Part shown: positions 1-64,000 of the stretch, piece after piece | How positions within the stretch are numbered: position 1 is the stretch's first letter | How the letters are laid out: the number at the start of each line of letters is the position of its first letter | NCBI GenBank assembly: GCA_965197395.1 | Contig: OZ240205.1 | Coordinates: 1,501,524 to 1,565,523, forward strand | Length of the DNA: 64,000 bases | Origin: Vicinamibacterales bacterium | Lineage (GTDB): Bacteria; Acidobacteriota; Vicinamibacteria; Vicinamibacterales; UBA8438 | Direction of reading: 5' to 3' | Program-made: the position numbers and the translations under genes | The notes under the pieces: model-generated | The model's input: the letters and a program-made list of their open reading frames with translations, nothing else | Told to the model about the DNA's origin: nothing | Databases searched by the model: none

Positions 1-597
1 CTGCGGGCGCGCGACTGGCAGCAGCAACAAGGCCACGAGGACTCCCGTTCCCATTGCGGCGGCCAGGGCTATCCCCTGGGTGCGCCGATCGGTCTCGGCC
101 GAGGCGTCACGGGCGGCGCGCTCGGCGGCTCGTGCCAGCTCGGCGTGGGTCGCCGCGCTGCGTGACAACTCCAATCCGTCCGTGAAGATGAGATCCGACG
201 CCATGAGATCCTGGCCCGCCGACGAGTGATCCCGCGCCAGCGCGTCCATACGTTGCAGATCGTCAACTGCCGACGTCGCCTCCGCCAAGGCGCTGCTGGT
301 GCCCGGTGCGGTCGAGAGGCGGGCCAGACTCGAGAGGCTCGTCGTGATCGCGCCGATCTGCTCGGCGGTCTTCGCCACCCAGTAACCGCGATCCTGCCCG
401 GCCGCGACGTAGGCTTGTTGCGCGGCGCGCAAGTCTGACAGCGACACTGCCAGCTTCCAGCCCAGCGCGGTGAACGCACGCTCGGCTTCGCGCTCGTCCT
501 CGATGTGCTGTTCGGTGAGGAACACCTGGTAGCCGGAAGCGACAGCCACGCCCAGCATGACGATGACTAGGCTCGCTCTCAGCCACACACGGCGCAT
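1..597 (-). CDS. Hypothetical membrane-anchored, sensor-like protein; partial, with the C-terminus running off the left edge
   Basis: The third minus frame is open from the ATG at 597..595 to position 1. It is absent from the supplied track because it has no stop inside the window. The translation 'MRRVWLRASLVIVMLGVAVASGYQVFLTEQHIEDEREAERAFTALGWKLAVSLSDLRAAQQAYVAAGQDRGYW...GIALAAAMGTGVLVALLLLPVARPQ' has balanced composition and a TM / ~150-aa helical region / TM architecture. The track ORFs 69..479 and 263..586 are Arg/Pro-rich shadows. Confidence 0.5.
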   Translation of the reverse strand, partial: MRRVWLRASLVIVMLGVAVASGYQVFLTEQHIEDEREAERAFTALGWKLAVSLSDLRAAQQAYVAAGQDRGYWVAKTAEQIGAITTSLSSLARLSTAPGTSSALAEATSAVDDLQRMDALARDHSSAGQDLMASDLIFTDGLELSRSAATHAELARAAERAARDASAETDRRTQGIALAAAMGTGVLVALLLLPVARPQ

Positions 598-653
598 AGA
601 TGGACCTTACTATAGCACTCGAATGACTCCACGCGAGCGTTGATCACCACGAC

Positions 654-1535
654 ATGTACGTTGGCATCGTCATCAACCCACAGGCGGGACCGAAGCACCG
701 CGTCACAATCGAGGCACGGTGCGACCTCGCGCGCGCCGCGCTACGCGCGCAGGCGACCGACGGGGATGCTCGCGTGACCAGCGGCCGTGGAACCGCGCGG
801 GCGCTCGCGCGCGCGCTGATCGACGCGGGCGCGACGCACCTCGTGGCCTGGGGCGGCGATGGGACCGTCAACGAGGTGGCATCGGAAGCGGTCGCCCACG
901 GCGTCTCGCTCGGCATCGTCCCGGGCGGCACCGGCAACGGCCTTGCGCGCGAGCTCGACCTCGAGCACCGACCCGCGGCGGCGTTGCGTACGGCGCTGGC
1001 CGGGGGTGAGCGGGTCATCGACGCCGGTGAGATCGATGGGCGCGTGTTCTTCAACGTGGCGGGGGTGGGCTTCGATGCCTGGTTGGCCGAGGTGTTCAAT
1101 GGGCTCGCCCACCGCGGAAAGGCGGCCTACTTCGCGTCGGGTCTGCGAGAGCTCCGTGAGTACCAGCCCCGGACGTACACCGTGCGGACCGCGCAGGCCT
1201 CATTTCGGATGTCGGCGTTCAGCCTGGCCGTGGCGAACGGACGGCAATACGGAAGCGGCGCCGTGATCGCGCCGGCCGCCCGTCTGGACGATGGACGGCT
1301 CCAGGTCGTGTGCGTTCCGCCGGCCCCCGTCTGGGCGCAGCTGTGGCGGGCTCGGCGGCTGTTCACCGGAAGCGTCGACCGGGTGCCAGGCATCCGGATC
1401 GTCTCGACCGACAGCGCGGAGGTCGCATCGGATCAGCCGCTCGCGTTCCACGTCGATGGGGAGGTGTGTTCCGGTGGGCGGCACCTGCAGGTGCGCGTCC
1501 TGCCGAATGCGCTGCGCGTACGGGTTCCTCGGTAG
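654..1535 (+). CDS. Diacylglycerol/lipid kinase family protein (YegS/BmrU-like)
   Basis: The N-terminus 'MYVGIVINPQAG', the 'GGDGTVNEV' catalytic-domain motif and 'GIVPGGTGNGLAREL' are present. The 293-aa length is typical. Confidence 0.85.
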   Translation: MYVGIVINPQAGPKHRVTIEARCDLARAALRAQATDGDARVTSGRGTARALARALIDAGATHLVAWGGDGTVNEVASEAVAHGVSLGIVPGGTGNGLARELDLEHRPAAALRTALAGGERVIDAGEIDGRVFFNVAGVGFDAWLAEVFNGLAHRGKAAYFASGLRELREYQPRTYTVRTAQASFRMSAFSLAVANGRQYGSGAVIAPAARLDDGRLQVVCVPPAPVWAQLWRARRLFTGSVDRVPGIRIVSTDSAEVASDQPLAFHVDGEVCSGGRHLQVRVLPNALRVRVPR

Positions 1536-1550
1536 CGGAGGGCACGCGGC

Positions 1551-3335
1551 TTAAGGCGTACGGCTCAAGGGCGGCCCGGAGCCCGGGCGAAGGATGGCGT
1601 AAGCCGGCAGACCGATGGCCTCGAACCGCTCCATGACCTCGAGCGCGGGGGACGCACCGGGGTCTTCGGCCTGAAACTTGATCTTGACGTAGTCGGCCAG
1701 CGCCGCGTCCACTGCGGGGTCCTTGAGCGTGGTGCTGTCCATGACCAGGCAGTTCTTGCACCACGTCGCCCACACATCGACGAGGACCAGCTTGTCCTCC
1801 GCTTCGGCTGCGGCGAGGCCCTGGTCCAACGACGGATACCATCCCTCGTCGATCAGCTCCTGCACGCTGCCCGCCACCAGCTCCGGATCGACCCAGCGCT
1901 GGCTGAAGAGCCCGTAGGCCAGCGAGCCGTAGTAAACGGCAGTCCCGAGGATGAACACGCCGATCGCCTGCTTGACGCGCACCATCCACGGGCCGGGCTT
2001 GGGCATGAACGTCAGGCCGGCTCCCGCGATCGGCCACGGGATGGCCATACCCAGGCCGAGGATGAAGGGCAGAGCGAGGGCGATGCCCGTGCCGGTCGCA
2101 TAGAGATTGCTGGAAAAGACGATGACCTGGATGACGACCGGCGCCACGCACGCCCCCGCCAGCAAGGCGGCCACGCCACCCATCCCGAACGCGACCACGA
2201 ACGACCCGCTCCCGCTGGAATCACCGGCTAACCGGTTCTGAAAACGGGAAAAGTCGATGGTGATGACGTCGAACATGGCGAGCGTCAGCACGACGAAAAG
2301 CAGCGCGATGCCGAGGTTGAACCACGGCGAGGCGTTGATGGTGCCAAACGTGCCCGCGGTCAGGATCACGATCAGCCCGAGCACGCCGTAGACCAGCGCC
2401 ATGGCCAGGCCGTAGGCGCTGCCGAGCACGAAGCCGCGCACGCGGGATCCGGCCCGGGCGCCCGCACCGATGATCGCCAGGTTGATGGGGATCATCGGCA
2501 AGACACAGGGTGTGAGGTTCAAGGCGAGCCCGCCAATGAGGATCAAAGCGAGGATGGCGATCGGCCCGCGGCCTTCGAACCAGCCACGTTCCGCTTCACC
2601 GGATTCAGCGCGCCCGATGAAGCCCAAAAACTCCTCGACATCCGCGTAGCCGGCGGTTCCCAGCACCTCGAATTGCGCCAGCCGCGCGAGTGCCGCGGTG
2701 TCGTCTCCAACGACCCCGGCGTCGGCGGCGGTCGTGCGCGGCGCGGGCGATGCATCGGGTGGATCACCGCCCGCGCTCGCAGCGGCGAACGTGAGGGCAT
2801 CGAACAGCTCCGTGCGGCGCGCCGTGAGCGTTTCGCTCTCGGGCGCCACGCGCAGCGCGAACTCGACCGGGACGGTCGTCGGGATGTAGCACATCCGCTC
2901 GTCGCAGGCCTGATACCGAAGTGACCCCGGCACCACGTAGTCGCCTGGTGGAAGGTCCGCCTCGAGCGTCAGCGCCGCGCCGATGACGAACTCTTCCTCG
3001 AAGACAGCGAGCGGCTGCTCGGACCCGGCCGACTCAAAGAGAATGGGCGTGGGCCAGGCAACGCCCCCGAGCTCGACCCCAGGGGGCGGATCCAGCGTGA
3101 GCACCGTCGGGATCAGGAACTCCTCGAGCGGCTCGTTCGAGTTGACGTGCAAGCCCGAGCCTTGAGGCTCCAATCGCGCCTCGATTGCGACCCGATGGGT
3201 CGTGCCGGGGTGGGCAGCGTCTGCCTCCGCCACGCTGCTGAGCGCGATCGAGATGTGCTTGGGCTGCGCCTCGGTCGACGCCGGCCAGAGCAGCACCGTC
3301 GCGATTGCTGCGCACAGGAATCGTTGCCACATCAC
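1551..3335 (-). CDS. dsbD: Thiol:disulfide interchange protein DsbD (N-terminal periplasmic domain, transmembrane core, C-terminal thioredoxin)
   Basis: It has a signal peptide, a multi-TM core containing 'LNLTPCVLPMIPI', and a C-terminal thioredoxin domain with 'WATWCKNC'. Confidence 0.85.
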   Translation of the reverse strand: MMWQRFLCAAIATVLLWPASTEAQPKHISIALSSVAEADAAHPGTTHRVAIEARLEPQGSGLHVNSNEPLEEFLIPTVLTLDPPPGVELGGVAWPTPILFESAGSEQPLAVFEEEFVIGAALTLEADLPPGDYVVPGSLRYQACDERMCYIPTTVPVEFALRVAPESETLTARRTELFDALTFAAASAGGDPPDASPAPRTTAADAGVVGDDTAALARLAQFEVLGTAGYADVEEFLGFIGRAESGEAERGWFEGRGPIAILALILIGGLALNLTPCVLPMIPINLAIIGAGARAGSRVRGFVLGSAYGLAMALVYGVLGLIVILTAGTFGTINASPWFNLGIALLFVVLTLAMFDVITIDFSRFQNRLAGDSSGSGSFVVAFGMGGVAALLAGACVAPVVIQVIVFSSNLYATGTGIALALPFILGLGMAIPWPIAGAGLTFMPKPGPWMVRVKQAIGVFILGTAVYYGSLAYGLFSQRWVDPELVAGSVQELIDEGWYPSLDQGLAAAEAEDKLVLVDVWATWCKNCLVMDSTTLKDPAVDAALADYVKIKFQAEDPGASPALEVMERFEAIGLPAYAILRPGSGPPLSRTP

Positions 3336-3347
3336 GACTTCTTACCT

Positions 3348-4964
3348 CTATCCACTTGGACGCCCCGGACGCCCACCAGGGTCCGATTCTACCAGTCCCG
3401 GCTCCTGGCGACCCGTGGACGCTAGCGGTCGATCTCGGCCAGTGCCGCCCCGTCGTCGTTGACCTCGATGCGGCGGAGTGGTCCCCGCACCGGCACGCAC
3501 CTCGGTCACGCGCTCCACGACGGGCACGACGATTGACTCGTTGTCGCCCTGCCGGTACACCAACGTCACGGTGACCGGCACTTCGAAGAGCGTCCCGTGC
3601 TGCGCGAACCGTAGCACCGCGACCGCATCACCCGGCTCACCGGTCCGGGGCGCCACGGCACGATAGCTGAAGTCGATCGCCGGTAGGTCGGATTCGTGGA
3701 TCCAGCGGTCGAAAAAGCCCGTCAGGGACCGGCCGGCCTCGGCCTCGAACGCCCGTATCAGGTCATCCGTACCGGCTGGCTGAAAGCGCATCTCCCCATA
3801 GAAGCGGCGGAGCCCGCCGACGAAGGCGTCATCGCCGATCAGTCGTCGCAGCATGTGGAGCACCATCGCTCCCTTGTTGTAGACGAGCGCCAGAAACACG
3901 CGCGGCTCCCCGTCCATCCGGCCGAGTCGGTTGCCGAGATACACCGGACCGTGCGCGGTATGCCGCAGGCTCCAGCGGCGCATCTGCTTGATGACCTCGC
4001 CGAACACCTCTGGTCCGCCTTCCCGCTCCGCGTAGAGCGCAGCGAAGTATTGGGCGACGCCTTCGCTCAGCCACTGCTCGTGATAGTTCTTCCATCCCAC
4101 CGCCTGGCCCCACCATTGGTGGATGACGAACGACAGCGGCACGAACTCGTCGAAGACGGCTTCCGCCTGGTCGAAGTCGCCGTCGTCCTGCACGGGTACC
4201 CCGGCGAGCGCGCCCCTCGAGACGTGAGCGTCGAAGTGCTCTGGACTCACCCGAACGAACACCTCGGTGACCTCTGCCTCGAGCGTCGCGGCGCCGGCGA
4301 AGAGCCGCACTTGATCGCGCTCGGCCGCGGGTTCGGGCGCGAAGGTCACGTCTCCCCGACCGATGAGCACGAGGCCGGTGATACCCCGGTCGTTCTCGAC
4401 CGGATACGCCGAACCACTGGCCATGCGAAGACTCATGTCCTCCGCGGCGATGACCAGGCCAGTCGCGTCGAAGTGTCGCTCGCGACTCAGCGTGAGGTGG
4501 GAGAGCCCATCGATCGAGTCGAGGACGTCCGCCTCGGCGATGCGCCAGCGCGGCGCGGCACTGTCCGCCTTACTCCGTGTCACGTCGAGCCGCCACGTCA
4601 CGAGTCGGCCGCGATCGCCGCGCTCCGTGAACACGTCGAGCGTGAGGTCGTAGGCCGCGGGGTCGTCGGCACCGTCTCGCGGTGTGAACAACCGGGGTCG
4701 GACGACCGCCGTCGTGACATCCCCACGGAGCTCGTCGCGCGCGAAGCGGCGCACCGCGCGGGTGTCGCCTTCGCTGGCGATCAGTTCCACAAACGCATCA
4801 ACGTCCCTGGCGCTGACCGCGGCTTCGATGTCCCGTAGCAACGGTTGGAGCTCGGCGATCGCATTCGAAGGCTGGGCCTGCGCAAGAGGCGGCACAGCGA
4901 GACAGAGACACAGCGTCAGGCCGCCGACGCCCACGCGCACCAACCCCGTCAGGCGCGGCACCAC
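3348..4964 (-). CDS. M1-family (aminopeptidase N-like) protein with a degenerate zinc motif
   Basis: 'FVIHQWWGQAVGWKNYHEQWLSEGVAQYFAALY' matches the M1 'HExxHQWFG...WLNEGFA' region, but the first His and the Glu are replaced (S-F-V-I-H). The start was moved to GTG 4964 because the track start at 5105 overlaps the aminotransferase. A signal-like 'GLTLCLCLAVPPLAQAQ' follows the new start. Confidence 0.65.
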   Translation of the reverse strand: MVPRLTGLVRVGVGGLTLCLCLAVPPLAQAQPSNAIAELQPLLRDIEAAVSARDVDAFVELIASEGDTRAVRRFARDELRGDVTTAVVRPRLFTPRDGADDPAAYDLTLDVFTERGDRGRLVTWRLDVTRSKADSAAPRWRIAEADVLDSIDGLSHLTLSRERHFDATGLVIAAEDMSLRMASGSAYPVENDRGITGLVLIGRGDVTFAPEPAAERDQVRLFAGAATLEAEVTEVFVRVSPEHFDAHVSRGALAGVPVQDDGDFDQAEAVFDEFVPLSFVIHQWWGQAVGWKNYHEQWLSEGVAQYFAALYAEREGGPEVFGEVIKQMRRWSLRHTAHGPVYLGNRLGRMDGEPRVFLALVYNKGAMVLHMLRRLIGDDAFVGGLRRFYGEMRFQPAGTDDLIRAFEAEAGRSLTGFFDRWIHESDLPAIDFSYRAVAPRTGEPGDAVAVLRFAQHGTLFEVPVTVTLVYRQGDNESIVVPVVERVTEVRAGAGTTPPHRGQRRRGGTGRDRPLASTGRQEPGLVESDPGGRPGRPSG

Positions 4965-4969
4965 GGGCC

Positions 4970-6223
4970 CTACTCGGCGAGGAACTCGGCGGTGAATGCC
5001 TCGATGGCGTCGTAGAGCTCGTTCAGCTCGTCGGGTGACGCGAGGAACACGACGCGGAAGTAGCCGTCGCGCGGATCCGTGCCAAAGCCCGAGCCGTAGA
5101 CGCACAGGATGCCCGTCGCGCGGACGAGCCCGATGACGTACTCCTCATCCGTCCGGCCGGGCGGCAGCTCGACCTTCGGCATCGCGTAGAACGCCGCGTG
5201 GGGAGGGACGCACGACATGCCTTCGATGGCGTTCAGCCGGCGCGTCGTGACGTCGGCGCGTGCCTTCAGCTGGTGGCGGAACGCAGCCTGATGGCTCTTG
5301 TCGCCGGTGAGGGCGGCCTCCACGGCGTACTGCATCGGACCGACGCTACAGAGACGACCGTCGGCCATCTCCAAAATTGCCGCGAGGACGCCGTCGAGCC
5401 GAGCACCGCCCCCGACCGCCATCCACCCGGCGCGCCACCCAGGTGCCAGATAGGCCTTCGATAGCGACGAAAACGAGATCACCGGTGCATCGGGGTTGTA
5501 GCTCCCCAGCGGGGCCACCTGCCCGTCATAGGCGAGGTCCGTGTAGCCCTCATCCGAGAGCAGCACGATGTTGTGACGGTCGGCGAGGTCGACCAGGGCG
5601 AGCCGATGCTCCGCGCTGTAGACCGCGCCCGTGGGGTTGTTGGGGTCGATGACGACCAGCGCGCGCGTCCGAGGCGTGATCAAGCTCCGGATGTGCTCGA
5701 TGTCGGGCTGCCATCCGCGCGACGGGTCGGTTCGGTAGTAGACGCCCCGCGCGCCGAGCTTGCTCAGAATCGCGGTGTAAAAGGGGTACGTCGGCACCGG
5801 CACGAGAACTTCGTCGCCGCGATCGACGATGACGCCCAGCGCCAGGTCGATCCCCTCCGACGCGCCTGCCGTGAGCACGACGCGGTCGGACCCGATCTGC
5901 AGGCCGCGGGCGCCGAACTCCGCGGCCACCGCCTCGCGCGCCACGCCGACGCCCGCGGCCGGCGTGTAGCCGTTGCGCCCGTCCCGCATCGCGCGCTCGA
6001 CCGCATCGATCAGGTGGGGCGGTGTCTCGAACCCGAACAGCACCGGGTCGCCGATGTTGAGGTAGCGCACCCGCCGACCGCTGGCTTCGACCTCGCGCGC
6101 CTCGGTCACGATGTTCCGAATCGCGTAGTCGAAACCCGCGTTGCGATTCGCCGTAGGTATCGCCGCGGGCGTAGCCGACGCGACGTGCGGATGAGATGCC
6201 ACCACTTTGATACTACCCCACAT
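4970..6223 (-). CDS. Class I/II PLP-dependent aminotransferase (AlaA/aspartate aminotransferase-like)
   Basis: It carries the 'SFSSLSKAYLAPGWRAGW' PLP-lysine motif, 'IDPNNPTGAVY' and 'YLNIGDP'. The ORF is 417 aa. Confidence 0.85.
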   Translation of the reverse strand: MWGSIKVVASHPHVASATPAAIPTANRNAGFDYAIRNIVTEAREVEASGRRVRYLNIGDPVLFGFETPPHLIDAVERAMRDGRNGYTPAAGVGVAREAVAAEFGARGLQIGSDRVVLTAGASEGIDLALGVIVDRGDEVLVPVPTYPFYTAILSKLGARGVYYRTDPSRGWQPDIEHIRSLITPRTRALVVIDPNNPTGAVYSAEHRLALVDLADRHNIVLLSDEGYTDLAYDGQVAPLGSYNPDAPVISFSSLSKAYLAPGWRAGWMAVGGGARLDGVLAAILEMADGRLCSVGPMQYAVEAALTGDKSHQAAFRHQLKARADVTTRRLNAIEGMSCVPPHAAFYAMPKVELPPGRTDEEYVIGLVRATGILCVYGSGFGTDPRDGYFRVVFLASPDELNELYDAIEAFTAEFLAE

Positions 6224-6241
6224 TCGACGTAAGCTCCCCCA

Positions 6242-6625
6242 ATGGCGATCCGCACGGAGTTGTCGGTGAGACTACAAAACAGTCCGGGCGCGCTCAGCCG
6301 CGTCTGTCAATCGCTGGTCGACGAGCGGGTCAACATCATCGCGCTGGCCGTCGAGGGCGGCGGCACGTTGCGCATGGTCGTCGACAACCCGCTGCACGCG
6401 GCCGGTACGCTCGAGGAGCAGGAGTACGCGGTGGAGCAGCGTGACGTGCTGTTCGTGCAGTTGCCGAACGAACCGGGCGCGCTCGGGCGCGCAGCGCAGA
6501 TGCTGTCGAACGCCGACGTCAACGTCGAGTACGCCTACGCGTCGGCGCTCGAGGACCAGACGATGGCTGTGGTCGTCGTCGGCGTCGAGGATGCCCAGCG
6601 CGCGTCGATGTCCGCCGGCGTGTAA
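6242..6625 (+). CDS. ACT domain-containing protein (two ACT-like halves)
   Basis: 'LQNSPGALSRVCQSLVDERVNIIAL' and 'LPNEPGALGRAAQMLSNADVNVEY' are both typical ACT beta-alpha-beta openings. Confidence 0.7.
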   Translation: MAIRTELSVRLQNSPGALSRVCQSLVDERVNIIALAVEGGGTLRMVVDNPLHAAGTLEEQEYAVEQRDVLFVQLPNEPGALGRAAQMLSNADVNVEYAYASALEDQTMAVVVVGVEDAQRASMSAGV

Positions 6626-6667
6626 CGTTGCCGACCGTCCGCCAGATAGCGCGTGCCCGTGATCGCC

Positions 6668-6679
6668 GGGGGGGGGGGG
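6668..6679. repeat. Homopolymeric G12 tract in an intergenic region
   Basis: Read directly: 'gatcgcc gggggggggggg tcccacccc'. It is the longest homopolymer I saw in the window. Confidence 0.9.
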
Positions 6680-6689
6680 TCCCACCCCA

Positions 6690-6800
6690 ATGCATTTCAA
6701 TCTCAACGCCCTCGCTGCGATCGGCGCGGTCCCGGTCACGCTGGCGTTGGCGGGCGTGATGCTGTTCGGCGTGGACATCCTCAGGCGGTGTTGCGTCTAG
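6690..6800 (+). CDS. Candidate small membrane peptide (36 aa), below the ORF-track cutoff
   Basis: The ORF runs from ATG at 6690 to TAG at 6798..6800 and translates to 'MHFNLNALAAIGAVPVTLALAGVMLFGVDILRRCCV'. It has one hydrophobic helix and about 31 of 35 codons end in G/C, which is coding-like for this genome. The G-run ends 10 nt upstream of the ATG. Confidence 0.3.
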   Translation: MHFNLNALAAIGAVPVTLALAGVMLFGVDILRRCCV

Positions 6801-6828
6801 CAACAGCGTCCTGTAACCGCTAGCGCGC

Positions 6829-7263
6829 GTGACAAAGCCTCTCGATCCGTTCCCTTCGCGCGCCGAGCGAGAGCAAGCCGAGGCGGTCCAGTTGTACCGG
6901 CTCGCCGCGGAGCAAGGTGTGGCCGGCGCACAGTGTCGACTCGCCGTGATGTACGCCGAGGGTCGGGGTGTCGCGCGGGACGACGCCGAGGCTGTGCGGT
7001 GGTTTCGGCTGGCCGCCGGCCAGGGCGATGCGGAGGCTCAGGGTGGCCTAGGCTTCGCGTACGGCGCGGGTCGGGGAGTCGAGCAGGACTTCGTGGCGTC
7101 GTATATGTGGTTGACGCTGGCGATCGCGGCGCTCACCGGTGTCACGCAGCATGGGGCGACGAAGTTCCGCGACACGATCGCCGCGGCGATGACATCCGCA
7201 CAAATCACCGAAGCCCAACGCCTCGCTCGTGAGTGGACACCGATCTCGGACGCATCGACATAG
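6829..7263 (+). CDS. Sel1-like (SLR/TPR) repeat protein
   Basis: It contains repeated 'A.RWFRLAAGQGDAEAQGGLGFAYGAGRGVEQD' and 'LYRLAAEQGVAGAQCRLAVMYAEGRGVARD' units. It uses a GTG start. Confidence 0.8.
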   Translation: MTKPLDPFPSRAEREQAEAVQLYRLAAEQGVAGAQCRLAVMYAEGRGVARDDAEAVRWFRLAAGQGDAEAQGGLGFAYGAGRGVEQDFVASYMWLTLAIAALTGVTQHGATKFRDTIAAAMTSAQITEAQRLAREWTPISDAST

Positions 7264-7344
7264 GGTCCGGTCGCGGCAACGAGGCGGGGCTCTCGCACCC
7301 GACGCGCGCCGGCTGCCGGCGGCGATCCACCTTGGCCTCTTCAC

Positions 7345-8991
7345 ATGAGAGGAGCGGACATCGGCAACAGACGAGACGCGCTTCACACGATTCTCCACTA
7401 TCACGAGGTCACCAAACATCGGTTTCAAGGCTATGCCAGGGGGCCCGGGCACCTTGACTGGGCCACGCAGCCGAACCCGTTTCGTCGGTACGAGGGCGCG
7501 CGCCTGGCGCCGCTACGGAAAACTCCGCCAACCGAGGCGCCGCGTTATGACGACGCCTTCGTTCACGGTCGGATATCGCCCGCGCTCGTGAGCGCGCAGA
7601 GCGTCTCGCAGGTCCTGTACGACAGCTTGGCGATATCGGCATGGAAGAGCGCCGGTGGCGCCCGTTGGGCGCTCCGGGTCAATCCGTCGAGCGGGAACCT
7701 GCATCCCACCGAAGGCTACGTGATCTGTGGCGCCATCGACGGCCTCTGCGGCACTCCCATGGTCTGTCACTACGCACCAAAGGAACATGGGTTGGAAGTA
7801 CGGGCGGAGTTTGGGACCGAGCTGTGGCACGCGGTCTGTGTCGGGTTTCCCAAGGACACGTTCTTCGTCGGACTCACGTCCATTCCCTGGCGGGAAGCAT
7901 GGAAGTACGGTCAGCGCGCGTATCGCTATTGTCAGCACGATGTCGGTCATGCCATCGGTGCGATCAGTGTCGCCGCAGCCGGCCTGGGATGGCGGACGAC
8001 GTTGCTGGATGATCTGGGCACGGATGAGCTGGCGCTCCTCCTGGGCACCGGGCGGGATCACGACGCTGAACCGGAAGAACCGGACGTGCTCATCGCTGTG
8101 GTCCCGTGTGACGCGGACAGGCGTGAGGGCCGTCTCCCCAAGGACTCGATTCTGGCTTTTGCGTCGCTTGACTGGCGGGGCACACCGAATCAACTGAGTC
8201 CGTCTCACGTGGAGTGGGGCGTCGATGAACCTGCCGAGGCGACGCGAACGACGCCTGGTCTCGGTCGATACGAGGCGCGTGGCGACCCGCCGGCGCAGTG
8301 GTCGTTGGACCCCCGTCCGCTCTCCCTTCGCACGCTGATCCGTCAGCGCCGTAGTGCGGTCGCCATGGACACGACGACTCGAATCGATCGCACGACGTTC
8401 TATCGGATCCTTCACAAGACGGTGGCCGTGCCCGGCAGCGTTCCCTTCAGCACCCTCCCGTGGAAGCCGCACCTTCACTTGGCCATTTTCGTTCACCGGG
8501 TTGATGATCTTGCTGCTGGTCTCTACTTCCTCGTTCGCGACCAGTCACAGAAGCCGGCGCTCGAGGCCGCCCTCACGCAGGCTGGGGAGTGGCGGCGTCC
8601 CCCCGGTTGCCCCGACGAGCTCGACCTGTATTGCTTAGCCGAGGGCGATACGCAACACGCCGCCCGACAGGTATCGTGTTTTCAGGAGATCGCAAGCGAT
8701 GGGTGTTTCAGTCTCGGCATGATTGCCGAGTTTGAGCGGCCATTGCACCGGTACGGCGCCTGGTTTTATCCTCGTCTGTTTTGGGAGGCCGGAGTCGTCG
8801 GCCAGGTGCTCTATCTGGAAGCCGAAGCCACCGGTATCCGGAGTACCGGCATCGGTTGCTATTTCGACGACCCGATGCATGACGTCCTCGGCCTCAAAGA
8901 CCGGACCTATCAGGACCTCTACCATTTCACCCTCGGCGGTCCCATCGAGGACACTCGACTGACCACGCTCCCGGCGTATCCAGACGAGTAG
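7345..8991 (+). CDS. SagB/ThcOx-type dehydrogenase (tandem nitroreductase-fold domains)
   Basis: The N-terminal 'ILHYHEVTKH', 'NPSSGNLHPTE' and a C-terminal nitroreductase-like half ('GIGCYFDD') are present. The size is ~550 aa. Confidence 0.65.
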   Translation: MRGADIGNRRDALHTILHYHEVTKHRFQGYARGPGHLDWATQPNPFRRYEGARLAPLRKTPPTEAPRYDDAFVHGRISPALVSAQSVSQVLYDSLAISAWKSAGGARWALRVNPSSGNLHPTEGYVICGAIDGLCGTPMVCHYAPKEHGLEVRAEFGTELWHAVCVGFPKDTFFVGLTSIPWREAWKYGQRAYRYCQHDVGHAIGAISVAAAGLGWRTTLLDDLGTDELALLLGTGRDHDAEPEEPDVLIAVVPCDADRREGRLPKDSILAFASLDWRGTPNQLSPSHVEWGVDEPAEATRTTPGLGRYEARGDPPAQWSLDPRPLSLRTLIRQRRSAVAMDTTTRIDRTTFYRILHKTVAVPGSVPFSTLPWKPHLHLAIFVHRVDDLAAGLYFLVRDQSQKPALEAALTQAGEWRRPPGCPDELDLYCLAEGDTQHAARQVSCFQEIASDGCFSLGMIAEFERPLHRYGAWFYPRLFWEAGVVGQVLYLEAEATGIRSTGIGCYFDDPMHDVLGLKDRTYQDLYHFTLGGPIEDTRLTTLPAYPDE

Positions 8992-9035
8992 TCGGGGCGC
9001 GTGGCCGCACAGCGTGTCCACCGGGACGCCGCCGG

Positions 9036-10511
9036 TCAACGCGAGACGTCTACGGCGCGCCATCGTCCGAGCGCCGCCACGATCTCGCGCCGCGCCGCGC
9101 CGGGCCGCTCCGGCTGGTGGTTGACGAAATAGCAGAAGATCACGGGCGCTTCGAGCTGAGGGTCGAGGACCCCGGCGAGCGCGACCGTGTGACGGAGCGT
9201 TCCGGTCTTCGCTGCAATCGGTGGCGTGCGCGGCCACGCCGCCAGCGTGCCCTCGCCGGGCCCGACCATCCGATCGAGCATCGTCCTGCCCCAGGGTTGT
9301 TCGACCGCATGCGCGAGGACGCGCACGACGGCGTTGGGTGTCACCAGGTTCGACGGCGAGAGACCGGAGCCGTCCTGGATCCACAGGCGTTCACGCGGCC
9401 GCGGGTCGTCGCGGAGGAGGCTGGTGACGAAGTCGGAGATGACGTCGACGCCGTCGTCGAAGCGACCGCTGCCCGCCACTTCCAGCGCCAGCGTCAGCGT
9501 CAGCATGTCGGCGTACCAGTTGTGGCTCTCCGTGAGAACCTGCTCCAGGACGTCTTCGAGGCGGCGCGACCTGAGCTCGGCCAGCGTGGTGACCTGTCGA
9601 GGCCGTGCGACCGGCTGCGGCTGCAGCCGCACCGCACCGTCGAGCCGCACGCCGGCTTCGCCCAGCGCCTCGCGCAGTCGGCGCCCGGCGCGAACCGCGG
9701 GCGCCGGGTCGCTGGCGGTCACCACGAACGGGGCTTCGCTGATCGGGTACTCGCCGCGTAGCAGCAGCGTGTCGGTGCCCCACACCGGCACGAAGTCGAG
9801 CGTGCCTGCGCCGTGCCGTCCTGCGCCGACTGTTGTCGAGTGGTTGATCACCTCGATGCCGTCAGGAACCCGGACGCGCGCCGGCTCGCCAATCGCACGC
9901 CCCGGTGCGACACGAACCGTGATCGTGGCTTCATCGATCGCCAGCGGTGCCGCCGGCGTGCCGTATCTATACGGTAGATCGCCGTAGGAGCGATCGATCG
10001 GATGACGACGGCCGGGAAACCGAGCGGCGTTGACGACCAGGTCGCCGCTGATGCGGCGGAGGCCGTGAGCGCGAATCTGGTCGGCCAGCGTCGCCAGAGG
10101 TTCGGCGGCACCACCGTCGAAGAACGCGTCGGACCATGTCGGATCGCCGCCGGGCTCGATGACCAGATCCCCCTCGAGGATCGCGCCGGTCACCGTCCCG
10201 GCCGACGTCAGGCGGGTGCGCCACCGGTACTCCCCTCCAAGGTGTTCGAGGGCCGCCGCCACCGTGATCACTTTGAGGACGGACGCCGGCACGAACAGGC
10301 GGTCGGCGTTCAGCTCGTCAATCACCTCGTGCTCGCCGCCGTTGACGACGCGCACGGCCACATACCCCCGATGGGCACCATCGACGGGGGGTGCCGGCGG
10401 CTGCGCCACGGCCCGCTCGGCCGAGGACAGCGCCAGAAGCGCCGCAGACAGAGTGAGCAAGAGCGGGCGCCGAGCGCGAGGTGTGGGACGGGCGGCCCCG
10501 GGCGACGTCAT
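9036..10511 (-). CDS. dacB: D-alanyl-D-alanine carboxypeptidase/endopeptidase, PBP4 family (peptidase S13)
   Basis: It has the SxxK motif 'PASVLKV', 'DGSGLSPSN' and 'KTGTL'. The start was trimmed to ATG 10511 ('MTSPGAARPTPRARRPLLLTLSAALLALSSA', a signal peptide). The track start at 10919 overlaps the divergent gene; ATG 10583 is an alternative. Confidence 0.85.
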   Translation of the reverse strand: MTSPGAARPTPRARRPLLLTLSAALLALSSAERAVAQPPAPPVDGAHRGYVAVRVVNGGEHEVIDELNADRLFVPASVLKVITVAAALEHLGGEYRWRTRLTSAGTVTGAILEGDLVIEPGGDPTWSDAFFDGGAAEPLATLADQIRAHGLRRISGDLVVNAARFPGRRHPIDRSYGDLPYRYGTPAAPLAIDEATITVRVAPGRAIGEPARVRVPDGIEVINHSTTVGAGRHGAGTLDFVPVWGTDTLLLRGEYPISEAPFVVTASDPAPAVRAGRRLREALGEAGVRLDGAVRLQPQPVARPRQVTTLAELRSRRLEDVLEQVLTESHNWYADMLTLTLALEVAGSGRFDDGVDVISDFVTSLLRDDPRPRERLWIQDGSGLSPSNLVTPNAVVRVLAHAVEQPWGRTMLDRMVGPGEGTLAAWPRTPPIAAKTGTLRHTVALAGVLDPQLEAPVIFCYFVNHQPERPGAARREIVAALGRWRAVDVSR

Positions 10512-10710
10512 CGGTCGGACGACGGGCAGGATCGGCGCAGGCATTCGGAGTCTTGCAACGGCGGTGACGTATTGTCGCGCCATGGACACACATCGTTCAA
10601 GCTCGCGTGTGTAACCGCGGTAGAGCGTCGCGCGTAGGGGCTCCGTTGTTGAATAGACTGGAGGGTGAGCCTCAGATTCAGGACATCGGCGGGTCGAGAG
10701 AGTTGGACAC

Positions 10711-12111
10711 ATGAGGATAAGTGTGGCCAGGGTGGTATCGGAGGTAGTGGCGCGGGCACGGACGGCGCAGAGCGAATTTGAAGCGTCCGACCAGCGAACG
10801 ATTGACGATACGGTGTGCGCGCTGGCGTGGGTGGTTCTGGAACCGAGTCGAAATCGCGCTCTGTCCGAGCAGGCCGTGGCAGACACCGGCTTGGGTTCGG
10901 TGGAGGACAAGATCCTCAAGAATCATCGCAAGACACTCGGCCTGCTCCGCGACCTGAAAAGGGTACGGACCGTCGGGGTGATCAGTGAGTATCCCGAGCG
11001 GGGTCTGACGGAGATTGCGCGGCCGGCCGGCGTGGTTGGTGCGATCACTCCGTCGACCAACCCGGTCGCGACACCGACCAACAAGGTGATGAACGCGGTC
11101 AAGGGAGGCAACGCCATTGTTCTGGCACCATCGCCGAAAGGAGACGCGACCGCCGTACGCCTCGTGGCGTACTTCCAGGCCGCGCTGCAGGGGGTTGGCG
11201 CGCCGAAAGCGCTCGTCCAGAAGCTGCCAGCTCCGATCAGCCGGGAAGCGACTCGGGAGCTGATGACCCAGGTCGACTTAGTCGTGGCGACCGGATCTCA
11301 AAACAACATCAGGTCAGCCTATTCCAGTGGGACGCCATCGGTCGGCGTTGGAAAGGGGAATGTCGCCGTCATCGTCGATGAGACCGCCGATTGGGTCGGG
11401 GCGGCCGCGAAGATCGTCGCATCGAAGACGTTCGATCATGGAACGAGCTGTTCTTCCGAGAACAGCGCAATCGTCGTTGATGAGGTCTACGATGATTTCT
11501 GTGCGGCACTGCAGGAACAGGGCGCGGTTCTGCTGGACCCTCGTGAAAAGCAGGCGTTGCAGCACACGATGTGGAGTGGAGGCAGACTCAATCCGCAAAT
11601 CCTGGCTCGTTCGGCTATCGAGATCGCGGAGATGTCTGGGATAGAGAGAACTGCTTCGCACGTGACCGTGCTGGTGGTGAGAGAAGACGGGTGTGGGCCT
11701 GACGCTCCGTTCTCTGGCGAGAAACTGTCACCGGTATTGGCACTGTATCGCGCTGCTGATTTCGATGCGGCCTGTGAGCAGGTTCGAAGGATTTACCTTT
11801 ACCAGGGCGCCGGCCACTCGGTCGGATTACACAGTACTGACCCGGCGCGGCCGGAGAGGATTGGTTTGACGCTACCAGCGTGTCGCGTGATCGTGAACCA
11901 GGCTCATTGTTTTGCGACCGGTGGGAACTTTGATAACGGTCTTCCATTTTCGCTCTCGATGGGGTGTGGCACGTGGGGCGGCAACAGCGTCAGCGATAAC
12001 GTCCACTATCGTCACTACCTGAACATCGTCCGGGTGGTGCGACCGATCCCGTCGGTGGAGCCCACGGAAGGGGAACTTCTTGCCGACTATTGGTCCAAGT
12101 ACGGCAAGTAG
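10711..12111 (+). CDS. CoA-acylating aldehyde dehydrogenase (EutE/PduP/sulfoacetaldehyde dehydrogenase-like)
   Basis: It is an ALDH-superfamily protein of the ~460-aa acylating type. It has 'ITPSTNP', the catalytic-Cys region 'FDHGTSCSSENS' and a C-terminal 'GCGTWGGNS'. Confidence 0.75.
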   Translation: MRISVARVVSEVVARARTAQSEFEASDQRTIDDTVCALAWVVLEPSRNRALSEQAVADTGLGSVEDKILKNHRKTLGLLRDLKRVRTVGVISEYPERGLTEIARPAGVVGAITPSTNPVATPTNKVMNAVKGGNAIVLAPSPKGDATAVRLVAYFQAALQGVGAPKALVQKLPAPISREATRELMTQVDLVVATGSQNNIRSAYSSGTPSVGVGKGNVAVIVDETADWVGAAAKIVASKTFDHGTSCSSENSAIVVDEVYDDFCAALQEQGAVLLDPREKQALQHTMWSGGRLNPQILARSAIEIAEMSGIERTASHVTVLVVREDGCGPDAPFSGEKLSPVLALYRAADFDAACEQVRRIYLYQGAGHSVGLHSTDPARPERIGLTLPACRVIVNQAHCFATGGNFDNGLPFSLSMGCGTWGGNSVSDNVHYRHYLNIVRVVRPIPSVEPTEGELLADYWSKYGK

Positions 12112-12142
12112 CCCTGGAGCCGGTTTTGGCCCGCTACCGGAC

Positions 12143-13684
12143 ATGGGGGGACTGACCATCCGGTCTCTGCTTGATGCCGGCGCGGTGGAACACCCGAACC
12201 GAGTGTTCTCGGTGTTTCCGGAATCTCGTCACGTCCTTACCTGGTCCGAGCTTCGTCGGGCCGGAGTTCGTGTGTCCGCCTGCCTGTCGGCCGCCGGTAT
12301 TCCCGGTGGCGCCGGGGTGGGGATTCTCATGGCCAACGGGCGCACCGCTCTGGAGCTGTTCTTGGGCTGCATGTATGCCGGACGTGTTGCGGCAACGTTC
12401 AACCCGGTGGCGGGTCCCGAGACACTGGCCTATGTGATTGCCCATTCCGGTGTCACCCAGCTCTATACGGACGAGGCTCACGCGGATCTGGCAGCGGGCG
12501 CCGTGAGGCTGTCTGGGAGGGAGTTGGCGCTCAAGAAAGTGGACAGAGATACCGGTCTTTTAGACCCCGGCGCTGAGCGATCCGAAGGATCCAAGAAGCC
12601 TCGTCCGGGTGACGATGCGTTGCTCATCTACACCTCCGGTACCACGGGTCGCCCGAAGGGCGTCGTCCATACCCATGCCAGCTTGTTGGCAGGGGGTGCA
12701 AACACGGTGTCGGCGCACCGACTCGAGCGGGATGATCGGGCTCTTTGTGTCCTACCGCTGTGTCATATCAATGGCCAGGTTGTGACCGTCATCGCGCCAT
12801 TGGTGAGCCGATCTTCCGTGGTCTTGCCGTCGCGGTTCAGCACGAGCAGCTTTTGGGAATGGATCGTGACGGAAGGGTGCACCTGGTTTAGTGTGGTGCC
12901 GACGATGATCTCCTACCTCTTGGGCCTGGATGATGCCCCGCGCTCAGTAGCTGATGACAGGCTTAAGCACGTGCGCTTTGGCCGCTCCGCGTCGGCGCCA
13001 CTTGCACCCGCCGTGCACAGAGCTTTTGTGGAGCGCTTCGGGATTCCGTTGGTCGAAACCATGGGTGTCACGGAAACAGCAGCCCAGATCCTATCCAACC
13101 CGCTGGATCCTGCCGCTCAACGAACCGGATCCCCCGGGCGAGCCTGCGGCAACGAGGTACGGATCAGTGGAGTCGGCGCACCGGAGGGTGGTACCGGTTG
13201 CGGAGGGGAAATCGAGGTCCGTGGCCCAAACTGATGGTTGGTCATGCGTGCAAACTACCTGAACGACGAGCACGCAACCCATGAGGCTTTCACCGCTGAT
13301 GGTTGGTATCGAACCGGAGACTTGGGGCGAATGGATCCGGACGGTTTCGTGCACGTGACCGGCAGGATAAAGGAACTCATCCTAAAAGGAGGGGAGAACA
13401 TATCACCGCGGGAGATTGACGATGTCCTGTACCGCTTCCCCGGAATCCTTGAGGCAGCCGCGATCGGTGTACCCGATCCGGAGTACGGTGAAGAGATAGC
13501 GGCCTGTGTGGTGCCGGTGCCCGGCGCCCGCGTGGATGAAGGTGCGCTTAGAGACTTCTGCATCGACGTGCTGGGTTTGTTCAAATCGCCGCGGTTCTTC
13601 CACTTCTTGGAAGAGTTGCCGAAAGGGCCCTCGGGTAAGATTCAGCGCCTCAAGCTTTTGGCTTCTCTCTCGCGGCGAGTGTGA
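12143..13684 (+). pseudogene. AMP-dependent acyl-CoA synthetase/ligase interrupted by an in-frame TGA (13232..13234)
   Basis: It has the AMP-binding motif 'LIYTSGTTGRPKGV'. The sequence reads 'EIEVRGPN' + TGA + 'WLVMRANYLNDEHATHEAFTADGWYRTGDLG...GRIKELILKGGENISPREID...LPKGPSGKIQR'. Track ORFs 12080..13234 and 13238..13684 are in the same frame. ATG 12143 was chosen as the start. Confidence 0.8.
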
Positions 13685-13707
13685 CAGGACCGGCTGAGTG
13701 GGTCGAG

Positions 13708-13728
13708 GTGTCTCCGGTGGCGAGACAC
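13708..13728 (+). terminator. Stem-loop downstream of the acyl-CoA synthetase
   Basis: 'gtgtctc cggtggc gagacac' forms a 7-bp stem 24 nt after the stop. There is no strong T-tract. Confidence 0.35.
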
Positions 13729-13795
13729 TCTTCACAGAAACCGATGCTCGCCGACAAAGACGCGGCCGCGGGTCCAGCTGCACCGACTACGAGGG

Positions 13796-13999
13796 TCAGG
13801 ACCTGCCTGGTGAAGCGACGGGGCGTTCCAATGATTGGATGAGCTCCTGGAGCGACGCGATTTCGTTTTCGGCCGCGTAGAGTATCGCGCGCGTTTCCTG
13901 CAGCGTCGGGGTGTTCCACTCCTCGTCGTTGAGTCGCACACGCCCAGCGTCATCGAACTCCACCAGCACCGCGTCCATCGGTTCGATGTATAGGCGCAT
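13796..13999 (-). CDS. Small hypothetical protein (67 aa) downstream of grpE
   Basis: The composition is balanced ('MRLYIEPMDAVLVEFDDAGRVRLNDEEWNTPTLQETRAILYAAENEIASLQELIQSL'). It is co-oriented with grpE. I recognise no family. Confidence 0.35.
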   Translation of the reverse strand: MRLYIEPMDAVLVEFDDAGRVRLNDEEWNTPTLQETRAILYAAENEIASLQELIQSLERPVASPGRS

Positions 14000-14047
14000 G
14001 AGCCCTCCAGCTCCGTCGTTGCACCGGCGGCTCTCTTACGGCCGTCG

Positions 14048-14707
14048 CTAAGGCGAGTCGACCGTCTGCAGTTTCCCCACCGTCACGCTCGCCGGTCGCA
14101 GCACTTCGTCACCGACCATGTATCCCGGTTTGGCCACGGCCACGACGGTGTCGTGCTGAGTCGCATCCTGCACCGGCCCGGTCGACAGCGCATCGTCGTT
14201 GGGGTCGAACCGTTGACCGAGGGCATCGACTCGAGTGACGCCGAAGCCGCTCAATGTCGCGAGGCACTGATCCCGCACCAGGCCGACTCCTGTCAGGACG
14301 GCATCGCCCGTTCCCGGCGCGGGGTCCGTCGCCTCGACCGTCGCGTCGATCGCCCGCTCGAGATTGTCGACGACCTCCAGGAACGCGGCGAGGACGCCGC
14401 GCTTTTCGCGCTCGACGTCCTTGGCCGACTCCCGGCGCAAGCGCTCGCGTATCTGGTCGAAGTCCTTGGCCGCATTCGTGTACTTGGCGGCGTACTCCGC
14501 GAGGAGCGTCTCCTTTTCCGCCAGTTGCCGCTGGAGGTCCTCCACGTATGCAGGCTTCCCGGAGACCGTGCCGCCAGGGGAGGCGTCGACGTCCGCCGCC
14601 GCGCGTGCCCACCAGCGCTTATCCACGACCCGGACGGGGCTCGCGTCGTCCTCGGTGCGTCCGTCGGCGGGGGAGGCATCTGTCGGTGGGGAGGCCGACT
14701 CAGTCAC
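14048..14707 (-). CDS. grpE: Nucleotide exchange factor GrpE
   Basis: It has a coiled-coil 'LQRQLAEKETLLAEYAAKYTNAAKDFDQIRERLRRE', 'LLAAFLEVVDNLERA' and a C-terminal beta domain 'GYMVGDEVLRPASVTV'. The GTG start at 14707 overlaps the clpA stop. Confidence 0.85.
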   Translation of the reverse strand: MTESASPPTDASPADGRTEDDASPVRVVDKRWWARAAADVDASPGGTVSGKPAYVEDLQRQLAEKETLLAEYAAKYTNAAKDFDQIRERLRRESAKDVEREKRGVLAAFLEVVDNLERAIDATVEATDPAPGTGDAVLTGVGLVRDQCLATLSGFGVTRVDALGQRFDPNDDALSTGPVQDATQHDTVVAVAKPGYMVGDEVLRPASVTVGKLQTVDSP

Positions 14708-17060
14708 TGGTCGCCTCTTCGGGGGTCCGCGCTGGCGCTCCAGGCACGTCGCCAGGTGCCGCCGCCTGGCTATCGGCCTCGACGTCGAACGTCAGGGCGT
14801 CGTCCGTCAGGCCGATGCGCACCGTGCCGCCTTGCTGGAGGCGGCCGAACAGGATGTCATCGGTGAGCGGATTGCGCACCTCAGTCTGGACAACACGCGC
14901 CAGCGGCCGTGCGCCGTAGACCGGGTCATATCCCTTGTTGGCCAGCCAGGCGCGCGCGTCCGGCTCGAGCGTGATCGCGACCCGCCGCTCGGCAAGCTGG
15001 GCCTCGAGTTGCAGGATGAACTTCTCGACGATGGTCTCCATCACGGCCGGGGTCAGGGTGCCGAACGTGACGATTGCGTCGAGGCGGTTGCGGAACTCGG
15101 GACTGAACACGCGCTCGATCGCGGCTTTCATGCGACCCTTGGCCGACCGCGCCTGATCGTCGCTGAACCCGATGGCGGTGGCGCTAGCTTCGCGCGACCC
15201 CGCGTTCGACGTCATGATCAGCACGACATGGCGAAAGTCGGCCTTGCGGCCGCTGTTGTCGGTCAACGTCGCGTGATCCATCACCTGGAGCAGGATGTTG
15301 TAGACGTCGGTGTGCGCTTTCTCTATCTCGTCGAGCAACACGACGCTGTAGGGGTGTGTCCGGACCGCATCAACGAGCAACCCACCTTGCTCAAAGCCGA
15401 CGTAGCCCGGCGGCGCGCCAATCAGCCGCGCCACCGCGTGCTTCTCCATGTACTCGCTCATGTCGTAGCGGATGAACTCGTTCCCGAGGTGGAGCGCTAG
15501 CTGACGCGCGAGCTCGGTCTTGCCGACACCGGTTGGCCCGGCGAACAGGAAACATCCCGCCGGTCGGTCCGGCATGCCGAGACCAGCGCGGGCGCGCTTG
15601 ATCGCCGTCACGACCGCGCTGACCGCCTCCTCCTGACCAAAGACCACGCGTTGAAGCGCTTCCTCCAGCGTCCGCAGGCGCTCCTTGTCCGAGGAGGTGG
15701 TCTGCTTCTCTGGAATGCGCGCCATCCGCGCCACGACCCGCTCAACGTCGCCGATGGTCACTTCGGGCGGCGGGTCCCCGTCGGCCGCCGTCGCCTCGTC
15801 GGCCGGCGGTAATCCCATGGCAAGGACGGCGCCCGCCTCGTCAATCACGTCGATGGCGCTGTCCGGCAATCGCGAGTCGCGCAGGTGACGCTTGGCGAGC
15901 TTGGCCGCCGCGGCGATGGCATCGTCGGCGTAGGTGACCATGTGGTGCGCCTCGTAGCGTGACCGCAGCCCCTCGAGGATCTTCCCGGCTTCGTCCACCG
16001 TGGGTTCGTCGACGACGACTTTTTGCAGCCGTCGTGCCAGCGCGCGGTCCTTTTCGATGTGCTTGAAATCCTCGAACGTCGTCGAGCCGATCACGCGTAG
16101 CTCGCCCGCGGCGAGCACCGGCTTGATGAGCGTGGCGAGATCCATCGTTCCGCCGGTCGTGGCGCCGGCGCCGACCGTCGCGTGCACCTCGTCGATGAAC
16201 AGAATGGGCAGCGGGTGATCGGCGAGCGCGCCGATGACCGCCTTGAATCGTTCCTCGAAATCACCCCGAAACCGCGTGCCGGCGAGCAGTGCCGCGGTGT
16301 CGAGTGAGAACACCTCGGCGCCGGTCAAGCGCGTGGGCACGTCCTCATCAATCAGGCGTGCCGCCAGCCCCTCGGCGAGCGCGGTCTTGCCGACACCGGC
16401 GTCCCCGACGAAGACCGGGTTGTTCTTGCGCCGCCGGCAGAGGATCTCCAGCGTGCGTTGCAACTCGCTCGTCCGGCCGATCAGCGGGTCGAGTTTGCCG
16501 GCCTTTGCCCGTACCGACAGGTTGACGGCATACGCCGAGAGTGGGTCGCGGGCGGCTGCAGGCCCTTCCTCGCCGAACCCCGCCTCGGCGCTCTCGTTCT
16601 GCTTGTCGGTGTCGCCGGTGATGAGCGGCACCTTGGAGATGCCGTGTGAAATGAAGTTGAGGACGTCGAGTCGGGTGATGCCTTGCGCTTCGAGGACCTG
16701 TGCGGCGTAGGCCTTCGGCTGCTGCAGGATGGCGGCAAGCACGTCGCCAGACCGGACCTCGTCCTTCCCCGCGCTTTGCACGTGCAGCACCGCCGTTTGC
16801 AGCACGCGACGGAAGCCGAGTGTCTGGGCGGGCTCGCGGGACCGCTCCGCGCGCCCGAAGGTCTCCAGCGTGCCGAGGAACTCGTCCAGCGTGCGCCGCA
16901 GGGCCGGCAGTTCCGACCCGCAGGCCGACAGAATCCGCTCACCCTCGGGATCGTGGGCAAGGGCGTAGAGCAGATGCTCCAGGGTGAGATGGGTGTGGCG
17001 CCTGGAGGCCGCCTCCCGGTACGCGACGTTGAGAATCAGCTCGAGCGATGCGCTGAACAT
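14700..17060 (-). CDS. clpA: ATP-dependent Clp protease ATP-binding subunit ClpA
   Basis: The Clp N-domain begins 'MFSASLELILNVAYREAASRRH'. There are two AAA+ modules ('GDAGVGKTALAEGLA', 'FAGPTGVGKTELARQLA') and no ClpB-type middle domain. The start was trimmed to ATG 17060. Confidence 0.9.
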   Translation of the reverse strand: MFSASLELILNVAYREAASRRHTHLTLEHLLYALAHDPEGERILSACGSELPALRRTLDEFLGTLETFGRAERSREPAQTLGFRRVLQTAVLHVQSAGKDEVRSGDVLAAILQQPKAYAAQVLEAQGITRLDVLNFISHGISKVPLITGDTDKQNESAEAGFGEEGPAAARDPLSAYAVNLSVRAKAGKLDPLIGRTSELQRTLEILCRRRKNNPVFVGDAGVGKTALAEGLAARLIDEDVPTRLTGAEVFSLDTAALLAGTRFRGDFEERFKAVIGALADHPLPILFIDEVHATVGAGATTGGTMDLATLIKPVLAAGELRVIGSTTFEDFKHIEKDRALARRLQKVVVDEPTVDEAGKILEGLRSRYEAHHMVTYADDAIAAAAKLAKRHLRDSRLPDSAIDVIDEAGAVLAMGLPPADEATAADGDPPPEVTIGDVERVVARMARIPEKQTTSSDKERLRTLEEALQRVVFGQEEAVSAVVTAIKRARAGLGMPDRPAGCFLFAGPTGVGKTELARQLALHLGNEFIRYDMSEYMEKHAVARLIGAPPGYVGFEQGGLLVDAVRTHPYSVVLLDEIEKAHTDVYNILLQVMDHATLTDNSGRKADFRHVVLIMTSNAGSREASATAIGFSDDQARSAKGRMKAAIERVFSPEFRNRLDAIVTFGTLTPAVMETIVEKFILQLEAQLAERRVAITLEPDARAWLANKGYDPVYGARPLARVVQTEVRNPLTDDILFGRLQQGGTVRIGLTDDALTFDVEADSQAAAPGDVPGAPARTPEEATSD

Positions 17061-17076
17061 GCGGGATTGGACTCCT

Positions 17077-17397
17077 TTAGGCGTCTTCGATGCTGGCCTG
17101 CAACGGAAAGCCTTCTCGCGCGGCCTGTTCACGGACGGTCTCGACTTTGGTTTCGGCCACCTCGTAGGTGTAGGTGCCGCAGACCGCTTGACCCTGCGTG
17201 TGCACCTGCATCATCAGTCGAAACGCCTCGGCCGGGCTCTTTTGAAAAGTGCCCTCCAGCACGCTCAGCACGAACTCCATGGTCGTGTAGTCGTCATTGA
17301 TCAGCAGTACCCGGTAGAGCTTCGGGGTCTCGGTCTTGTCCTGCCGCCGTTCAAGGACAGCCCCGCCGGTCTGCCCGTCCGTACCGTCCGCTGTCAT
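17077..17397 (-). CDS. clpS: ATP-dependent Clp protease adaptor ClpS
   Basis: 'YRVLLINDDYTTMEFVLSVLEGTFQKSPAEAFRLMMQVHTQGQAVCGTYTYEVAETK' is a canonical ClpS core. It sits directly upstream of clpA. Confidence 0.9.
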   Translation of the reverse strand: MTADGTDGQTGGAVLERRQDKTETPKLYRVLLINDDYTTMEFVLSVLEGTFQKSPAEAFRLMMQVHTQGQAVCGTYTYEVAETKVETVREQAAREGFPLQASIEDA

Positions 17398-17543
17398 GGT
17401 TGTCGTTGTCGTCCCAGGGAGGGCCTGCTGGACTGTCGCTTCCAGCGTACTGAGACAGCTTTCGACAGGTCAAGCGCGCGGCGCACGCGGCCGCGGTTGG
17501 CGCCGGGATCCTCTCAGCGGTCATAGTACAATCCCGCCGGCGC

Positions 17544-18470
17544 ATGGAAACGATCACCCGCGGCATCACGTACACCGACCTGATGCACCGGGGACGCCCC
17601 CGCATCATTGCCACCGCGATCCTCCAGAGCCCCGGGGGCGTGGCGCTCGTCGATCCGGGTCCGACGTCGTGCCTCGAGACCCTTCGCGCCTCGCTGGCCG
17701 ACGCCGGCATCGGGGTCGGCGACCTGCGCGCGCTGCTGCTGACGCACATTCATCTGGATCACGCCGGAGCCGCAGGCTCACTGCTCGCCGAGAACCCGGA
17801 GATCGAGGTCTATGTCCACGAGCGCGGCGCGCCGCACATGATCGATCCAGCCAAGCTGCTGGGGAGTGCGCGGCGCCTCTACGGCGACGCCATGGACGAT
17901 CTCTGGGGCGCGTTTCTCCCGGTGCCGGAGACGGCCGTGCGGATCTTGAAGGGCGGCGAACGAATTGCCGTGGCCGACCGCGAGCTCGAGGTGGCGTATA
18001 CGCCGGGCCATGCGTGGCACCACGTCAGCTATTTCGATCGGTCGAGTGGGGTCGCGTTCGTCGGCGACGTCGCGGGCGTCCGTACCGGGACCGAGCCGTT
18101 CGTCATGCCGCCGACGCCGCCACCCGACATCGACATTGAGGTGTGGGGCAACAGCATCGAGTTCGTCCGACGCTGGCAGCCGGCCACGCTGCTCGTGACC
18201 CACTATGGCGCGCACGAGAATCCCCCGGCGCATCTGGACGCGCTGCTGACGCACCTCGAGGCGGCGTCGGCAATGGCTCGCCGCAGTCTCGATGTCGAAG
18301 GCACCGACGACGATCGCCTGAACGCGTTCGCCGACGAGATGCGCATCTATCTGCAGCGGCACATCCCGCAGAACGAAGCCGATCTGTACGGGTACGCCGC
18401 CCCGATCGACCAGTGCTGGCTTGGCCTGGCGCGGTACTGGCGCAAGCGCGGGGTCGGGGTCCAGGCGTAA
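17544..18470 (+). CDS. MBL-fold metallo-hydrolase
   Basis: It has the 'LLLTHIHLDHAGAAG' HxHxDH motif and a downstream 'TPGHAWHH'. Confidence 0.8.
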   Translation: METITRGITYTDLMHRGRPRIIATAILQSPGGVALVDPGPTSCLETLRASLADAGIGVGDLRALLLTHIHLDHAGAAGSLLAENPEIEVYVHERGAPHMIDPAKLLGSARRLYGDAMDDLWGAFLPVPETAVRILKGGERIAVADRELEVAYTPGHAWHHVSYFDRSSGVAFVGDVAGVRTGTEPFVMPPTPPPDIDIEVWGNSIEFVRRWQPATLLVTHYGAHENPPAHLDALLTHLEAASAMARRSLDVEGTDDDRLNAFADEMRIYLQRHIPQNEADLYGYAAPIDQCWLGLARYWRKRGVGVQA

Positions 18471-18501
18471 ACGGCGACCGACGCCCGTCCGCGGCGGGGT
18501 T

Positions 18502-18518
18502 CGGGGGCGCAGCCCCCG
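18502..18518. terminator. GC-rich hairpin between convergent genes (likely bidirectional terminator)
   Basis: 'cgggggc gca gcccccg' lies between the stops at 18470 (+) and 18520 (-). It is preceded by 'ggggttc', like the hairpin at 27923. Confidence 0.5.
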
Positions 18519-18519
18519 A

Positions 18520-19149
18520 CTAATCAATGACGGCGAACGGTACCCAGGCCATCTGGTTATCCCAGATGACGGCCAGCCGGCCTGCCGTCAGCGTGACATC
18601 CAGGAACTCCCAGTGGAGCTGGTCGTGCGAGTGCGGGAGGGTCTCGACCCTCATCGGGACGCGGACGAGGTCCTTCTCCGGCGTGTAGGAATACGCACCG
18701 AACACCGAGTCCGGGTCGTCCTCATCGAAGCCCGTGGTCTGCGCCCGTAGTGTGGAGACGATCAACGTCCAGTTGTCGCGTGCGAGCTCGATAAAAATCG
18801 TGTACTCGCCGGGGGGCACGGTCGTGCCGCCGAGCTCGAGCGGGACCTCGTTGAAGAGTCGGGTCGAGACGTTGGCTCCGGCGCGCCACACCGGCGCGCC
18901 ATCGTTGAGAAACTCCACGAAATCTTCCGGGCCGAATAGGTCCCGGCCGCGCTTGAGCGGGCGGCCGTAACTGACCTCGATCCACTTGCCGCCGACGTGC
19001 CCGAGTCGGCCGTCGAACACCTCGCCGCCGATCTGGGTCGCGGAGCGGCCGGCCGGGCTCAAGGGCCGGGTGTCCGACTGCTGGGCGCCGATCGCCGTGC
19101 CGGCGACGATCACCATCAGGAGGCCGAACCGATACGCGGGAGTCGTCAT
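18520..19149 (-). CDS. DUF2911 domain-containing exported protein
   Basis: 'GGKWIEVSYGRPLKRGRDLFG...VWRAGANVSTRL...GGTTVPPGEYTIFIEL..DNWTLIVS' matches the DUF2911 pattern as I remember it. The start was trimmed to ATG 19149 ('MTTPAYRFGLLMVIVAGTAIGAQQ'). Confidence 0.7.
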   Translation of the reverse strand: MTTPAYRFGLLMVIVAGTAIGAQQSDTRPLSPAGRSATQIGGEVFDGRLGHVGGKWIEVSYGRPLKRGRDLFGPEDFVEFLNDGAPVWRAGANVSTRLFNEVPLELGGTTVPPGEYTIFIELARDNWTLIVSTLRAQTTGFDEDDPDSVFGAYSYTPEKDLVRVPMRVETLPHSHDQLHWEFLDVTLTAGRLAVIWDNQMAWVPFAVID

Positions 19150-19244
19150 ACGGTGCCACTCTCCAGCGCCAGTATACGGCGCCTCTTCCGTCTCGGTCGG
19201 CTGTCGGCGGGATTGATCCATCCAGTGGTCGCGTGGTAGTTTTG

Positions 19245-19276
19245 TTGTCGAATGACAAGGTATTGACATTCGACAA
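19245..19276. promoter_or_regulatory. Pair of 14-bp palindromic half-operators upstream of padR
   Basis: 'ttgtcgaatgacaa' (19245..19258) and 'ttgacattcgacaa' (19263..19276) are inverted copies differing at one position. The second contains a TTGACA -35-like hexamer. They lie 40-70 nt upstream of the PadR start. Confidence 0.5.
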
Positions 19277-19316
19277 GACGGGGGGCGTGAACACTCCCCC
19301 GGGTGGAGTGCGCGAG

Positions 19317-19649
19317 ATGACCAAAGCCAAAGCCGACCTTCTGCAGGGCACCCTCGACCTCTTGATCCTCAAGGCGCTGACGCTCGGACCGCTTCACGGG
19401 TGGGGCATTTCGAAGCGGATCCGGGGGATGTCGCGTGGTGTGCTGGAAGTCAACCAGGGGTCGCTGTATCCGGCACTCCATCGGCTGGAAGACCGCGGCT
19501 TCGTCCAGACTGCGTGGGGGGTGTCCGATGAGGGGCGCCGCGCCAAGTTCTACACCTTGACGTCACGGGGTCGGCGACAGTTCGCCGACGAACAGGACCG
19601 CTGGAACGTGTTCGCTGTCGCGGTGCGGCACACGCTCCGCGCGAGCTGA
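19317..19649 (+). CDS. PadR family transcriptional regulator
   Basis: 'LLQGTLDLLILKALTLGPLHGWGISKRI...VNQGSLYPALHRLEDRGFV...RRAKFYTLTSRGRRQF' is a canonical PadR winged helix. The start is ATG 19317. Confidence 0.9.
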   Translation: MTKAKADLLQGTLDLLILKALTLGPLHGWGISKRIRGMSRGVLEVNQGSLYPALHRLEDRGFVQTAWGVSDEGRRAKFYTLTSRGRRQFADEQDRWNVFAVAVRHTLRAS

Positions 19650-19710
19650 GGACCCTGATCGAAAATAGGGTTCCTACTTCGGTCGAGTCCTAGGTCCGTT
19701 TTCGCATGAC

Positions 19711-20789
19711 GTGGGAGCAAGACGCGTGAGGTGGATCAGATGGATCGGGCGCCGTCTGTGGATCCTCTTTCAGAAAGAGGAGGCGAAGGCGGCACGCTCT
19801 TCGGTCTCGCGCCGGCGCTCCGGTCCGCACGATCGGACCCGGCGGGCGTGCTTCGTGCCGAGGGACGCACTGCCAGTCCGGGCCGGCGGGCGACGCTCCT
19901 GCGCAACGGGCTCGTCGTGGTGCAACTGGCGGCATGCCTCGTGCTGGTCGTCGGGGCGAGCCTCCTCACGCAAAGCCTGGCCAATGTCCAACGCGCGGAC
20001 CCCGGTGTCGATGCCGACCGGCTGGCGTACGTCGCGACCACCTTCGGACCCGGCGACGTCTCACCAGAGGAGCAGGCGGTTCGACTACAAGAGCTGATGG
20101 ACCGGGCGGCCACGCTGCCAGGGGTGACCGCGGTCGCCTTCGCCACGCGACTGCCGGTGATGCCCGGACCGAGCACGACGACGAGCGTCGAAGGATACAC
20201 GCCGCCTTCCGGCTCCGACTCAGTGGAGCTGCCGCTTGCCTTGGTGAGCGACGACTACTTCGGCACGGTCGGTGTGCGGGTCACGGCCGGCCGGGCGTTC
20301 GGCCCTGAGGACGCCCTCGGCACGACGCCGGTGGTGATCGTGAACGAGGCCGCAGCCCGACGCTTCTGGGGTGAGGCAGATCCGGTGGGCCGCCGGCTAC
20401 GCCCGCAGGCGACACCCGGGGCGTGGACCCAGGTCGTCGGTGTCGTCGAGGACATCAAGGTGTCGAGCTTGAACGAGCCGCCGACCCCCATGCTGTTCTA
20501 TCCCATCCGCCAGAGCCCATCGCGCGGGTACGTGCTCGTGCGCACCGACGCCGATCCGGCAACGCTGCTGGTTGGCCTTCGCGAGCAACTCCGAGCGGTG
20601 AGCGCAGATCTCCCGCTCTCGGCCCTGGGGACGGTGGCGGCCCGGCTCGACGATTCGCTGCTGCTTGCCCGGGTCTCGGCCGGTCTGCTGAGCGCGTTGC
20701 TGCTCGCGGCCGTCGCCATCCTTGCGACGTATATTCCCGCCCGGCGCGCCGCGGGCGCCGATCCGCTCGAGGCGCTGCGCGTCCAGTAG
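19711..20789 (+). pseudogene. Decayed FtsX/MacB-type (duplicated 'ADOP'-like) ABC permease remnant
   Basis: The 19731 frame reads 'LFGLAPALRSARSDPAGVLR...LRNGLVVVQLAACLVLVVGASLL', then a MacB-type periplasmic domain, then directly the last TM and tail 'LLLAAVAILATYIPARRAAGADPLEALRVQ'. The N-terminal half and the TM helices of the second FtsX domain are missing. A leader-like 'RWIRWIGRRLWILFQKEE' lies in a different frame (19711). Confidence 0.55.
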
Positions 20790-20795
20790 TCGCGC

Positions 20796-21254
20796 TCATT
20801 CGGGCCGTCCGGGGACGGGCGGCTGCCCCTCGTCGTCCCACCGGCGCACCTCCCGCACGTCCAGCTCGAAACAGAAACGACCGGGCGGATGCGACCAGAA
20901 CTCGTCCGACGACCGCGCCGACCAGTCGGTCTCGAAGTGGCCACAGAGCTCGAACGTCGAATCGCCGAGCACACGATAGCCGTACGGCTGACTCGTGCCG
21001 GGGTCGCTGAACCGTGCACCCGGCACCGCCGCGTCCGAGAGCGCGCCGAGAGAGAGCGGTAGGGATCCGTCGCGGGTCCAGTGGAGGTCGACGCTCCTGG
21101 CGAGCCGACCGAGGTCCTCGATGCGTTGCTCATCCAGCCGCCGGCTCCGCTCGTCGCTCGGGGGGCCGAGTAGCACCAGCCCGACAACGACCGCGGTGCC
21201 GACGACCGCGATAGCCGCGACGGCCACCACGTTGCGCCGATCAAGACCGGTCAC
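20796..21254 (-). CDS. Hypothetical membrane-anchored protein
   Basis: It has an N-terminal TM 'VVAVAAIAVVGTAVVVGLVLLG' followed by a soluble domain with 'DPGTSQPYGYRVLGDSTFELCGHFE'. There is a 4-nt overlap with the upstream gene. Confidence 0.55.
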   Translation of the reverse strand: MTGLDRRNVVAVAAIAVVGTAVVVGLVLLGPPSDERSRRLDEQRIEDLGRLARSVDLHWTRDGSLPLSLGALSDAAVPGARFSDPGTSQPYGYRVLGDSTFELCGHFETDWSARSSDEFWSHPPGRFCFELDVREVRRWDDEGQPPVPGRPE

Positions 21255-21898
21255 GAAGCCACCTTCCGCTCGTCGGCTCGCAGATCCGACAGGTAATACC
21301 AGAACGCGGTGCCGGCGATGATCCCGACGGTGAGCACCTTGAGTACGAAGCGAGCCGTCATCCCGCCGTCCAGCACGTTGTAGACGAGCGCCGTGACGTT
21401 CCCGATCTGCACGCCCGCCGTCACGAACAGCGTCAGATAGGTCAGCCAGCGTCTTACCTTCGATGCCCGCTTGGCAGGGTCCGCCGCGAGTTCCCGGCCG
21501 ATCACCCGCGAGAGGCCGAAAAACACCGGGGACGCGACGACAAGGAAGGCAACCGACCAGCGGATCAAGTCGCGTGCGATCTCCGCCGCGTTGGGGCCAT
21601 CCGCAGGGTCAGGAAACGCCTGGTTGATCAGCTGAAACACCAGTTGGCCCAGGTTGAAGGCGCTGATGTACAGCGTGGTGAAGAGCAAGAGATACATGAA
21701 GGCGTCGCGCGCGGAGAGATACGGCTGCGGGCGTGGGACGGGAATCGGGAACTCGACCTCGGCGAAGCTCGTCAGCGCCCCGCGCACGTCCCCCACGGCC
21801 CAGCCCGCGCGGCCCAACACGTCCCGCAGGTCGGCTCGCGACACGCCGCGCGCGAGCCCGTCCTTGATGAAGCTCCGCAACTCTTCGTTCGTGGCCAT
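21251..21898 (-). CDS. Integral membrane protein (DUF5671-like)
   Basis: An N-terminal soluble segment 'MATNEELRSFIKDGLARGVSRADLRDVL' is followed by four predicted TM helices. The family assignment is from memory only. Confidence 0.55.
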   Translation of the reverse strand: MATNEELRSFIKDGLARGVSRADLRDVLGRAGWAVGDVRGALTSFAEVEFPIPVPRPQPYLSARDAFMYLLLFTTLYISAFNLGQLVFQLINQAFPDPADGPNAAEIARDLIRWSVAFLVVASPVFFGLSRVIGRELAADPAKRASKVRRWLTYLTLFVTAGVQIGNVTALVYNVLDGGMTARFVLKVLTVGIIAGTAFWYYLSDLRADERKVAS

Positions 21899-21928
21899 GG
21901 CGTCTTCTCCCTACGCGGTGTCCATCTT

Positions 21929-22372
21929 TTACGCGGTTTCATCGAGCCGATCGACGACCCGACGGATGACGGTGACGGTCCGCTCGAGATCCGTGGCGGC
22001 CAACCCCCGCGCGACGGACTCCGACCAGCGCGCGCCGATCGCGGTGAGCCGCGCGGCCAGGTGTTGGCCTGTGTCGGTGAGTCGCACGAGCGGTGAACGC
22101 GCGTGATCGGGGTTGCGCTCGAAGGCCAGGATCCCATCCCGGACCAGCAGGTCGCTGACACGCTGCACGCTTTGCCGCGTCATCCCCATTTGACGGGCGA
22201 TTTGCGGCACCGTACAGGTCTGTTCCTCAACCGCCCCAATCACTTGCCAGCGTGCTTGTGTCTGACCGACAGGCGCGGTCAGCGTCGCGCCGTGCCGCAG
22301 GAGGGCGCCATTGAGACGGAAGACCTCGAGCACGAGCTCCCGAAGCGCTGTCGCGGCTTGTGCCGGCGTCAT
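21929..22372 (-). CDS. MarR family transcriptional regulator
   Basis: The wHTH is 'CTVPQIARQMGMTRQSVQRVSDLLVRDGILAFERNPDHARSPLVRLTDTGQHL'. The ORF is 147 aa. Confidence 0.85.
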   Translation of the reverse strand: MTPAQAATALRELVLEVFRLNGALLRHGATLTAPVGQTQARWQVIGAVEEQTCTVPQIARQMGMTRQSVQRVSDLLVRDGILAFERNPDHARSPLVRLTDTGQHLAARLTAIGARWSESVARGLAATDLERTVTVIRRVVDRLDETA

Positions 22373-22374
22373 AA

Positions 22375-22409
22375 TGACAACATGCTGTCATAACGACAGT
22401 ATGCTGTCA
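22375..22409. promoter_or_regulatory. Two tandem 16-bp palindromic boxes abutting the marR start codon
   Basis: 'tgacaacatgctgtca' (22375..22390) and 'cgacagtatgctgtca' (22394..22409) both have TGACA-N6-TGTCA symmetry and are 3 nt apart. The first starts 3 nt upstream of the ATG. Confidence 0.5.
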
Positions 22410-22476
22410 ATAGGGCGGTGCGGAATTGATCTCGGCCAGGGTCGGCCGCAGCGGCCCGGTCGGCACGACCCGGTAA

Positions 22477-23895
22477 TCACGCCATCCGCACCCAGCGCAC
22501 CAGGGTCGCCAGGTTCGGCGGCTTGCCGTGCATGAGCAAACCGACACGGAACACCTTGGCGGCCACCCAGAGCGCGCCGAAGACCGCCAGCACGCCGACC
22601 GTGATGCTGAGCCCAACCTGCCACACCGGCGGCGGGGAGAACGACGCCAGCCGCACGAGGATGACGAACCCGTTCATCGGTGGAATGAAGCTGAGCACGA
22701 GGCTGAATGTCGAGTCAGGATTGGCCGCGACGTACCACCAGAACATCCATGGTGCCGAGAGCAGCAGCATGAACGGCGTCATGAGGGATTGCGCTTCGCG
22801 CAGCTCGCTGACCGCGGACCCGACTGCGGCCATCATCGAGCCGATGATGAGGTACGTGACGACGTAGAAGATCAGGAGATAGCCGATCAGCCACGCGTCA
22901 ATGAGGCCGAAGAGGGCGAACGATGCGAGCGCCGCCAGGCCCATGGCGATGTAGACGCCCAGCACGACGAAGCCAACCGCCATCTGGCCCAGGATCTTGC
23001 CGGTCATCAGCTCGAGCGGCGACACCGCCGCCAGCAGCACCTCGACCACGCGGTTCGACTTTTCCTCGACCGTGTTGGTCAGCAGCGACTGCCCACCCGT
23101 CATCACCGACACCATCAACAGGATCATGAACGCGATCGGTAGGACCTGGTCCAACGCGCCCGACCGCGACCGCTCCTCCTCGGCGGTCACGATGACGGAC
23201 GGTGGCGGCCGCACCCGGGTGAGGTTCTCGACGAGATTTCTGTCCAGACCCGCGGTGCGCACCCGGGCGTCGATGATCGCGTCGCGCAACCCGTCGCGGA
23301 TCTCGCTGATGATCCGGTTGTCGAGGCCCCGGCGGACAAACAGGTCGTATGTGCCCGGCGCCGCTTCGTATCTTCCTGCCGGCGCCGGATCGGGGGCGCG
23401 CGCGAGCGTAGTGGCGTTGTCGTGGACGATGACGAGGGCCAGGCGGCCGTCATCGTCGTCGTCCGGTATGAGGGTCGTCTTTTCCCTCTCGACATCGACA
23501 CCGACCGGGAGCACCGCGACCTCGAGATGGGGCACCGACCCCAACGCGGTCTGCATCACCTCATCCGCCGCGCCCCGACCGACGCCGGACGCCAGCCGCC
23601 GCACCTGCTCGGGCAGCTCGGTGGCCGAGAGCACGCGCTCGACCAACTCCCCGCGCCGCCCGGCCACTACGGCCGGGTCCAGGTGCGCGCGCAAACCCGC
23701 CGCGACCTCTCCCGTCGGATCCACGATCGCGATCTCGCCCTCGATCGACGGCGCCTCACGCAACGCGAGCAGCCGGGGGACGAGCGCAACACCGAGCAGG
23801 ATCAGCGCCGGGGCAATGAGCAGGCCTATGACAAAGCCCTTGGTGGCCACCGTCGCGAGGAACTCGCGGCTGGCCACGTAGAACACGCGGGTCAT
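22477..23895 (-). CDS. ABC-2 type transporter permease (NatB-like, with a large extracytoplasmic loop)
   Basis: It has an N-terminal TM, a ~230-aa loop and a C-terminal block of five TM helices. There is a 4-nt overlap with the upstream ATPase. Confidence 0.75.
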   Translation of the reverse strand: MTRVFYVASREFLATVATKGFVIGLLIAPALILLGVALVPRLLALREAPSIEGEIAIVDPTGEVAAGLRAHLDPAVVAGRRGELVERVLSATELPEQVRRLASGVGRGAADEVMQTALGSVPHLEVAVLPVGVDVEREKTTLIPDDDDDGRLALVIVHDNATTLARAPDPAPAGRYEAAPGTYDLFVRRGLDNRIISEIRDGLRDAIIDARVRTAGLDRNLVENLTRVRPPPSVIVTAEEERSRSGALDQVLPIAFMILLMVSVMTGGQSLLTNTVEEKSNRVVEVLLAAVSPLELMTGKILGQMAVGFVVLGVYIAMGLAALASFALFGLIDAWLIGYLLIFYVVTYLIIGSMMAAVGSAVSELREAQSLMTPFMLLLSAPWMFWWYVAANPDSTFSLVLSFIPPMNGFVILVRLASFSPPPVWQVGLSITVGVLAVFGALWVAAKVFRVGLLMHGKPPNLATLVRWVRMA

Positions 23896-24824
23896 GCGGC
23901 AGGCTCCTTGACCCCGGTCGCGATGCCCACGAAGACGTCCTCGAGGGTCGGCCGCTGCAGCTCGATTCGCGCCGCCGCGACTGCCGCGGTCACGTCGCGC
24001 ATGACCCCTGCCGGGTCCGCGCCGTCGACCAGGTCGATCCGATACGCGCCGGCGTCCCGCGTGACGCGTTCGACGCCGCGCACACCGGCGAGCGGCGGCC
24101 CGGCGTCCGCCTCCGGGTCGAGGGGCTCGAATCGAATCGTGCGCGGGTCGTGGCGTCCGCGGATGTCGGTGAGGCTCTCGTCGAGCACTTTGCGGCCGCC
24201 GTGCATCATCACGATGTGGTCGCAGATCTCTTCTGCCTGGACCATCACGTGCGTCGAGAACACGATCGTGGCGCCCCGTCGATGTTCTTCAAGCACAATG
24301 TTGCGCAGCAACCGCATGTTGACCGGGTCGATTCCGCTGAACGGCTCGTCCAGGATGAGGAGGTCGGGCTCGCCGATGATCGTCGCGGCCAGCTGCACCT
24401 TCTGGAGCATCCCCTTCGACAGCTCCTCGCACCGCTTGTGCTCGACGTCGGGCAGATCGACGCGCTCGAGCAAGCTCCGGACGCGACCGGCGACCGCGGG
24501 GCCCGCGGTACCCTTCAGGCGCGCCATGAACGTCAGGAACGCGCCAACCCGCATCCGGCGGTATACCCCCCGTTCTTCCGGCAGATACCCGATCCGATCC
24601 TTCGCCTCGAGCGCCGAGCGCTGCCCGAGGACAGACAGCTCGCCGCTGTCAGGGAGGAGGATCGACATAATCATCCGCAGCGTCGTCGTTTTGCCGGCTC
24701 CGTTGGGACCGATGAAGCCGTAGAGACCGCCACGCGGGACCGTGAGGTCGAGGTCGCGAACGGCCTGGACCGCGCCGAACGACTTGGTGACGCGCCTGAC
24801 GCGGATCGCGGCATCGTGTTCCAT
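23892..24824 (-). CDS. ABC transporter ATP-binding protein
   Basis: Walker A 'GPNGAGKTTT', signature 'LSKGMLQKV' and Walker B 'LLILDEP' are all present. The start was trimmed to ATG 24824 ('MEHDAAIRVRRVTKSFG'). Confidence 0.9.
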   Translation of the reverse strand: MEHDAAIRVRRVTKSFGAVQAVRDLDLTVPRGGLYGFIGPNGAGKTTTLRMIMSILLPDSGELSVLGQRSALEAKDRIGYLPEERGVYRRMRVGAFLTFMARLKGTAGPAVAGRVRSLLERVDLPDVEHKRCEELSKGMLQKVQLAATIIGEPDLLILDEPFSGIDPVNMRLLRNIVLEEHRRGATIVFSTHVMVQAEEICDHIVMMHGGRKVLDESLTDIRGRHDPRTIRFEPLDPEADAGPPLAGVRGVERVTRDAGAYRIDLVDGADPAGVMRDVTAAVAAARIELQRPTLEDVFVGIATGVKEPAA

Positions 24825-24879
24825 CGTCTCGACCTGCGCGCCCCAACGACGAGGGCACGAGCACACTAGCCTAGTTGCC

Positions 24880-25518
24880 GTGGGAGACCCCCCGGCTTTG
24901 CCGGGGCGGCCAGCAGCGTTTGACGTATCCGGGAGTCGCGTGAGGAAACTCCTTCCCGTGAGCCGCACAAGCATCACGAGAAGGAGTCCTCATGACGACG
25001 TACCGAAGTCTCAATCATACGAAATGGCACTGCCAGTATCACGTAGTGTTCATTCCGAAGTACCGGAAGAAAGCGATGTATGGAGGCGTCCGGCAGCAGC
25101 TGGGCGAGGTGCTGCGGCAGCTGGCGCGGCACCGCGAGAGCCAGGTGGAGGAGGGGCATCTGCTGCCCGACCACGTCCACATGTTGGTGTCGATCCCCCC
25201 GAAGTACTCGGTGGCGCAGGTGATCGGGTATCTCAAGGGGAAGAGCGCGATCCACATCGCTCGGGAGTTTGCGGGGCGGTCCCGGAACTTCGTGGGGCAG
25301 CACTTCTGGGCGCGCGGGTATTTTGTCTCGACGGTGGGCCGTGATGAACGGATCATCCGGGACTATATCCAGCAGCAGGAGCGAGAGGATCGGCGGCTGG
25401 ATCAGTTGCCGTTGGACTAGAGCCGCCACCGTCAGGTGGCTCAAGTGACCGCGCAGCGGTCACGTCAGCCGCTTTGAGCGGCTCACAACTAAAGCCCCCG
25501 GCTTTGCCGGGGGATACT
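24880..25518 (+). mobile_element. IS200/IS605-family insertion sequence (IS200-type, tnpA only)
   Basis: The tnpA ORF is flanked by the same 17-nt hairpin 'ccccggctttgccgggg' at 24890..24906 and 25496..25512. There are three further hairpins at 25425..25490. Exact ends were not determined. Confidence 0.7.
24992..25420 (+). CDS. tnpA: IS200/IS605 family Y1 (HUH) transposase TnpA
   Basis: 'WHCQYHVVFIPKYRKK', the HUH motif 'DHVHMLVSIPPKYSVAQ' and the catalytic-Tyr region 'FWARGYFVSTVG' are present. Confidence 0.92.
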   Translation: MTTYRSLNHTKWHCQYHVVFIPKYRKKAMYGGVRQQLGEVLRQLARHRESQVEEGHLLPDHVHMLVSIPPKYSVAQVIGYLKGKSAIHIAREFAGRSRNFVGQHFWARGYFVSTVGRDERIIRDYIQQQEREDRRLDQLPLD

Positions 25519-25520
25519 TA

Positions 25521-26715
25521 CTCCCCTTGATCTTTGATTTCTTCAAAAAGTCGTTGGTCATCTGGGGCCACCGTGGACTTGAACGGTGCGCTGTCCGAAC
25601 CGCTTCACCTTCGCGAGAATTTCGTCGGCTGTCTTTGTCCACTTGAAGGGTTTGCCCTCGTCGTTGTGGGCGTCCACGTAGGCGTAGATGGCGTGGCGCA
25701 GCGCGTGCGGGCTGGAATGTGTTCCGCGCTTGAGGGCGTGTTCGGTGAGAAGGCCAAAGAACCGCTCGACGAGGTTGAGCCAGGCGGAGTAGGTCGGCGT
25801 AAAGTGGAACTGGAAGCGCGGGTGGCGGGCCACCCATCGTTTGACCAACGGGGACTTATGCGCCGAGAGATTGTCGAGGATCACGTGGACGGTGAGGGCG
25901 GAGTGCACCCGCTCGTCGATCTCGCGCAGGAAGCTCACGAAATCCCTCGACCGATGCGGCTTCTTGGTTTGCGCCACGACCTGGCCGGTCGCGACGTTGA
26001 GCGCCGCGAAGAGGTCCACCGTGCCATGGCGGATGTAGTTGTGCGTCTGGCGTTCGGGGCGACCCAGGTCCATCGGCAGAATCGGCTGCGCCCGCTCGAG
26101 GGCTTGAATCTGAGGCTTTTCGTCGAATGACAAGACGACGGCGTGGTCGGGTGGGTTCAGGTAGAGGCCGACAATGTCCCGCACCTTCTCGATGAACAGC
26201 GGGTCGTCGGAGATCTTGAAGGATTCCACGACATGCGGCTGCAACCCGAAAGTGCGCCAGATGCGGCCCACGGTAGAGGCGCTGACGCCAGCGTGCTCCG
26301 CCATCTTGCGGGTGCTCCAGTGGGTCCGCCCCTTCGGCTTACTTTCCAACGTCGTGACGAGGATCGACTCGACATCCGCATCGGACAGGGTCCGTGGGGC
26401 TCCGGGCTTGGGCTCGTCGTACAGCGCGTCCACGCGACCTACCCTAAACCGCTGTCGCCACTTGCCGACCGTCACGTTCGAGCAGCGCAGTTTCGCCGCG
26501 ACCGCCACGTTCGATTCGCCACGCGTGCTCCTCAGGACGATCCTTGCCCGCAAGGCCACGTGCCGATTCGTTCGGGCGCGCCTGGCGAGCCGCTCAAGTT
26601 CTACGCGCTCTGCGGCGGTGACTTCCAATCTCGCTTTGGGCCGACCTGTTCTTGCCATGCCGCCCAATACATCACAGCCGACACACTATTTGAAGCTTTT
26701 TCAGACACAGGGGAC
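25521..26715 (-). mobile_element. IS630-family insertion sequence with TA target duplication
   Basis: The element is 1195 bp. It has imperfect terminal inverted repeats (left 'ctccccttgatct...cttcaaaaagt', right revcomp 'gtcccctgtgtct...cttcaaatagt'; about 20/31 identical). TA flanks both ends (25519..25520 and 26716..26717). Confidence 0.65.
25558..26658 (-). CDS. IS630 family transposase (HTH + DDE)
   Basis: The N-terminal HTH is 'MARTGRPKARLEVTAAERVELERLARR'. The DDE region is 'VLSFDEKPQIQALER', 'HVILDNLSAHKS' and 'TPTYSAWLNLVERFF'. Confidence 0.9.
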   Translation of the reverse strand: MARTGRPKARLEVTAAERVELERLARRARTNRHVALRARIVLRSTRGESNVAVAAKLRCSNVTVGKWRQRFRVGRVDALYDEPKPGAPRTLSDADVESILVTTLESKPKGRTHWSTRKMAEHAGVSASTVGRIWRTFGLQPHVVESFKISDDPLFIEKVRDIVGLYLNPPDHAVVLSFDEKPQIQALERAQPILPMDLGRPERQTHNYIRHGTVDLFAALNVATGQVVAQTKKPHRSRDFVSFLREIDERVHSALTVHVILDNLSAHKSPLVKRWVARHPRFQFHFTPTYSAWLNLVERFFGLLTEHALKRGTHSSPHALRHAIYAYVDAHNDEGKPFKWTKTADEILAKVKRFGQRTVQVHGGPR

Positions 26716-26881
26716 TAGCAGCCCGTGGTAAAAGTCCCGCGTCGCATCGAGACCGGTGATGCGCACGGCTGACAAGGCGCGAGAAGGGAGAATACTCCCA
26801 GTATTTGACCGACGAGCACCACCGTCAGGCGGGATGCAGCGCCGGGCGAATGCAGCGGGACTTTCACCACGGGCTGCTAGC
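26716..26881. mobile_element. MITE-like element with ~24-bp terminal inverted repeats, TA-flanked
   Basis: 'tagcagcccgtggtaaaagtcccgc' (26716..26740) and 'gcgggactttcaccacgggctgcta' (26856..26880) are inverted repeats with one mismatch. The ~115-bp interior has no coding capacity and contains a 'gggagaatactccc' hairpin. Confidence 0.55.
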
Positions 26882-26934
26882 CCTGTAGTGGTAGGATTGC
26901 GAGTTCTCGTGACTCGTTTCCTGGAGGCCGTTCC

Positions 26935-27885
26935 ATGCGTACCCAGCTTCTCGTGATTGCAGCCGCCGTTTGCGTGACCGCCGGATGCGCGGCAGAGCCC
27001 GAACCGCCCGCCGCCGCGCCCGAACCCGAGATGGCAGCGCCGGCCCCGGCGCCGCTTCCGGCGATGATCGTCGCCGAGCGCGGCGGTTTCATTCCAGAAG
27101 GCATCGAGTACGACACCGCCGGCGGACGATTCCTCACCGGGTCGCTGTCCGAGGGGTCCATCTTCGAGATCCACCCGGACGGTCGGGTGACCGCCGCCGT
27201 CAGCGATCCGGACCTCATCTCGTCGGTCGGCATCGAGGCAGACGAGCCACGCAATCGCCTCCTCGTGGCCAACTCCGACCGGGCGGCGTTCCAAGGGGGT
27301 ACCGGTCAGGCCAAGCTGGGCGTCTACGACCTGACGACCGGCGACCGGATGGCGATGGTCGATCTCGCCGCGACGAACACCGACGCCGATGCCTACTTCG
27401 CGAACGACGTCGCTGTCGGCGACGATGGCACCGCGTATGTGACCGACACGATGGCGAACGCCATCTACCGTGTCGACACGTCGTACGAGGCCTCGGTGCT
27501 GCATCGATTCGACGGCGAGGGCGGCCCGAACGGGATCGTGTACGACTCGTCCGGCCTGCTCCTGGTCGCGCGCGGTGGAACACTCTGGAGGGTCCCGCTC
27601 GACGACCCCGCTGGGGCGACCGAGGTGACCCTGCCAGAGGAGGTGCCTGGGCAGGATGGCATGGTATGGACCAGCGACGGTCGCCTGGCGATCGTCAGCA
27701 ACTCCAGCAACCGGGTTGTCGCGCTTAGCAGCTCGGACGGCTGGGCGACGGCCGATCTCGCCGGTGTCGCTTCGTACGAGGGCCAGGCCACGACGGCCGC
27801 GGTCGCCGGCGACGACGTCTACGTCGTCCATCCACATTTCGCCGACGAAGATCCGCCCAGTGTCGAACGCGTCGCGTTCGAATAG
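26935..27885 (+). CDS. Exported beta-propeller lipoprotein (SMP-30/gluconolactonase/LRE-like fold)
   Basis: The lipobox is 'AAVCVTAGC', followed by a Pro/Ala linker. Blade-like repeats follow ('PEGIEYDTAGGRFLTGS', 'ANDVAVGDDGTAYVTD', 'PNGIVYDSSGLLLVA', 'DGMVWTSDGRLAIVSN'). Confidence 0.55.
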   Translation: MRTQLLVIAAAVCVTAGCAAEPEPPAAAPEPEMAAPAPAPLPAMIVAERGGFIPEGIEYDTAGGRFLTGSLSEGSIFEIHPDGRVTAAVSDPDLISSVGIEADEPRNRLLVANSDRAAFQGGTGQAKLGVYDLTTGDRMAMVDLAATNTDADAYFANDVAVGDDGTAYVTDTMANAIYRVDTSYEASVLHRFDGEGGPNGIVYDSSGLLLVARGGTLWRVPLDDPAGATEVTLPEEVPGQDGMVWTSDGRLAIVSNSSNRVVALSSSDGWATADLAGVASYEGQATTAAVAGDDVYVVHPHFADEDPPSVERVAFE

Positions 27886-27922
27886 CGCGACGTCGAAGGA
27901 CGCGGAGCGGCCGCGTGGGGTT

Positions 27923-27937
27923 CGGGGCGTAGCCCCG
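27923..27937. terminator. GC-rich hairpin between convergent genes
   Basis: 'cggggc gta gccccg' is preceded by 'ggggttc' and lies between the stops at 27885 (+) and 27943 (-). Confidence 0.5.
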
Positions 27938-27942
27938 CCTGA

Positions 27943-28770
27943 TTACGGAATCACCGTGACGGTCACGTCGACGGGCGTGTAGAGGTAGCCGTCGTCGGCC
28001 ATCCCGCGGATCACATACGTTCCCGGTTCACTGAACCGCGCGGTTGTCACGATCGCCCCGCCGGCGGGGACCGGGGGCGGCGTCCACCCCGGGGTGTGAT
28101 CAGCCATCGGCGGTGTCCACGGGTCGAAGGTGATAGTACCGGGCCCACGGTGTTGAATCCAGGCAAGACGTAGGCCCAGCGCGTTGCGTCGCCCCGGCGG
28201 GCGGCTCTGACGCGCGGGACGCGTCTCGGGGATCCCGTCGTCGTCGATAACGGCGGTCAGGGTCAGCGGCGCGCCGACCGTCACCGTTCGGCGGTCCTCT
28301 TCGATGAGCGTGATCGACGGCGCCGCATTGACGATGTCGGGCGCCCCACCGCCGCTCCGGTTCATCGCGATCACCTGTTCGTCGATGATCTGCTCTGGCA
28401 CGAGCCACCCGACGGCACGGTCGGTGCGTCCGTGGGCGGTGACGGTCCAGACGAGCTCCTGGTCTCCCCAGTCGGCAGGCACGCGCACGCGAAAGCTGAA
28501 GCGGTGCCGTCGTGGATAGAAGAGCGTCGGCTGTCCGCGATCGCCCTCGCCGGGTTCGAAGTAGTTGTCCTGGCCGACCGCGATGTTGAGGTGTTCCTCG
28601 TAGTTCCGATTCAGATAGCCGAACATCATGGTGAAGCTGCCGTCCGCGTTCTGTTCCCACCCCTCGAACACCGGCTGCAGGTTCTGCCCGCTGTGATAGG
28701 TCTGAGCCGTCGACGGAGCGGCCATCCCGAGGACGAGGGCGCAGGCGAGAGATGCAATGACGCGCGTCAC
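27943..28770 (-). CDS. Exported hypothetical protein (partner of the CxxCH/monooxygenase-like gene)
   Basis: The signal peptide is 'MTRVIASLACALVLGMAAPSTAQ'. The gene lies 7 nt downstream of the preceding gene. The C-terminal ~100 aa look Ig-like. I recognise no family. Confidence 0.6.
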   Translation of the reverse strand: MTRVIASLACALVLGMAAPSTAQTYHSGQNLQPVFEGWEQNADGSFTMMFGYLNRNYEEHLNIAVGQDNYFEPGEGDRGQPTLFYPRRHRFSFRVRVPADWGDQELVWTVTAHGRTDRAVGWLVPEQIIDEQVIAMNRSGGGAPDIVNAAPSITLIEEDRRTVTVGAPLTLTAVIDDDGIPETRPARQSRPPGRRNALGLRLAWIQHRGPGTITFDPWTPPMADHTPGWTPPPVPAGGAIVTTARFSEPGTYVIRGMADDGYLYTPVDVTVTVIP

Positions 28771-28776
28771 GCTCTT

Positions 28777-30093
28777 CTAATCGTTGCTTGACCGCTTCGC
28801 GCGCGCCTGGAGCTTCTGCTGATACGCCTCCTCCGGCATGTGGAAGAAGCTCATCCAGGCGAAGCTCATGTCATCGATCGACCGGTTGCCGAAGCCCACC
28901 CAGTTCTTTGGGTCGGGGTTGTATCGATTGCTCGCGGTATTGTCGTGCCACCCCATCACGTGGAGGATCGTGCCGGCCGGGAGCAAGGGCGCCTGGGCAT
29001 CCGCGTAGTTGTAGACGATGTGCCAGCCAAAGTTGTGCCCCGTGCAACTCAGCGTTTCGATCCGGCCGTTGGGGTGAATGGCCTCCACGCACATCCGCTT
29101 GCCTCGAATGTGCATGTGCGGCTGGAACCCGGTGACCTGGGTCGGCTCGGGGAGCACGTAGTAGCCGTCGCTCCGCACGTTGTCCGCGCCCGGCGGGATA
29201 TCGAGCGTATCGAAGCTATCCCCCACATGGCGCGAGATGAGCACCCGCTCCGGCACATACCCGCTCGGATACAGCTGGAAGCCGACCCGCGTCCGGTCCT
29301 TGATCTCCTCGCCAACGGAGCTGTAGTGCATGTTGAAACGAATCTGCGTGCCCGCTTTGATCAGGCGCCCCGTCCCGTCGGGAAAGATGTCGCCGTTCTT
29401 GCCCATCGCGTACTCGTTGAGAAAGCCGCCGCCCTCCTCACCGTCGTCTTCCTCCCAGCGCATCGACGTCGCGACGTGATGCACGACCCGGTACGCCCCC
29501 GGCGACGGCTTGGTCTCCACCGCCTTGATATAGCGATCTTCCGTGAGGCGCGAGTCAGCCCAGATATTGAGCCAGTGGTCTGCGTCCACCGCGCCGATCG
29601 TCTGCTCCTCGGGGAGCTCGACGATCCACTCCGGGGTCCCGATGCGCCACTCGTCGAGCGACGCCAGCTCGATGGGCGGCGGCGCGTCGGCCGGGTTGCC
29701 GCGTGGGGCGCCCCCGTCGACCCACCGACCGATGGTGGCGATCTCCTCGTCGGACAGCGACGGATCTTCCTTGAACGACCGCACGCCGACGTTCGGTTCG
29801 ATGTACCACGGGGGCATCTCCCGCTGGGCGGTCCGGTCGCGGATCGCACGGGCCCACGGCCGCACCTCTTCATACGTCAGCAGCGACATCGGCGCGACCG
29901 AGCCGGGACGGTGACATCGCTGGCAGGAGCGCTGCAGGATCGGGAGCACGTCCTTGGTGAACGTGGTCGGGCTCTCGCTCTGCGCGCTGGCCGGAGTCGG
30001 CGTCCACACCAGGCCGGTGCCTGCAATGAGGAGAGCGTAGCCTACGAACGAAACGCTTCGACCGAGAGCGCTAGCGTTGTGTCTGACAATCAT
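28777..30093 (-). CDS. Exported heme-c (CxxCH) protein with a copper type II ascorbate-dependent monooxygenase-like domain
   Basis: The N-terminal module 'FTKDVLPILQRSCQRCHRPGSVAPMSLLTYEE' is planctomycete-cytochrome-like. Downstream His clusters are 'VVHHVATS', 'FNMHYSS' and 'QPHMHIRGKRM'. The start is ATG 30093. Confidence 0.6.
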   Translation of the reverse strand: MIVRHNASALGRSVSFVGYALLIAGTGLVWTPTPASAQSESPTTFTKDVLPILQRSCQRCHRPGSVAPMSLLTYEEVRPWARAIRDRTAQREMPPWYIEPNVGVRSFKEDPSLSDEEIATIGRWVDGGAPRGNPADAPPPIELASLDEWRIGTPEWIVELPEEQTIGAVDADHWLNIWADSRLTEDRYIKAVETKPSPGAYRVVHHVATSMRWEEDDGEEGGGFLNEYAMGKNGDIFPDGTGRLIKAGTQIRFNMHYSSVGEEIKDRTRVGFQLYPSGYVPERVLISRHVGDSFDTLDIPPGADNVRSDGYYVLPEPTQVTGFQPHMHIRGKRMCVEAIHPNGRIETLSCTGHNFGWHIVYNYADAQAPLLPAGTILHVMGWHDNTASNRYNPDPKNWVGFGNRSIDDMSFAWMSFFHMPEEAYQQKLQARAKRSSND

Positions 30094-30324
30094 CGTACGG
30101 CGTCCGTGGTGTAGCGGCGCGGGCACCGTGCAAGCACTGTGTCCCAATCGGCGCGTCCCGGCTATTCATCTCGAGTCATATGCAGTGTATACACCCCGGG
30201 GTCGCCTTGTTACGAGCCGGCCCAGATGGCGTATGTTCCCGCCTCCCGGCTGCGCACCGACAGGCGATGCCAGGAGCAGACCGCGAGCGCCGCGCCACAA
30301 AGGACGAATACGCATGGTGACCCC

Positions 30325-31236
30325 CTACTGACTCGCCTCAACCTCGTCGTAGAACGCCTGGAGGGCGGATGGTGCGAGCGGCCAATGGAGATCCGCGGTG
30401 TCCACGCGGTTCGCGACGTCATCCCGGGCAACGCCGGCGTCGATCGCCTCAGTCATCCGCTCGCGCAGCGTCTGCATCCGGTCCCTGAACGTCCGGACAT
30501 CATCCTTCGTCAGAATCGGCCCGTGCCCCGGAATCACCGTGTCGAAGTCGAGCTCGAGCACGCCGTCGAGCGTGGCCGTCCATTCCACCCCGCTGCCGCC
30601 GTTCCCATAGTCCATGAACGGTGAGAGCGTGCTGCCGTCCGACCGCTCGCCCCACACCACCAGGTCGCCGGTGTGAATCGTGCGGAGATCCGGAAAATGG
30701 ATGACGGCATCGCCGTTCGTGTGACCACGCCCGAAGTGATGGGCGCGCGCCTCGACGCCACCGAGGAACACCGCGGTCTGATCGGTGAACACAATGCGCG
30801 GGGCGCCCGGTTGGTCGTTGCGAATGATGTTGCTGCGGGCGTTACGGTGCGCGATCACCTCGCCGATGTCCATGAAGTCGGCGTTGCTCCCGGCGTGGTC
30901 GAAATGATGGTGGGTGTCGAGCACGTACGTGACCGGCTGCGACGTCACCTTCCTGACCTCGGCCGTGATCATCTCGAAGCTGTGCGAGAACTTGTTGTCG
31001 ACGATGATGACGCCGTCCTCGGTTACGCGGACAGCGACGTTGCCACCCGTCGTGCTCCCGTCGTAGCCCGGGATGACGTAGAGGCCGCTCTTCCCCTCGA
31101 CCGGCGTGATCGCAGTCAGCTCGGCGAGCCGCTCCGGGCTGATCTCCTGCTGACTGATTGGTCGCTCAGCGACGGCGAGGACCGCGCCGGCGACGACCAC
31201 AAGAGAAAGCCCGACGACGATTCTCAGCCCACGCAT
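30325..31236 (-). CDS. Exported MBL-fold metallo-hydrolase
   Basis: It has a signal peptide, the 'LDTHHHFDHAG' motif and 'HFGRGHTNGD'. Confidence 0.8.
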   Translation of the reverse strand: MRGLRIVVGLSLVVVAGAVLAVAERPISQQEISPERLAELTAITPVEGKSGLYVIPGYDGSTTGGNVAVRVTEDGVIIVDNKFSHSFEMITAEVRKVTSQPVTYVLDTHHHFDHAGSNADFMDIGEVIAHRNARSNIIRNDQPGAPRIVFTDQTAVFLGGVEARAHHFGRGHTNGDAVIHFPDLRTIHTGDLVVWGERSDGSTLSPFMDYGNGGSGVEWTATLDGVLELDFDTVIPGHGPILTKDDVRTFRDRMQTLRERMTEAIDAGVARDDVANRVDTADLHWPLAPSALQAFYDEVEASQ

Positions 31237-31299
31237 GTGCCTGTGCCCCTGTCTTGTCGGTGAGCGGGTTCGACTCTATCGCGATGACATGTCACGTCA

Positions 31300-32439
31300 C
31301 TATCGCTCGATCAGCTCGATCGACAGGCCGTCCAGGTCCTCGATCATCACGGCACGCCCCTCGCCAAAGGGGTAGGGGCCGTCCACGATCGAGACGCCTG
31401 TCGCCGACAGGTGCGCGAGGACCGCGTCGAGGTCGGGGTAGCTGATCGCCACGTGATCGACGACCTGACCGCGCGATGGAACCAGCGGCCGGTCGAGATC
31501 ATCGCCGCATCGCCCGTCGCGGCACTGCCGCGTGTACCACGCCCACCCGGCGTTCGCGAGTCGCACGCTCGCGATGGGCCGACGGAGTTGCCCCATCGGC
31601 AGAAACGTCGGGTAGCTCACCTCGCCGATCTCCACCTCGCACGGGTCGTATGGTTCTCGCGGCACCAGCTCGCCGGTCGCCTCGTCGCGTCGTGGCGGGA
31701 GCTGCAGGCCGAGGTGCTCGACATACCAGTTCGCGGCGCACAACGGCGCCTCGTGCCAGAAGTGCGTATGGCCATAGAACAGATCCTCGGTCGCCGCGTT
31801 CCCGTTGAACTCGACCAGGATGCCGTCCGGGTCGACGAGGTAACCGAAGTCCTGGCCGGCCGTTCGGCTGCGCGTCGGCGTGTCGCCTTCGCGAGCCGCG
31901 CGCTCGGCCATTTCCTCCACGGTGAGCAACTGGTCGCCGAACGGCGCGAGGCCGGAATGCGGCACACCCGTGGCGTCGTCCGGACCGGTGAACACCGGGA
32001 GGAACCCGAACCGCTCGCCCTCTGGATCGAGACCGGTGAGACGCTCATAGAGTGCAAGCCCATCCGTGTCCGGCCCGGTCGTCCAGAACGGACTTTGCGG
32101 TATCGACTGGCGTCGAGCGGGATCGAACGCGCCGGGCGGTTGAACGTCGACGGCGGTGTAGACGAGCGAGACTCCATCCGCCGTAAACGCGGGGAGCCCG
32201 GCGACGGTCCTTCGCTCACCCGCTGGCCAGACCGTGGCCCACCAATCGAGCGCGCGCTCGGGGTCCACCGAGTTGACATGGATGTGATGAAAGGTAGGCA
32301 TCGGCAACGCTGGCGCCGCCGGCGCCTCCGTGTCACTCGCCGGTGCATCATCGGACCTAGTGGCGGGGCCCGCGCAGGCCACCGACAGGCCCACCAAGGC
32401 GACTGTCACAAACTGGGCCGGTTCAAAGCGCGTTCGCAT
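31300..32439 (-). CDS. VOC (glyoxalase/bleomycin-resistance/dioxygenase) family lipoprotein, multi-domain
   Basis: The lipobox is 'GLSVAC'. 'FHHIHVNSVDPERALDWW' and a C-terminal 'VVDHVAISYPDLDAVLAHL...AVMIEDLDGLSIELIE' are present. Confidence 0.7.
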   Translation of the reverse strand: MRTRFEPAQFVTVALVGLSVACAGPATRSDDAPASDTEAPAAPALPMPTFHHIHVNSVDPERALDWWATVWPAGERRTVAGLPAFTADGVSLVYTAVDVQPPGAFDPARRQSIPQSPFWTTGPDTDGLALYERLTGLDPEGERFGFLPVFTGPDDATGVPHSGLAPFGDQLLTVEEMAERAAREGDTPTRSRTAGQDFGYLVDPDGILVEFNGNAATEDLFYGHTHFWHEAPLCAANWYVEHLGLQLPPRRDEATGELVPREPYDPCEVEIGEVSYPTFLPMGQLRRPIASVRLANAGWAWYTRQCRDGRCGDDLDRPLVPSRGQVVDHVAISYPDLDAVLAHLSATGVSIVDGPYPFGEGRAVMIEDLDGLSIELIER

Positions 32440-32470
32440 GGTGACCTCGCCGCGGATACGTGTCCCGACG

Positions 32471-33556
32471 TCAGTTCACCCGAGCGTCGACGATAGCGAC
32501 CCCCCACGGGCGTTCACCGACCGCAATCGTTGCGACCACGGTTAGGCTCTCCACGTCAACGACGGCCACGTCGTTCGACGGACCGTTCGCAGTGTAGAGA
32601 TAGCGGCCATCGGGGGTGACGGCGATACCCCATGGTCGCGTGCCGACCTCGACTGAGCCCACGGGCTCGAGCGTGGTTGTGTCGATCGCGATGACCGTGC
32701 CGCCGCGGCCGCTGGTGACATACACGCGCGAGCCGTCCGGTGAGACGACGACGCCCATCGGGCGCACCATGTCACCCGTCAGTTCAACGGTCCCGATCAC
32801 CGTATGGGTGGCCGTGTCGACCACGGACACCGTGCCGCCGTTCTCCGCAGTGACGTAGGCGCGTGTGCTGTCTGGAGAGAATGCCGACGCCCGCGGTCGG
32901 GCGCCGACCTCGAACTGCGCGACCACCTCGTTCAACGCCGTGTCGATGACGGACACCTGGCTCTCGTCCTCCGACGTGACGTAGACGACGCTCCCGTCCG
33001 GACTGATGCGCACCCCTTCCGGTTCGTCGCCGACGGGGAGGCTCGCCACGATCTCGCCGCTGGCGATCTCGACCACGCTGGTCACTCCGCCGTCCTCATT
33101 GGCGACGTAGAGACGCGCACCATCGGCGCTGATCGCGAGCTGCTCCGGATCGGTGCCCGCCCTGATGACGGTCACGATGCGCTCGGTGGCCAGGTCGACG
33201 ACACCGATGCCGTCGGCCGCCCGGTCTGGTGGCGGTAGCGTGCTCTCGTCGGTGCCCGGCGGCGCCGGCGGAGACCCGCTCAGCGCGACGAACAGCTGCG
33301 TGCCGTCCGGGGAGACCTTGATACCACGTGGTCGCTTGCCGAGTGGCACGGTCGCGAGCACGTCGTGCGTCCCGCCGGCAATGACGCTCAGGTCGCCGGA
33401 CCCCTCGTTGGTGACGTAGACGCGGTAGGGAATCGCCTCAACCGGCGGGACCGCCGGGTCGGCGAGTGCTGGCTCTGGCGCGGGCGCGTCGCCGCCGCCG
33501 CAGGCGGCCAACGCAGCGAGCAGCAGGACGGGTAACCCGCACCGCCGCGCGATCAT
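32471..33556 (-). CDS. YVTN-family beta-propeller repeat lipoprotein
   Basis: There are six repeats of the type 'YVTNEGSGDLSVI', 'YVANEDGGVTSVVE', 'YVTSEDESQVSVID', 'YVTAENGGTVSVVD', 'YVTSGRGGTVIAID' and 'YTANGPSNDVAVVD'. The lipobox is 'LAALAAC'. It has an ATGA overlap with the PQQ gene. Confidence 0.85.
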   Translation of the reverse strand: MIARRCGLPVLLLAALAACGGGDAPAPEPALADPAVPPVEAIPYRVYVTNEGSGDLSVIAGGTHDVLATVPLGKRPRGIKVSPDGTQLFVALSGSPPAPPGTDESTLPPPDRAADGIGVVDLATERIVTVIRAGTDPEQLAISADGARLYVANEDGGVTSVVEIASGEIVASLPVGDEPEGVRISPDGSVVYVTSEDESQVSVIDTALNEVVAQFEVGARPRASAFSPDSTRAYVTAENGGTVSVVDTATHTVIGTVELTGDMVRPMGVVVSPDGSRVYVTSGRGGTVIAIDTTTLEPVGSVEVGTRPWGIAVTPDGRYLYTANGPSNDVAVVDVESLTVVATIAVGERPWGVAIVDARVN

Positions 33557-35649
33557 GGTTCCACCGTGATTTGTCCCATCGCCCATGGATGATCCTCGCA
33601 CTGATACGTATGCGTGCCGGTGCGGTCCATTCTCACGTAGCCGGACTGCGCCCTGAGTAGCGGCCCGGTGCTCCAGGTCGCATCCATCGCCGACACGGTG
33701 TGCGTGATGTCACCGCTGTTGACGAAGGTGACGATGGTCCCGGCCTTCACGCGCACCCTCGCTGGACTGAACGCGTGCTCATCGACCGCGTATCGAAGGC
33801 CGACGCCGCGCTCGGCGCTCTGCACGAGCGTCGACGTCATGATCTCGTTCGTCTCACGACCGGCGGCGTCGCGGCGGGCCGCGGTCGGGGCCGGCTCCTC
33901 CTCGGGCACCGTGCCGCCGAGCGTGAACGCCCAGAGCTCGGGCCCCATCGCGATGGCGACGTGCTGCACACCGCCGGCTTCGTAGGTCGTCGACGGCCCG
34001 CGAGCGCCGCGCACGCCGGTCTGGAACTGCCACAGCCGCTCACCCGTCCCCGCGTCGTAGGCCTGGAACGTCCCGTCGCCCGCGCCTCGAAACATCAGCC
34101 CGCCAGCCGTGGTGAGCGGTCCACTGCCACCGAGGACGCGTGGGTCGACCTCGTGTTTCCAGACGACCTTGTTGGTCCGCGTATCGATGGCCGCGAAGAC
34201 GCCAATCGCATCGGGCAGGTTGGTATACGACGGGGCGCCGCCACGGAACCAGGGGTCGTTGGTGATGCGCCGTGCCCGGCCCACGTGCCCGGTGCCCTGC
34301 GCGTAGAGATAGCGGGTCTGTGGGCTATACGAGATGGCCGTCACGCGCACGCGAGGAATCGGGACGCCCGGCGCGACGACGTTGTGCCGGTCGACGTAGG
34401 GGGGTGTAAACCCACCACAATCGAGCACGAAGGGTGGCGCCACTTTGTCGCGCCACTGCGCACAGTCGCCCACGACGCTGTCGGCGCCAACGGGGAACGG
34501 CTGGGTCGGCGCCGTCAGGTTGTACGGATCCTGCGTGACCGGTCGCTCTTCTACGGGATACACCGGCTCGCCGGTTTCGCGGTCGAGGAGAAAGAAATAG
34601 CCATCCGCGCGCAGCGCGGCAAGGGCCGGCCGCGTCTGGCCGTCGACCTCCGCGTCGTAGAGCAGCGGCGCGATGGCGATGTCGGCGTCCCAGAGATCGT
34701 GGTGCACGACCTGGTAGTGCCATCGCAGGTTGCCGGTCTCCATCTCGAGGGCCAGGATGCAGGCCGTGTAGAGGTTGTCTCCCTGGCGTGCCTCGCCACC
34801 GAACATCGGCACGGCGTTGCCGGTCACGAAGTAGACGAGCCCGAGGTCGGGATCGGCGTTGCCCACGTGCCAGACGCCGCCTCCGCCCTGGTCCCAGACG
34901 TGCCCCCACTCGCCCTCCTGCGGCCACGTCTCGTGCCCCGGCTCGCCAGGACCCGGGATCGTATAGAACTCCCAGAGCAGCTCGCCGGTGTCACCGTCCA
35001 GCGCGACCACCTTGCCGCGGAACGCCCAGTCGCCGTTTGCCAAGCCGACGTAGACGACCCCGTTGGCGTAGAACGGCGCACCGGAGACCGCCTGCCCACG
35101 CTTGGGCGGGTCGTAGCCGATCTGCGTCGACCAGACGAAACCACCGGTCCCCTGGTCGAAGGCCGCGACTCGACCGTCCATGAGGCCCACGAAGACGTTG
35201 CCGTCTCCAAGTGCAACCCCGGGTGGCGATGGAATCGCGCGGCCCGCATTCAAGATGTAGCCGATGCCGGCGGCTTCGAGGTCGTCCGGGGCGTCTTCGT
35301 CAGGACGCACGACCCATACGGTCTCTCCCGTCGCCGCATCAAGCGCGTAGAGGCGCGTGCCGGAACCGATGAACATCACGCCGTCCTTGACGACCGGTGT
35401 CGCGCGCGTCGACGCCCCACCCTCGAACGTAAACGACCACGCCGCACCGAGCCGAGAGACGTTGTCGGTGCTGATCTCGGTCAGTGTCGAGTAGCGCGTG
35501 TTGGCCCAATCGCCGCCGATGAACGGCCAGTCCGTCCCGCCGAAACTGCGTCCATCGTCGGTCTGCGCGGAGCCGGATCGCGCCCCGCTAGCGATGAATG
35601 CGGCAGCGGTCAGTACGATTGGAGCAACCCATTGAAGGCGGCTGATCAC
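33553..35649 (-). CDS. Exported PQQ-dependent dehydrogenase (8-bladed propeller) fused to a C-terminal cupredoxin domain
   Basis: It has a signal peptide, 'GDNLYTACILALEMETGNLRWHYQVVHHDLWDADI' (quinoprotein glucose/alcohol dehydrogenase signature region) and W-containing blade motifs. The C-terminus 'VKAGTIVTFVNSGDITHTV...HTYQCEDHPWAMGQITV' carries a type-1 copper H...C-x2-H-x3-M pattern. Confidence 0.8.
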   Translation of the reverse strand: MISRLQWVAPIVLTAAAFIASGARSGSAQTDDGRSFGGTDWPFIGGDWANTRYSTLTEISTDNVSRLGAAWSFTFEGGASTRATPVVKDGVMFIGSGTRLYALDAATGETVWVVRPDEDAPDDLEAAGIGYILNAGRAIPSPPGVALGDGNVFVGLMDGRVAAFDQGTGGFVWSTQIGYDPPKRGQAVSGAPFYANGVVYVGLANGDWAFRGKVVALDGDTGELLWEFYTIPGPGEPGHETWPQEGEWGHVWDQGGGGVWHVGNADPDLGLVYFVTGNAVPMFGGEARQGDNLYTACILALEMETGNLRWHYQVVHHDLWDADIAIAPLLYDAEVDGQTRPALAALRADGYFFLLDRETGEPVYPVEERPVTQDPYNLTAPTQPFPVGADSVVGDCAQWRDKVAPPFVLDCGGFTPPYVDRHNVVAPGVPIPRVRVTAISYSPQTRYLYAQGTGHVGRARRITNDPWFRGGAPSYTNLPDAIGVFAAIDTRTNKVVWKHEVDPRVLGGSGPLTTAGGLMFRGAGDGTFQAYDAGTGERLWQFQTGVRGARGPSTTYEAGGVQHVAIAMGPELWAFTLGGTVPEEEPAPTAARRDAAGRETNEIMTSTLVQSAERGVGLRYAVDEHAFSPARVRVKAGTIVTFVNSGDITHTVSAMDATWSTGPLLRAQSGYVRMDRTGTHTYQCEDHPWAMGQITVEP

Positions 35650-35681
35650 GTATCCACCTTGCCAGAACCCGTTTCACAATC

Positions 35682-35734
35682 CGTAGCGCGGGGCTTTAGC
35701 CCCGCAAAAGGCAGGACTGAAGTCCTGCCCTACG
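35682..35734 (+). repeat. Composite REP-like palindrome (outer stem plus two hairpins), copy 1
   Basis: The sequence is 'cgtagc gcggggc-ttta-gccccgc aaaa ggcaggac-tgaa-gtcctgcc ctacg'. It is intergenic, between the PQQ gene and the upstream gene. Confidence 0.8.
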
Positions 35735-35823
35735 ACGGCTGGGTCCGGGTTCCAGACAAAACGACACGCTAGGGGCCCTGTCTGGCCTCTCTGGCTCTAG
35801 CCCGCTAGGCCCCTTGCTCTTGC

Positions 35824-38064
35824 CTACTTCGCCAATGGATCGGGCCGAATCTGGAAGTGCACCATCTTGCTCTTGGTGCCCTTGCCGCCTTCGGTGTGCC
35901 AGACGTAGTTCGTTCCGTAGTTGGCCCAGAGGCCACGGCCCTTCCACCCGGCGTTCGGATCGTCGATCCGTCCGTCGAGCCCCCGCGAGTAGAACGCCAT
36001 CGGATACGGCACGCGCAGGATGGTCCACTCGCCGCTCTCCGGATCGAGCGCCAGCAGTGAATCCGACGTCGAGCCGTCGGCGACCGGGATGTTTTCGCCG
36101 AGCCCGAGCGTGTTGTACTGGTCGACCCAGCTGTAGTAGTGGAAATCGGCACTGCCCGGTGTGTTGACACCCTTCATCTGCGGGCCCGGCACCTGATAGA
36201 GCGTCCAGCCTTCGGGGCAGTGCTGGCCGGTCGCGTCGGGGCCGTTCGTGACGGCGCACTCCGTCCGGTCGAAGCTCGCCATGTGGCTGCTACCTGACAG
36301 CGCCGTCCAGATGACGCCGTTCCGATCGACGTCAATGCCACGCGGCGCGCTGCCGGTCTTCATCGCGTCGATGTCGGGGTTCTCGATCGACGGCGGCTCA
36401 TAGACCTCGGCGATGCAGGTCTCGGGCGGGTTGTCGCCACGCTCGAGACGGACCAGACGGCCCGGGAAGGGCCCGGTGCGGCTGATCCAGATCGAGTCAT
36501 CGGTCGGGCTCGCGATGATGCCGTAGCCGAATCCGGCGATTCGCGTGTCCAGGCTCGAGTCGACCTCGCCCTCACCACGCGGGTTGGGCTCGTTCCATGG
36601 CTTGGTGATCTTGCCGTCGCCGTTGGTGTCGATGACCGTCGGGCACCATCCCTGCGAGAACCGCTCGTCGCCGGTCTCGTCGTAGACCTTCGTGTCGATC
36701 CAGCCGACGACATTGCCGTCGCCGCTGAACCAGAGCGTGTCGTTCGCATCCTCACCGAACTGCAGGTGATGGGTCCCGAAGCAGGTGTCGATCAGCACGA
36801 ATGCTTCGGTCTCCGGATCGTAATACGACGCCTGCCGACCGCTCCTCTCCACCGGGAAGAACTTCGCGTAGTCGTTATCCGACCCCTCCTTGCACCAGTC
36901 CGGGTTCGGACGAGCGCGAACGGTGGAGGTCATCCAGACGCGACCCTTCTGGTCCATCATCGGGTTGTGAGGATCAGCGGAGTTCTCGTGCCCGTCTGGC
37001 CCGCCAGCCCCCCAGAGGAGCTGGTCGCCCCAGTAATACGACGGCTGGAGCTGCGTCTGCGGGAAGCGCGACGGCACGCTGTCGGGATCGTCCGGTCGCA
37101 CCGGAATCGGCAGCTCGACGGCGGTGTTCGCGATCGGGTCGACGACGGTCAGGCTGCCGTGCCCTGCCGAGACACCGTAGACCGGTCCGTAGCCGTTGAC
37201 CGTCGGATTCCGCTTGTCCGTGGTGATCTCGTCGTGGATGAAGGCGCTGTCTTTCCCCCAGTCCCACAGGGTCACCACGAGATTCCGCTCGACGCCCTTC
37301 GGACGGGGCGGCCGGGGCGGCGTCTCGCCGGCGGCGATCCGGTCCGTCCAGTCGGCGAACATCTCGAGCGCGCGCTGTCGCCCGAACCGGTTCATCGTGC
37401 CGTTCATCGACGTGCCGCGCTGGCCGGTCTGGACGCGGTGATCCCATGCCGCCACGGTCGAGTCGAAGTCGTCGCGGCGCTGCACGACGCGCGTCGCGGT
37501 GTTGCCGAGCTGGTGGCAGAGCTGGCAGCCCTGCTTCATGACGTCGACCCACGCCCCCTGGCTCTTGAGGTTCTCCGAGATCCCGTTGCCGTCGGGACCG
37601 GTGCCGGGGAACTCATGCGCGGCCGGCGGCTCGATCAACGAGTACCAGTAGTTGCCGGGGTAGTACTGCGCCGCGGCTCGCTCGTTCGGTGCCACGACCC
37701 CGGTGAGACTCACCTCGTCGGTGGTCGGCGACAGCTTGACCTTCTCGGAATCGACCAGGCCATAGCCCCGCACCCAGACGTCGTAGGTCACGTCGGGCAG
37801 CTCGGGGAGCACGTATCGTCCGTTGTCGTCGGTCACGACGATCTTCACGAACTTCGTTTCGAGCTCCTCGGTCTCGGCGATGACCCAGACGCCGGCCTCA
37901 CGACCGGCGCTGCTCTCGACGACGCCGCTGATGTACCCATCGGCCGCCGCGGCCTCCTCGGCGCTTGGCAGGGCCACGATGGCGCCGATCAAGCCGCCGA
38001 GTGCCACCGTGCAAACGGCGAGACGCACCCGCGTGCGTCGTGGTGATTGTGTCCGCGCGCTCAT
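35824..38064 (-). CDS. Exported CarboxypepD_reg-like domain protein with a CxxCH motif and a large beta-rich C-terminal region
   Basis: It has a signal peptide. 'GYISGVVESSAGREAGVWVIAE...DDNGRYVLPELPDVTYDVWVRGYG' is a carboxypeptidase-regulatory-like fold. 'MKQGCQLCHQLGN' is a CxxCH motif. The start was trimmed to ATG 38064. Confidence 0.65.
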   Translation of the reverse strand: MSARTQSPRRTRVRLAVCTVALGGLIGAIVALPSAEEAAAADGYISGVVESSAGREAGVWVIAETEELETKFVKIVVTDDNGRYVLPELPDVTYDVWVRGYGLVDSEKVKLSPTTDEVSLTGVVAPNERAAAQYYPGNYWYSLIEPPAAHEFPGTGPDGNGISENLKSQGAWVDVMKQGCQLCHQLGNTATRVVQRRDDFDSTVAAWDHRVQTGQRGTSMNGTMNRFGRQRALEMFADWTDRIAAGETPPRPPRPKGVERNLVVTLWDWGKDSAFIHDEITTDKRNPTVNGYGPVYGVSAGHGSLTVVDPIANTAVELPIPVRPDDPDSVPSRFPQTQLQPSYYWGDQLLWGAGGPDGHENSADPHNPMMDQKGRVWMTSTVRARPNPDWCKEGSDNDYAKFFPVERSGRQASYYDPETEAFVLIDTCFGTHHLQFGEDANDTLWFSGDGNVVGWIDTKVYDETGDERFSQGWCPTVIDTNGDGKITKPWNEPNPRGEGEVDSSLDTRIAGFGYGIIASPTDDSIWISRTGPFPGRLVRLERGDNPPETCIAEVYEPPSIENPDIDAMKTGSAPRGIDVDRNGVIWTALSGSSHMASFDRTECAVTNGPDATGQHCPEGWTLYQVPGPQMKGVNTPGSADFHYYSWVDQYNTLGLGENIPVADGSTSDSLLALDPESGEWTILRVPYPMAFYSRGLDGRIDDPNAGWKGRGLWANYGTNYVWHTEGGKGTKSKMVHFQIRPDPLAK

Positions 38065-38131
38065 AACGACTCCTCCTCGCTCAGCATCCCAATCGGTTGT
38101 TGAACAGAACCGGTTCACGTTCGTGCTCACG

Positions 38132-39607
38132 TCACGGCTGCTCTAGCTCGGCAGCGGCGGCGAGACGCTCTTCGGGCGACAGGTCTTCGGGCCGGCGCGT
38201 CCCTGCATCGAGGTCGGCGCCGAGCTCGGTCAGAAGCGCGACCAGGTGCGGATGACGGTTGAAGGTGTTCGGGTAGAACACCCCCTGCGCAATCGACAGG
38301 GCCGACCATCCCTTCCCGTTCACTGCGTCGATGTCGGCGCCGTTGTTGACCAGGAACCGCACGATGCCCTCGGCGCCGCGATGGATGGCTCCGTGCAGCG
38401 CGGTATCGCCGTTGGCGTCGACCGCGTTCACGTCGTTACCCAGCTCCCACGCCAGCGTCACCGCATCGAGCGCCTCGGGGTTGGTCCCGGGGTTTTCCCC
38501 GATCTTCCAGATTCCAACGCCGGCGGCCGCCATCAGCGGCGTCACGCCTTCCTCGGTCGTCACGGCAGGATCGGCCCCGAGCTCGATGAGCAACCGCATC
38601 ATCTCCACGTCGGCGACTTTTGCCGCCTGGAGAAAGGGCGTCGACCCGAGCCGCCGCAGCATGTTGCGATTCCCATCCCTCGGCTCTTTCGTCTGCCGTG
38701 CATCGACGTTGGCCCCGGCCGCCACGAGCGCACGCGCCATGTCGAGCCCGTCGAGCTCACCCAGTGGGACCGGGAACGGAGGGTTTCTGCCCAGGTTGGG
38801 GCGGCGCGTCCAGACGACTTGGTGCAGGGCCGTCCAGCCGTGTGCCTCGGCGTTCGCGTCGGCACCGGCGTCGAGGAGCGCCTCGGCGAAATCGTACTCG
38901 GCGTTGAAGACCGCGAGGACGAGCGCGCTCATGCCGGTCTTTGGCAGCGTGGCGTCGACGTTGGCCCCGCCGGCGGCGAGGACCTGCAGCATCTCGATGT
39001 GACCCTCGCGCGCGGCGAACAGCAGCGGTGTGAAGCCGGCCTCGGACCGCGCGTTGACATCGGCCTCCGCGTGGATCAGCGCCTCGGCCGCCGCGGTCTG
39101 GTTCTGCGCCGCCGCCCACATCAAGGCGGTTTGCCCGCGCCAGTCCTCGATCGCGTCCATCGCGGCGCCATGTGCGAGCAACACCCGTACAGCGTCGGCG
39201 TTGCCGGTCCGCGCCGCAGTCATGAGCGGCGTCTCACCCTCGGGGTTGGCGCGGTTGGCGTCGGCACCCGCCTCGAGCAGCCGGGTGATCATCGGCGTGC
39301 TCCCGTTGATCGACGCGAGCGCGAGCGGTGTCACGCCGTAGCGATTTGTCGGGTCGGCGGCCGCGCCGGCCGCGAGCAGCAGCTCGGCGAGCTCCAGATG
39401 GTTGCCGTGCGCCGCCCAGTGGAGCGCGGTCGTACCGTCGATCTCGGTCGCGTTGATATCGATGGCGTCGGTGATCAGGGTCCGCACCAGCGGCGCGTCA
39501 CCGGACTTGACGGCGTCGATGAGGGGCACTTCGCCCGCCGCCGCGAGAGCAGTCACCGCAAGACAAACCATCAAGAGACAGGCAAAGCCGCGTTGCATCA
39601 TCGTCAT
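38132..39607 (-). CDS. Secreted ankyrin-repeat protein (cassette copy A)
   Basis: The signal-like N-terminus is 'MTMMQRGFACLLMVCLAVTALAAAG'. There are many ANK units ('DGTTALHWAAHGNHLELAELLLAAGAAAD', 'GETPLMTAARTGNADAVRVLLAHGA', and others). The start is ambiguous (39607, 39601, 39598 or 39658) because of the 51-bp duplication. Confidence 0.85.
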   Translation of the reverse strand: MTMMQRGFACLLMVCLAVTALAAAGEVPLIDAVKSGDAPLVRTLITDAIDINATEIDGTTALHWAAHGNHLELAELLLAAGAAADPTNRYGVTPLALASINGSTPMITRLLEAGADANRANPEGETPLMTAARTGNADAVRVLLAHGAAMDAIEDWRGQTALMWAAAQNQTAAAEALIHAEADVNARSEAGFTPLLFAAREGHIEMLQVLAAGGANVDATLPKTGMSALVLAVFNAEYDFAEALLDAGADANAEAHGWTALHQVVWTRRPNLGRNPPFPVPLGELDGLDMARALVAAGANVDARQTKEPRDGNRNMLRRLGSTPFLQAAKVADVEMMRLLIELGADPAVTTEEGVTPLMAAAGVGIWKIGENPGTNPEALDAVTLAWELGNDVNAVDANGDTALHGAIHRGAEGIVRFLVNNGADIDAVNGKGWSALSIAQGVFYPNTFNRHPHLVALLTELGADLDAGTRRPEDLSPEERLAAAAELEQP

Positions 39608-39702
39608 CGACCATCCGTCGCGGGGCTGAAGCCCCGCGCTACGGGAGATCCTCGTCATCGACCATCCGTCGCGGGGCTGAAGCCCCGCGCTACGGGAGAT
39701 CC
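39601..39702. repeat. Perfect 51-bp tandem duplication (2 copies), each carrying a REP-like hairpin and an ATG
   Basis: 39601..39651 and 39652..39702 are identical: 'tcgtcatcgaccatccgtcgcggggctgaagccccgcgctacgggagatcc'. Confidence 0.95.
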
Positions 39703-39706
39703 TCGC

Positions 39707-41062
39707 CTACACCCCGCTCAACGGCTCGAGCGGCAAGCGCCCGGTGCTGTCACCCAGCTCCTCCGCAGGCACCCCCACTTTGTCGAGCATGCTCACGAGC
39801 AGGTTCGTCATCGGGGTTTCACCGTCGAACTTGACCTGCCGGCCCCCCTCGATCGAGCCGGCGCCGCCGCCCGCGAGGATGAGCGGTAGGTCCATGTGCG
39901 AATGCTGGTCACCGTCACTGATCCCGCCACCGTAGAGGATCATCGCCTGATCCAGCAGCGTCCCGTCGCCGTCAGGCGTCGCCTTGAGCTTCTCGAGGAA
40001 GCCGGCGAGGAGACTGACCTCGTAGGTGTTGATCAGCGCGTATTTCTCGAGCCTTTCGGCGTCCAACTGGTGATGCGACATCGCATGGTGCGGGTCGGGC
40101 ACGCCGATCTCCGGGAAGCTCTGCGACGTCTGTTCGCGGCCGATCAGGAACGTGAAGACGCGCGTGATGTCGGCCTGGAACGCAAGCGCCTGCAGCTCGA
40201 ACATCAGCTTCGCATGCTCGTCGAACGACTCGGGCACGCCGACCGGACGCTCGAGCACCTCGGGCAGCGCCGCATCGGTCTGCGCCTCGGAGCGCTGGAT
40301 CCGTCGCTCGATTTCCCGCACCGCGTCGAGATACTGCGTGACGCGCGAGCGGTCGCCGGCACCGAGCGTGCGCTCGAGCCGCGCCATGTCTTCGCGGACG
40401 GCGTCGAGGATGCTGCGGTCGTCCTGCAGCCGCGCGGCGCGTTGCTCCTCGGTGCCGCCTTCCCCGAAGAGCCGCTCGAAGACGACCCGCGGGTTGTGCT
40501 CCATGGGCAATGGCGTGGTCGGCGACCGCCAGGAGAACGTGTTCGTGTACACGCAGCTATAGCCGTTGTCGCAATTGCCGACGACGAAGCTGTTCTCCAG
40601 CGCGAGCTCCAGGGACGGCAACGGCGTGTCCTGACCGAGCTTGGCGGCCGCGAGCTGATCGACCGTCGTGCCCGCCCGCACGTCAGCGCCTTCGGTGCGC
40701 TTTGGATGGACGCCGTTGAGCCACACCGAGCTCGCGCGCGAGTGCTCCCCGTTGCCGTCGCCCCACGCCTCGGCCTGCCGGTGATCCAGGCCGCTCGGGA
40801 TCACGACCTGGTCGCGGACGTTGGCCAGCGGCTGCAGGATGCGCGAGAGCTCGAGCGCCCCGCTCGGGCCCTTCGGCGTCCACTGCGACATGTTGGCGCC
40901 GTTCGGGATGTAGATAAACCCGAGCCTCGGCACCGCCTTCGCCGCCGTCTTGGCCAGGGCGGACGCGGCTGGGACCATCGCGTCGAGCAGCGGTAACGCC
41001 AGCGTCGCGCCCATCCCGCGCAGGAAGGTACGTCGCGGCAGCGACCTCTTCGTGATGATCAT
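39707..41062 (-). CDS. DUF1552 domain-containing protein with twin-arginine signal (cassette copy A)
   Basis: The N-terminus is 'MIITKRSLPRRTFLRGMGATLALPLLDAM'. It is collinear with the paralogs at 61319..62668 and 47828..49168. It has an ATGA overlap with the upstream gene. The track ORF (to 42337) over-extends into a shadow frame. Confidence 0.85.
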   Translation of the reverse strand: MIITKRSLPRRTFLRGMGATLALPLLDAMVPAASALAKTAAKAVPRLGFIYIPNGANMSQWTPKGPSGALELSRILQPLANVRDQVVIPSGLDHRQAEAWGDGNGEHSRASSVWLNGVHPKRTEGADVRAGTTVDQLAAAKLGQDTPLPSLELALENSFVVGNCDNGYSCVYTNTFSWRSPTTPLPMEHNPRVVFERLFGEGGTEEQRAARLQDDRSILDAVREDMARLERTLGAGDRSRVTQYLDAVREIERRIQRSEAQTDAALPEVLERPVGVPESFDEHAKLMFELQALAFQADITRVFTFLIGREQTSQSFPEIGVPDPHHAMSHHQLDAERLEKYALINTYEVSLLAGFLEKLKATPDGDGTLLDQAMILYGGGISDGDQHSHMDLPLILAGGGAGSIEGGRQVKFDGETPMTNLLVSMLDKVGVPAEELGDSTGRLPLEPLSGV

Positions 41063-43449
41063 GACGGCGATCTCCTCATCCGAAACGGCACGCTGTCGAC
41101 GACGCCCAGGATGAGCGACGACAGACGGTAATCGTTCTCGGCCGCGTTGCGGACGATGGACCGGACCGCCGCGGCATCGTAATACTCGACCCCACGCCCC
41201 AGCGCGTAGGTCAGGAGCTTCTCGGTCACGGTGGTCACGAAGCGGTCGGGATGCCGCAGCAGCGCGGCTTTCAGCCCGGCCGGTCCGTCGTATTCGCTGC
41301 CGTCGGGCAGCACGCCCGAGGCGTCGATCGCGGCCTTCGTCTCGCTTCGGTCGCGCCAGCGCCCGACCGCGTCGAAGTTCTCCAGCGAGAGGCCTGGCGG
41401 ATCCATGAGCAGGTGGCAGCTGGCGCAGACGGGGTTGGCGCGATGCTGCTCCATCGCCTCCCGCATCGACAGCGGCGCCCCACCCTCGGCGGTCTCGAGG
41501 TCGGGCACATCGGGCGGCGGGGGCGGTGGCGGCGTGCCGAGGATGTTCTCGAGAATCCACTTTCCACGGAGCACGGGTGAGGTCCGGTTGGCATACGACG
41601 TGACCGTGAGAATGCTGCCGTGACCGAGCAACCCACCCCGGACATCGTCCTCCAGCGTGACGCGTCGGAAGTGGCTGCCGCGCACGTTCGGGATCCCGTA
41701 GTGCTGGGCCAACCGCTCGTTGACAAAGGTATAATCCGCGGCCAGCAGATCGAGCGTATTGCGGTCCTCGCGGAGCACGCTGGTGAAGAGGAGCTCGGTC
41801 TCCCGCCGGAACGCCTGCCGCAATCCCTCGCCGAAGTCGGGGAACGCGTCCTCGTCGGGCGTCACGGCGGCCGCGTTGCGTAGGGTCAGCCACTGGCCGG
41901 CGAAGTTCGTCACCAGCGCCTCCGACCGCGGATCGGCGAGCATCCGGCGCACCTGGCGCTCGAACTCTGTTGGGTCCGCGAGCACGCCGCGGGCCGCCAC
42001 GTCGAGCAGCTCGTCGTCCGGGATACTGCTCCAGAGAAAGAACGACAGCCGCGACGCGAGCTCCAGATCGCTGAGCCGATAGTTCGTTCCCGGGCCGACG
42101 CCGTCCGGATCGCGCTCGACCCGAAACAGGAACTCGGGGCTGACGAGCAGTCTGCGGAGCGCCATCTCGATGCCGGTTTCGAAGCTGCCCTGCGCACGGC
42201 CCCGCTCGTAGAACGTCAGCAGCCGCGCCACGTCGTCGCCAGTGACCGGTCGCCGATACGCCCGACGCCCGAGCCGGGAGAGGATCTGCCGGGCACAGGC
42301 GATTTCGTCGGCCGGCGCGGTACGGGCCGGGCGGCAAACGAACACGCGGGCGTAGCTCGGAGTCTCATCGATCGGACGCGCGCCGCTCGCCTCGTACGGA
42401 CCGGCGATCGTGACGCTCTCGACGTAGGGCTGATACCGCGAATCGCCGCCGGAGCCTTCTCCGGTGAACGGCCGCAGATACAGCTTGCGAATGCCCTCCG
42501 GCTCGGCCGAGGTCTTCCGCAGAAAGGCCACACCCACCTGGCGAGGCCCGGCCTTGATCGGGATGCGCACCTTCAGCGTGTCGATGGTGGGGACATACAA
42601 GCCGCGCGGATCGTCGGGGTCGGGCGCCTTGCCGACCGACAGCAACTCGACGCGCTCGCCGTCGACGGTCACCTCGAGCTGGTGTGGCTCGATGCGCAGT
42701 GGGCCGTCGGGCATGACCTCGATGACGTAGTCCGCGTCCTCGGGGAAGTTGTAGTCGACCAGCACGCCGCCGCGTGTCCCGAACGGCAGCCCTTCGAGAC
42801 GCTCGTCTTGCCCGAGATCCGAGGCGATGCGAAAGGTGTCCGCGGTCGGTGACGGCACCGGAGATGCGACCGCCAGGCGGCTGATCTTGCGCGCCGCCGA
42901 GAGGTAGCGCTCCATCAGCGTCGGCGAGACGCCGAGCACACCGGCGATGTTGTCGAATCCGTAGCTCGTATCGTCGGCCGGCAACAGCTGGTCGACGTCC
43001 GCGTCGAGCGCCAGCAGGTCGCGCACGGCGTTGCGGTACTCGGTGCGGCTCAGGCGGTGAAACGTCTCGGTGCGACCCGGATTGGGATTCGAGGCCGCCG
43101 CGCGATCGAGCTCACGCTCGAGCCGCGCGCGAAACCCGTCATAGGCCTCCTGGTCCGGACGCGGTCTGGGGCGCGGTGGCATCGCGCCGGCCCTCAGCTT
43201 CCGGACGACCTTCTCGAAGGCCTCGGGGTGCGCCGCGACATCGTCGACGTCGATCGCGTCGAAAGAGAACCCTCCGGTCCGGAGCCGGTCGTTGTGGCAG
43301 GTGGTGCAGTAGCGGTCGACGAGGGCGCGCTCCGCCGAGACGACGCCCGTAGCGGTCTCCTGCCCACCGCCGGTGGCAGATAGATCGATCGACCCTGCGC
43401 AGACCGCTGTCAAGACGGCGGCGACGGTGACAGACAGACCTCTCAGCAT
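41059..43449 (-). CDS. Exported multi-domain DUF1592/DUF1595/DUF1588/DUF1585-family protein with two CxxCH motifs (cassette copy A)
   Basis: It has a signal peptide. The N-terminus has 'YCTTCHNDRLRTGGFSFD' and the C-terminus has 'ANPVCASCHLLMDPPG'. 'RLSFFLWSSIPDDELL' and 'TSPVLRGKWILENILGTPPPPPP' are typical of this planctomycete-type family set. Confidence 0.8.
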   Translation of the reverse strand: MLRGLSVTVAAVLTAVCAGSIDLSATGGGQETATGVVSAERALVDRYCTTCHNDRLRTGGFSFDAIDVDDVAAHPEAFEKVVRKLRAGAMPPRPRPRPDQEAYDGFRARLERELDRAAASNPNPGRTETFHRLSRTEYRNAVRDLLALDADVDQLLPADDTSYGFDNIAGVLGVSPTLMERYLSAARKISRLAVASPVPSPTADTFRIASDLGQDERLEGLPFGTRGGVLVDYNFPEDADYVIEVMPDGPLRIEPHQLEVTVDGERVELLSVGKAPDPDDPRGLYVPTIDTLKVRIPIKAGPRQVGVAFLRKTSAEPEGIRKLYLRPFTGEGSGGDSRYQPYVESVTIAGPYEASGARPIDETPSYARVFVCRPARTAPADEIACARQILSRLGRRAYRRPVTGDDVARLLTFYERGRAQGSFETGIEMALRRLLVSPEFLFRVERDPDGVGPGTNYRLSDLELASRLSFFLWSSIPDDELLDVAARGVLADPTEFERQVRRMLADPRSEALVTNFAGQWLTLRNAAAVTPDEDAFPDFGEGLRQAFRRETELLFTSVLREDRNTLDLLAADYTFVNERLAQHYGIPNVRGSHFRRVTLEDDVRGGLLGHGSILTVTSYANRTSPVLRGKWILENILGTPPPPPPPDVPDLETAEGGAPLSMREAMEQHRANPVCASCHLLMDPPGLSLENFDAVGRWRDRSETKAAIDASGVLPDGSEYDGPAGLKAALLRHPDRFVTTVTEKLLTYALGRGVEYYDAAAVRSIVRNAAENDYRLSSLILGVVDSVPFRMRRSPS

Positions 43450-43771
43450 CGAGCTCCGGGGACCCCGCAGAACTTCCTCGTGGAACCTACAGAAACCGTT
43501 AAGCGTAAGAAACAGCCTAGTTTGTACGAACCGCGCGGGAGGTGTCAATCACTCAGTGCGCCATCGATTCCCGGTGCGGCCGCGCCCAATCAACCCCACG
43601 CCGGCTGGCCGCTGGCGCCGAGGCGGACGGGCCCCACACCCCGATTCGGATGATGCGAACTGGCCGCTCGGAGGGCTATGATGGGGCCGCAGCGCCCACG
43701 TGTGGATCCGTCGGACCCAGTGCGGCGTCACGTGTCGTCGGCCGGCCCATCAACCTGAAAGGACGGCAGTC

Positions 43772-44851
43772 ATGGCCTCTTCACGACGGCGATTCCTGCG
43801 GAGCGCAGCGGCGATGGGGGGCGCGGCGTTTGGCGGACGCGCGACGGCCTGGAACGACATCGCGTTGGCGCGTGAGGCTCCGACAGCGCGCTTCTCCCCA
43901 ACTGCGCTGCTCGCCGAGCACGAAGCGGAGCAGGCAGCTCCCGCCGCCGCCAGTGCTGCGACTGCGCAGTCCGATCCGCGGATGCCAACCCAGGCGGAGG
44001 TGGAGTCGTGGTACACCGACCGGCGCAACTGGGGACGGTGGGGCGACGACGACCAGAAGGGCGCGGTCAACCTGATTACGCCAGCGAAGAGCGCTGCGGC
44101 GGCGGCAATGGTGCGGACGGGGCGGAAGGTCTCGCTGAGCCGGGTCTTCGAGCCGCCCCAACATTTCATGCGCAAGAGTCCCCGACCGGGCGGCGCCGGC
44201 GCCGTGGTCGACTACTACGGCTTCATTTACCACGGCCAGACGATCACCCATATCGACGGTCTCTGTCACATGTGGGACCGCGACGGAATGTGGCAGGGCC
44301 GCGACCCCGACGTCGAGGTGACCTCGCAGGGGGCCCACTTCGGCACCATCGACGCCTGGAGCGACGGCATCATCACGCGCGGCGTCCTGATCGACGTGCC
44401 ACGGCATCGGGGCGCGTCGCACGTCACCCCCGGGAACCCGGTCCAGGGCTGGGAGATCGAGGAAGCGGCGCGTGAGCAAGGGGTCGCGGTCGAACCGGGT
44501 GACGCGTTGCTCGTCTACAGCGGGCGGGAGCGATTCATGGCGGCCGGTGGTGAGTACGCCGGCGGTGACCGGCCGGGGCTCGGCGTCACCTGCGCCAAGT
44601 TCATCCGCGATCACGACGTGTCGCTCCTTGGTTGGGACATGATGGACGCGCGCCCGGATCCCTACGGGATGGCATTCCCGGTTCACGGCGTGCTCTTCAA
44701 CTACGGCGTCGCCCTGCTCGACAACGCCCTGCTGGAGCCGCTGGCTGACGCGTGCGCCGAAGAAGGCCGGTACGAGTTCATGTTCATGGGTCTGCCGCTC
44801 AAGGTGGCACGCGGCACCGGCAGCCCAGCGAATCCCATCGCGATGTTCTAG
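43772..44851 (+). CDS. Cyclase family protein (kynurenine formamidase-like fold) with Tat signal
   Basis: The N-terminus is 'MASSRRRFLRSAAAMGGAAFG'. 'GQTITHIDGLCHMW' is a variant of the cyclase HxGTHxDxPxH region. An RBS 'gaaaggacgg' lies upstream of ATG 43772. Confidence 0.65.
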   Translation: MASSRRRFLRSAAAMGGAAFGGRATAWNDIALAREAPTARFSPTALLAEHEAEQAAPAAASAATAQSDPRMPTQAEVESWYTDRRNWGRWGDDDQKGAVNLITPAKSAAAAAMVRTGRKVSLSRVFEPPQHFMRKSPRPGGAGAVVDYYGFIYHGQTITHIDGLCHMWDRDGMWQGRDPDVEVTSQGAHFGTIDAWSDGIITRGVLIDVPRHRGASHVTPGNPVQGWEIEEAAREQGVAVEPGDALLVYSGRERFMAAGGEYAGGDRPGLGVTCAKFIRDHDVSLLGWDMMDARPDPYGMAFPVHGVLFNYGVALLDNALLEPLADACAEEGRYEFMFMGLPLKVARGTGSPANPIAMF

Positions 44852-44911
44852 CGGAGGAGGAATGAGGGCACGTCCTGTGCCCCCACATCCCGGAGTTCGC
44901 TTGTGTGACAA

Positions 44912-44961
44912 CGTAGCGTAGGCCTTTAGGCCTGCGGGCCAGGCTGAAGCCTGGCGCTACG
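44912..44961 (+). repeat. Composite REP-like palindrome, copy 2
   Basis: 'cgtagcg taggcc-ttt-aggcctg cg ggccaggc-tgaa-gcctggc gctacg' has the same architecture and orientation as copy 1, with compensatory stem changes. Confidence 0.75.
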
Positions 44962-45065
44962 AATGGCGCGCACGCGTGAGCTCCGCGATAGTCGCCACCG
45001 TCCGGGTCAGCGGCTGACGGCGGTCTTGCGGAAGTGGCGCGCGTGTAGAAGGTCGATAGACGATA

Positions 45066-45603
45066 TTAGACACCCCCGTTAACGGAAGATCCGTTAGAGG
45101 CTTTGTTGTAGATCACCGGCATTCGCCCTTTCCACTTCTCCCATATGTCATCTCCAGTGATCAGATCTGCCATGAAGTGAGCCACGTTGATTCGACTGGT
45201 CACGCCCGCATCAAAGGTCGCGCTTCTAATCGGTGAAGGATGGATTTCGTACTCGGTGACTTCGGCCTCATTGATCAACGTGTCCGGACGAACCGCAGCC
45301 CACTCGATGTCACTGTCGCTGTGGCCGATCGCGACTCGCAAATAGTCCGCAGACTGTTCATTGTCCACGTGTGGTCAGCAGTAGACGAAGAAGCCCAATG
45401 ACGCACTTCTGACGAAACGAAACCCGCTCGTCAAGATCGCGGTTGCTGTTGCCAACCGTGTTCATGAGCACAAACCTGTTTGGCGTCGCGGACGTGCCTG
45501 CCTTGATAGCCTTGCACAAGCGGCGAACTGTATCCGTGACAAGCCTGCGCGGATGTCCGTAGAGACCCTTCACGCTCATGTTGTGTCCCAGACACGAAGC
45601 CAC
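45066..45603 (-). pseudogene. NAD(P)H-binding (atypical SDR/NmrA-like) gene remnant: N-terminally truncated and frameshifted
   Basis: Two adjacent ORFs in different frames join as '...FVLMNTVGNSNRDLDERVSFRQKCVIGLLRLLL' / 'VDNEQSADYLRVAIG...WAAVRPDTLINEAEVTEYEI'. No Rossmann GxxGxxG part is present. GC content is clearly lower (~50% by eye) than the surroundings. Confidence 0.5.
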
Positions 45604-45920
45604 CTGTCCACCGGCTTCGCTCTGGCTTGTTCCGGTGACATGTACGCCGCCGTCCCGAGGATGATGCCCGCCCTTGTAGCAACAGCGGTGAGCGTCGGGG
45701 ACTGCGATGGGTCGCCTTCGGGTGTCGTGTCTAACGCCTTCGCCAGCCCGAAATCCACCACCTTGGCGGTCCCGTCGTCGCGCACTTTGATGTTCGCGGG
45801 CTTGAGGTCCCGATGGATCACGCCCGCTTCGTGGGCGGCCTCCAACGCCTCGGCGATCTGCTTCGCAATCGGCAGCGCCTCATCCAGCGGGATCGGCCCC
45901 TTCGCTATCCGGTCGCAAGG
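45576..45920 (-). pseudogene. Internal fragment of a Ser/Thr protein kinase catalytic domain
   Basis: 'ALEAAHEAGVIHRDLKPANIKVRDDGTAKVVDFGLAKAL...GTAAYMSPEQARAKPVD' covers subdomains VIb-VIII only. There is no Gly-loop/VAIK part upstream and no continuation downstream. Confidence 0.6.
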
Positions 45921-45939
45921 GTCGGGCCCCGGCCCGCAG

Positions 45940-46155
45940 GTGAGCTTCGACGTTCGCAGCCTGTTCTTCACGCAGAAGCAGTTGCGTGGATCAATGGCCG
46001 GCGACATCGAGGACCTGCAGTGGGGTCTGGAGCAAGTCCGCGCAGGGCGCATCAGACCTCTCGTAGACTGGACCCTGCCGCTCAGCGAGGCGGCCGAGGC
46101 ACATCGTCTGATCTCGACGAACCAGGTGGCCGGCAACCTCGTGTTGCTGCCGTGG
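45940..46155 (+). pseudogene. C-terminal fragment of a zinc-type/quinone oxidoreductase (MDR family)
   Basis: 'VSFDVRSLFFTQKQLRGSMAGDIEDLQWGLEQVRAGRIRPLVDWTLPLSEAAEAHRLISTNQVAGNLVLLP' matches only the last ~70 aa of MDR oxidoreductases. No upstream part is present. Confidence 0.5.
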
Positions 46156-46192
46156 GCAGCACAGGAAGCAGGGCAGGAGGGTGATTTGACGA

Positions 46193-46447
46193 ATGCCGTT
46201 AACGGACCTCCGCGGTCTCGTTCGGACCGCCGACGACACGCTCGCCGGGGGTGTGCGGGTGTTTCTTGGTCTGCTGTTTTTGATGACCGGCGTGATGAAG
46301 CTGGTCGTGCCGATGCTCGCTGACGCCTGGGCAGGCCAGTTGCTGGCGGCCGAGCTCCCGTTCTTCGCGCTGTCCCGCTTGAGTGTCCCGTTCGTGGAGA
46401 TGGCGGTCGGGGCGCTACTGGTGGTCGCGTCTCGATCGCGCGTGTAA
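46193..46447 (+). pseudogene. DoxX-family membrane protein, C-terminally truncated
   Basis: 'GGVRVFLGLLFLMTGVMKL...PFVEMAVGALLVV' is followed by an early stop. At 84 aa it is short of the ~130-150 aa I expect for the family. Confidence 0.4.
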
Positions 46448-46473
46448 TGCGAAACGGGACCGGCGATTCGAGA

Positions 46474-47799
46474 TTACGGCTTCGCGATGTTCCAGTACAC
46501 GCCGGCGCCGCCGCCAGCGTTTCCGATGCGGGCCAACAGCGCGACTCGCTCGAGGTCCTCGGAGCGTCCCTCCGGGTCGGTGAACGCGTAGATCGCCTGC
46601 CCCCGGTTCTGACCGGGCACCGTGTCGCCCGCGTAGGTGTAGAGCGCGAACCCCTTATAGGCCCACTGGTTGGTGCCATCCCGCCGGGTGATGACTTCCC
46701 AGAAGCCGCTCGACCGCGCACCGTCAGGCGCGCTGAACGGACGCCAGGTCTCCAAGCAGTCGACATCTGCGCAGGCATCGCCGCCGAGTCGCTTCCCCCT
46801 GAAGTAGGCGACCTTGAAGCTGTCGCGCAGGTTTCGCCCGCCGAAATACTTCTCGAAGGCCGAGCCGATGTACAGGGTCATGCCGTTCAATGACAGGACA
46901 TCACCGTACCCCTCCAGCGCGGTGACGGCCACGTCGGGAGGGCTGAAGTGCGTCGTGAGCGCGGCCACCTCCCACCTGACATCGACCCCCGGCTTGCGAA
47001 CATCTCCGGGCAGCAGGTCGCCCCCGTGGCGATAGAGCGGACGCTCCTTGTACGCCCACTGCCTGAAGCCGTCCGCGCGGGTCATGACGGAAAAGTCGCC
47101 AACGTCGAGGGCGAGCGCGGAAGCCGCCACGGGCAGCCACTGACTCCCGCGTGGGGCGTCGCCGGCGAATGTGTAGAGGGGACGACCGGCGAAATCGGTC
47201 AACACGACCGCCCGCGCCGAGGCCACCAGCCCGACCTCGATGCCGGCCGGCCGCGGCATCGACGCCGCCGGATCGAACCGAGCGACCTCCCAGCCCTCGG
47301 GTGGCACCAGCGACCCCGCCTCCACCGGCCCCGCCGCGGTCTTCGAACTCGCCGTCTCGGCCAGACCGACGTTGGTGGCAACCTCTCCCGGCTCCTGCTC
47401 CTTCGACCAGGTGTACAGGGGACGCGACCGATACGCCCATTGCAGCTGTCCATCTGCCCGGCGCACCAACGACCAGTCGCCGAACGCGCTCGCGTCATCG
47501 TCCTGGGCTAGCAGTGGCGGGAATTCCGCGGCGCAGTCACCTGCGCAATTCGAGACGCCGGGCTGGTCGCCGTGGGAGAACAAGAGGGTCCAGCCCCCGG
47601 CGTCCCCGAGCCGCGTCCACAGCACCTGGTCCGACGAAATCGGCAAGTCCCTGACCACCTCCACCAGGGTCACACCTGGCGGCGTGGTCGACAGCACCAC
47701 CCATTCCTCCCCCGACGCAGACGACGGGGCCGCGACGACGACCGCCGTGATGACGAGCGAGAACCAGCCCGCCGATGCAGAGTGTCGCACACACATCAT
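46474..47799 (-). CDS. Exported repeat protein of the COG4315 / 'lipoprotein with Yx(FWY)xxD motif' type
   Basis: The repeated units are 'DGQLQWAYRSRPLYTWSKEQEPGEV', 'DGFRQWAYKERPLYRHGGDLLPGDV' and 'DGTNQWAYKGFALYTYAGDTVPGQNRG'. The start was trimmed to ATG 47799 (signal 'MMCVRHSASAGWFSLVITAVVVAAPSSASG'). Confidence 0.7.
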   Translation of the reverse strand: MMCVRHSASAGWFSLVITAVVVAAPSSASGEEWVVLSTTPPGVTLVEVVRDLPISSDQVLWTRLGDAGGWTLLFSHGDQPGVSNCAGDCAAEFPPLLAQDDDASAFGDWSLVRRADGQLQWAYRSRPLYTWSKEQEPGEVATNVGLAETASSKTAAGPVEAGSLVPPEGWEVARFDPAASMPRPAGIEVGLVASARAVVLTDFAGRPLYTFAGDAPRGSQWLPVAASALALDVGDFSVMTRADGFRQWAYKERPLYRHGGDLLPGDVRKPGVDVRWEVAALTTHFSPPDVAVTALEGYGDVLSLNGMTLYIGSAFEKYFGGRNLRDSFKVAYFRGKRLGGDACADVDCLETWRPFSAPDGARSSGFWEVITRRDGTNQWAYKGFALYTYAGDTVPGQNRGQAIYAFTDPEGRSEDLERVALLARIGNAGGGAGVYWNIAKP

Positions 47800-47827
47800 C
47801 GGACCTCGCAAAGCCTTCCGCGCGCGC

Positions 47828-49168
47828 TCACGCCAGGAGCTCGGTGAAGGGCCTCGACACCTGATTCGACTCGGTGCCCCAGCTTCCACGACCGACACCC
47901 AAAGCCTGCTGCACCGTGAACCCCACACGCGTCGCCGCGTCACCTTCCGCGGCGATATGGTAGCCCGTCTTCATCCGGCCACCGCCGCTGCCGGCGGTGA
48001 GAATCGGCAGGCGTTTCATCGAGTGCATTCTCGCCTCGCCGTGGTCGGTAAACGCAAAGATCACGCTTCGATCGAGCAGCGTGCCGTCGCCTTCGCGGAT
48101 CGCGTCCAACGCCTGCACGAGCTCCACGAAGAAACCCATGCATCGCTCCGCGATCCACTTGCACTTGACCTGATACCCGAGCTGCGTATCGACCGGTTCT
48201 TCGTGCGTCAGCGCATGATAGCCATTCGGCTCTCCCGGCGCGCGGAGCCTGGAGAGCGACGCACCCAGGGTGAGGTTGAAGACCCGCGTCTGACCGCAGG
48301 CCAAGGCATGCGCCATCAATTGCGCGAATTGCCGGTGCGTTTTTTCCACCTGGGGGAGGAGCGGACCGATGTCGTCGGTCGCGGCGCCGGGCATCGTACA
48401 CGCCGGCAGCGGTTCAGGTTTCTCCAGCTCGAACGCGAGCTTCTGCTCGAGATCGCGAACGGACGAAAAATACTCGTCCAACCGCGCACGATCCGACGCC
48501 GACACGGCGCCCATGAGATCCTTCCGCTGGTCCGCCACCGCCGACAGCACGCTCTGGCGCACCATCGTCCCCGGGTCGGGCACGAAGTCTGCCCCACTCG
48601 GATCGCGGAAACCGTCCCCGAAGATGCGGGTGTAGAGGGCAAGCGGTGATGTCGCGGAAGGGTTCATACCACTCGATCCGCGCGCGCTCCAGCCGGCCCG
48701 GCTGTCGCCGCCGCTGGTGGCCTCGAGAGAACGGAACCGCGTGCCCTTGCCGATCTGTTCGCCAATGATGGTGTCGATGCTCGCCGTGTAGTTGCTGGCG
48801 TTCCGCGACACCCTGCCGGTCGCCTGGCCTTGCGCGCCCGAGAAGTGGTTCTGGTTGATCTTGCCGTCGAGGAAGACCTGCATCCCGCTGAAGAGGTTCA
48901 TCTTCGGCTTGATCGCTTGCAAGCCGGCAATGTGTTCCGGCAGCTCGTAGTCGACGCCGGTGGTCGCGGGCTCCCAGCGGCCGGGAGCCAGGCCGAGTCC
49001 CCAGAACCAGGTGCCGAAACAGGGCTGTAGCCGCGCGCCGGTTGCCGCGTAGGCGGTGCCGTTGGTGTTCAGGAAACACTCCAGTATCGGTAGCCCGACG
49101 GCAACCGCCGTTCCGCCCAGGAAACCCCGCAGTACGGTGCGGCGGTCAACCTTCTTGATGTCACTCAT
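47828..49168 (-). CDS. DUF1552 domain-containing protein with Tat-like signal (divergent third copy)
   Basis: The N-terminus is 'MSDIKKVDRRTVLRGFLGGTAVAVGLPILE'. It is collinear with the other two DUF1552 proteins ('FTDHGEARMHS...LPILTAGSGGG' versus 'GGGISDGDQHSHMDLPLILAGGGAG'). Confidence 0.8.
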   Translation of the reverse strand: MSDIKKVDRRTVLRGFLGGTAVAVGLPILECFLNTNGTAYAATGARLQPCFGTWFWGLGLAPGRWEPATTGVDYELPEHIAGLQAIKPKMNLFSGMQVFLDGKINQNHFSGAQGQATGRVSRNASNYTASIDTIIGEQIGKGTRFRSLEATSGGDSRAGWSARGSSGMNPSATSPLALYTRIFGDGFRDPSGADFVPDPGTMVRQSVLSAVADQRKDLMGAVSASDRARLDEYFSSVRDLEQKLAFELEKPEPLPACTMPGAATDDIGPLLPQVEKTHRQFAQLMAHALACGQTRVFNLTLGASLSRLRAPGEPNGYHALTHEEPVDTQLGYQVKCKWIAERCMGFFVELVQALDAIREGDGTLLDRSVIFAFTDHGEARMHSMKRLPILTAGSGGGRMKTGYHIAAEGDAATRVGFTVQQALGVGRGSWGTESNQVSRPFTELLA

Positions 49169-49200
49169 CTTGATCTCCCCATGCCCTCAACACTTCAACC

Positions 49201-50814
49201 TCAGCCACCCGCATGTGTGTAGAAATCCACGTTCTGGGCGATGCGCCGCATGAGATCGCGCCAGGTGACGACGGTATCGACAAGCGCCGACGCCGTGTCG
49301 GCGAGCCACGTCCGTTCCCGGTCGGAGGGAGTCCTTGCCGTGCCGTAGGAGAACGCCCGGTTGACCAGACAGGATGTGGCGGCGGGGTCATCTCGGAGGA
49401 TCGTCGCAAACTCGGTGACTCCGGCGTACGGCCGGCGACGGAAGGTGCCGCTGGTGTCAATCAGTGCGCCGTTCTCGGTCGTCCGGTAGACACCGGACGC
49501 ATCAAAGACCTCGAGGGTCAGTCCGATCGGGTCGGTCACGCGGTGACACCCGGCACACGTCGGATTCGTCCGGTGCGCGGTCAGCCGCTGCCGCACGGTC
49601 CTGAAGGCCGGATCGGTCGTGTCCTGGACGATGCTGAAATCCACGTCCCCCGGCGGCGGCGGCACTCGCTGGCACAAGAGGTTTTCACGGACCGCCTTGC
49701 CCCGGAGTGTGGGAGATGTCGTGCCGGGATGCGAGTGCAAGGCCAGAAAGCTCACCTGCGTGAGGAGCCCCACGTGCGGGTCACCCTCGGGAAACCGATA
49801 GGGCACCCAGGGAACCGCGCCGCCCAGCTCCTGCGATCGGGGCAGCGGGACGCCGTAGATCGCCGCGAGTGACGGCGTCAGGAAGGTGTCACGCGTGACG
49901 AACAGATCCCGATAGTCGCCGTCCTTGGTGATCAGGTGATCGGCGATCGTGCGTAAGGTCTGCTCCCGCGCATCGTCCTGGACGTTCTTCGTGAACTTCG
50001 GGAAGAGACTCGGATCCACAGACAACGTCGCGAACCCGTCGAACCCCAGCATGTCAGAGAAGAAGGCTCGCAGACCGTCTTCGATGCGTGGCGACGAGAG
50101 CAGACGCTCGATCTGGCGATGCAGCCCCTCGGTCGAGAGCAACGCTCCGGACTGCGCCGCGGCCAACAGCTCGGTGTCCGGGGTGCTGTTCCACAGGAAG
50201 AAGCTGAGACGGGACGCCCGCGAGTACGCATCCAATCGCAGCGTGCCCGGCCGGGACGGATCCCGCTCGGCGTGCTCGGCGCGAAAGAGGAATTCCGGCG
50301 CGACGAGCATCCCCACCAGGGCGGCCTGCAATCCGGCATAGAAATCATCGAGCGTGCGCGCCGCCGATTCGGCGATGGCGACATACGACCGGACCTCGTC
50401 GTCGGTCGGGGGACGTCGGAACAGGAAGAGTCCCACCCGGGTGACGAACTGCGTGGCGCACTCCCGATCCGGCGCGGTGTTGGTGTCCGGCATGCACGGA
50501 ATGAGCGTCGCGCGGTGCCTGGGGTCGGTGACCTGGGCGGCGACTTGTTGGGCGAGCGCCTCATAGCGCTCCAGCGCCGCGGCGCTCAAGGCCAGCTTCC
50601 TGGCGCCGAGCGCCAACAGGCCATTTTCTCGAACCCCAGGATCGACGACGCCGTCGTCGACCTGGATGCCCTCGCCGAAGATGTCGTGGATGGTGCGCTC
50701 GTACTGCGCCGGCGTCAGCCGAACGAAGCTGATCTCTTCGGCGGCGATCAGCGGCACTGCACTGGCAACGATCAGACTCACGGCCAGCGCTGGCGCATGA
50801 GCCTTCCACCGCAT
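49201..50814 (-). CDS. Exported DUF1595/DUF1592/DUF1588/DUF1585-family protein, short form lacking the N-terminal CxxCH module
   Basis: It has 'RLSFFLWNSTPDTELL', 'TSPTLRGKAVRENLLCQRVPPPPGDV' and 'TNPTCAGCHRVTDPIG'. The start was trimmed to ATG 50814 ('MRWKAHAPALAVSLIVASAVPLIAAEE'). Confidence 0.75.
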   Translation of the reverse strand: MRWKAHAPALAVSLIVASAVPLIAAEEISFVRLTPAQYERTIHDIFGEGIQVDDGVVDPGVRENGLLALGARKLALSAAALERYEALAQQVAAQVTDPRHRATLIPCMPDTNTAPDRECATQFVTRVGLFLFRRPPTDDEVRSYVAIAESAARTLDDFYAGLQAALVGMLVAPEFLFRAEHAERDPSRPGTLRLDAYSRASRLSFFLWNSTPDTELLAAAQSGALLSTEGLHRQIERLLSSPRIEDGLRAFFSDMLGFDGFATLSVDPSLFPKFTKNVQDDAREQTLRTIADHLITKDGDYRDLFVTRDTFLTPSLAAIYGVPLPRSQELGGAVPWVPYRFPEGDPHVGLLTQVSFLALHSHPGTTSPTLRGKAVRENLLCQRVPPPPGDVDFSIVQDTTDPAFRTVRQRLTAHRTNPTCAGCHRVTDPIGLTLEVFDASGVYRTTENGALIDTSGTFRRRPYAGVTEFATILRDDPAATSCLVNRAFSYGTARTPSDRERTWLADTASALVDTVVTWRDLMRRIAQNVDFYTHAGG

Positions 50815-50894
50815 GCCAACCCTCCCCTCGGCGGCGTCCCGATCGTCGGGGTCGCGGCGTCCGGCTCGTGTCTCCACCAGGGTGAACATACCCC

Positions 50895-52115
50895 TCATCG
50901 TGCCGGTGATCGGTTGGCCGCCGGACCGTTGAACTTCGGGCCGTTTCCGACCGCGCGACCGACAACCTGCCCAGACATCGTGGTGTGGAACGCCGGGATC
51001 GCTTCCAACCAGTAGGCGGCCGAAATCGCGGTGTTCTCCCCCGTCGCCGGGTCGGGCACGCCGTCGGCAAGGCGCTTCATGGCGTAGTACGCCCCGGGCA
51101 GGTCGACTTGTCCGCTGCCCTCTCCGCGAATCGCCAAGAAGTGGTAGTAGTTCCTCCACGGTTGGTATCCACCGATGATTCCCCGCACGCTACCGTCCGG
51201 ATCCATCGTGAGGCGCACGTGAGTCTTGGCGAACCGGAGCACCGCATGGAACTGCGACTCTCCCTGCAGCGAAAAGTCCCCGGGCTCGATGCTCAGGACT
51301 CGGTCCCTGATCGTACCCTTGAATACACTGTGTGATCGTGGATCGGGGTCGATCACGAAGGTCGCTCCGGACAGCACGCCGCCGTGGGTGTCTCTCAGCA
51401 GGATGTTCAACGACCGGTCGAATGTCACCGTGACGTCTCCATCCCGGTCGAGGTCCGCCCCCGACACCGACATCAACCAGGCGGGCATCGAATCGATGGC
51501 GTTGTCCCAGACGATGCTCTCGTTGTACGGCACCACCGGACGGCGGACGTTGTAGACCTCAAAGCAGCCGAGCGCTCGCCACATCTGGTTGTCGACACCC
51601 TGCTCGTGGGACTCCGGATCCTCGAATGCATCGGGGCCAATCCGACCATCGAGGTTGAAGCCGTACGCAAACCGCCCCTGTGCGGTTCGAATATTCGGGT
51701 CGGGTACCAAGGCGGGAACGTTGCCCGGATTGACCGCGAACCCGTTCCACCCGTCGTCTCCCGCCCCGGCGCCGGCCCCGAAGAGCGCCGCGCCGTCGAC
51801 GCGGTTACCAGCCTCGTCCCGGCCGCCGTTGGCAATGATCGTCAGGGCTTCTTCCTCGCTGAAGCCGGCGCTGACCAGTCGCCGCGTTCGGAGCTCGAGC
51901 AGCCCCCCGTTGCCGCCCGCGGGACAGGTGTCCGTATTCGCGTAGGTCGCCGTGTGAAACATCGAGATCACGTAGCCGCGCGTTTCGCCGAACGCGCTCG
52001 ACGGGGTGCACAGCGCGATGAAAAGGGGCAGACAGACGCCGGTGATTCCCGCCCACACCAGGTGTCGAAGACGTGCTCCGCCAGCAGTCATGGACCCTCC
52101 ATCGGCAGACTTCAC
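50895..52115 (-). CDS. Exported hypothetical protein (no recognisable family)
   Basis: It has a signal-like 'LVWAGITGVCLPLFIALCTPSSAFGE', balanced composition and the same strand as the DUF1592-like gene, directly upstream of it. An alternative start is ATG 52091. Confidence 0.6.
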   Translation of the reverse strand: MKSADGGSMTAGGARLRHLVWAGITGVCLPLFIALCTPSSAFGETRGYVISMFHTATYANTDTCPAGGNGGLLELRTRRLVSAGFSEEEALTIIANGGRDEAGNRVDGAALFGAGAGAGDDGWNGFAVNPGNVPALVPDPNIRTAQGRFAYGFNLDGRIGPDAFEDPESHEQGVDNQMWRALGCFEVYNVRRPVVPYNESIVWDNAIDSMPAWLMSVSGADLDRDGDVTVTFDRSLNILLRDTHGGVLSGATFVIDPDPRSHSVFKGTIRDRVLSIEPGDFSLQGESQFHAVLRFAKTHVRLTMDPDGSVRGIIGGYQPWRNYYHFLAIRGEGSGQVDLPGAYYAMKRLADGVPDPATGENTAISAAYWLEAIPAFHTTMSGQVVGRAVGNGPKFNGPAANRSPAR

Positions 52116-52425
52116 TCCGGGTTAGACGCTCCGCGTTGAGCATGCCCCGAGCAAGGGCCTACGTCAAGTCGGATTCTGCGCCGATGCCTCGTTGGGTCCG
52201 CACCCAAGACAACGGTAATCTCGGGCAGCATGGCGGGTTCATGTCGGTGAGGGTCCTAGGAATGGTCCGCAGCTACGATCCTTGTCCCAACGCGCTGGAG
52301 CACGGCTCGGCCGATGTGAACCCGCGAGCGGGTGAACTGGGACGGCCCGTGGGCCGTCACGGAGGAGGCTATGCTGGGCTTGATGATGGACCGGCCGCTG
52401 TTGATGCTGTTGATCTCGTCAATCA

Positions 52426-52572
52426 GCCTGGGGGCAGAAGACGCTGCGTGAAATCACCCGCACCCACGTCCACGAACTCTTGGACAACCTCGTCGCGCTG
52501 GGCATGGGAGCCGGCGTGAACCGTGTGCAAGCGCTCGTGAGCCGGATGTTCACCGTGGCCACATGGAAATTG
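52426..52572 (+). pseudogene. Short remnant of a tyrosine recombinase/phage integrase (N-terminal SAM-like region)
   Basis: The frame translation 'AWGQKTLREITRTHVHELLDNLVALGMGAGVNRVQALVSRMFTVATWKL' fits the integrase pattern 'lG.k.l.eIt..dv..ll..l...G....aNR....ls.mf..A'. It is bounded by a stop at 52411 and diverges after ~50 aa. Confidence 0.45.
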
Positions 52573-52648
52573 TCACACACTCGCGTGTGTCCCGTCCTTT
52601 CAATGAGTTAGCCCGCTGGGCTATAAGCGCGCGGTGGACAAGGGCGCT

Positions 52649-54187
52649 TCAAAGCACTGCCGTCCCCTGGCCGTCGATTCGGACGGTGCGACCGCAGAAC
52701 TCCTCATGACACATCGCGTCGAGGACCTCCGGTGTCTCGATGTTGGCCCATGTGCGCCGACCGTCGGGCAGGCGGCACGCCAGATGCGCCACCGACGGTT
52801 CGGCTCCCATGTCGGTCGTCTCCGTGTAGATCGCTGCGTAGGACCGGGTCGGTGTCGCCGGCTTGCCTCCGAACGCGACGGTATAAGACTCGATCTCAGC
52901 GGCGCCCGAGACGTCGACGACCACGGCGCGCCGCGGCAGGCGATCCACCTCCGCTTGGAGACTCTGGTACGCGAATCCCGTCTCGGGAGATTCAGTGCCA
53001 TACACGCCGAAGGAGTGCTTCGTGAGCATCCCGCCGTTGGCGGTGACGAGGGCCCGCCCGCACGGTGTCTCCCGCAGCAGCTCTACGGTGCGCGCGACCG
53101 AGTGCATGACGTAGTTGTTCAGCGGACCGCCACCGAAGGTCAGACCGCCGGTGACCGAGAGGGGGCGGTCCTGTGACAAGCCCAGCTCATTCGCCGCGAC
53201 TTGCACGGCGCTCGGGAAACAGCTGTAGAGGTCGACGAAGTCGAGATCGGCGAGCTCCACATCCGCCAGTTCGAGCGCCCGCCGTCCCGCGAGACGGATC
53301 GCAGGCGACGAGTGGAGGTTGTCTCGCTCGGACACGAAGTAGTGGTCGTAGGCGTCGGTCCCGCTGAGGGGAAAGACCATCTTTCCCTGCGGGATCCCGA
53401 GGGATGTGGCCGTGTCGAGCGAGCAGAGGATGAGGGCCGCACCCATATCGACCCGCATGTTCGCGCTCATGAGCTTCGGGTACGGGAATGAGATGGGTCG
53501 GTTCGCCGCTGACGGGGTACGGATCTCTCCCGCGGTCACTTCACGGCGGATCCAGGCACTCGGGTTTCCTTGGGCCACCGCGCTGAAGCGGGCCCAGAGC
53601 CGGGAAATCCGGTCCTGGTGCTCGTCGATCGACTCGCCCGCGTGGTATCGGAGCGCGTTCTCGAACAGCGCGTAATACGGCGCCGGTCGCTGCAGACCGC
53701 GCGCCATCTCGGCCTCGTGGCGGGTCCACTTCGAGGTCCCATATTCGACGTCGGGTGCCGGGATCGGATCGTCCTCCTTCTCTGTCAGCCACTCGAGCTC
53801 AACCCCTGCCCGCTGCGCCCGCGCCGTCGTGCGTCCGCATTCGGCCCCCGTGAGGATCACCACGTCGCGGACACCCTCCCGAATCTCGACGGCGCTTCGA
53901 TTGAGAACCATCTGCACGTGGTTGCCGCCGAGCACGGACACAGCCGTCTCGACGGGACCACAGGCGAGGGACTCGGCGATGGCGAGGGCCGGGTTCTTGT
54001 ACCCCCAGATGCCCTTGATGACGCGGATGGAGCTCGTCTGCGCGAGGAGCGTCGGCGCCCCGGCGTCGGCCGCGGCATCGCGGACGGCGGCGATCATGAG
54101 CTCGAGCGGCGCCTTCGCCTCGGCGGGGTCGTCGGCGCGTTGGAGACGCTGGCCGACGCCGACCAACACGGGCGTGCGTTCCGTCAT
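52649..54187 (-). CDS. Thiolase-like (acetyl-CoA acetyltransferase family) protein
   Basis: 'PVLVGVGQ', 'VVILTGAECG', 'VDLYSCFPSAVQVAANELGL' and 'GGLTFGGGPLNNYVMHS' fit the thiolase-like fold. The ORF is ~510 aa, including a C-terminal extension. Confidence 0.6.
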   Translation of the reverse strand: MTERTPVLVGVGQRLQRADDPAEAKAPLELMIAAVRDAAADAGAPTLLAQTSSIRVIKGIWGYKNPALAIAESLACGPVETAVSVLGGNHVQMVLNRSAVEIREGVRDVVILTGAECGRTTARAQRAGVELEWLTEKEDDPIPAPDVEYGTSKWTRHEAEMARGLQRPAPYYALFENALRYHAGESIDEHQDRISRLWARFSAVAQGNPSAWIRREVTAGEIRTPSAANRPISFPYPKLMSANMRVDMGAALILCSLDTATSLGIPQGKMVFPLSGTDAYDHYFVSERDNLHSSPAIRLAGRRALELADVELADLDFVDLYSCFPSAVQVAANELGLSQDRPLSVTGGLTFGGGPLNNYVMHSVARTVELLRETPCGRALVTANGGMLTKHSFGVYGTESPETGFAYQSLQAEVDRLPRRAVVVDVSGAAEIESYTVAFGGKPATPTRSYAAIYTETTDMGAEPSVAHLACRLPDGRRTWANIETPEVLDAMCHEEFCGRTVRIDGQGTAVL

Positions 54188-54212
54188 TTCAACGGGGTGA
54201 GCCTCTCACGCT

Positions 54213-55514
54213 CTACCTCATCCTACCCGGCAGCCACAGTGCGATTGCCGGGAACGCGATCACCAGCGCGATCACGATGAGCTGCCCAACCACGAACGGG
54301 AGCACGCCCATGAAGATGTCACCCATCGGCACCTCGGGCGCCGTCCGCCGCATGACGAAGACGTTGGCGCCGATGGGTGGCGTCACGAGGGCAACCTCGG
54401 CCATCATCACCGCGAAGACGCCGAACCAAACCGGGTGGATCCCGAGCTCACCCACCACGGGCATCACGAACGGGATCGTCAGCACCAACATCCCAAAAAC
54501 GTCGACCATCGCGCCCAGCACCAGGTAGAGCAGCACGAGGAGCAGCAGGAACGACACTCTTCCGAGCTCCAGCCCGACCAGCATCGCTACCAGGTCCTCG
54601 GTGATACCGGTGATCGCAAGGAAGCGCGCCACGAGATAGCCGCCGACAATGATCGCGAAGATCATGGCGCTGACCAGGGCGGTCTCTTCGAGCGCCTTGG
54701 CCATGGCCCGCTTCGTCACGCGGCGCCGGATGGCGGCCGTGAGCAACACGCCCGTGCACCCCACCCCCGCCGCTTCGGTGGGCGTGAAGATGCCCCCGTA
54801 GATGCCCCCGATCACCAGGAAGAACAATGCCAGGATCGGCAGAAGGCCCATCGTCGACGCCCATCGCTCGCCCCAGGTGGCTCCGGGCCCGGGCGGCCCA
54901 AGCGACGGAGTCACGAGGCACCGGATCAAGATGATCGCCGAGAACATCGCGGCGGTCAGAATGCCCGGGACGATGCCGGCGATGAAGAGCGCGCCGATGG
55001 ACGTTTCGGTCATCACCCCGTAGAAGATGAAGATGAGACTGGGCGGGATGAGAATGCCGAGCGTGCCCGACGCGGCGAGCGCGCCCGTCGCCAGGCGCGG
55101 ATGGTACTTGTAGCGCCGCATCTCGGGCATCACGATCGCCCCCATGGTCGCCACGGTTGCGATGCTCGAGCCGGTCACCGCGCCGAACGCGCCGCAGGCG
55201 ACCACCGACGTGATCGCCATGCCGCCCGGCACCTTGCTGATCCAGGTGCGGACGCCGTCATAGAGATCCGACGCGAGGCCCATGTGGAAGACGAGCTGTC
55301 CCATCAGGACGAAGAGCGGAATGGTGACGAGGACGAAGCTGCGTCCCTCGTCCCATGGGATGAGCAGCGTGTGGGCCAGCGCCGGGCCGGGTCCTTCCAG
55401 GATCCAGAGGCCGACGGCCCCGGTCACCGCCATCGCAACAGCGATGGGGACTCCGAGGACGAGGAGCACGAGCATCGCGATGACGCCGATGAGACCGGCG
55501 AGCGTGAGGCTCAC
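54213..55514 (-). CDS. TRAP transporter large permease (DctM family)
   Basis: It is a 433-aa polytopic membrane protein. 'IPLFVLMGQL' and 'GILIPPSLIFIFYG' are typical DctM blocks. There is a 4-nt overlap with the upstream small permease. Confidence 0.85.
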   Translation of the reverse strand: MSLTLAGLIGVIAMLVLLVLGVPIAVAMAVTGAVGLWILEGPGPALAHTLLIPWDEGRSFVLVTIPLFVLMGQLVFHMGLASDLYDGVRTWISKVPGGMAITSVVACGAFGAVTGSSIATVATMGAIVMPEMRRYKYHPRLATGALAASGTLGILIPPSLIFIFYGVMTETSIGALFIAGIVPGILTAAMFSAIILIRCLVTPSLGPPGPGATWGERWASTMGLLPILALFFLVIGGIYGGIFTPTEAAGVGCTGVLLTAAIRRRVTKRAMAKALEETALVSAMIFAIIVGGYLVARFLAITGITEDLVAMLVGLELGRVSFLLLLVLLYLVLGAMVDVFGMLVLTIPFVMPVVGELGIHPVWFGVFAVMMAEVALVTPPIGANVFVMRRTAPEVPMGDIFMGVLPFVVGQLIVIALVIAFPAIALWLPGRMR

Positions 55515-56116
55515 GACGCCGCGTCGTCCCCGGCTGCCCGGTCACGCGCGGACGCCACGGCACCCGTGACGTCTCCGCCGTCCAGCGCGCCGGACGCGGG
55601 TGGCCGGTCGGGCTCCACGCCCGCGGGGTTCGCGAACACCCGCGCGACCATCACCAGCGCGCAGACCGACAGGAAGCCCATGAACGGCCACAGCGGCACG
55701 TCGAGATCCTCACCGGTCTCCCGCGCCTGGATCATGAAGGGCACGAAGCGCGCTCCCTGCACGGCCATCAACCCGAAGACGATGATCCCGGCCACCGACG
55801 TCAGCACGTCCACTGCCCGTCGGCGCGCGCCGGACAACCGCAGATAGAAGACCTCCATACGAATGTGATACGCGCGGTCCCACGCGTGCGGGAGCGCGCA
55901 GAAGACCGTCATCAGCAGGAGGAGCCCGTTGGCGTCGCGCCCCCACTGCAGCGGCGCGTTGAACACGTAGCGCAGGGCTACGTCCAGCGTGACCAGCACG
56001 ACCAGCGCCGGCATCGTGACGTAGATGCCGAGCTTGAAGAGCCGGATGGCCGCCTTCTCCGACCAGCGATCGACGTGCTCGGCCGCCACGTCGAGCCAGG
56101 CCACCGGTCCGGTCAT
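55511..56116 (-). CDS. TRAP transporter small permease (DctQ family)
   Basis: It has four TM helices and sits between the DctP-like and DctM-like genes. The C-terminal tail is unusually long. Confidence 0.7.
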   Translation of the reverse strand: MTGPVAWLDVAAEHVDRWSEKAAIRLFKLGIYVTMPALVVLVTLDVALRYVFNAPLQWGRDANGLLLLMTVFCALPHAWDRAYHIRMEVFYLRLSGARRRAVDVLTSVAGIIVFGLMAVQGARFVPFMIQARETGEDLDVPLWPFMGFLSVCALVMVARVFANPAGVEPDRPPASGALDGGDVTGAVASARDRAAGDDAAS

Positions 56117-56143
56117 GCTCTCCGTTGCCCTCCTCCCGGCTCG

Positions 56144-57265
56144 CTACAGATCGATGATGCCCTGGACCGGATGCGCGGATATGTGGTCCCAGAGCTCCTG
56201 GTCCGTCCACCCTGCGTACGCCGCCGCGCGCTCCTTCGCCTCGCGAACGAAGGCGGCAGCGGGGAGACCGAGCCGCTCGTTCTCCTCGATGAAGCGCCCT
56301 TCCAGCGGCTCGACCGCGTCCACCCACGCCTGGCGCTCCGCCGGTGTCGGCTCCACCGTCTCGACGCCCCCCGCGGTCATCGTCTCGATGGCGCTCACCA
56401 CCGACGCCCCACCGTAGTAGTTGGCGTGGGCCACCTGTCCACGCAGGCGAAAGAGGTTGTAGAGCGGGACGCGAAGGTCGGCGGGCAGACCGTCGAAGGT
56501 GCGCGGATTCAGACAGTACTGGATGACCGTGTGCGTGAGTCGGATCGGCAGATAGTAGCGACCGGTCTCATAGAGCCGATAGGCTGCCATATCCGCGACG
56601 CCCACCGCGACCGCGTCGATGATGCCTCGTTGAAAGGCCGTGTAGGTCTCGGCCGCCGCCAGGACGACGGGAATCGCACCCACCTGCCGGAGAATCTCGG
56701 CCATGAGCCCGCCGGTCGACCGGACCTTGAGTCCGCGAATGTCGTCGGGCGTGCGGATCGGAATCTTCGAGAGGATGTCGTAGGCCGTCGTCGAATCGCA
56801 GTGGGCGAGATAGACGCCCATCCGCTCGTATTCGCCCTTGAGGTACTCGGGATACAGCTCCTCGGACACCAGCGCGGCGACGGCCGGGTTCGGAAAGAGG
56901 AACGGCAACTGGAGCCCGTGGGTCAACTGAAAGCTCCCCGGCTGGTATGTGGCGTATGCGTGTGTGTAATCGGTGACGTCCGCGGCCACGGCTTTGAACC
57001 CGTCGAGCGCCCCGTGCAACAGACCGTCGACGAAGTGCTCCCAGCGGATCCGTCCGCCCGTCCGTTCCGTGACGATGTCCACCCACGGCAGAAACACCTT
57101 GCCGTAGAGGCCGTGGGAGTTGGGGACATGCGCCGTATAGCGCAGCAGCACCGAGCCATCCGCACCGCCCCGCTCGCCGCGCACGAAGGGGGCGACGGCC
57201 CCGACTCCTAGCAGAGAGGCCAACACGCGTCGTCGGCTCCAGGTGGTCGCCGCGTTCGTGGTCAT
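56144..57265 (-). CDS. TRAP transporter substrate-binding protein (DctP family) with Tat-like signal
   Basis: 'WSRRRVLASLLGVGAVAPF' is a Tat-like signal. The protein is DctP-sized (373 aa) and is the first gene of the TRAP operon. Confidence 0.75.
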   Translation of the reverse strand: MTTNAATTWSRRRVLASLLGVGAVAPFVRGERGGADGSVLLRYTAHVPNSHGLYGKVFLPWVDIVTERTGGRIRWEHFVDGLLHGALDGFKAVAADVTDYTHAYATYQPGSFQLTHGLQLPFLFPNPAVAALVSEELYPEYLKGEYERMGVYLAHCDSTTAYDILSKIPIRTPDDIRGLKVRSTGGLMAEILRQVGAIPVVLAAAETYTAFQRGIIDAVAVGVADMAAYRLYETGRYYLPIRLTHTVIQYCLNPRTFDGLPADLRVPLYNLFRLRGQVAHANYYGGASVVSAIETMTAGGVETVEPTPAERQAWVDAVEPLEGRFIEENERLGLPAAAFVREAKERAAAYAGWTDQELWDHISAHPVQGIIDL

Positions 57266-57342
57266 GAGCTCGTCGTTTCGATCGGGTGGATCAAACGCGA
57301 AGTCTCCGTCATTCTAGTGCCCTGGCGACGATCGCTGCCCAT

Positions 57343-57392
57343 GTAGCGCGAGGCTTTAGCCTCGCCTGGCAGGCCTGAAGGCCTGCCCTACG
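57343..57392 (+). repeat. Composite REP-like palindrome, copy 3
   Basis: The sequence is 'gtagc gcgaggc-ttta-gcctcgc ctg gcaggcc-tgaa-ggcctgc cctacgg'. It lies in a divergent intergenic region. Confidence 0.75.
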
Positions 57393-57443
57393 GATGCAAC
57401 GCACGTGAGCCCCCGGGGCTCAAGGCCTGGGAGGGACGGTCGC

Positions 57444-58994
57444 ATGAAGTTGACACGCCGGGCGGCGCTCGGCCTCATCGGGGCCGGCGCGGCCACGCCA
57501 TTCCTCGCGTCCTGCGGCATCGACGAGCCGACCGCCGGCGCGCCGTCAGATGTCGCACCGATGCAGAGCGAGTCGTTCCACTACATGAGCTTGCGCGACG
57601 TCGCACGCCTGATCGAAGCGCGCGAGCTCTCGCCGGTTACGCTGACCGAGACGATGCTCGATCGGATCGCCGCGGTCGACGGACGGCTCAAGAGCTACGC
57701 GACCGTCATGGCCGACGACGCGCTGGCCGCGGCGCGTGTCGCGGAGTCGGAGATCCAGGGCGGGCGCTACCGCGGCCCGCTGCACGGTGTCCCGATCGCC
57801 GTCAAAGACCTCTGCTACACCCGAGGCGTGCGCACCATGGGCGCGCTCGCCGTCCTGGCCGACTTCGTCCCCGAGTACGACGCGACGGTGGTCGCCAGGC
57901 TCGCCGATGCCGGCGCCGTCCTCCTCGGCAAGCTCAATCTGACAGAAGGCGCGATGGCCGGCTACCACCCGGACTTCGACATCCCCGTCAATCCCTGGGA
58001 CGCGGGTCTGTGGACCGGCGTCTCGTCGAGTGGCTCCGGCGTGGCCACGGCGGCCGGCCTCTGCTTCGGCTCGCTCGGCTCGGACACCGGCGGATCGATC
58101 CGGTTTCCATCGGCTCAGTGCGGCCTTGTCGGCCTGAAACCGACGTGGGGCCGCGTCAGCCGCTACGGCGTGCTCGAGCTCGCGGGATCGCTCGACCACA
58201 TCGGACCGATGACGCGGAGCGTCGCCGATGCCGCGATCATGCTCGAGGCGATTGCCGGCGTCGACGCGAACGACGCGACGACGCTCGACGCACCGGTGCC
58301 CCCGCTGCTCGCAACGCTCGATGGCAACGTGGCCGGGATGCGGCTTGGGTTCGATAGGCGGTACGCCTCGGAAGGCGTCGACCCCGAGGTGGCCGCAGCC
58401 GTGGAAACGGCCCTCGCCGTGCTGACCGGGCTGGGTGCCGAGGTCGTCGATGTCGAGATGCCCGAGGCGCCCTTCGCCGACTGGGGCACCATCTGTTCGT
58501 ATGAGGCCGCCCGGGCACACGCGGCGACCTACCCCAGCCGCGCGGACGAGTACGGTCTGTACTTTGGACAGTTCCTGGAGAACGGTGTGCAGGTCAGCGA
58601 CGAGGTGTACGCCGAGGCGAACGGACGACGCGCAGTGTTCACCGAGCGGTTCGAGGCGATGCTATCGACCGTCGACGCGCTCGTCTGCCCGTCCAACGTC
58701 ACGGCGATCCCGGTCATCGACGGCATGGGCTACGACACCATCGCGGCCTTCGGCCAGGCGCTGGCCTCGATCGCGGAGCGGTTCGATCCGCCGCTTGGCA
58801 GCATCCAGCTCTTCACGGCGCCGGCCGACTTCGCCGGTACGCCGACGATCTCCCTGCCGTGTGGTTTCTCGGCGGCGGGTGCGCCCCACAGCCTCCAGCT
58901 GGTCGGCCGCGACCTGAGCGAGCCGACGCTCTGCCGGCTCGCTCACGCCTACGAGCAGGCCACGGACTGGCACACGCGGCATCCGGACGTCTGA
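57444..58994 (+). CDS. Amidase (amidase-signature family), exported lipoprotein-like
   Basis: The N-terminus is 'MKLTRRAALGLIGAGAATPFLASCG'. The AS signature is 'GVSSSGSGVATAAGLCFGSLGSDTGGSIRFPS'. An RBS 'gggagggacgg' precedes ATG 57444. Confidence 0.85.
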   Translation: MKLTRRAALGLIGAGAATPFLASCGIDEPTAGAPSDVAPMQSESFHYMSLRDVARLIEARELSPVTLTETMLDRIAAVDGRLKSYATVMADDALAAARVAESEIQGGRYRGPLHGVPIAVKDLCYTRGVRTMGALAVLADFVPEYDATVVARLADAGAVLLGKLNLTEGAMAGYHPDFDIPVNPWDAGLWTGVSSSGSGVATAAGLCFGSLGSDTGGSIRFPSAQCGLVGLKPTWGRVSRYGVLELAGSLDHIGPMTRSVADAAIMLEAIAGVDANDATTLDAPVPPLLATLDGNVAGMRLGFDRRYASEGVDPEVAAAVETALAVLTGLGAEVVDVEMPEAPFADWGTICSYEAARAHAATYPSRADEYGLYFGQFLENGVQVSDEVYAEANGRRAVFTERFEAMLSTVDALVCPSNVTAIPVIDGMGYDTIAAFGQALASIAERFDPPLGSIQLFTAPADFAGTPTISLPCGFSAAGAPHSLQLVGRDLSEPTLCRLAHAYEQATDWHTRHPDV

Positions 58995-59072
58995 GTCCAC
59001 TTCCCGACGAGAGACGCGACAGGGGTGGCCGCATAGGCCGACGACACCTCCCGGAGCCACTCTCGCGGGCAG

Positions 59073-59471
59073 TCAGGCGAGTGTCTTCGCGAGTGCTGCG
59101 TCGACGATTCTGCGGTCCTGGGTCAAGAGCGTCGCGCCGAGGACACGGGCGGTGGCTACCAGGATCCGGTCGGCCGGGTCGCGGTGAAACGCGTCGGGTA
59201 GGGTCGCCACGTCCGCCGCGATCGCCGGTGAAATGCCCTGCCGCTGCACCAGCGGTGGCGCCACAGCCTTACCCAACCATTCCCGCAAGGGGATCGTGAG
59301 GCGGATGCGCCCAAGACTGTGCAGCATCGCCACCTCCCAGAGCGAGATATCTGAGACGAGGAGTGGGGCAGTGGCGTCCGCTCGATCGACCGCCTGCCGC
59401 TGATCGGTTGAGAGTCGGTCCGGTTCGCCGAGCCACCAGATGAGGATGTGAGTGTCGAGCAGCAGGCTCAT
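59073..59471 (-). CDS. vapC: Type II toxin VapC (PIN domain)
   Basis: The N-terminus 'MSLLLDTHILIWWLGEPDRLS' and 'PADRILVATARVLGATLLTQD' are present. There is a 4-nt overlap with the upstream antitoxin. Confidence 0.85.
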   Translation of the reverse strand: MSLLLDTHILIWWLGEPDRLSTDQRQAVDRADATAPLLVSDISLWEVAMLHSLGRIRLTIPLREWLGKAVAPPLVQRQGISPAIAADVATLPDAFHRDPADRILVATARVLGATLLTQDRRIVDAALAKTLA

Positions 59472-59704
59472 CGAAGGGTCTCCCAGTCTTCCTCCGGCAC
59501 GACGGGATCGACGATGTTGCCTACCACGGTGACGCTTCCGCGCAGGCCCGACTGCGGGAACCGACCCTCCGTCTGACTTGCTGGTAGCAACTCCGCTACG
59601 GGCTGGCCGCGTTTCAGGATGACAACGCGCTCACCGGTTGCCTGGACGCGATCGAGAATCGCTAGACATCGCGCTTTGAAGTCGGACGCGTTTATCCTCT
59701 CCAT
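59468..59704 (-). CDS. Type II antitoxin, Phd/YefM family
   Basis: 'INASDFKARCLAILDRVQATGERVVILKRGQPVAELLP' is the typical Phd/YefM N-terminus. Confidence 0.8.
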   Translation of the reverse strand: MERINASDFKARCLAILDRVQATGERVVILKRGQPVAELLPASQTEGRFPQSGLRGSVTVVGNIVDPVVPEEDWETLR

Positions 59705-59729
59705 ATGACTAGTCTATACGACCAGTCAT
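59705..59729. promoter_or_regulatory. 10-5-10 palindrome abutting the antitoxin start codon (candidate TA operator/promoter)
   Basis: 'atgactagtc tatac gaccagtcat' has arms complementary at 9 of 10 positions. On the coding strand it carries a TATAGA hexamer 8 nt before the ATG. Confidence 0.5.
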
Positions 59730-59866
59730 TTAGGAACCCGCGATCTGGTGGCAGAAAAGGGCGTGTCGCGCGGCTACCGTGCTCTGCTGGTTCTCTGCAA
59801 CTGCGGCGTGGAGACTCGTGGCGGCGGGGCGGGAGACGGGTTCTGGGTGCGGCGAACGCCCGAGGC

Positions 59867-61318
59867 TCAGCGGTCGACGGTGTCGTCGGACCAGTCTGAG
59901 ATGGTGTTGTCGGGGCCGGAGACGAGCGTCGCGTCGGCGCCCAGCTCGAGCAGCAGGGTCTCCATCTCGGGCCAGCGCTTGCCGGTGTTCGAGTAAAAGA
60001 CGCCCTTCGCGATGCGGAGAGGCGTCCAGCCCTTTTCGTTCACAGCGTCGATGTCGGCGCCGCGGTCGAGGAGAAAGCGCACGAGCGGCTCGGAGCCGCG
60101 AATGACGGCGCCGTGCAGCGCGCTGTCGCCGTTGTCATCGACAGCGGTCACGTCGCCACCGAGCTCCAGCGCGTATCGGATGGCATCGAGCGCCTCCGCG
60201 TTCGTGCCGGGGCTCTCTCCCACCGCCCAGATGCCGACACCGGCCGCGACCATGAGCGGCGTGGTGCCGTCCTCGTTCGGCAAGAGCGGGTCCGCACCGA
60301 GCTCGACCAGCAGACGCATCATCTCGACGTCGGCCGCCTTGGCCGCCAGCAGGAACGGCGTCGAGCCGATGCGATTCAAGACGTTGCGGTAGCGGTTGTT
60401 CGGCTCCTTCGTCTGGCGGGCGTCGAGATCGGCGCCGTGCGCGGCCAGTGTTCGGATGAACTCGAGGCCGCTCATCCTGCCGGTTATGATCGGCGGCGGG
60501 TTGTTGAACCCGAGGTTGGGTCGGCGGGTCCACTTCACCTCGTGGAGCGCCGTCCATCCCTGGTCATCAGCGTTCGGGTCGGCGCCCGCCTCGAGCAACA
60601 TCGCGCCGAGATCGTAGTGGGCGTTCTTGGCGGCGAGCACGAGCGCGCTGGTCCCATCCAGCAGTGTTTCCTCGGGGCTGGCGCCGGCATCGAGCAGCAC
60701 GCGCGCCATCTCGTCATAGCCCGCGCGGACGGCGAACATGAGTGGTGAGAAGCCGCCGCTGGAGCGCGCGTGGACGTCGGCGCCGCGGTGGAGCAGCGCC
60801 TCGACTGCGCCGAGGTTGTTCTCCGCCACCGCCCACATCAGCGCGGTTTGGCCGCGCCAGCCCTCGCGGGCGTTCGCGTCGGCGCCGTGGTCCAGCAACA
60901 GGCGCACGGCTTCGACCACACCGGTACGTGCCGCAGTCATCAGCGCGGTCTCGCCTTCCGGTCCCGTCGAGTTCGGGTCCGCCCCGGCCTCGAGCAGCGC
61001 CTCGATGACCGCCGTGCCACCGCTCTCACACGCGAGCGCCAGCGGCGTGACCCCGAGTCGATTGGCCGCATCGACGGTTGCGTCCGCGCGAAGCAACAGA
61101 GTGGTCGTCTCGAGATCGCCGTGATGCGCGGCCCAGTGGAGGGCCGTCGTGCCGTCGGCGTCGCCGCTGTTGACGTCGACGCGCTCGGCGATCAGCGCCG
61201 AGACACGTGTGGCGTCGCCGTTCCGCACCGCGTCGATCAAGGGGATATCGCGTTCGGCAGCCCCGAGGCATAGGACCGCAAGCGCGGCGACGAATAACGA
61301 GCGTCTCGAGCCGCTCAC
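59867..61318 (-). CDS. Secreted ankyrin-repeat protein (cassette copy C)
   Basis: The N-terminus is 'MSGSRRSLFVAALAVLCLGAAE'. It is collinear with, and roughly 60% identical by eye to, the 38132..39607 protein, including the non-ANK insert 'WTALHEVKWTRRPNLGFNNPPP'. The GTG start directly follows the DUF1552 stop. Confidence 0.85.
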   Translation of the reverse strand: MSGSRRSLFVAALAVLCLGAAERDIPLIDAVRNGDATRVSALIAERVDVNSGDADGTTALHWAAHHGDLETTTLLLRADATVDAANRLGVTPLALACESGGTAVIEALLEAGADPNSTGPEGETALMTAARTGVVEAVRLLLDHGADANAREGWRGQTALMWAVAENNLGAVEALLHRGADVHARSSGGFSPLMFAVRAGYDEMARVLLDAGASPEETLLDGTSALVLAAKNAHYDLGAMLLEAGADPNADDQGWTALHEVKWTRRPNLGFNNPPPIITGRMSGLEFIRTLAAHGADLDARQTKEPNNRYRNVLNRIGSTPFLLAAKAADVEMMRLLVELGADPLLPNEDGTTPLMVAAGVGIWAVGESPGTNAEALDAIRYALELGGDVTAVDDNGDSALHGAVIRGSEPLVRFLLDRGADIDAVNEKGWTPLRIAKGVFYSNTGKRWPEMETLLLELGADATLVSGPDNTISDWSDDTVDR

Positions 61319-62668
61319 TTACACATCCGTCAATGCGGTCAGCCTGCCGGTGCTGTCACCGAACTGGTCCCCCGGCAGACCCGCTTTGTCGAGCATGCTG
61401 ATGAGCAGGTTCGTCATCGGCGTGTCCTTCGGGTACCGCAGATGTCGCCCACCGCGCCATCCGGTCCCCTTGCCGCCGACGACCGCCACGGGAAGGTCGT
61501 AGTGCAAGTGGTCGTTGCTGTCACCGAGCCCACCCGCGTACAGCACGAGCGAGCGGTCGAGCAGCGTCCCGTCGCCGTCGGGCGTCGTCTGGAGCTGATG
61601 GAGGAAGTGGGTGAACAGCTCGACGTGGTGCGTGTTGATCTTCGTCAGCTTCGCGAGCTTCTCCGGGTCGTTGCGGTGATGCGACAGCCCGTGGTGCGGG
61701 TCGGGCACGCCGATCTGCGGGTAGGGCCTACCGCCCAGCTCGCGGCCGACCATGAACGTGAAGACCCGCGTGAGGTCGGCCTGAAACGCCAGCGCCAGCA
61801 GGTCGTACATCAGCGTGACGTGCTCCTCGTACGAGTCGGGAATTCCTGCGGGACGCGCCAGGTTCTCCGGCAGCGCCGAATCGGCGCCCTGTGCCTCGGA
61901 CAGCTGGATGCGCTGCTCGATGGCACGCACCGCATCGAGATACTGATCCACACGCCGGCGATCGGCCGCGCCGAGATCTCGTTCCAGATGTGCCAGGTCG
62001 TCCGTGACCGAATCGAGGATGCTGCGGTCCTTGCGCATCTCAGCGAGTCGTTGCTCGCGCGTCCCGCCGTCGCCAAAGAGGCGCTCGAACACCACCCGCG
62101 GGTTGTTCTCGTTCGGCAACGGTGTCGTCGGTGTCCGCCACGAGACCGTGTTCATGTAGGCGCAGCTGTAGCCGTTCTCGCAGTTGCCGACGAGAAAGTC
62201 GAGGTCGATCGCCAGCTCGAGCGAGGGGAGCGGCGTGTCCGCGCCAAGGTGCGCGGCCGCGAGCTGGTCCGCGGTGACGCCGGCCTGTACGTCCGCGCCC
62301 TCCGTGTGTTTCGGGTGCACCCCGTTCAGCCAGACCGCCGTAGCGCGCGAGTGCTCGCCGTTCCCGTCGCCAAGCGGTTCGGCCTGCCCGTGCGCGAGCC
62401 GCGTCAACACCACCGTCTGATCCTTGTAGGGCGCGAGCGGGCTCAGCGTCGGCGAGAGCTCGAGGGGCCCTTCGCTCTTCGGCGTCCACGACTGCATCAC
62501 CGCGCCGTTCGGCAGGTAGATGAAACCGAGGCGCTTGACCGGCTTGGCCGCCGTCGCCGCCAGCGCAGTCAACGCGGGCACCATCGCGTCGAGCAGCGGC
62601 AACGCCACCGTCGCGCCCACGCCGCGCAGGAAGGTACGGCGCGGTAGCGAGAGTTTCTTGATCATCAT
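61319..62668 (-). CDS. DUF1552 domain-containing protein with twin-arginine signal (cassette copy C)
   Basis: The N-terminus is 'MMIKKLSLPRRTFLRGVGATVALPLLDAM'. It is a close paralog of 39707..41062 and has an ATGA overlap with the upstream gene. Confidence 0.85.
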   Translation of the reverse strand: MMIKKLSLPRRTFLRGVGATVALPLLDAMVPALTALAATAAKPVKRLGFIYLPNGAVMQSWTPKSEGPLELSPTLSPLAPYKDQTVVLTRLAHGQAEPLGDGNGEHSRATAVWLNGVHPKHTEGADVQAGVTADQLAAAHLGADTPLPSLELAIDLDFLVGNCENGYSCAYMNTVSWRTPTTPLPNENNPRVVFERLFGDGGTREQRLAEMRKDRSILDSVTDDLAHLERDLGAADRRRVDQYLDAVRAIEQRIQLSEAQGADSALPENLARPAGIPDSYEEHVTLMYDLLALAFQADLTRVFTFMVGRELGGRPYPQIGVPDPHHGLSHHRNDPEKLAKLTKINTHHVELFTHFLHQLQTTPDGDGTLLDRSLVLYAGGLGDSNDHLHYDLPVAVVGGKGTGWRGGRHLRYPKDTPMTNLLISMLDKAGLPGDQFGDSTGRLTALTDV

Positions 62669-64000
62669 GATGGCGATCTCCGCATCTGGAAGGGTGCGCT
62701 CCGGACGATGCCCAGGATGAGCGATGAAAATCGGTGGTCGGCCTGACCGGCCTCGCGCGTGATGGCGCGGATCGCCGGTGCGTCGAAGTGCTCCACGCCC
62801 CGACCGAGCGCATACGTCATCAGCTTCTCGGTCAGGGTCGTCACAAAGAGGTGCGGCCGCTGCATGAGCGCGGCCCGCAGTCCGGCGGCGCCCTCGAACG
62901 CGGTGCCGTCGGGTAGCGCGCCCGAGGCGTCTATGGCCGCGTTGGCCTCGTTACGGGTCCGGTACCGACCCACCGCGTCGAACTGCTCGAGCGCGAAGCC
63001 GGGCGGATCCATCAACTTGTGGCAGCTCGCGCAGACCGGATTGGCGCGATGCTGCTCCATCGCCTCACGCATCGACAGCGCGCGGCCGTCGTTGGTCTCC
63101 TCCAACGCCGGGACGTCGGGTGGCGGCAGCGGCGGCGGTGTTCCGAGCAGGTTTTCGAGCACCCACTTCCCGCGCAGCACCGGCGACGTTCGCGTCGGAT
63201 ACGCCGTCGCCGACAGGATGCTCCCGTGCCCGAGCAATCCTCGCCGGGCGTCGTCGTCGAGCGTCACGCGGCGGAAATGGCTCCCGTAGACGTTCGGCAT
63301 CCCGTAGTGCCTGGCCAGCCGCTCGTTGACAAAGGTGTAGTCGGCCGTCAGCAGCTCCAGAACGCTGCGATCCTCGCGCATGACGCTCGTGACGAACAGT
63401 TCGGTCTCGTGCCGCATCGCGCGCCGTAGCGCTTCACCGAAATCGGGAAACAGGTTCTCGTCCGGCGCGAGCGCGGGCACGTTGCGCAGATACAACCATT
63501 GGCCGGCGAAGTTCTCGACCAGCGCCGCGGCGCGGTCGTCCGCCAGCATGCGGCGCACCTCGGCCTCGAGCACCGCGGGTTCGTGAAGCCGCCCGGCCAC
63601 CGCCACATCGAGCAGCGCGTCGTCGGGGATGCTGGACCAGAGGAAGAAGGACAGGCGCGATGCGAGCTCGAGGTCGCTCAACCGGTAGTTGGTGCCCGGC
63701 TCCACGCCCGCGGGGTCGCGCACGACACGGAAGAGAAACTCCGGGCTGGCGAGCAGCCGCCTGAGCGCCAGTTCGATCCCCGCCTCGAAGCCGCCGTCGT
63801 TCCGGCCGGCGTCGTAGAAGCCAAGCAGGACGTCGAGGTCGCGCGACGTGATCGGCCGCCGATACGCGCGCCGGGCCAGCGTCGACAGGATGTCTCGCAC
63901 GCACGACAGCTCTGCTTCGCCATCGGCGCTCAGCGGCCGGCAGGTGAAGATGCGCTCTCGGCTCGGCGTTGCCTCGACGGGCGGTGCCCCACTTGCCTCG
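62665..64000 (-). CDS. DUF1592-family CxxCH protein (cassette copy C), partial; N-terminus beyond the right edge
   Basis: It has 'RLSFFLWSSIPDDALL', 'TSPVLRGKWVLENLLGTPPPLPPPDV' and 'ANPVCASCHKLMDPPG'. It is about 75% identical by eye to copy A. The frame stays open upstream of the track's Met at 63900, to the window end. Confidence 0.85.
   Translation of the reverse strand, partial: EASGAPPVEATPSRERIFTCRPLSADGEAELSCVRDILSTLARRAYRRPITSRDLDVLLGFYDAGRNDGGFEAGIELALRRLLASPEFLFRVVRDPAGVEPGTNYRLSDLELASRLSFFLWSSIPDDALLDVAVAGRLHEPAVLEAEVRRMLADDRAAALVENFAGQWLYLRNVPALAPDENLFPDFGEALRRAMRHETELFVTSVMREDRSVLELLTADYTFVNERLARHYGMPNVYGSHFRRVTLDDDARRGLLGHGSILSATAYPTRTSPVLRGKWVLENLLGTPPPLPPPDVPALEETNDGRALSMREAMEQHRANPVCASCHKLMDPPGFALEQFDAVGRYRTRNEANAAIDASGALPDGTAFEGAAGLRAALMQRPHLFVTTLTEKLMTYALGRGVEHFDAPAIRAITREAGQADHRFSSLILGIVRSAPFQMRRSPS

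Follow-up and report, generated by a model that had tools for sequence, protein, structure and literature searches.

A Secreted Ankyrin-Repeat Protein as an Apparent Partner of the DUF1592/DUF1552 Exported Protein System in Acidobacteriota

Pairs of genes encoding a PSCyt3/PSD2-5 protein (DUF1585/1587/1588/1592/1595) and a DUF1552 protein were first noted in Rhodopirellula baltica (Studholme et al. 2004) and later in Verrucomicrobia, according to the account given in PMC5615132. This pairing is conserved and its function is unknown (He et al. 2017, PMC5615132), as was already stated for both families in the initial annotation of the locus described here. Modules combining PSCyt1/PSCyt2/PSD1 and DUF1501 proteins occur in Planctomycetes, Verrucomicrobia, and Lentisphaerae, and their function is likewise not known (Kamneva et al. 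2012, PMC3542564).

We analyzed a window of 64,000 nucleotides from a Vicinamibacterales bacterium (contig OZ240205.1). It contains two copies of a conserved three-gene module, most likely constituting a periplasmic system (table 1). The first two genes share with the PSCyt3/PSD2-5 and DUF1552 pairs the Pfam domains and their order, the location of the large gene immediately before a twin-arginine DUF1552 gene, and the presence of several paralogous copies per genome. They differ from these pairs by a third gene encoding a secreted 12-repeat ankyrin protein and by their hosts, mainly Acidobacteriota and not PVC bacteria. As in the DUF1501 modules, an enzyme-like protein with a twin-arginine leader accompanies a large CxxCH protein that is itself exported, and duplication is extensive; some DUF1501 variants also have extra protein-interaction partners (WD40, Big_2). 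However, the Pfam families of both partners are different, and the accessory interaction module is fused or of the WD40 type in the DUF1501 modules, whereas it is a separate periplasmic ankyrin protein here. An ankyrin partner is not mentioned in the literature that we searched on DUF1552 and DUF1501 systems (including PMC5615132 and PMC3542564), in line with the initial impression that a periplasmic ankyrin as third partner had not been described. The ankyrin protein is apparently a partner, not reported before, of a large, uncharacterized exported protein system. We favor, with slightly better than even confidence, a reading in which the three genes encode an exported protein system with the ankyrin as a dedicated periplasmic adaptor or assembly partner.

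Table 1. Coordinates of the modules and associated features in the 64,000-nucleotide window
Feature	Positions	Strand	Description
Large protein, copy A, gene 1	41059..43449	-	796 aa, exported, multidomain, two heme-c motifs
DUF1552/HXXSHH protein, copy A, gene 2	39707..41062	-	451 aa, PF07586 at 2.2e-99 (Pfam)
Spacer DUF1552 A/ankyrin A	39603..39701	-	99 nt; GC hairpin element GCGGGGCTTCAGCCCCGC repeated twice in tandem without mismatch (48-nt copies, 51-nt period)
Ankyrin protein, copy A, gene 3	38132..39607	-	491 aa, secreted, Pfam Ank_2 at 2.2e-62
Optional fourth gene	35824..38064	-	746 aa, exported, CarboxypepD_reg-like N-terminal domain, one CQLCH
Large gene, copy B, gene 1	62665..64000	-	5' part beyond window end; DUF1595/1592/1588/1585 portion with CASCH
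DUF1552 protein, copy B, gene 2	61319..62668	-	449 aa, 65% identical to copy A
Ankyrin protein, copy B, gene 3	59867..61318	-	483 aa, secreted, 61% identical to copy A
Pair C, divergent DUF1592/DUF1552	47828..51159	-	Large ORF 49201-51159, DUF1552 47828-49168

Organization of the Modules and Features of Their Proteins

ORF and Pfam analyses confirm the recurrence of the triad at 59867..64000 that had been noticed at the outset, the large gene of this copy being cut by the window end. In both copies, the large gene and the DUF1552 gene overlap by ATGA. The GTG start of the ankyrin gene abuts the DUF1552 stop in copy B (TAAGTG), whereas in copy A the ankyrin gene lies behind the spacer. The proposed translational coupling of the three genes therefore holds for the first two genes of both copies and for the ankyrin gene of copy B but not for that of copy A. 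The predicted RNA fold of the spacer has an energy of -61.6 kcal/mol (z = -3.3). An alternative ankyrin ORF of 508 aa starts inside the hairpin repeat, and this is probably not the real start.

The large protein has, as judged from its sequence, a Sec-type export signal and the PSCyt3/PSD2-5 architecture. From the N- to the C-terminus, copy A comprises a signal-like N-terminus, a cytochrome-c-like domain with CTTCH at residue 48 and the methionine of a GAMPP motif, DUF1587, a beta-sandwich, DUF1595, DUF1592, DUF1588 with CASCH at residue 675, and DUF1585. ORF motifs and Pfam matches (DUF1592, 1.8e-48; DUF1588, 3.2e-37; DUF1585, 9.4e-25; DUF1587, 7.2e-24; DUF1595, 2.2e-22; Cytochrome_CBB3, 4.8e-06) thus bear out the two heme motifs and the DUF1595/1592/1588/1585 block recognized initially and add DUF1587 to them; the Pfam assignments of the two other proteins also hold. 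Residues C48/C51/H52, M90, and C675/C678/H679 are kept in 34 orthologs, and all 58 triad-linked homologs have exactly two CxxCH motifs. In a low-confidence model, the beta-sandwich has weak matches to CBM35 and CBM6 (E above 1e-3).

The ankyrin protein of copy A, which begins MTMMQRGFACLLMVCLAVTALAAAGE, carries its own signal peptide and has the size expected from the initial annotation (about 490 aa). Its G-x-T-P/A-L motifs, as read in the sequence, define 12 repeats, an N-cap and 11 canonical ones, with two or three loop insertions. It belongs to a large family of orthologs (65-99% identity) of 486-491 aa, and a hydrophobic N-terminus or leader is present in 46 of 58 orthologs. Conservation is almost wholly located at generic ankyrin-consensus positions, and we found no partner-specific motif in its pattern. 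At the level of the repeats, NCBIfam and PADLOC matches include Legionella T4SS Ank effectors, MzaA, and the PADLOC "Ankyrin" model, as could be expected of an effector secreted against eukaryotic hosts or of an anti-phage defense system with ankyrin repeats. Either function is extremely improbable, as these matches are far under the family cut-offs (e.g., 127 bits vs. 600), the large and DUF1552 proteins have no PADLOC match, the bacteria concerned are Acidobacteriota living freely in soil and water, and secretion-system genes were not seen among the flanking genes examined.

Relationships of the DUF1552 Protein

The DUF1552 protein of copy A begins MIITKRSLPRRTFLRG and contains the blocks DPHHAMSHH and SDGDQHSHMDLP. 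It has the expected length of about 450 aa and a twin-arginine leader, PRRTFLRG, in agreement with the RRTFLRG signal first annotated, and the RR motif is conserved. Residues H107, D135, S150, D237, H326, H330, and H387 are invariant across the family; the residues previously picked out in the His/Asp-rich blocks are among the invariant ones. This His/Asp/Ser set is suggestive of a metal site.

We detected no significant sequence match of DUF1552 to any PDB chain or Pfam family of the alkaline phosphatase clan. Two AF2 models were both poor (pLDDT 58.8 and 46.4), and the fold assignments of DUF1552 and of the CBM-like domain therefore rest on weak matches. The Foldseek matches of the low-confidence DUF1552 model were nearly all to enzymes of the alkaline phosphatase superfamily, the best being S1 formylglycine sulfatases (e.g., PDB 6pt4 and 1e2s; best E = 4.3e-4), followed by YejM, GacH, iPGM, and autotaxin, with a TM score of about 0.3 for the whole of DUF1552. 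By hhalign, DUF1552 and DUF1501 are seemingly distant homologs in the C-terminal D-x-H region (86% probability, E = 5e-6), and DUF1501 itself weakly matches sulfatase and phosphodiesterase models and structures. Through DUF1501, DUF1552 shares with the alkaline phosphatase superfamily a C-terminal strand and D-x-H motif. The Foldseek matches, the DUF1501 profile link, and the invariance of the His/Asp residues lend moderate support to the metal-dependent hydrolase or phosphatase-like fold suggested initially. DUF1552 seems to be distantly related to DUF1501 and to the sulfatase/alkaline phosphatase fold, and it is probably the catalytic subunit.

Sulfatases are characterized by the motif C-x-P-x-R...L-T-G. 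In our reading of the sequences, a conserved DUF1552 stretch H-[AS]-R-x(4-6)-[FL]-[LT]-G occupies this position, but the CxPxR formylglycine motif itself is missing. DUF1552 also differs from the superfamily by its His-rich conserved residues (H107, H326, H330, H331, and H387) and by its pairing with a c-type cytochrome. Hydrolysis and group transfer are the usual reactions of enzymes in this superfamily. They do not explain what a two-heme partner would do, which counts against the reading that we favor.

Conservation and Possible Role of the Ankyrin Protein

We surveyed 80 genomic loci whose DUF1552 proteins are 52-86% identical to that of copy A. An orthologous ankyrin gene adjoins the large/DUF1552 pair in 73 of them, in three arrangements: downstream on the same strand (56 loci), divergent upstream (12), or upstream on the same strand (5). 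The co-occurrence therefore extends beyond the source genome. The ankyrin gene is clearly absent from a single locus, L054, a close relative; five of the other six loci are cut or one-sided, and the sixth (L019) has an ankyrin gene 2 kb away. The hosts are mainly free-living Acidobacteriota from soil and water, and triads are found in Vicinamibacterales, Bryobacteraceae, and Verrucomicrobiota/Akkermansiaceae. A triad with a DUF1552 protein 46% identical to that of copy A is carried by a megaplasmid of a cultured Novosphingobium. Conversely, five more distant pairs (36% identity or less), including pair C and pairs of Planctomyces, Chondrinema, and Sphingobium, lack the ankyrin gene, which is therefore specific to one clade and not to the whole family. 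The description of the ankyrin as a fixed third partner is thus valid within the clade with DUF1552 proteins roughly 46% or more identical, where it is near-constant, but not outside it.

Two acidobacterial orders supply most of the surveyed loci. Together with the generic conservation of the ankyrin and its absence from distant pairs, this is what would be seen if the ankyrin gene were a passenger without functional link, kept adjacent by common descent of a chromosomal segment. We consider this very improbable. The trio persists while flanking genes differ between loci: no neighbor other than its members occurs in more than 13 loci, and three ankyrin orthologs (66-73% identical) lie in otherwise differing contexts with the large, DUF1552, and ankyrin genes in order. 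On a rough tree, adjacency has outlasted at least about six changes of order or orientation, and it is found in Verrucomicrobiota and on the alphaproteobacterial megaplasmid. Paralogous trios of one genome or window each retain their own ankyrin gene. Finally, the three proteins co-diverge, with correlations of pairwise identities of 0.81 (DUF1552-ankyrin), 0.87 (DUF1552-large), and 0.87 (large-ankyrin); a Mantel test gave no value as high as the observed one in 999 permutations, the mirror-tree correlation being confounded by shared phylogeny. The conservation in 73 of 80 loci and several phyla, the order changes, and the co-divergence strongly support the earlier proposal of a functional unit over chance adjacency.

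Bacterial ankyrin-repeat genes co-transcribed with a heme enzyme have precedents, for which PMC7567364 and PMC11442138 give citations. In P. aeruginosa, KatB is not fully active without AnkB, a periplasmic protein; in C. jejuni, KatA receives its hemin from Cj1386, which binds it; and Leptospira has an ank-katE operon. The ankyrin described here, also co-located with a heme protein and bearing an export signal, might similarly be a chaperone for trafficking or maturation of a cofactor (heme or metal) of the hemoprotein or of the DUF1552 enzyme. We regard this as unlikely. The partner of those ankyrins is an unrelated enzyme, a catalase with non-covalent heme b. Hemes of the c type are covalently attached by dedicated maturation systems and need no delivery protein. 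Catalase-linked ankyrins are also much smaller than 491 aa and 12 repeats. We found no similarity to them beyond the repeats and no conserved Tyr, His, or Cys outside repeat-consensus positions. Moreover, three Bryobacterales loci keep the ankyrin and DUF1552 genes with no large heme protein gene directly upstream.

These three loci indicate that the DUF1552-ankyrin link is the tighter one. This link, seen also in the 56 loci with the ankyrin gene directly downstream, would suit a reading in which the ankyrin is not a structural subunit but a periplasmic inhibitor or regulator that holds DUF1552 inactive or gates it until substrate is present. In addition, the ankyrin is the fastest evolving of the three proteins (mean pairwise identity 45%, vs. 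55% and 53% for its partners), a pattern expected of a specificity-determining binder, and the hairpin-containing spacer of copy A could uncouple its expression. Such a function, which is not separated computationally from that of an adaptor, seems quite unlikely: in copy B, as at numerous further loci, the genes abut, which implies stoichiometric co-expression, and there is no sign of a toxicity logic, with no polymorphic-toxin or secretion-system genes nearby.

In the adaptor or assembly reading that we favor, gene 1 would provide a Sec-exported two-heme protein and gene 2 a Tat-exported DUF1552 enzyme translationally coupled to it. Gene 3 would provide a Sec-exported 12-repeat ankyrin solenoid, dedicated to them within one clade and evolving with both. 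The RR motif of DUF1552, the leaders of most ankyrins, and the CxxCH motifs of the large proteins would place all three in one compartment. The ankyrin would most likely bind, in a periplasmic complex, either the DUF1552 enzyme alone or this enzyme together with its cytochrome, as an adaptor, assembly, or stabilizing subunit. It may supply in trans a protein- or substrate-binding module of a kind found in other subfamilies as a fused part of the large protein. Counting against this reading, L054 and the distant pairs do without an adjacent ankyrin gene, and the ankyrin shows no partner-specific motif. Each module is multiplied as a whole within genomes, and this suggests nutrient acquisition or oxidation diversified by substrate, not housekeeping.

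Additional Genes in the Window

Pair C and the 746-aa CxxCH gene were absent from the initial annotation. Pair C associates a one-heme DUF1592-type large ORF with a DUF1552 protein 23% identical to that of copy A and is followed by a gene for an SCO0930-like secreted repeat protein. The 746-aa CQLCH gene, immediately downstream of the ankyrin gene of copy A, has no family assignment. It follows the ankyrin gene in loci L001, L005, L026, and L035, is missing from this place at most of the others, and is an optional, subclade-specific component. A hairpin related to the spacer element of copy A is found at 35688-35705.

Two copies of a three-gene exported cassette

Copy A of the cassette consists of three minus-strand genes, as described in the initial annotation. 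They encode a large PSCyt3/PSD protein with two CxxCH motifs, a DUF1552 protein, and an ankyrin-repeat protein; every family call was confirmed by the Pfam HMM search. The second triad, predicted at 59867–64000, corresponds to copy B, in which all three Pfam families are likewise present. The DUF1552 proteins of the two copies are 65% identical and the ankyrins 61%. An ATGA overlap joins the first two genes in both copies, and the DUF1552 stop codon of copy B is abutted by the GTG of the ankyrin gene. In copy A, 99 nt separate the DUF1552 and ankyrin genes. The translational coupling initially ascribed to all three genes thus applies throughout copy B and between the first two genes of copy A; in the strict sense, the ankyrin gene of copy A is not coupled. 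A scan for sigma-70 promoters gave no match, and the intervals between the genes contain no convincing terminator.

Most of the spacer of copy A (39603–39701) is an exact tandem duplication of 48 nt with a 51-nt period, each unit carrying a GC hairpin (GCGGGGCTTCAGCCCCGC). Through it, the ankyrin ORF gains a spurious in-frame ATG and is lengthened to 508 aa. The following intergenic gap, which separates the genes for a 746-aa protein and a PQQ dehydrogenase, contains a related hairpin at 35688–35705 whose flanks are similar. The spacer hairpin resembles a small intergenic element of the REP type.

Features of the cassettes and of neighboring genes
Feature	Position	Strand	Remarks
Large protein, copy A (gene 1)	41059-43449	-	796 aa; hydrophobic N-terminus; CTTCH at residue 48, CASCH at residue 675
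DUF1587 domain	residues 132-194		84.5 bits
DUF1595 domain	residues 385-445		79.6 bits
DUF1592 domain	residues 459-586		164.7 bits
DUF1588 domain	residues 604-701		127.2 bits
DUF1585 domain	residues 716-789		86.6 bits
DUF1552 protein, copy A (gene 2)	39707-41062	-	451 aa; N-terminal start MIITKRSLPRRTFLRG
Ankyrin, copy A (gene 3)	38132-39607	-	491 aa; start MTMMQRGFACLLMVCLAVTALAAAGE, then N-cap and 11 recognisable ankyrin repeats
Large gene, copy B	62665 to past 64000	-	same family as in copy A
DUF1552 gene, copy B	61319-62668	-	same family as in copy A
Ankyrin gene, copy B	59867-61318	-	same family as in copy A
Large ORF, pair C	49201-51159	-	DUF1592-type; one CxxCH
DUF1552 gene, pair C	47828-49168	-	23% identical to copy A
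SCO0930-like protein	46474-47700	-	secreted, lipoprotein-repeat; third gene of pair C instead of ankyrin
746-aa exported protein	35824-38064	-	CarboxypepD_reg-like N-terminal domain; one CQLCH; directly downstream of ankyrin A
PQQ dehydrogenase	33553-35649	-	downstream of ankyrin A
Beta-propeller protein	32471-33601	-	downstream of ankyrin A
'Cyclase' gene	43700-44851		divergent; upstream of copy A
PIN-domain toxin gene	59073-59471	-	directly downstream of ankyrin B

The large-protein/DUF1552 pair belongs to the PSCyt3/PSD-HXXSHH pairing, all the defining features of the large protein that were tested being present. In the sister system, PSCyt1/2-DUF1501, the Tat-exported partner is DUF1501, the counterpart of DUF1552. 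The pairing is described as conserved but of unknown function (PMC5615132), which agrees with the initial annotation, where no established function was given for these families; the DUF1501 modules are likewise conserved and of unknown function (PMC3542564). The literature that we found on either type of module does not mention an ankyrin partner. The ankyrin is a new addition to a known pair, real and widespread in one clade; its interaction with the pair and the chemistry of the whole we infer.

Distribution of the ankyrin gene among DUF1552 loci

The closest relatives of the cassette are found in MAGs of Vicinamibacterales (Acidobacteriota). Three ankyrin orthologues (66–73% identical) each show the order large gene, DUF1552, ankyrin within unrelated flanks. 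The ankyrin family is large, with proteins of ~490 aa that are 65–99% identical to that of copy A, and the accompanying DUF1552 and large proteins are equally well conserved. We fetched 80 genomic loci by DUF1552 alignment (52–86% identical) and scored all their ORFs with our own HMMs for the three families. The ankyrin gene lies directly downstream on the same strand in 56 loci, divergent and just upstream of the large gene in 12, and upstream on the same strand in five. It is 2 kb away in one locus (L019); five others are cut by the contig or lack one side, and it is absent from a single locus (L054), covered from 3.5 kb upstream to 6 kb downstream. In 76 of the 80 loci, DUF1552 is preceded by the large gene.

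A rough tree requires at least six changes of arrangement, through which adjacency was kept. The three proteins have also diverged together: among 59 trios, pairwise identities correlate at 0.81 for DUF1552 and ankyrin, and at 0.87 for both DUF1552 and large protein and large protein and ankyrin (Mantel test, observed value reached in 0 of 999 permutations). The ankyrin evolves fastest, with a mean identity of 45% compared with 55% and 53% for the other two. Adjacency in 73 of 80 loci, repeated rearrangement, and co-divergence argue for a functional unit rather than chance adjacency, as first proposed from the recurrence of the triad, and make it very improbable that the ankyrin is a mere passenger gene. 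Several loci (including L007 and L034) carry two side-by-side trios, as does the window, which indicates that the module duplicates as a unit.

In three loci from Bryobacterales MAGs (L036, L045, and L074), DUF1552 and ankyrin genes are adjacent without a DUF1592-type large gene directly upstream. A gene of the beta-lactamase family or of PQQ type occupies that place. The link between DUF1552 and the ankyrin may be tighter than those to the large gene. Such a link could also be that of an inhibitor or regulator with its target, a role for the ankyrin that we consider unlikely.

The ankyrin occurs well beyond this genome. Trios were found in Vicinamibacterales, Bryobacteraceae, other Acidobacteriota, and Verrucomicrobiota/Akkermansiaceae, and a tblastn search of plasmids revealed a full trio at ~943.3–948.5 kb on megaplasmid NZ_CP117882.1 of the cultured Novosphingobium sp. 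KACC 22771 (DUF1552 46% identical), which makes genetics and biochemistry feasible.

Besides the trio, no gene family is present in more than 13 of ~83 loci. PQQ dehydrogenases, TonB-like porins, cyclase, metallo-beta-lactamases, and a ~390-aa family were rejected as members of the unit on this count. The ~390-aa family, which has no Pfam match, is the most frequent extra neighbor (13 loci). It often directly follows the ankyrin or DUF1552 gene, sometimes in several copies per locus (e.g., L077:9135-10373, L081:9095-10270, L084:7341-8489, and L064:9016-10065).

The initial annotation presented the ankyrin as a fixed third partner. This holds within one clade, but not for five more distant pairs. 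No ankyrin gene accompanies the pairs of Planctomyces sp. SH-PL62 (34% identical), where a DUF1080 gene follows, of Chondrinema litorale (30%), and of Sphingobium herbicidovorans (27%), where cytochrome c and cytochrome b genes are next. The same is true of a metagenomic locus (36%) on its downstream side, the sole side visible, and of pair C of the window (23%). It follows that the ankyrin is an accessory of a single clade. The ankyrin-less side is a thin sample of five loci (L085, L087–L089, and pair C), because a metagenome scan with the 36%-identical representative gave one short locus. The DUF1552 family comprises 18,867 representative clusters (50% identity) at E values up to 1e-3; to judge by the identities that the listed representatives span, the ankyrin clade is a small part of it. 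The N-terminal heme domain was rejected as a marker of ankyrin linkage, as the Chondrinema protein has two CxxCH motifs and no ankyrin beside it.

In Sphingobium herbicidovorans (pMSHV, NZ_CP020539.1, 44.9–49.1 kb; L089), the genes following DUF1552 are annotated as cytochrome c and a cytochrome b/b6-domain protein, which hints at a connection to membrane electron transfer. The SCO0930-like gene after pair C shows that the third gene differs between subfamilies within one genome.

Domains and predicted folds of the three proteins

The large protein carries five Pfam domains in canonical order, all scoring above their gathering cut-offs (23–34 bits). Its first CxxCH also falls within a Cytochrome_CBB3 match of borderline score. 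The second motif, CASCH (residues 675–679), is a putative heme-c site in the PSCyt3 (DUF1588) region, invariant in 34 orthologues. Both CxxCH motifs and the Met of a GAMPP motif are invariant among the orthologues, and each of the 58 trio-linked homologues has exactly two CxxCH. A sequence search against PDB chains gave no match. In the AF2 model, which is poor (pLDDT 46.4), a predicted beta-sandwich (~residues 228–330) repeatedly matches the carbohydrate-binding domains CBM35, CBM6, CBM36, and BcsB, at a target TM of ~0.5 and E values of 3e-3 or weaker. These matches are suggestive of a CBM-like domain and fit the report that some PSCyt proteins carry CBMs (PMC5615132).

The DUF1552 protein matches PF07586 with 333 bits (cut-off 30, E = 2.2e-99), its H-x-x-S-H-H motif reading HAMSHH. 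In an alignment of 64 diverse members (mean identity 40%), H107, D135, S150, D237, H326, H330, and H387 are invariant, and H331 is conserved in at least 90%. The His/Asp-rich blocks singled out in the initial annotation are among these family invariants. The leader reads PRRTFLRG, with R10 and R11 at least 90% conserved; the Pfam TAT_signal model matches 25 of the 64 members and gives E = 0.22 here. Within the N-terminal 35 residues, conservation runs past the twin arginine into an LALPLLDAM stretch, which includes an invariant P24 as well as L23 and L26, each conserved in at least 90% of the members. This is unusual for a cleaved signal peptide, and the N-terminus may be retained as an anchor or docking element.

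A Foldseek search with the AF2 model of DUF1552 (pLDDT 58.8) retrieved almost exclusively structures of the alkaline-phosphatase superfamily, but at a TM of ~0.3: S1 sulfatases (best E = 4.3e-4), YejM, GacH, iPGM, autotaxin, and alkaline phosphatase. As the MSAs behind both models held 34–40 close orthologues of shallow diversity and the models are poor, the fold searches are suggestive. A profile–profile comparison (hhalign) relates DUF1552 to DUF1501 (86% probability, E = 5e-6) over a strand and D-x-H region, in which DUF1501 itself has weak sulfatase and phosphodiesterase matches. Conversely, neither a single sequence nor two profiles of DUF1552 matched the PDB, and none of the 64 members matched a Pfam family of the alkaline-phosphatase clan at E values up to 5. 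The phosphatase-like metal-hydrolase fold first suggested for this protein thus agrees with the model matches and the DUF1501 link, and a sulfatase/alkaline-phosphatase-like metalloenzyme is moderately supported, not established. The seven invariants would be the candidate metal or nucleophile residues, the model being below pLDDT 50 around most of them.

The ankyrin matches Ank_2 (208 bits) and Ank (191 bits), with an N-cap and eleven G-x-T-P/A-L repeats readable in the sequence. A signal-peptide-like hydrophobic N-terminus is present in 46 of 58 orthologues. Conservation lies mostly at repeat-consensus positions, and no conserved Tyr or His outside the consensus is obvious. The catalase-associated ankyrins AnkB and Cj1386 are the closest functional analogy, and a cofactor chaperone of this kind is conceivable. 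However, Cj1386 binds hemin (via Tyr57), and ankyrins of this type are encoded beside a catalase that requires them, whereas the partners here are DUF1552 and a two-heme protein; no catalase gene was seen in the surveyed loci or in the parts of the window that we examined near the two copies. The different partner and the apparently different architecture do not support membership in that group, and the chaperone role is rather doubtful. An effector or defense system is the least credible reading of all. PADLOC gave generic repeat-level matches for the ankyrin and none for the large, DUF1552, and 746-aa proteins, so that a defense system was rejected, and a host-directed effector was rejected by NCBIfam comparison. 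None of the proteins has a model of its own in NCBIfam.

Proposed roles and surrounding genes

The three genes are co-oriented and tightly packed, the heme-attachment motifs are conserved, adjacency persists through rearrangement, and the proteins co-diverge. Export signals are predicted on all three proteins: DUF1552 has a Tat motif, and both the ankyrin and the heme protein have leaders of the Sec type. The proteins would meet in the periplasm, where DUF1552 may act as the catalytic, metal-dependent subunit. The large protein would serve in heme-based electron transfer or sensing, possibly also binding substrate through its beta-sandwich. The ankyrin solenoid would be a dedicated adaptor, assembly, or stabilizing partner, tied most closely to DUF1552. 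The paralogous expansion suggests substrate-diversified nutrient acquisition, in agreement with carbohydrate-related roles speculated in print (PMC5615132); a Pseudomonas domain-comparison study flagged the domains as anaerobic-respiration candidates.

More tentatively, and as a possibility rather than an expectation, the trio might be an obligate holoenzyme of the periplasm that represents a new class. In it, DUF1552 would be a metalloenzyme of sulfatase fold connected to a two-heme CBM-bearing cytochrome, with the 12-repeat ankyrin as a stoichiometric structural subunit. The complex would convert glycans or organic esters in a redox-coupled reaction, in Acidobacteriota that are abundant in soil. 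Such a holoenzyme would be a rare, possibly the first, example of a catabolic or respiratory enzyme complex with a bacterial periplasmic ankyrin among its subunits, and would give a first handle on the function of the PSCyt/PSD-DUF1552/DUF1501 systems.

Together with its heme-protein partner, DUF1552 makes up a large exported system, multiplied many-fold in abundant soil and freshwater Acidobacteriota, Planctomycetota, and Verrucomicrobiota, and the trio offers a practical route into this very large uncharacterized system. The ankyrin is a natural bait for co-purification and a target for paired-MSA complex prediction, and it marks a clade whose accessory-subunit logic can be set against that of relatives from the same genome that lack the ankyrin. 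To our knowledge, few bacterial periplasmic ankyrin proteins have been characterized; a large conserved family tied to one enzyme system would widen the known roles of bacterial ankyrin repeats.

The 746-aa protein has no Pfam, NCBIfam, or PDB match. Its gene comes straight after that of the ankyrin in this window and in just four other loci (L001, L005, L026, and L035), so it was rejected as a universal fourth member; it may be one in the closest subclade. PQQ-dependent dehydrogenases and PQQ_2 beta-propellers are found near the trio in ~10 loci (including L045, L052, L039, and L002/L003). Since periplasmic quinoproteins normally pass electrons to c-type cytochromes, a loose functional link to the trio is conceivable.

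Besides the PIN gene downstream of ankyrin B, a comparable insertion is seen at L001:10539-11173, where a PIN gene and a small ORF separate the ankyrin and 746-aa genes; these are probably toxin–antitoxin cassettes arriving at the same intergenic position. Between triad A and pair C, the region 44900–46800 has a lower GC content (0.636) and no clean long gene. Its ORF at 45576–46778 ends in a Ser/Thr-kinase catalytic-loop fragment (HRDLKPANI...DFG) joined to unrelated Arg/Pro-rich sequence, which suggests gene remnants or a rearranged segment.

Follow-up and report, generated by a model that had tools for sequence, protein, structure and literature searches.

Pairs formed by a PSCyt3/PSD2-5 protein and a DUF1552 protein were recognised first from Rhodopirellula baltica and then from Verrucomicrobia, while pairs of DUF1501 with DUF1549/DUF1553 (PSCyt1/2, PSD1) are massively expanded in Planctomycetes (PMC5615132). 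Two triads of the former kind, in which a long-form cytochrome and a DUF1552 protein are accompanied by an ankyrin protein, are encoded in the 64,000-nt stretch of DNA analysed here (hereafter the window), from a Vicinamibacterales bacterium (GCA_965197395.1 OZ240205.1:1501524-1565523). Other systems that invite comparison are the periplasmic sulfite dehydrogenase SorAB, which combines a Tat-exported catalytic subunit with a Sec-exported cytochrome c subunit, and the TonB-receptor-linked loci for substrate utilisation, such as the polysaccharide-utilisation loci (PULs) of Bacteroidota and the CUT loci of Xanthomonas.

A preliminary description of the window had singled out a third DUF1592/DUF1552 pair, divergent and with different partners, within a four-gene unit at 46474-52115. 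Reading the frames in the window confirmed this unit, which consists of four intact minus-strand ORFs (A-B-C-D). The features referred to below are:
50895..52091, minus strand: gene A, Sec-exported protein of 398 aa representing a new family
49201..50814, minus strand: gene B, 537-aa Sec-exported short-form PSD3/PSD5/PSD4/PSCyt3/PSD2 protein (DUF1587/1595/1592/1588/1585)
47828..49168, minus strand: gene C, 446-aa Tat-exported divergent DUF1552 protein
46474..47799, minus strand: gene D, 441-aa Sec-exported protein with four Lipoprotein_15 (COG4315) repeats
49543..49557, minus strand: haem c attachment motif CAGCH, residues 420-424 of B, read in the sequence
49139..49144, minus strand: twin-arginine codons R9 and R10 of C, in the Tat signal DRRTVLRGF
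48197..48217, minus strand: variant motif H318-A-L-T-H322-E-E of C, in place of the canonical HxxSHH
52139..52167, minus strand: promoter-like element 5' of gene A (TTGACG, 17 nt, CATGCT), ~45 nt from the start codon
44962..46470, strand unspecified: gene fragments downstream of D, outside the cassette, partial domain matches
52414..52611, plus strand: weak integrase-like fragment upstream of A, outside the cassette, Phage_int_M match

The genes are separated by 80 (A/B), 32 (B/C) and 28 nt (C/D), and no terminator-like or promoter-like site above chance was found within A-B-C-D. Upstream of the unit, the TTGACG-17-CATGCT element is a candidate promoter of gene A, judged by its sequence; it was not among the calls of a generic sigma-70 scan, and the TTGACN-17-CATnnT spacing is common to the regions upstream of gene A in three loci (L007, L025 and L055) whose upstream genes differ. 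A genome-wide search showed that the A and D families are each represented by a single copy, both inside the cassette. A, B and D are exported by Sec, while C is exported folded through Tat.

The unit is not peculiar to this genome. A-B-C-D are colinear in 64 of the 67 loci with enough sequence, from Acidobacteriota, Alphaproteobacteria, Gammaproteobacteria and Marinimicrobia (counted as four phyla), and the identities of A, B, C and D to the window copy co-vary across loci (Spearman 0.87-0.91). The four genes are inherited together, and A-B-C-D is a fixed, ancient cassette, a separate old lineage that is hugely expanded in other phyla. In one member of the Rhodospirillaceae (G303), all 26 DUF1552 genes are of the short type and lie in tandem cassettes, with 34 A-family genes, and in some Alphaproteobacteria and Marinimicrobia it is the four-gene set itself, unlike the long-form pairs, that represents the expanded form. 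The window genome carries a single four-gene cassette beside ~40 long-form pairs, a native-looking accessory copy, so that the 'third' pair is the third within the window only, the whole genome having 43 DUF1552 matches. Its divergence was correctly perceived, since no other full-length copy comes near C in divergence (149 bits vs 290-352 bits).

Natural fusions strongly suggest that A associates physically with B and with D. Independent A-B fusion proteins were found (P0141, P0143), in which A directly precedes PSD3, the position occupied by the cytochrome c domain in the long form, and A-D fusions are also present (P0122, P0145, P0174, P0182, P0198 and P0256), one locus (L052) displaying a continuous A-D ORF, with D behind A, in the gene order B-C-[A-D]. 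For C, it is the gene order that points to binding to B, A or D. Across six paralogous cassettes from a single genome, mean identity is 41% for A, 53% for B, 52% for C and 39% for D, and this faster divergence of A and D points to a conserved core carrying a variable head. The preliminary description, which envisaged a modular system with swapped partners, was therefore right in that the cassette looks modular and that the accessory genes are kept beside the core pair. However, the partners are fixed, and the low identity to the long form (34% for B, 23-25% for C) argues against a recent partner swap around a retained core.

Gene A, originally presented as a 406-aa exported protein of no recognised family, occupies an ORF at 50895-52115, but translation probably begins at the ATG at 52091, which is preceded by GGAGG, yielding 398 aa, the form found in the protein database, and a mature protein that begins ETRGYVISM. 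It has no sequence match in Pfam, NCBIfam or the PDB. A is clearly coding, since a word-indexed search retrieved at least 479 homologues at 53-86% identity and an exhaustive search delineated a family of 837 representative clusters. Invariant residues include Cys (C56 and C176) and many Asp, Glu, Trp and Tyr, and there is a DxDxDG-like loop (D213-L-D-R-D217-G218). The AF2 model, of middling confidence (pLDDT 69, pTM 0.70), has a beta-rich C-terminal half and no match among PDB folds at E<0.03; the profile search and structure prediction advocated earlier for this protein thus yielded neither a profile match nor a known fold.

B is a bona fide member of the PSCyt3/PSD family (DUF1592 group). 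Its Pfam scores for PSD4 (115.6 bits), PSCyt3 (100.5) and PSD5 (60.3) all exceed the cut-offs, that for PSD3 is weak (24.1, cut-off 23) and that for PSD2 (24.6) falls just below the cut-off of 25.8. Residues 102-531 align to residues 400-822 of the 829-aa long form encoded in the window (hhalign, 34% identity, probability 100%). Because the alignment is confined to this region of the long form, and since Pfam reveals no cytochrome c domain, B lacks the N-terminal cytochrome c domain of long-form pairs and ~170 further residues. The single CxxCH, the only such motif that this short form was said to retain, is indeed kept in 54 of 55 orthologues, C420, C423 and H424 being invariant. As in other PSCyt3/PSD and DUF1552 pairs, B and C are adjacent in the same order, with the haem motif in PSCyt3 and a Tat signal in C; by description, the DUF1501 pairs likewise join a Tat-exported protein to a large CxxCH protein, although from different Pfam families.

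The assignment of C to DUF1552 also stands: it is a bona fide member, which matches Pfam HXXSHH (PF07586) with 148.3 bits (cut-off 30) over profile positions 4-290 of 307, and R9 and R10 of its Tat signal are invariant throughout an alignment of 38 DUF1552 proteins, both cassette-type and canonical. Unlike in canonical DUF1552 copies, to which it is only 23-25% identical, there is no HxxSHH in C, which reads H-A-L-T-H-E-E, an HxxTHE form in which the canonical third His is a Glu throughout the cassette type. Despite this low identity, a His/Asp set is invariant between the two types (H108, D132, H318, H322, D366 and H382). An idea of what C might be came from its AF2 model (pLDDT 79.5), for which Foldseek retrieved 32 PDB matches at E<=1e-3, all in the alkaline-phosphatase superfamily and including S1 sulfatases, LtaS, EptC and phosphonate monoester hydrolases (PMH), with E-values down to 1e-6 and probabilities of 0.97-1.0, but TM-scores of only 0.33-0.45. 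C is therefore modelled with an alkaline-phosphatase/sulfatase fold; DUF1501, too, has a sulfatase fold. Sequence similarity to the superfamily is below HMMER detection, and hhalign sets TLLDRSVIFAFTDHGE of C on the sulfatase VVFTSDNG metal motif with a probability of 11%, aligning a strand followed by a D-H/N-G metal motif. The HxxxH pair and the later His of C follow the order of what we take to be the second metal site of the superfamily, as in E. coli alkaline phosphatase and NPPs. However, unlike S1 formylglycine sulfatases, C has no C/SxPxR motif (the region after strand 50-56 reads LGLAPGRWEP, while the genome's own sulfatases carry CSPSR, CGPSR or CSPTR), and neither the alignment nor the model allows a Ser/Thr nucleophile to be assigned, which means that C could be non-catalytic or perform a different chemistry. 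It also departs from other members of the superfamily in being Tat-exported and always accompanied by a haem-protein partner.

D was rightly recognised as a COG4315-type repeat protein and is the genome's sole Lipoprotein_15 gene (PF03640, 122.7 bits over four stretches in Pfam). Its repeats carry Yx[FWY]xxD, and QWAY.G.PLYTY.GD..PGD is visible in the alignment; in the window copy, a 10-residue deletion has removed the Cys pair of repeat 2. No lipobox Cys was found in its signal peptide, and a classification as an SCO0930-family lipoprotein (NF040526) was rejected since, besides this, D scores 92 bits against an equivalog cut-off of 275. A and D thus distinguish the cassette from the long-form triads, which have an ankyrin protein instead.

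The neighbours of the cassette in other genomes bear on its possible function. Seventeen of the 26 C genes in G303, and seven of eight in a second genome (G304), lie <=8 kb from a TonB-receptor plug, as against ~15% expected; one receptor is co-directional between cassettes, and receptors flank orthologous cassettes in L003 and L005. In such genomes this recalls the TonB-linked loci of Bacteroidota and Xanthomonas, in that many cassette paralogues lie beside a TonB-dependent receptor and fast-evolving components accompany a core that is conserved. Unlike PULs, however, the cassette contains no SusD, glycoside hydrolase or regulator, and in the Vicinamibacterales loci, this window included, it has no adjoining TonB receptor. 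Neither the literature searched nor the PDB offers experimental data on the families of A, B, C or D. The reading that we favour, and regard as reasonably probable, is that the four genes constitute an operon for a periplasmic module of four proteins, complete in itself, that possibly processes imported substrates. The four proteins very likely act as one physical unit. In it, B, with its single haem c, and C, a metal-binding protein of alkaline-phosphatase/sulfatase fold, would make up the conserved core, as would be the case in every DUF1592/DUF1552 pair, and A and D would be a faster-evolving head, attached to B, that very likely stands in for the ankyrin partner and the cytochrome c domain of long-form systems. 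This head probably sets substrate specificity. With less certainty, the module might process organic substrates entering the periplasm via TonB-dependent receptors and so resemble the enzymatic component of loci for polysaccharide or carbohydrate utilisation, C might act on an ester-type or related group, and the haem of B might be structural or pass electrons, e.g. to or from neighbouring PQQ dehydrogenases.

The last point leads to a rather unlikely, although substantial, alternative, in which the cassette would be mainly a redox enzyme, C being the catalytic subunit with a cofactor and B its cytochrome c subunit, wired to PQQ dehydrogenases with no hydrolysis involved. It would be consistent with the invariant CxxCH of B, with the Tat export and His-rich invariant set of C, and with the DUF1587 domain of Cbp2D from Cellvibrio, a proposed electron donor to LPMOs (PMC8981238). 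PQQ dehydrogenases directly adjoin the cassette, co-directionally, in loci of Pseudohongiellaceae, Vicinamibacterales and Steroidobacteraceae, and in the window genome 17 of 42 DUF1552 genes lie <=10 kb from PQQ genes, vs 8.8 +/- 2.6 for random positions. This proximity is nevertheless weak evidence because such genes are so numerous (~85 matches in this genome); none adjoins the cassette in the window, where the nearest is ~13.6 kb from C, and in Alphaproteobacteria and Marinimicrobia the linkage of the cassettes is with TonB receptors, not with PQQ genes. We also know of no oxidoreductase in the alkaline-phosphatase superfamily. SorAB does resemble the cassette in its divided export routes and mono-haem partner, but C has no molybdenum or other redox cofactor domain and B greatly exceeds a simple cytochrome in size. 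A purely non-enzymatic role, in periplasmic binding, as a scaffold or in envelope stress, with a dead C and a haem that is only structural, would account for the missing nucleophile and for the resemblance of D (repeats) and A (beta-rich C-terminal half) to binding modules. It is very improbable, as the invariant His/Asp set has been kept across such low identity, Tat export and haem attachment would be costly to maintain for a pure scaffold, and dozens of paralogues beside importers fit substrate processing better.

Two further alternatives concern the history of the locus, which had been placed between a gene-fragment graveyard and an integrase remnant and taken as possibly acquired laterally. 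The fragments are real, comprising a partial Pkinase (model positions 92-181 of 263), the C-terminal ends of NAD_binding_10 and ADH_zinc_N_2 and the N-terminal part of DoxX/MauE, but the integrase match is sub-threshold (E 0.025, 15 bits, cut-off 27). That they mark the insertion of a recent genomic island, with the unit as cargo, would agree with the patchiness of the cassette within the order (15/301 genomes, nearly all one family), with a tree that mixes phyla, with its occurrence in other neighbourhoods in close relatives, the flanks not being syntenic with those of other carriers, and with an IS element adjoining D in one close relative (L096). Such an origin is improbable, however. GC3 is 0.80-0.85 for the cassette genes, within the genome's main mode; no tRNA and no bracketing direct repeats were found, so that a bounded island was rejected. 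The window copy also belongs to a marine Vicinamibacteria clade (support 99/96), where its nearest neighbours are 77-81% identical to it, and a short segment upstream of A recurs at the locus of the closest relative. The tree implies old inter-phylum transfer, and it is in this sense, not as a recent import, that lateral acquisition holds; a recent island would in any case not compete with the functional reading. Finally, the unit might be taken for a paralogue of the long-form cytochrome/DUF1552/ankyrin cassettes, truncated and in decay amid gene debris, but this is scarcely credible. B is shorter than the long form, fragments adjoin, C is the genome's lowest-scoring full-length DUF1552 and D has lost one Cys pair, but the frames are intact, the motifs invariant and codon-position GC normal, and this idea is refuted by orthologues at 53-86% identity in the same order across phyla.

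The cassette represents an undescribed four-protein periplasmic module, in which a new family is joined by a one-haem protein that would be a scaffold, a protein of sulfatase fold that would be an enzyme, and a repeat protein. It is found across four phyla, with up to 26 copies per genome beside outer-membrane importers, and offers a compact entry point to two very large and functionally uncharacterised protein families.

The four-gene minus-strand unit recognized in the preliminary description (window 46474-52115) holds in all its particulars, i.e. intact ORFs, Pfam matches, export signals and codon-position GC. Reading of the sequence gives the following genes with their likely starts, from upstream to downstream:

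Gene A, start ATG 52091 with GGAGG in front, minus strand: 398-aa exported protein, the same form as in the protein collection
Gene B, start ATG 50814 with GGGAGGG in front, minus strand: 537-aa short DUF1592-group protein
Gene C, start ATG 49168, minus strand: 446-aa divergent DUF1552 protein
Gene D, start ATG 47799, minus strand: 441-aa Lipoprotein_15 repeat protein

The A/B, B/C and C/D spacings are 80, 32 and 28 nt, and all four proteins carry export signals, of the Sec type in A, B and D, while that of C reads DRRTVLRGF, its twin arginines conserved without exception among the aligned relatives. A GC3 of 0.80-0.85 and a GC2 of about 0.51 mark all four as coding genes. Within the unit, terminator-like or promoter-like sites were not above chance, and no riboswitch or other RNA was found when the unit and its leader were searched. 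About 45 nt upstream of A lies a TTGACN-17-CATnnT element common to several Vicinamibacterales loci with differing upstream genes, which would fit a self-contained transcription unit.

The same gene set recurs far beyond this genome. A-B-C-D order was found in the first three look-ups, in MAGs from Pseudomonadales, Rhodospirillaceae and Steroidobacteraceae (the last with two cassettes), and a scan with one genome per species yielded 178 loci encoding an A relative. Of these, 67 had enough downstream sequence for comparison, and tblastn searches with the four window proteins showed 64 of them to be colinear, the exceptions being L052 (order B-C-[A-D]), L070 (A alone) and L085 (D undetected). 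Carriers belong to Vicinamibacterales, Rhodospirillaceae and other Alphaproteobacteria, Steroidobacteraceae, Pseudohongiellaceae/OM182, Porticoccaceae and Marinimicrobia. The four proteins are inherited together, their identities to the window co-varying with Spearman coefficients of 0.87-0.91, and in the source genome A and D are found solely at this cassette. Judged by gene order and sequence, A-B-C-D is thus a fixed cassette rather than an ad hoc combination. The proposal that a core pair exchanges its accessory partners is not supported as regards the gene set, but the system still looks modular, A and D being more variable than B and C. Among six paralogous cassettes, mean pairwise identity is 53% for B, 52% for C, 41% for A and 39% for D, and orthologues compared with the window rank in the same way, which makes B and C the conserved core and A and D the variable parts.

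Natural fusions among the A-family representatives indicate which of these parts touch. Two proteins of 930-960 aa (P0141 and P0143) join A to PSD3-PSD5-PSD4-PSCyt3-PSD2, with A directly before PSD3, the position held by the cytochrome c domain in the window's long-form DUF1592-group protein. Six others, of 620-810 aa, consist of A followed by Lipoprotein_15 repeats, and L052 has a continuous ORF of ~800 aa in which A precedes a D without its own signal peptide.

Gene A, to which the preliminary description could assign no family, has no Pfam or NCBIfam match, and neither a profile search against PDB sequences nor Foldseek on its AF2 model against PDB folds returned a significant relative (best E 0.03, TM 0.12; above E 1 only scattered small β-barrels). 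That model is of intermediate quality (pLDDT 69, pTM 0.70), with a confident, β-rich C-terminal half. Nevertheless, A has at least 479 relatives in a word-indexed search, the best 120 of which share 53-86% identity with it and whose named sources are Acidobacteriota, Rhodospirillaceae, Steroidobacteraceae and Pseudomonadales; an exhaustive profile search gathered 837 representative clusters at E≤1e-3. Alignment reveals an invariant mature end, ETRGY, directly after the signal peptide, a loop of DxDxDG-like form, and further invariant residues comprising two Cys and numerous Asp, Glu, Trp and Tyr. A represents a real, large and unnamed family. A Pfam scan of 30 distant relatives gave one Lipoprotein_15 fusion, one weak CHRD match and otherwise nothing. 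Two ideas about its relationships were rejected: that A is the counterpart of the N-terminal part of the long form that B lacks (hhalign probability 0.5%; A is homologous to no part of the long form), and that A and D are mutual homologues (BLASTP E 1.8), their grouping in one ORF cluster being an artefact of the fused ORF of L052.

The other three proteins have recognizable domains, although no relatives of B, C or D were found in the PDB by sequence or profile. B has strong Pfam matches to PSD5, PSD4 and PSCyt3 and weak ones to PSD3 and PSD2, and its residues 102-531 align, with 34% identity, to positions 400-822 of the long form (829 aa); missing from B are thus the cytochrome c domain and a stretch of ~170 residues that separates PSD3 from PSD5. 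It retains the CxxCH haem motif of PSCyt3, which is present in 54 of 55 orthologues. D matches Lipoprotein_15 (123 bits) with four repeats. In its repeat 2 (window 47170-47200), a Cys pair kept in most orthologues has been lost through a 10-residue deletion; the pair is also missing in L081. C is a DUF1552/HXXSHH protein (Pfam 148 bits) that shares only 23-25% identity with the window's two canonical, long-form-associated DUF1552 proteins and is the lowest-scoring full-length copy among 43 DUF1552 matches in the genome (149 bits versus 290-352). Its version of the HxxSHH family motif is H318-A-L-T-H322-E-E, and H108, D132, R163, H318, H322, D366 and H382 are invariant in both cassette and canonical DUF1552 proteins. 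An idea of what C might be came from its AF2 model (pLDDT 79.5), which in Foldseek matched S1 sulfatases, LtaS/LtaP, EptC, phosphonate monoester hydrolases and cofactor-independent phosphoglycerate mutases with probabilities of 0.97-1.0 and E-values down to 1e-6, at modest TM-scores of 0.33-0.45. C is accordingly predicted to have an alkaline-phosphatase/sulfatase fold. Profile-profile comparison with four sulfatases of the same genome placed TLLDRSVIFAFTDHGE on a sulfatase strand and its SDNG metal motif, with an E-value of 0.003 but a probability of only 11%. Read against sulfatases, C has no C/SxPxR formylglycine motif and is therefore not an S1 sulfatase.

The cassette had been suggested as a possible lateral acquisition, lying between a gene-fragment graveyard and an integrase remnant. 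The fragments are real (downstream of D lie an internal piece of a kinase and terminal pieces of an NAD-binding protein, an MDR dehydrogenase and a DoxX protein), but the supposed integrase scores below threshold (E 0.025). There is no sign of a recent import: the GC3 of A-D falls in the main mode of the genome, slightly under the 0.85-0.90 of the long-form cassettes, and a search for an island boundary around the cassette found no tRNA and no bracketing repeats. Over longer periods the picture differs. Within the order, A occurs in 15 of 301 sampled genomes, i.e. 12/29 in the window's own family, 2/30 in a second and none in 17 others, and its presence varies even inside single genera. In close relatives, at 86% and 77% identity, the cassette is intact in differing neighbourhoods, one with an IS element adjoining D. 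The window flanks (thiolase, TRAP, cyclase) showed no synteny with other carriers. A maximum-likelihood tree of C, the root of which is unsure owing to a very long outgroup branch, places the window inside a supported clade of marine Vicinamibacteria (99/96) and nests a Pseudohongiellaceae clade among acidobacterial branches (95/90), all inside proteobacterial diversity. Patchy presence, changing neighbourhoods and this phylum-mixing tree together portray an accessory unit that is mobile over evolutionary time.

Some possible local rearrangements were also noted. Upstream of A, translated window 52325-52414 and 52117-52182 resemble positions 8272-8361 (77% over 30 residues) and 9911-9976 (68% over 22 residues) of the closest relative's locus (L096/L097), where an FAA-hydrolase gene lies between the matched stretches; its absence from the window suggests a deletion adjoining the cassette. 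On the low-coverage contig L096 (11194-14261 and 16198-17414), B is present as two ORFs (286 aa and 283 aa) and only 357 aa remain of C, which is either decay or an assembly error, and an IS element (HTH_Tnp_1 and rve) lies just downstream of D.

In other lineages the cassette has multiplied. HMMs built from the four alignments revealed, in stretches of a Rhodospirillaceae and a Marinimicrobia genome, tandem arrays of A-B-C-D and B-C-D-A' cassettes. Proximity to TonB receptors was scored as short-type (cassette-type) C genes within 8 kb of a receptor plug, against a Poisson expectation per genome.

DUF1552 and A-family content of carrier genomes, with short-type C genes near a TonB-receptor plug
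G303, Rhodospirillaceae (contains L032), 3.9 Mb: DUF1552 26, all short type (133-177 bits), canonical 0; A family 34; near plug 17/26 (expected ~15%)
G305, Marinimicrobia, 3.3 Mb: DUF1552 17; A family 22; near plug 5/17, many contigs very short (expected ~13%)
G304, Steroidobacteraceae, 5.6 Mb: DUF1552 8; A family 12; near plug 7/8 (expected ~14%)
G301 and G302, Pseudohongiellaceae/OM182, 2.6 and 2.9 Mb: DUF1552 5-6 canonical and 1-2 short type; A family 1-2

One TonB receptor lies between two cassettes, co-directionally, and the orthologous cassettes in L003 and L005 are also flanked by TonB receptors. In these alphaproteobacterial and Steroidobacteraceae loci, small unannotated ORFs lie between receptor and A (158 and 161 aa at L003 6704-7675; 648 and 185 aa at L005 7183-9785) and are possible further components. 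In Pseudohongiellaceae and Vicinamibacterales loci the frequent neighbour is instead a PQQ-dependent dehydrogenase, in many cases immediately beside the cassette and in the same direction. As evidence this link is weaker, because PQQ genes are so abundant in carrier genomes (~85 PQQ β-propeller matches in the source genome). A fixed fifth gene it is not: although adjacent in many loci of those two groups, it is so in 1/14 alphaproteobacterial and 0/6 Marinimicrobia loci, and in the window neither a TonB receptor nor a PQQ dehydrogenase adjoins the cassette.

Other neighbourhoods deserve mention. Of 42 DUF1552 genes in the source genome, 17 have a PQQ gene no more than 10 kb away; random positions give 8.8 ± 2.6. 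Outside the window, a cluster of four or five S1 sulfatase genes (C8:332986-349513) stands immediately beside two canonical DUF1552 genes (C8:344498-345421 and 348581-349513). A 768-aa protein (window 35824-38130) with only a weak CarboxypepD_reg match follows a long-form cassette's ankyrin gene and might serve that cassette as a partner resembling an outer-membrane receptor. In 11 Pseudohongiellaceae/OM182 loci (within L043-L065), a conserved 155-aa exported protein is encoded ~10-600 nt downstream of D on the opposite strand, in several followed by a β-lactamase-like esterase and a Baeyer-Villiger-type flavin monooxygenase, a synteny that is lineage-specific.

Few exported-protein families without known function are as large as those of the DUF1592-group and DUF1552 proteins, with dozens to hundreds in Planctomycetes and Verrucomicrobia. 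No functional study of the A-D families was found in the literature searched, and He et al. (PMC5615132) state that nothing is known about what PSCyt genes and the genes next to them do. A DUF1587 domain is present in Cellvibrio Cbp2D, which has been proposed to donate electrons to LPMOs (PMC8981238). We would picture A, B, C and D as one complex in which C is the catalytic subunit and A and D set specificity, acting on substrates imported via TonB-dependent receptors; the haem of B could be structural, or link the module to periplasmic electron carriers. Carried further, and here we are speculating against the odds, this may be a new class of periplasmic enzyme complexes coupled to TonB receptors, in which an alkaline-phosphatase-fold subunit is wired to a haem protein and topped by an exchangeable head of A and D. 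Its paralogues, present by the dozens, would degrade distinct components of dissolved organic matter in marine and soil heterotrophs (Rhodospirillaceae, Marinimicrobia, Steroidobacteraceae, Pseudohongiellaceae and Vicinamibacterales), as a proteobacterial and acidobacterial counterpart of PULs.

If true, this would open a first way to a function for the DUF1592/DUF1552 superfamily of Planctomycetes and Verrucomicrobia as a whole. The short cassette is its smallest self-contained version, with four soluble exported proteins, one haem and natural fusions, and its carriers include cultivable genera (Pseudohongiella, Steroidobacter and Caenispirillum). The predicted sulfatase fold of C, the variability of A and D and the multiplication of cassettes beside TonB importers in other phyla make of a merely descriptive 'DUF pair' a model of substrate processing that can be tested, and such a machine could matter for how organic matter is turned over in oceans and soils.

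Follow-up and report, generated by a model that had tools for sequence, protein, structure and literature searches.

The locus raises the question of why one genome should carry, within a 64,000-nucleotide stretch (hereafter the window), two diverged copies of the same three-gene cassette, and what the products of such a cassette may do together. The copy at the end of the window, copy B, lies on the minus strand. Its DUF1592-family gene, assigned by Pfam, enters the window with its 3′ 1.3 kb (62665..>64000), an open frame of 444 visible codons that continues past the window end; a metagenome contig that is 99.9% identical to the window (L001) holds the full gene, which encodes 812 aa (L001:1081-3519). 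It is followed by a DUF1552 (HXXSHH) gene (61319..62668; 449 aa), recognized by its PF07586 match, and by an ankyrin-repeat gene with a GTG start (59867..61318; 483 aa). Direct reading of the junctions confirmed what an earlier sequence-only reading had described: the ATG of the DUF1552 gene overlaps the TGA of the DUF1592-family gene (ATGA, 62665-62668), and the GTG of the ankyrin gene abuts the TAA stop of the DUF1552 gene (TAA-GTG, 61316-61321). The three genes are indeed collinear and intact, full length and without stops. A promoter and terminator scan downstream of the ankyrin gene found nothing, and Rfam searches of the window and of two related loci detected no RNA element. We consider it very likely that copy B belongs to an ancient tandem pair of paralogous operons, each self-contained, three genes long and of a type characteristic of Vicinamibacterales; a functional model can be proposed for them.

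Copy A, also on the minus strand, consists of a DUF1592-family gene (41059..43548; an 829-aa ORF with two CxxCH motifs, likely starting at Met 34, about 43449), a DUF1552 gene (39707..41062; 451 aa) joined to the upstream gene by an ATGA overlap, and an ankyrin gene (38132..39658). Gene order and Pfam domains are the same in both copies, as had been claimed. The REP-containing spacer that had been noted in copy A is also real: between the DUF1552 and ankyrin genes lie two tandem 51-nt REP-like units (39618..39690), each with the palindrome GCGCGGGGCTTCAGCCCCGCG, which has five matches in the window against 0.02 expected. The ankyrin start of copy A is likely near 39600, downstream of this spacer. 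A fourth gene, absent from the earlier reading, is attached to copy A. It begins 1 nt past the ankyrin stop (35824..38130, minus strand), encodes a 768-aa protein with a weak CarboxypepD_reg match and is conserved behind A-clade triads only; a sequence search of its product against PDB chains gave nothing usable. On the opposite strand, a putative cyclase gene (43700..44851, plus strand) corresponds to the gene that, in related genomes, is conserved as the spacer separating B triads from A triads.

The DUF1592-family protein has the domain order PSCyt1-PSD3-PSD5-PSD4-PSCyt3-PSD2. The part of copy B visible in the window covers PSD5-PSD4-PSCyt3-PSD2 (PSD4 168 bits, PSCyt3 123, PSD2 85, PSD5 73), and PSD3 is present in the full-length gene on L001, in which cytochrome c matches are weak or faint. 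The full 812-aa protein carries a signal peptide and two haem c motifs, CVTCH at residue 50, within an N-terminal cytochrome c domain, and CASCH at residue 691. It is predicted to be a Sec-exported di-haem cytochrome c; a sequence search against PDB chains returned nothing usable. The DUF1552 protein of copy B matches PF07586 with 339 bits (cut-off 30) over positions 1-306 of the 307-position profile. A twin-arginine signal (PRRTFLRG) is present, as is the HxxSHH motif (HGLSHH in this copy, HAMSHH in the copy-A protein). Across a diverse sample of the family, at least 95% of sequences retain four His, two Asp and one Glu; for H326 and H330 the figure is at least 98%, in a set of 127 diverse members. 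When its AF2 model, of moderate confidence (pLDDT 74), was compared with the PDB by Foldseek, the top 50 matches all belonged to the alkaline-phosphatase superfamily, with a best E-value of 4.5e-5 and TM scores of only 0.35-0.41. There was no PDB sequence match, no Pfam sulfatase match, no C/SxPxR outside the Tat signal and no obvious Ser/Thr nucleophile motif; as C/SxPxR is the sulfatase signature, a canonical sulfatase identity was rejected. Together, these features suggest export by the Tat pathway, a fold like that of alkaline phosphatase and an invariant cluster of His residues.

The ankyrin protein of copy B (Ank_2, 221 bits; 11 GxTPL-type motifs) has an N-terminal signal peptide and a predicted solenoid of 12-13 repeats. 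Its AF2 model (pLDDT 89.8) has its best global Foldseek match in the 12-repeat D34 region of ankyrin-R (1n11; TM 0.74/0.88), and its C-terminal half contains many invariant residues outside the ankyrin consensus. NCBIfam offered no curated name, and the ankyrin matches to the MzaA and Legionella Ank models lay far below their cut-offs; these were taken as generic repeat similarity, and either identity was set aside.

How far have the two copies diverged, and under what selection? Copies A and B share 59.7% amino acid identity in the ankyrin protein, 65.4% in DUF1552 and 70.3% in the DUF1592-family protein (66.5%, 71.4% and 71.2% at the nucleotide level). The by-eye estimate of about 60% for the ankyrin protein was thus accurate, whereas that of about 75% for the other two was too high; a nucleotide identity of about 75% near the DUF1592 3′ end holds locally. 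Pairwise dN/dS is 0.38 for the ankyrin gene, 0.34-0.40 for DUF1552 and 0.21-0.23 for DUF1592, values that are approximate because dS, at about 0.7-1.0, is near saturation, but that indicate purifying selection on both copies. Gene conversion between them was rejected, given a uniform identity of 60-81% and a longest identical run of 26 nt. GC3 is 0.86-0.90 in both copies and matches that of neighbouring genes, which, together with the lack of gene-conversion tracts, makes both look native. Each protein shows 16-31 clade-specific fixed differences between A and B, and differences of this kind cluster beside the invariant H387. Sub-functionalisation is a plausible reading of these differences and of the long co-retention of both copies.

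Beyond this genome, the triad behaves as a unit. In the loci fetched for 178 DUF1552 genes, the upstream gene is of the DUF1592 family in all 154 testable cases, and the downstream gene codes for an ankyrin in 146 of 157. Exactly two CxxCH motifs, a Tat motif and HxxSHH are present in each of 97 complete triads. The ATGA overlap is kept in 94 of 126 triads, which hints at coupled translation of the two genes and a fixed ratio of their products. Compared pairwise, the distance matrices of the three genes correlate with r = 0.93-0.94, and seven bipartitions that lie on the path from copy A to copy B recur identically in all three trees (NJ, without bootstrap). Classing each triad by its nearest references gave 71 BBB, 18 AAA and 8 mixed cases, the latter confined to deep outgroups. 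Because the three gene trees share these A/B splits, the triad appears to have been duplicated and inherited as a unit. Co-duplication, which had been put forward as a matter for phylogeny, is thus backed by all three trees, and the claim of selection on the triad as a unit is supported by them together with the dN/dS values, the conserved gene order and the correlated distances. A search for a fourth gene conserved around all triads found no flanking family in more than 31 of 124 loci.

The duplication is old. The ankyrin of copy B has orthologues in many Acidobacteria that reach 70-90% identity, whereas its identity to the copy-A protein is 60%; DUF1552 orthologues reach 80-99% for copy B in Vicinamibacterales MAGs and 86-90% for copy A in metagenomes. 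Since each copy has far closer orthologues in other genomes, the duplication must predate much of Vicinamibacterales diversification. The description of copy B as a substantially diverged paralogue therefore stands as regards paralogy, but the copies did not diverge within this lineage's own genome. The operon was seen, often in tandem with copy A, across soil and marine Vicinamibacterales Acidobacteria. Copy B, the cyclase and copy A occur in one locus, oriented as here, in L008, L012, L126, L082, L086 and L087, and A-type genes follow B triads in named Vicinamibacteraceae/Vicinamibacterales MAGs (L008, L012, L009, L021, L026); as the genome scan took in the 80 loci closest to B, these are examples of A/B co-occurrence rather than an exhaustive count. 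Reconstructed from gene order, the ancestral layout is a B triad, an opposite-strand cyclase, an A triad and the 768-aa gene, of whose conserved tandem array the present copies are remnants. The window keeps this order, the triads now being separated by an insertion of about 14 kb of unrelated genes. On the evidence of the sequence comparisons, the triad was evidently duplicated whole, once, long before the sampled Vicinamibacterales diverged, and both copies have since been inherited vertically under purifying selection.

Other histories would account for parts of these data. One cassette could be a xenologue, acquired whole by horizontal transfer and not by duplication in the lineage: the closest A-clade relatives are largely marine or deep-water metagenome contigs, and relatives of a neighbouring third cassette are found in Gammaproteobacteria at 64-69% identity, so that cassettes of this family seem to cross phyla. 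Such a transfer is nevertheless improbable, as at least six other loci have A and B in tandem, in the same orientation and with the same cyclase separating them, A-type genes recur behind B triads in the named MAGs, and the GC3 of both copies matches their surroundings. Still far less probable is a recent duplication followed by rapid divergence, with one copy redundant and heading to decay. The shared domains and the REP-like insertions that copy A gained in its spacer would fit this course of events, but each copy is closer to orthologues elsewhere than to its paralogue in the genome, both are full length without stops and keep all motifs, and dN/dS lies at 0.2-0.4.

A separate doubt concerns the third gene, which may be no more than a conserved neighbour of the DUF1592/DUF1552 pair, its product being a secreted effector or a periplasmic protein that acts independently rather than a partner in function. 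In the wider family the ankyrin does not occur throughout: some relatives have a different third gene or none, and distant DUF1552 relatives carry Lipoprotein_15, a cytochrome c'-like protein or unknown proteins. The DUF1552-ankyrin spacer, moreover, varies from a median of about 50 nt up to several hundred, and the NCBIfam search points, below threshold, to Legionella Ank effectors. We regard this reading as unlikely in view of the presence of the ankyrin gene in nearly all testable loci (146/157), the seven splits that its tree shares with those of the other two genes, its many invariant C-terminal residues outside the repeat consensus and its direct abutment on the DUF1552 stop codon in copy B. 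An ankyrin that works with the pair is thus the reading followed below.

Gene linkage suggests that the three exported products would assemble in the periplasm, and they probably form a complex there. In this complex, DUF1552 would be the metal-dependent catalytic subunit, the di-haem cytochrome would act as its electron-transfer or substrate-binding partner, and the ankyrin would have the part that AnkB plays for the catalase KatB, that of a scaffold or maturation factor. The substrates of copies A and B probably differ. The complete proposal, an uncharacterised type of periplasmic redox enzyme that couples an alkaline-phosphatase-fold DUF1552, bearing a metal site in its His cluster, to a large di-haem cytochrome, with a dedicated ankyrin of 12-13 repeats holding or maturing the two and with distinct substrates for A and B, is tentative, and we put it forward as a possibility short of even odds. 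If it is true, working out a single complex of this kind would give an annotation to a large body of dark matter, both in Acidobacteria and in the Planctomycetes-Verrucomicrobia-Chlamydiae group.

The wider family gives this locus its interest. A search for DUF1552 gave 18,438 clusters at 50% identity, and literature searches on DUF1552, DUF1592, DUF1585/7/8, DUF1595 and DUF1501/1549/1553 found no functional study; together with the DUF1592-family gene, DUF1552 makes up a large orphan gene pair of environmental bacteria. A second copy is unsurprising in itself, paralogous operons of the family being common in these genomes. What the locus brings out is the fixed third partner in Vicinamibacterales, a secreted ankyrin solenoid, and the long-kept tandem double cassette. 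Its three genes occur in two natural variants and their invariant residues are defined, which makes the locus a compact target for expression, pull-down and structure determination.

One comparison lies within the window itself. A third, distant DUF1592/DUF1552 pair, absent from the earlier reading, lies at 47828..51159, within a cassette (copy C, 46474..52115) that has the same orientation as copy B and comprises a 406-aa unknown gene, a DUF1592-family gene, a DUF1552 gene and a Lipoprotein_15 gene. Copy C shares the core pair with copy B at only 26-34% identity. Its DUF1592-family protein has a single CxxCH and no N-terminal cytochrome domain, and its accessory genes differ; its closest relatives, as mentioned, are those in Gammaproteobacteria. 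For DUF1552 alone, the predicted core fold appears remotely similar to that of the alkaline-phosphatase superfamily (sulfatases, LtaS/YejM, phosphonate monoester hydrolases). A conserved His follows a late beta-strand at what, by inferred placement, is the position of the D-H metal ligands of the superfamily, whereas strand 1 is followed by P-N-G in place of its acidic pair.

Periplasmic ankyrin partners of haem enzymes have precedent (Howell 2000; Flint 2015; Pan 2018; reviewed in PMC10294975). In AnkB-KatB and Cj1386-KatA, as in the triad, an ankyrin with a signal peptide shares an operon with an exported haem protein; in those two systems the ankyrin is proposed to stabilise the haem enzyme or to help it mature (PMC10294975). 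AnkB-type proteins, however, are small, with few repeats and catalase partners, whereas the triad ankyrin has 12-13 repeats and is paired with a c-type cytochrome and DUF1552; no catalase lies in or adjoining the cassette. The likeness is one of analogy, drawn through the shared repeat type. The closest known counterpart is the PSCyt3/DUF1592-family and DUF1552 gene pair of Planctomycetes and Verrucomicrobia (PF07631/PF07627/PF07586), on the function of which nothing was known according to the one paper found to discuss it, that of He et al. (2017; PMC5615132), and for which we found no description of an ankyrin partner in the literature. The domain architecture is the same, with DUF1552 immediately downstream; the haem motifs and the Tat signal are found here too, and Pfam scores are far above cut-offs. 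To this pair the present locus adds a co-evolving ankyrin partner and an ancient tandem double cassette in Acidobacteriota.

The minus-strand stretch at 59867..64000 contains three contiguous open reading frames, which form copy B of the DUF1592-family/DUF1552/ankyrin triad. The DUF1592-family gene, whose 3′ end lies at 62665, remains open to the end of the window with 444 codons visible, and is followed by the DUF1552 gene (61319..62668, 449 aa) and the ankyrin gene ankB (59867..61318, 483 aa). The first two genes are joined by an ATGA at 62665-62668, in which the upstream TGA is overlapped by the DUF1552 ATG, and the DUF1552 TAA leads into the ankyrin GTG with zero spacer. The missing 5′ part is provided by the metagenome contig L001, which is 99.9% identical to the window over the copy B stretch, carries independent gene calls that match the window coordinates of the ORFs, and yields a complete DUF1592-family gene of 812 aa. 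Pfam searches identified PSD5, PSD4, PSCyt3, and PSD2 in the window part of this protein, and additionally PSD3 and weak cytochrome c matches in the full-length L001 gene; the second protein matched HXXSHH/DUF1552 (339 bits) and the third ankyrin repeats (221 bits). These results confirm the sequence-only reading that this is a second, diverged paralogous triad with an ATGA overlap and a TAA-GTG junction, but its identity figures had to be corrected.

Copy A was located by tblastn at 38132..43548 and shows the same gene order and ATGA overlap. Codon-aware pairwise alignment of the two copies gave 70.3% amino acid and 71.2% nucleotide identity for the DUF1592-family genes, 65.4% and 71.4% for DUF1552, and 59.7% and 66.5% for the ankyrin genes. 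An identity of 75%, as read by eye, is thus an overestimate for whole genes and is reached only in a local stretch close to the 3′ end of DUF1592. The dN/dS ratios were 0.21-0.23, 0.34-0.40, and 0.38, respectively; this range of 0.21-0.40 is clearly below 1, although the ratios are approximate because dS (0.7-1.05) is close to saturation in this GC3-rich genome. Sliding-window identity is uniform (0.59-0.81) and the longest identical run measures 26 nt, which rules out recent gene conversion between A and B. GC3 is 0.86-0.90 in both copies and equals that of neighboring genes. The DUF1552-ankyrin spacer of copy A contains two tandem 51-nt units (39618..39690) with the perfect REP-like palindrome GCGCGGGGCTTCAGCCCCGCG. 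A further copy of this palindrome is found at 35686..35706, and the window contains five matches in total, compared with 0.02 expected by chance.

Comparison with other genomes revealed that both copies have orthologues elsewhere that are closer than their own paralogue in this genome. For the copy B ankyrin protein, dozens of database clusters, from Acidobacteria where named, share 70-90% identity, whereas copy A reaches only 60%. A one-genome-per-species scan yielded 286 DUF1552 relatives, of which the 80 best come almost entirely from Vicinamibacterales metagenome-assembled genomes (66-99% identity to B), with several genomes giving two loci each; a metagenome scan with DUF1552 of copy A as query recovered A-type loci at 86-90% identity. 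Among 178 DUF1552 genes from 162 sources, counting only cases where the contig permits the test, 154 of 154 are immediately preceded by a DUF1592-family gene and 146 of 157 are followed by an ankyrin gene, and the ATGA overlap at the first junction is conserved in 94 of 126 triads. For 97 complete triads, the pairwise-distance matrices of the three genes are correlated (r = 0.93-0.94), and neighbor-joining trees, one per gene, have seven bipartitions in common along the path from copy A to copy B, which separate 10, 17, 26, 38, 68, 94, and 95 taxa. When each gene was assigned to the nearer copy, 71 triads were B and 18 were A for all three genes; the eight mixed cases are exclusively deep outgroups that are equidistant from A and B. 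This comparison is the co-duplication test that the sequence-only reading called for, and the common splits and matching classes speak for a triad that was duplicated and inherited as one unit; together with synteny and correlated distances, they support the view that the diverged paralogue has been kept as such. As the main refinement, we find an ancient duplication of tandem origin that is common to the order.

Six contigs (L008, L012, L126, L082, L086, and L087) each carry a B-type triad, a putative cyclase gene on the opposite strand, and an A-type triad in the same orientation as the B triad, and half of this arrangement is seen at many further loci. The window has a matching order of B triad, cyclase (PF04199; 43700..44851, plus strand), A triad, and a 768-aa gene; copies A and B are relics of a conserved tandem array. 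Many related loci have this cyclase gene conserved between their B and A triads, and it and the A triad may be served by a common divergent promoter region. The 768-aa gene (35824..38130, minus strand) has a weak CarboxypepD_reg match and begins 1 base past the stop codon of ankA, the ankyrin gene of copy A. It follows the ankyrin gene in A-clade loci only (approximately 12 loci, 74-85% identity in most), and therefore copy A, but not copy B, is a four-gene unit. Every other flanking gene family is found beside the triads in at most 31 of 124 loci, which marks the triad as the conserved module. Just downstream of the copy A unit, beyond the palindrome copy at 35686..35706, lies a PQQ-dependent dehydrogenase gene (PF01011, 294 bits; 33553..35649, minus strand), a linkage that is not conserved in most loci. 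The product is another periplasmic redox enzyme, one that normally requires a cytochrome c partner.

In the window, approximately 14 kb separate ankB from the cyclase gene; this interval encodes an amidase, a TRAP transporter, a thiolase-like protein, and a Phd/PIN toxin-antitoxin pair, along with a further DUF1592/DUF1552 cassette. The PhdYeFM antitoxin/PIN toxin pair (59073..59740, minus strand) lies directly downstream of ankB and is common to the two closest relatives only (L001 and L002), and is therefore a recent insertion. The amidase is intact in the window (57405..58994, 529 aa) and is split into two calls on L001 (7190..8348), a low-coverage (3x) contig, probably by a sequencing frameshift. 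The further cassette, copy C (46474..52115, minus strand), is the third in the window and distant from the other two; it consists of a 406-aa gene without assigned family, a DUF1592-family gene whose product has no N-terminal cytochrome, DUF1552, and a gene for a Lipoprotein_15 repeat protein. Genomes of Gammaproteobacteria and Steroidobacteraceae (L162-L164; DUF1552 64-69% identity) have these four genes in an identical order, which suggests movement of the cassette between phyla. In a few relatives, the third position is occupied by a small cytochrome c′-like gene, unknown genes, or a transposase instead of the ankyrin gene. Five Vicinamibacterales loci (L004, L009, L020, L022, and L029) have a more distant triad type directly upstream of the B triad (DUF1552 ~52%, ankyrin ~42% identity to B), and another B-like clade (L068-L079) is located at other sites in these genomes; each of these organisms thus has three to four triads or more.

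The number of CxxCH motifs is exactly two in all 97 DUF1592-family proteins, and both window copies start with a signal peptide; the proteins are therefore predicted to be exported c-type cytochromes that bind two haems and have large additional domains. The ankyrin protein is modeled with high confidence (pLDDT 89.8) as a signal peptide followed by a single uninterrupted solenoid of 12-13 repeats, whose closest structural match is the 12-repeat D34 region of ankyrin-R (TM 0.74/0.88). Its C-terminal half has many invariant residues outside the ankyrin consensus, and the 16 residues fixed differently in the A and B clades are confined to it. DUF1552 proteins share a twin-arginine motif and the HxxSHH motif (97 of 97), and in 127 diverse members, down to 36% identity, H106, D134, S149, S216, D236, E251, H326, H330, and H387 are at least 95% conserved, as are the Tat arginine and a few Gly, Pro, Leu, and Ala positions. 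Fixed A/B differences in DUF1552 cluster beside the invariant H387, at 94-99, and at 155-164. An AlphaFold2 model from 107 sequences (pLDDT 74, pTM 0.77) was compared with the PDB using Foldseek, and the top 50 matches all belong to the alkaline-phosphatase superfamily, including sulfatases, LtaS, YejM, phosphonate monoester hydrolases, and alkaline phosphatase itself. E-values go down to 4.5e-5, but TM-scores stay low (0.35-0.41), the sulfatase C/SxPxR signature is absent, and a sequence search against the PDB gave no match, so that DUF1552 is treated here as a remote fold relative rather than a superfamily member. DUF1552 probably has a different, His-based metal site.

Given the export signals on all three products and the tightly packed operon with its conserved ATGA, the most economical reading is that they form a periplasmic complex. 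Tat export and the invariant His/Asp/Glu set suggest that DUF1552 would fold and take up a metal prior to export; the di-haem cytochrome would act as its electron donor or acceptor, or dock it to a substrate, and the ankyrin protein would, by analogy, serve as a scaffold or maturation factor. A precedent for an ankyrin partner of a haem protein comes from three pairs in which a periplasmic ankyrin protein binds a haem enzyme and promotes it: AnkB-KatB in Pseudomonas, AnkB-CatB in Xanthomonas, and Cj1386-KatA in Campylobacter (PMC10294975). Long side-by-side retention, the DUF1552 clusters of fixed differences, and the restriction of the 768-aa gene to copy A fit, but do not prove, non-redundant roles of A and B, probably on different substrates.

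Literature searches found no functional study of the DUF names involved, and none of the three proteins has a curated NCBIfam model. The domains of the DUF1592-family/DUF1552 pair were defined in Rhodopirellula. The finding is sound, fairly ordinary, and not surprising; its value lies in a well-defined entry into the large orphan family DUF1552, which comprises 18,438 clusters at 50% identity (E ≤ 1e-3). The gene pair itself is already known (He et al.); new in comparison are the ankyrin protein as a fixed third partner in Vicinamibacteria, the tandem double cassette with its ancient origin, and the predicted, remotely alkaline-phosphatase-like fold of DUF1552.
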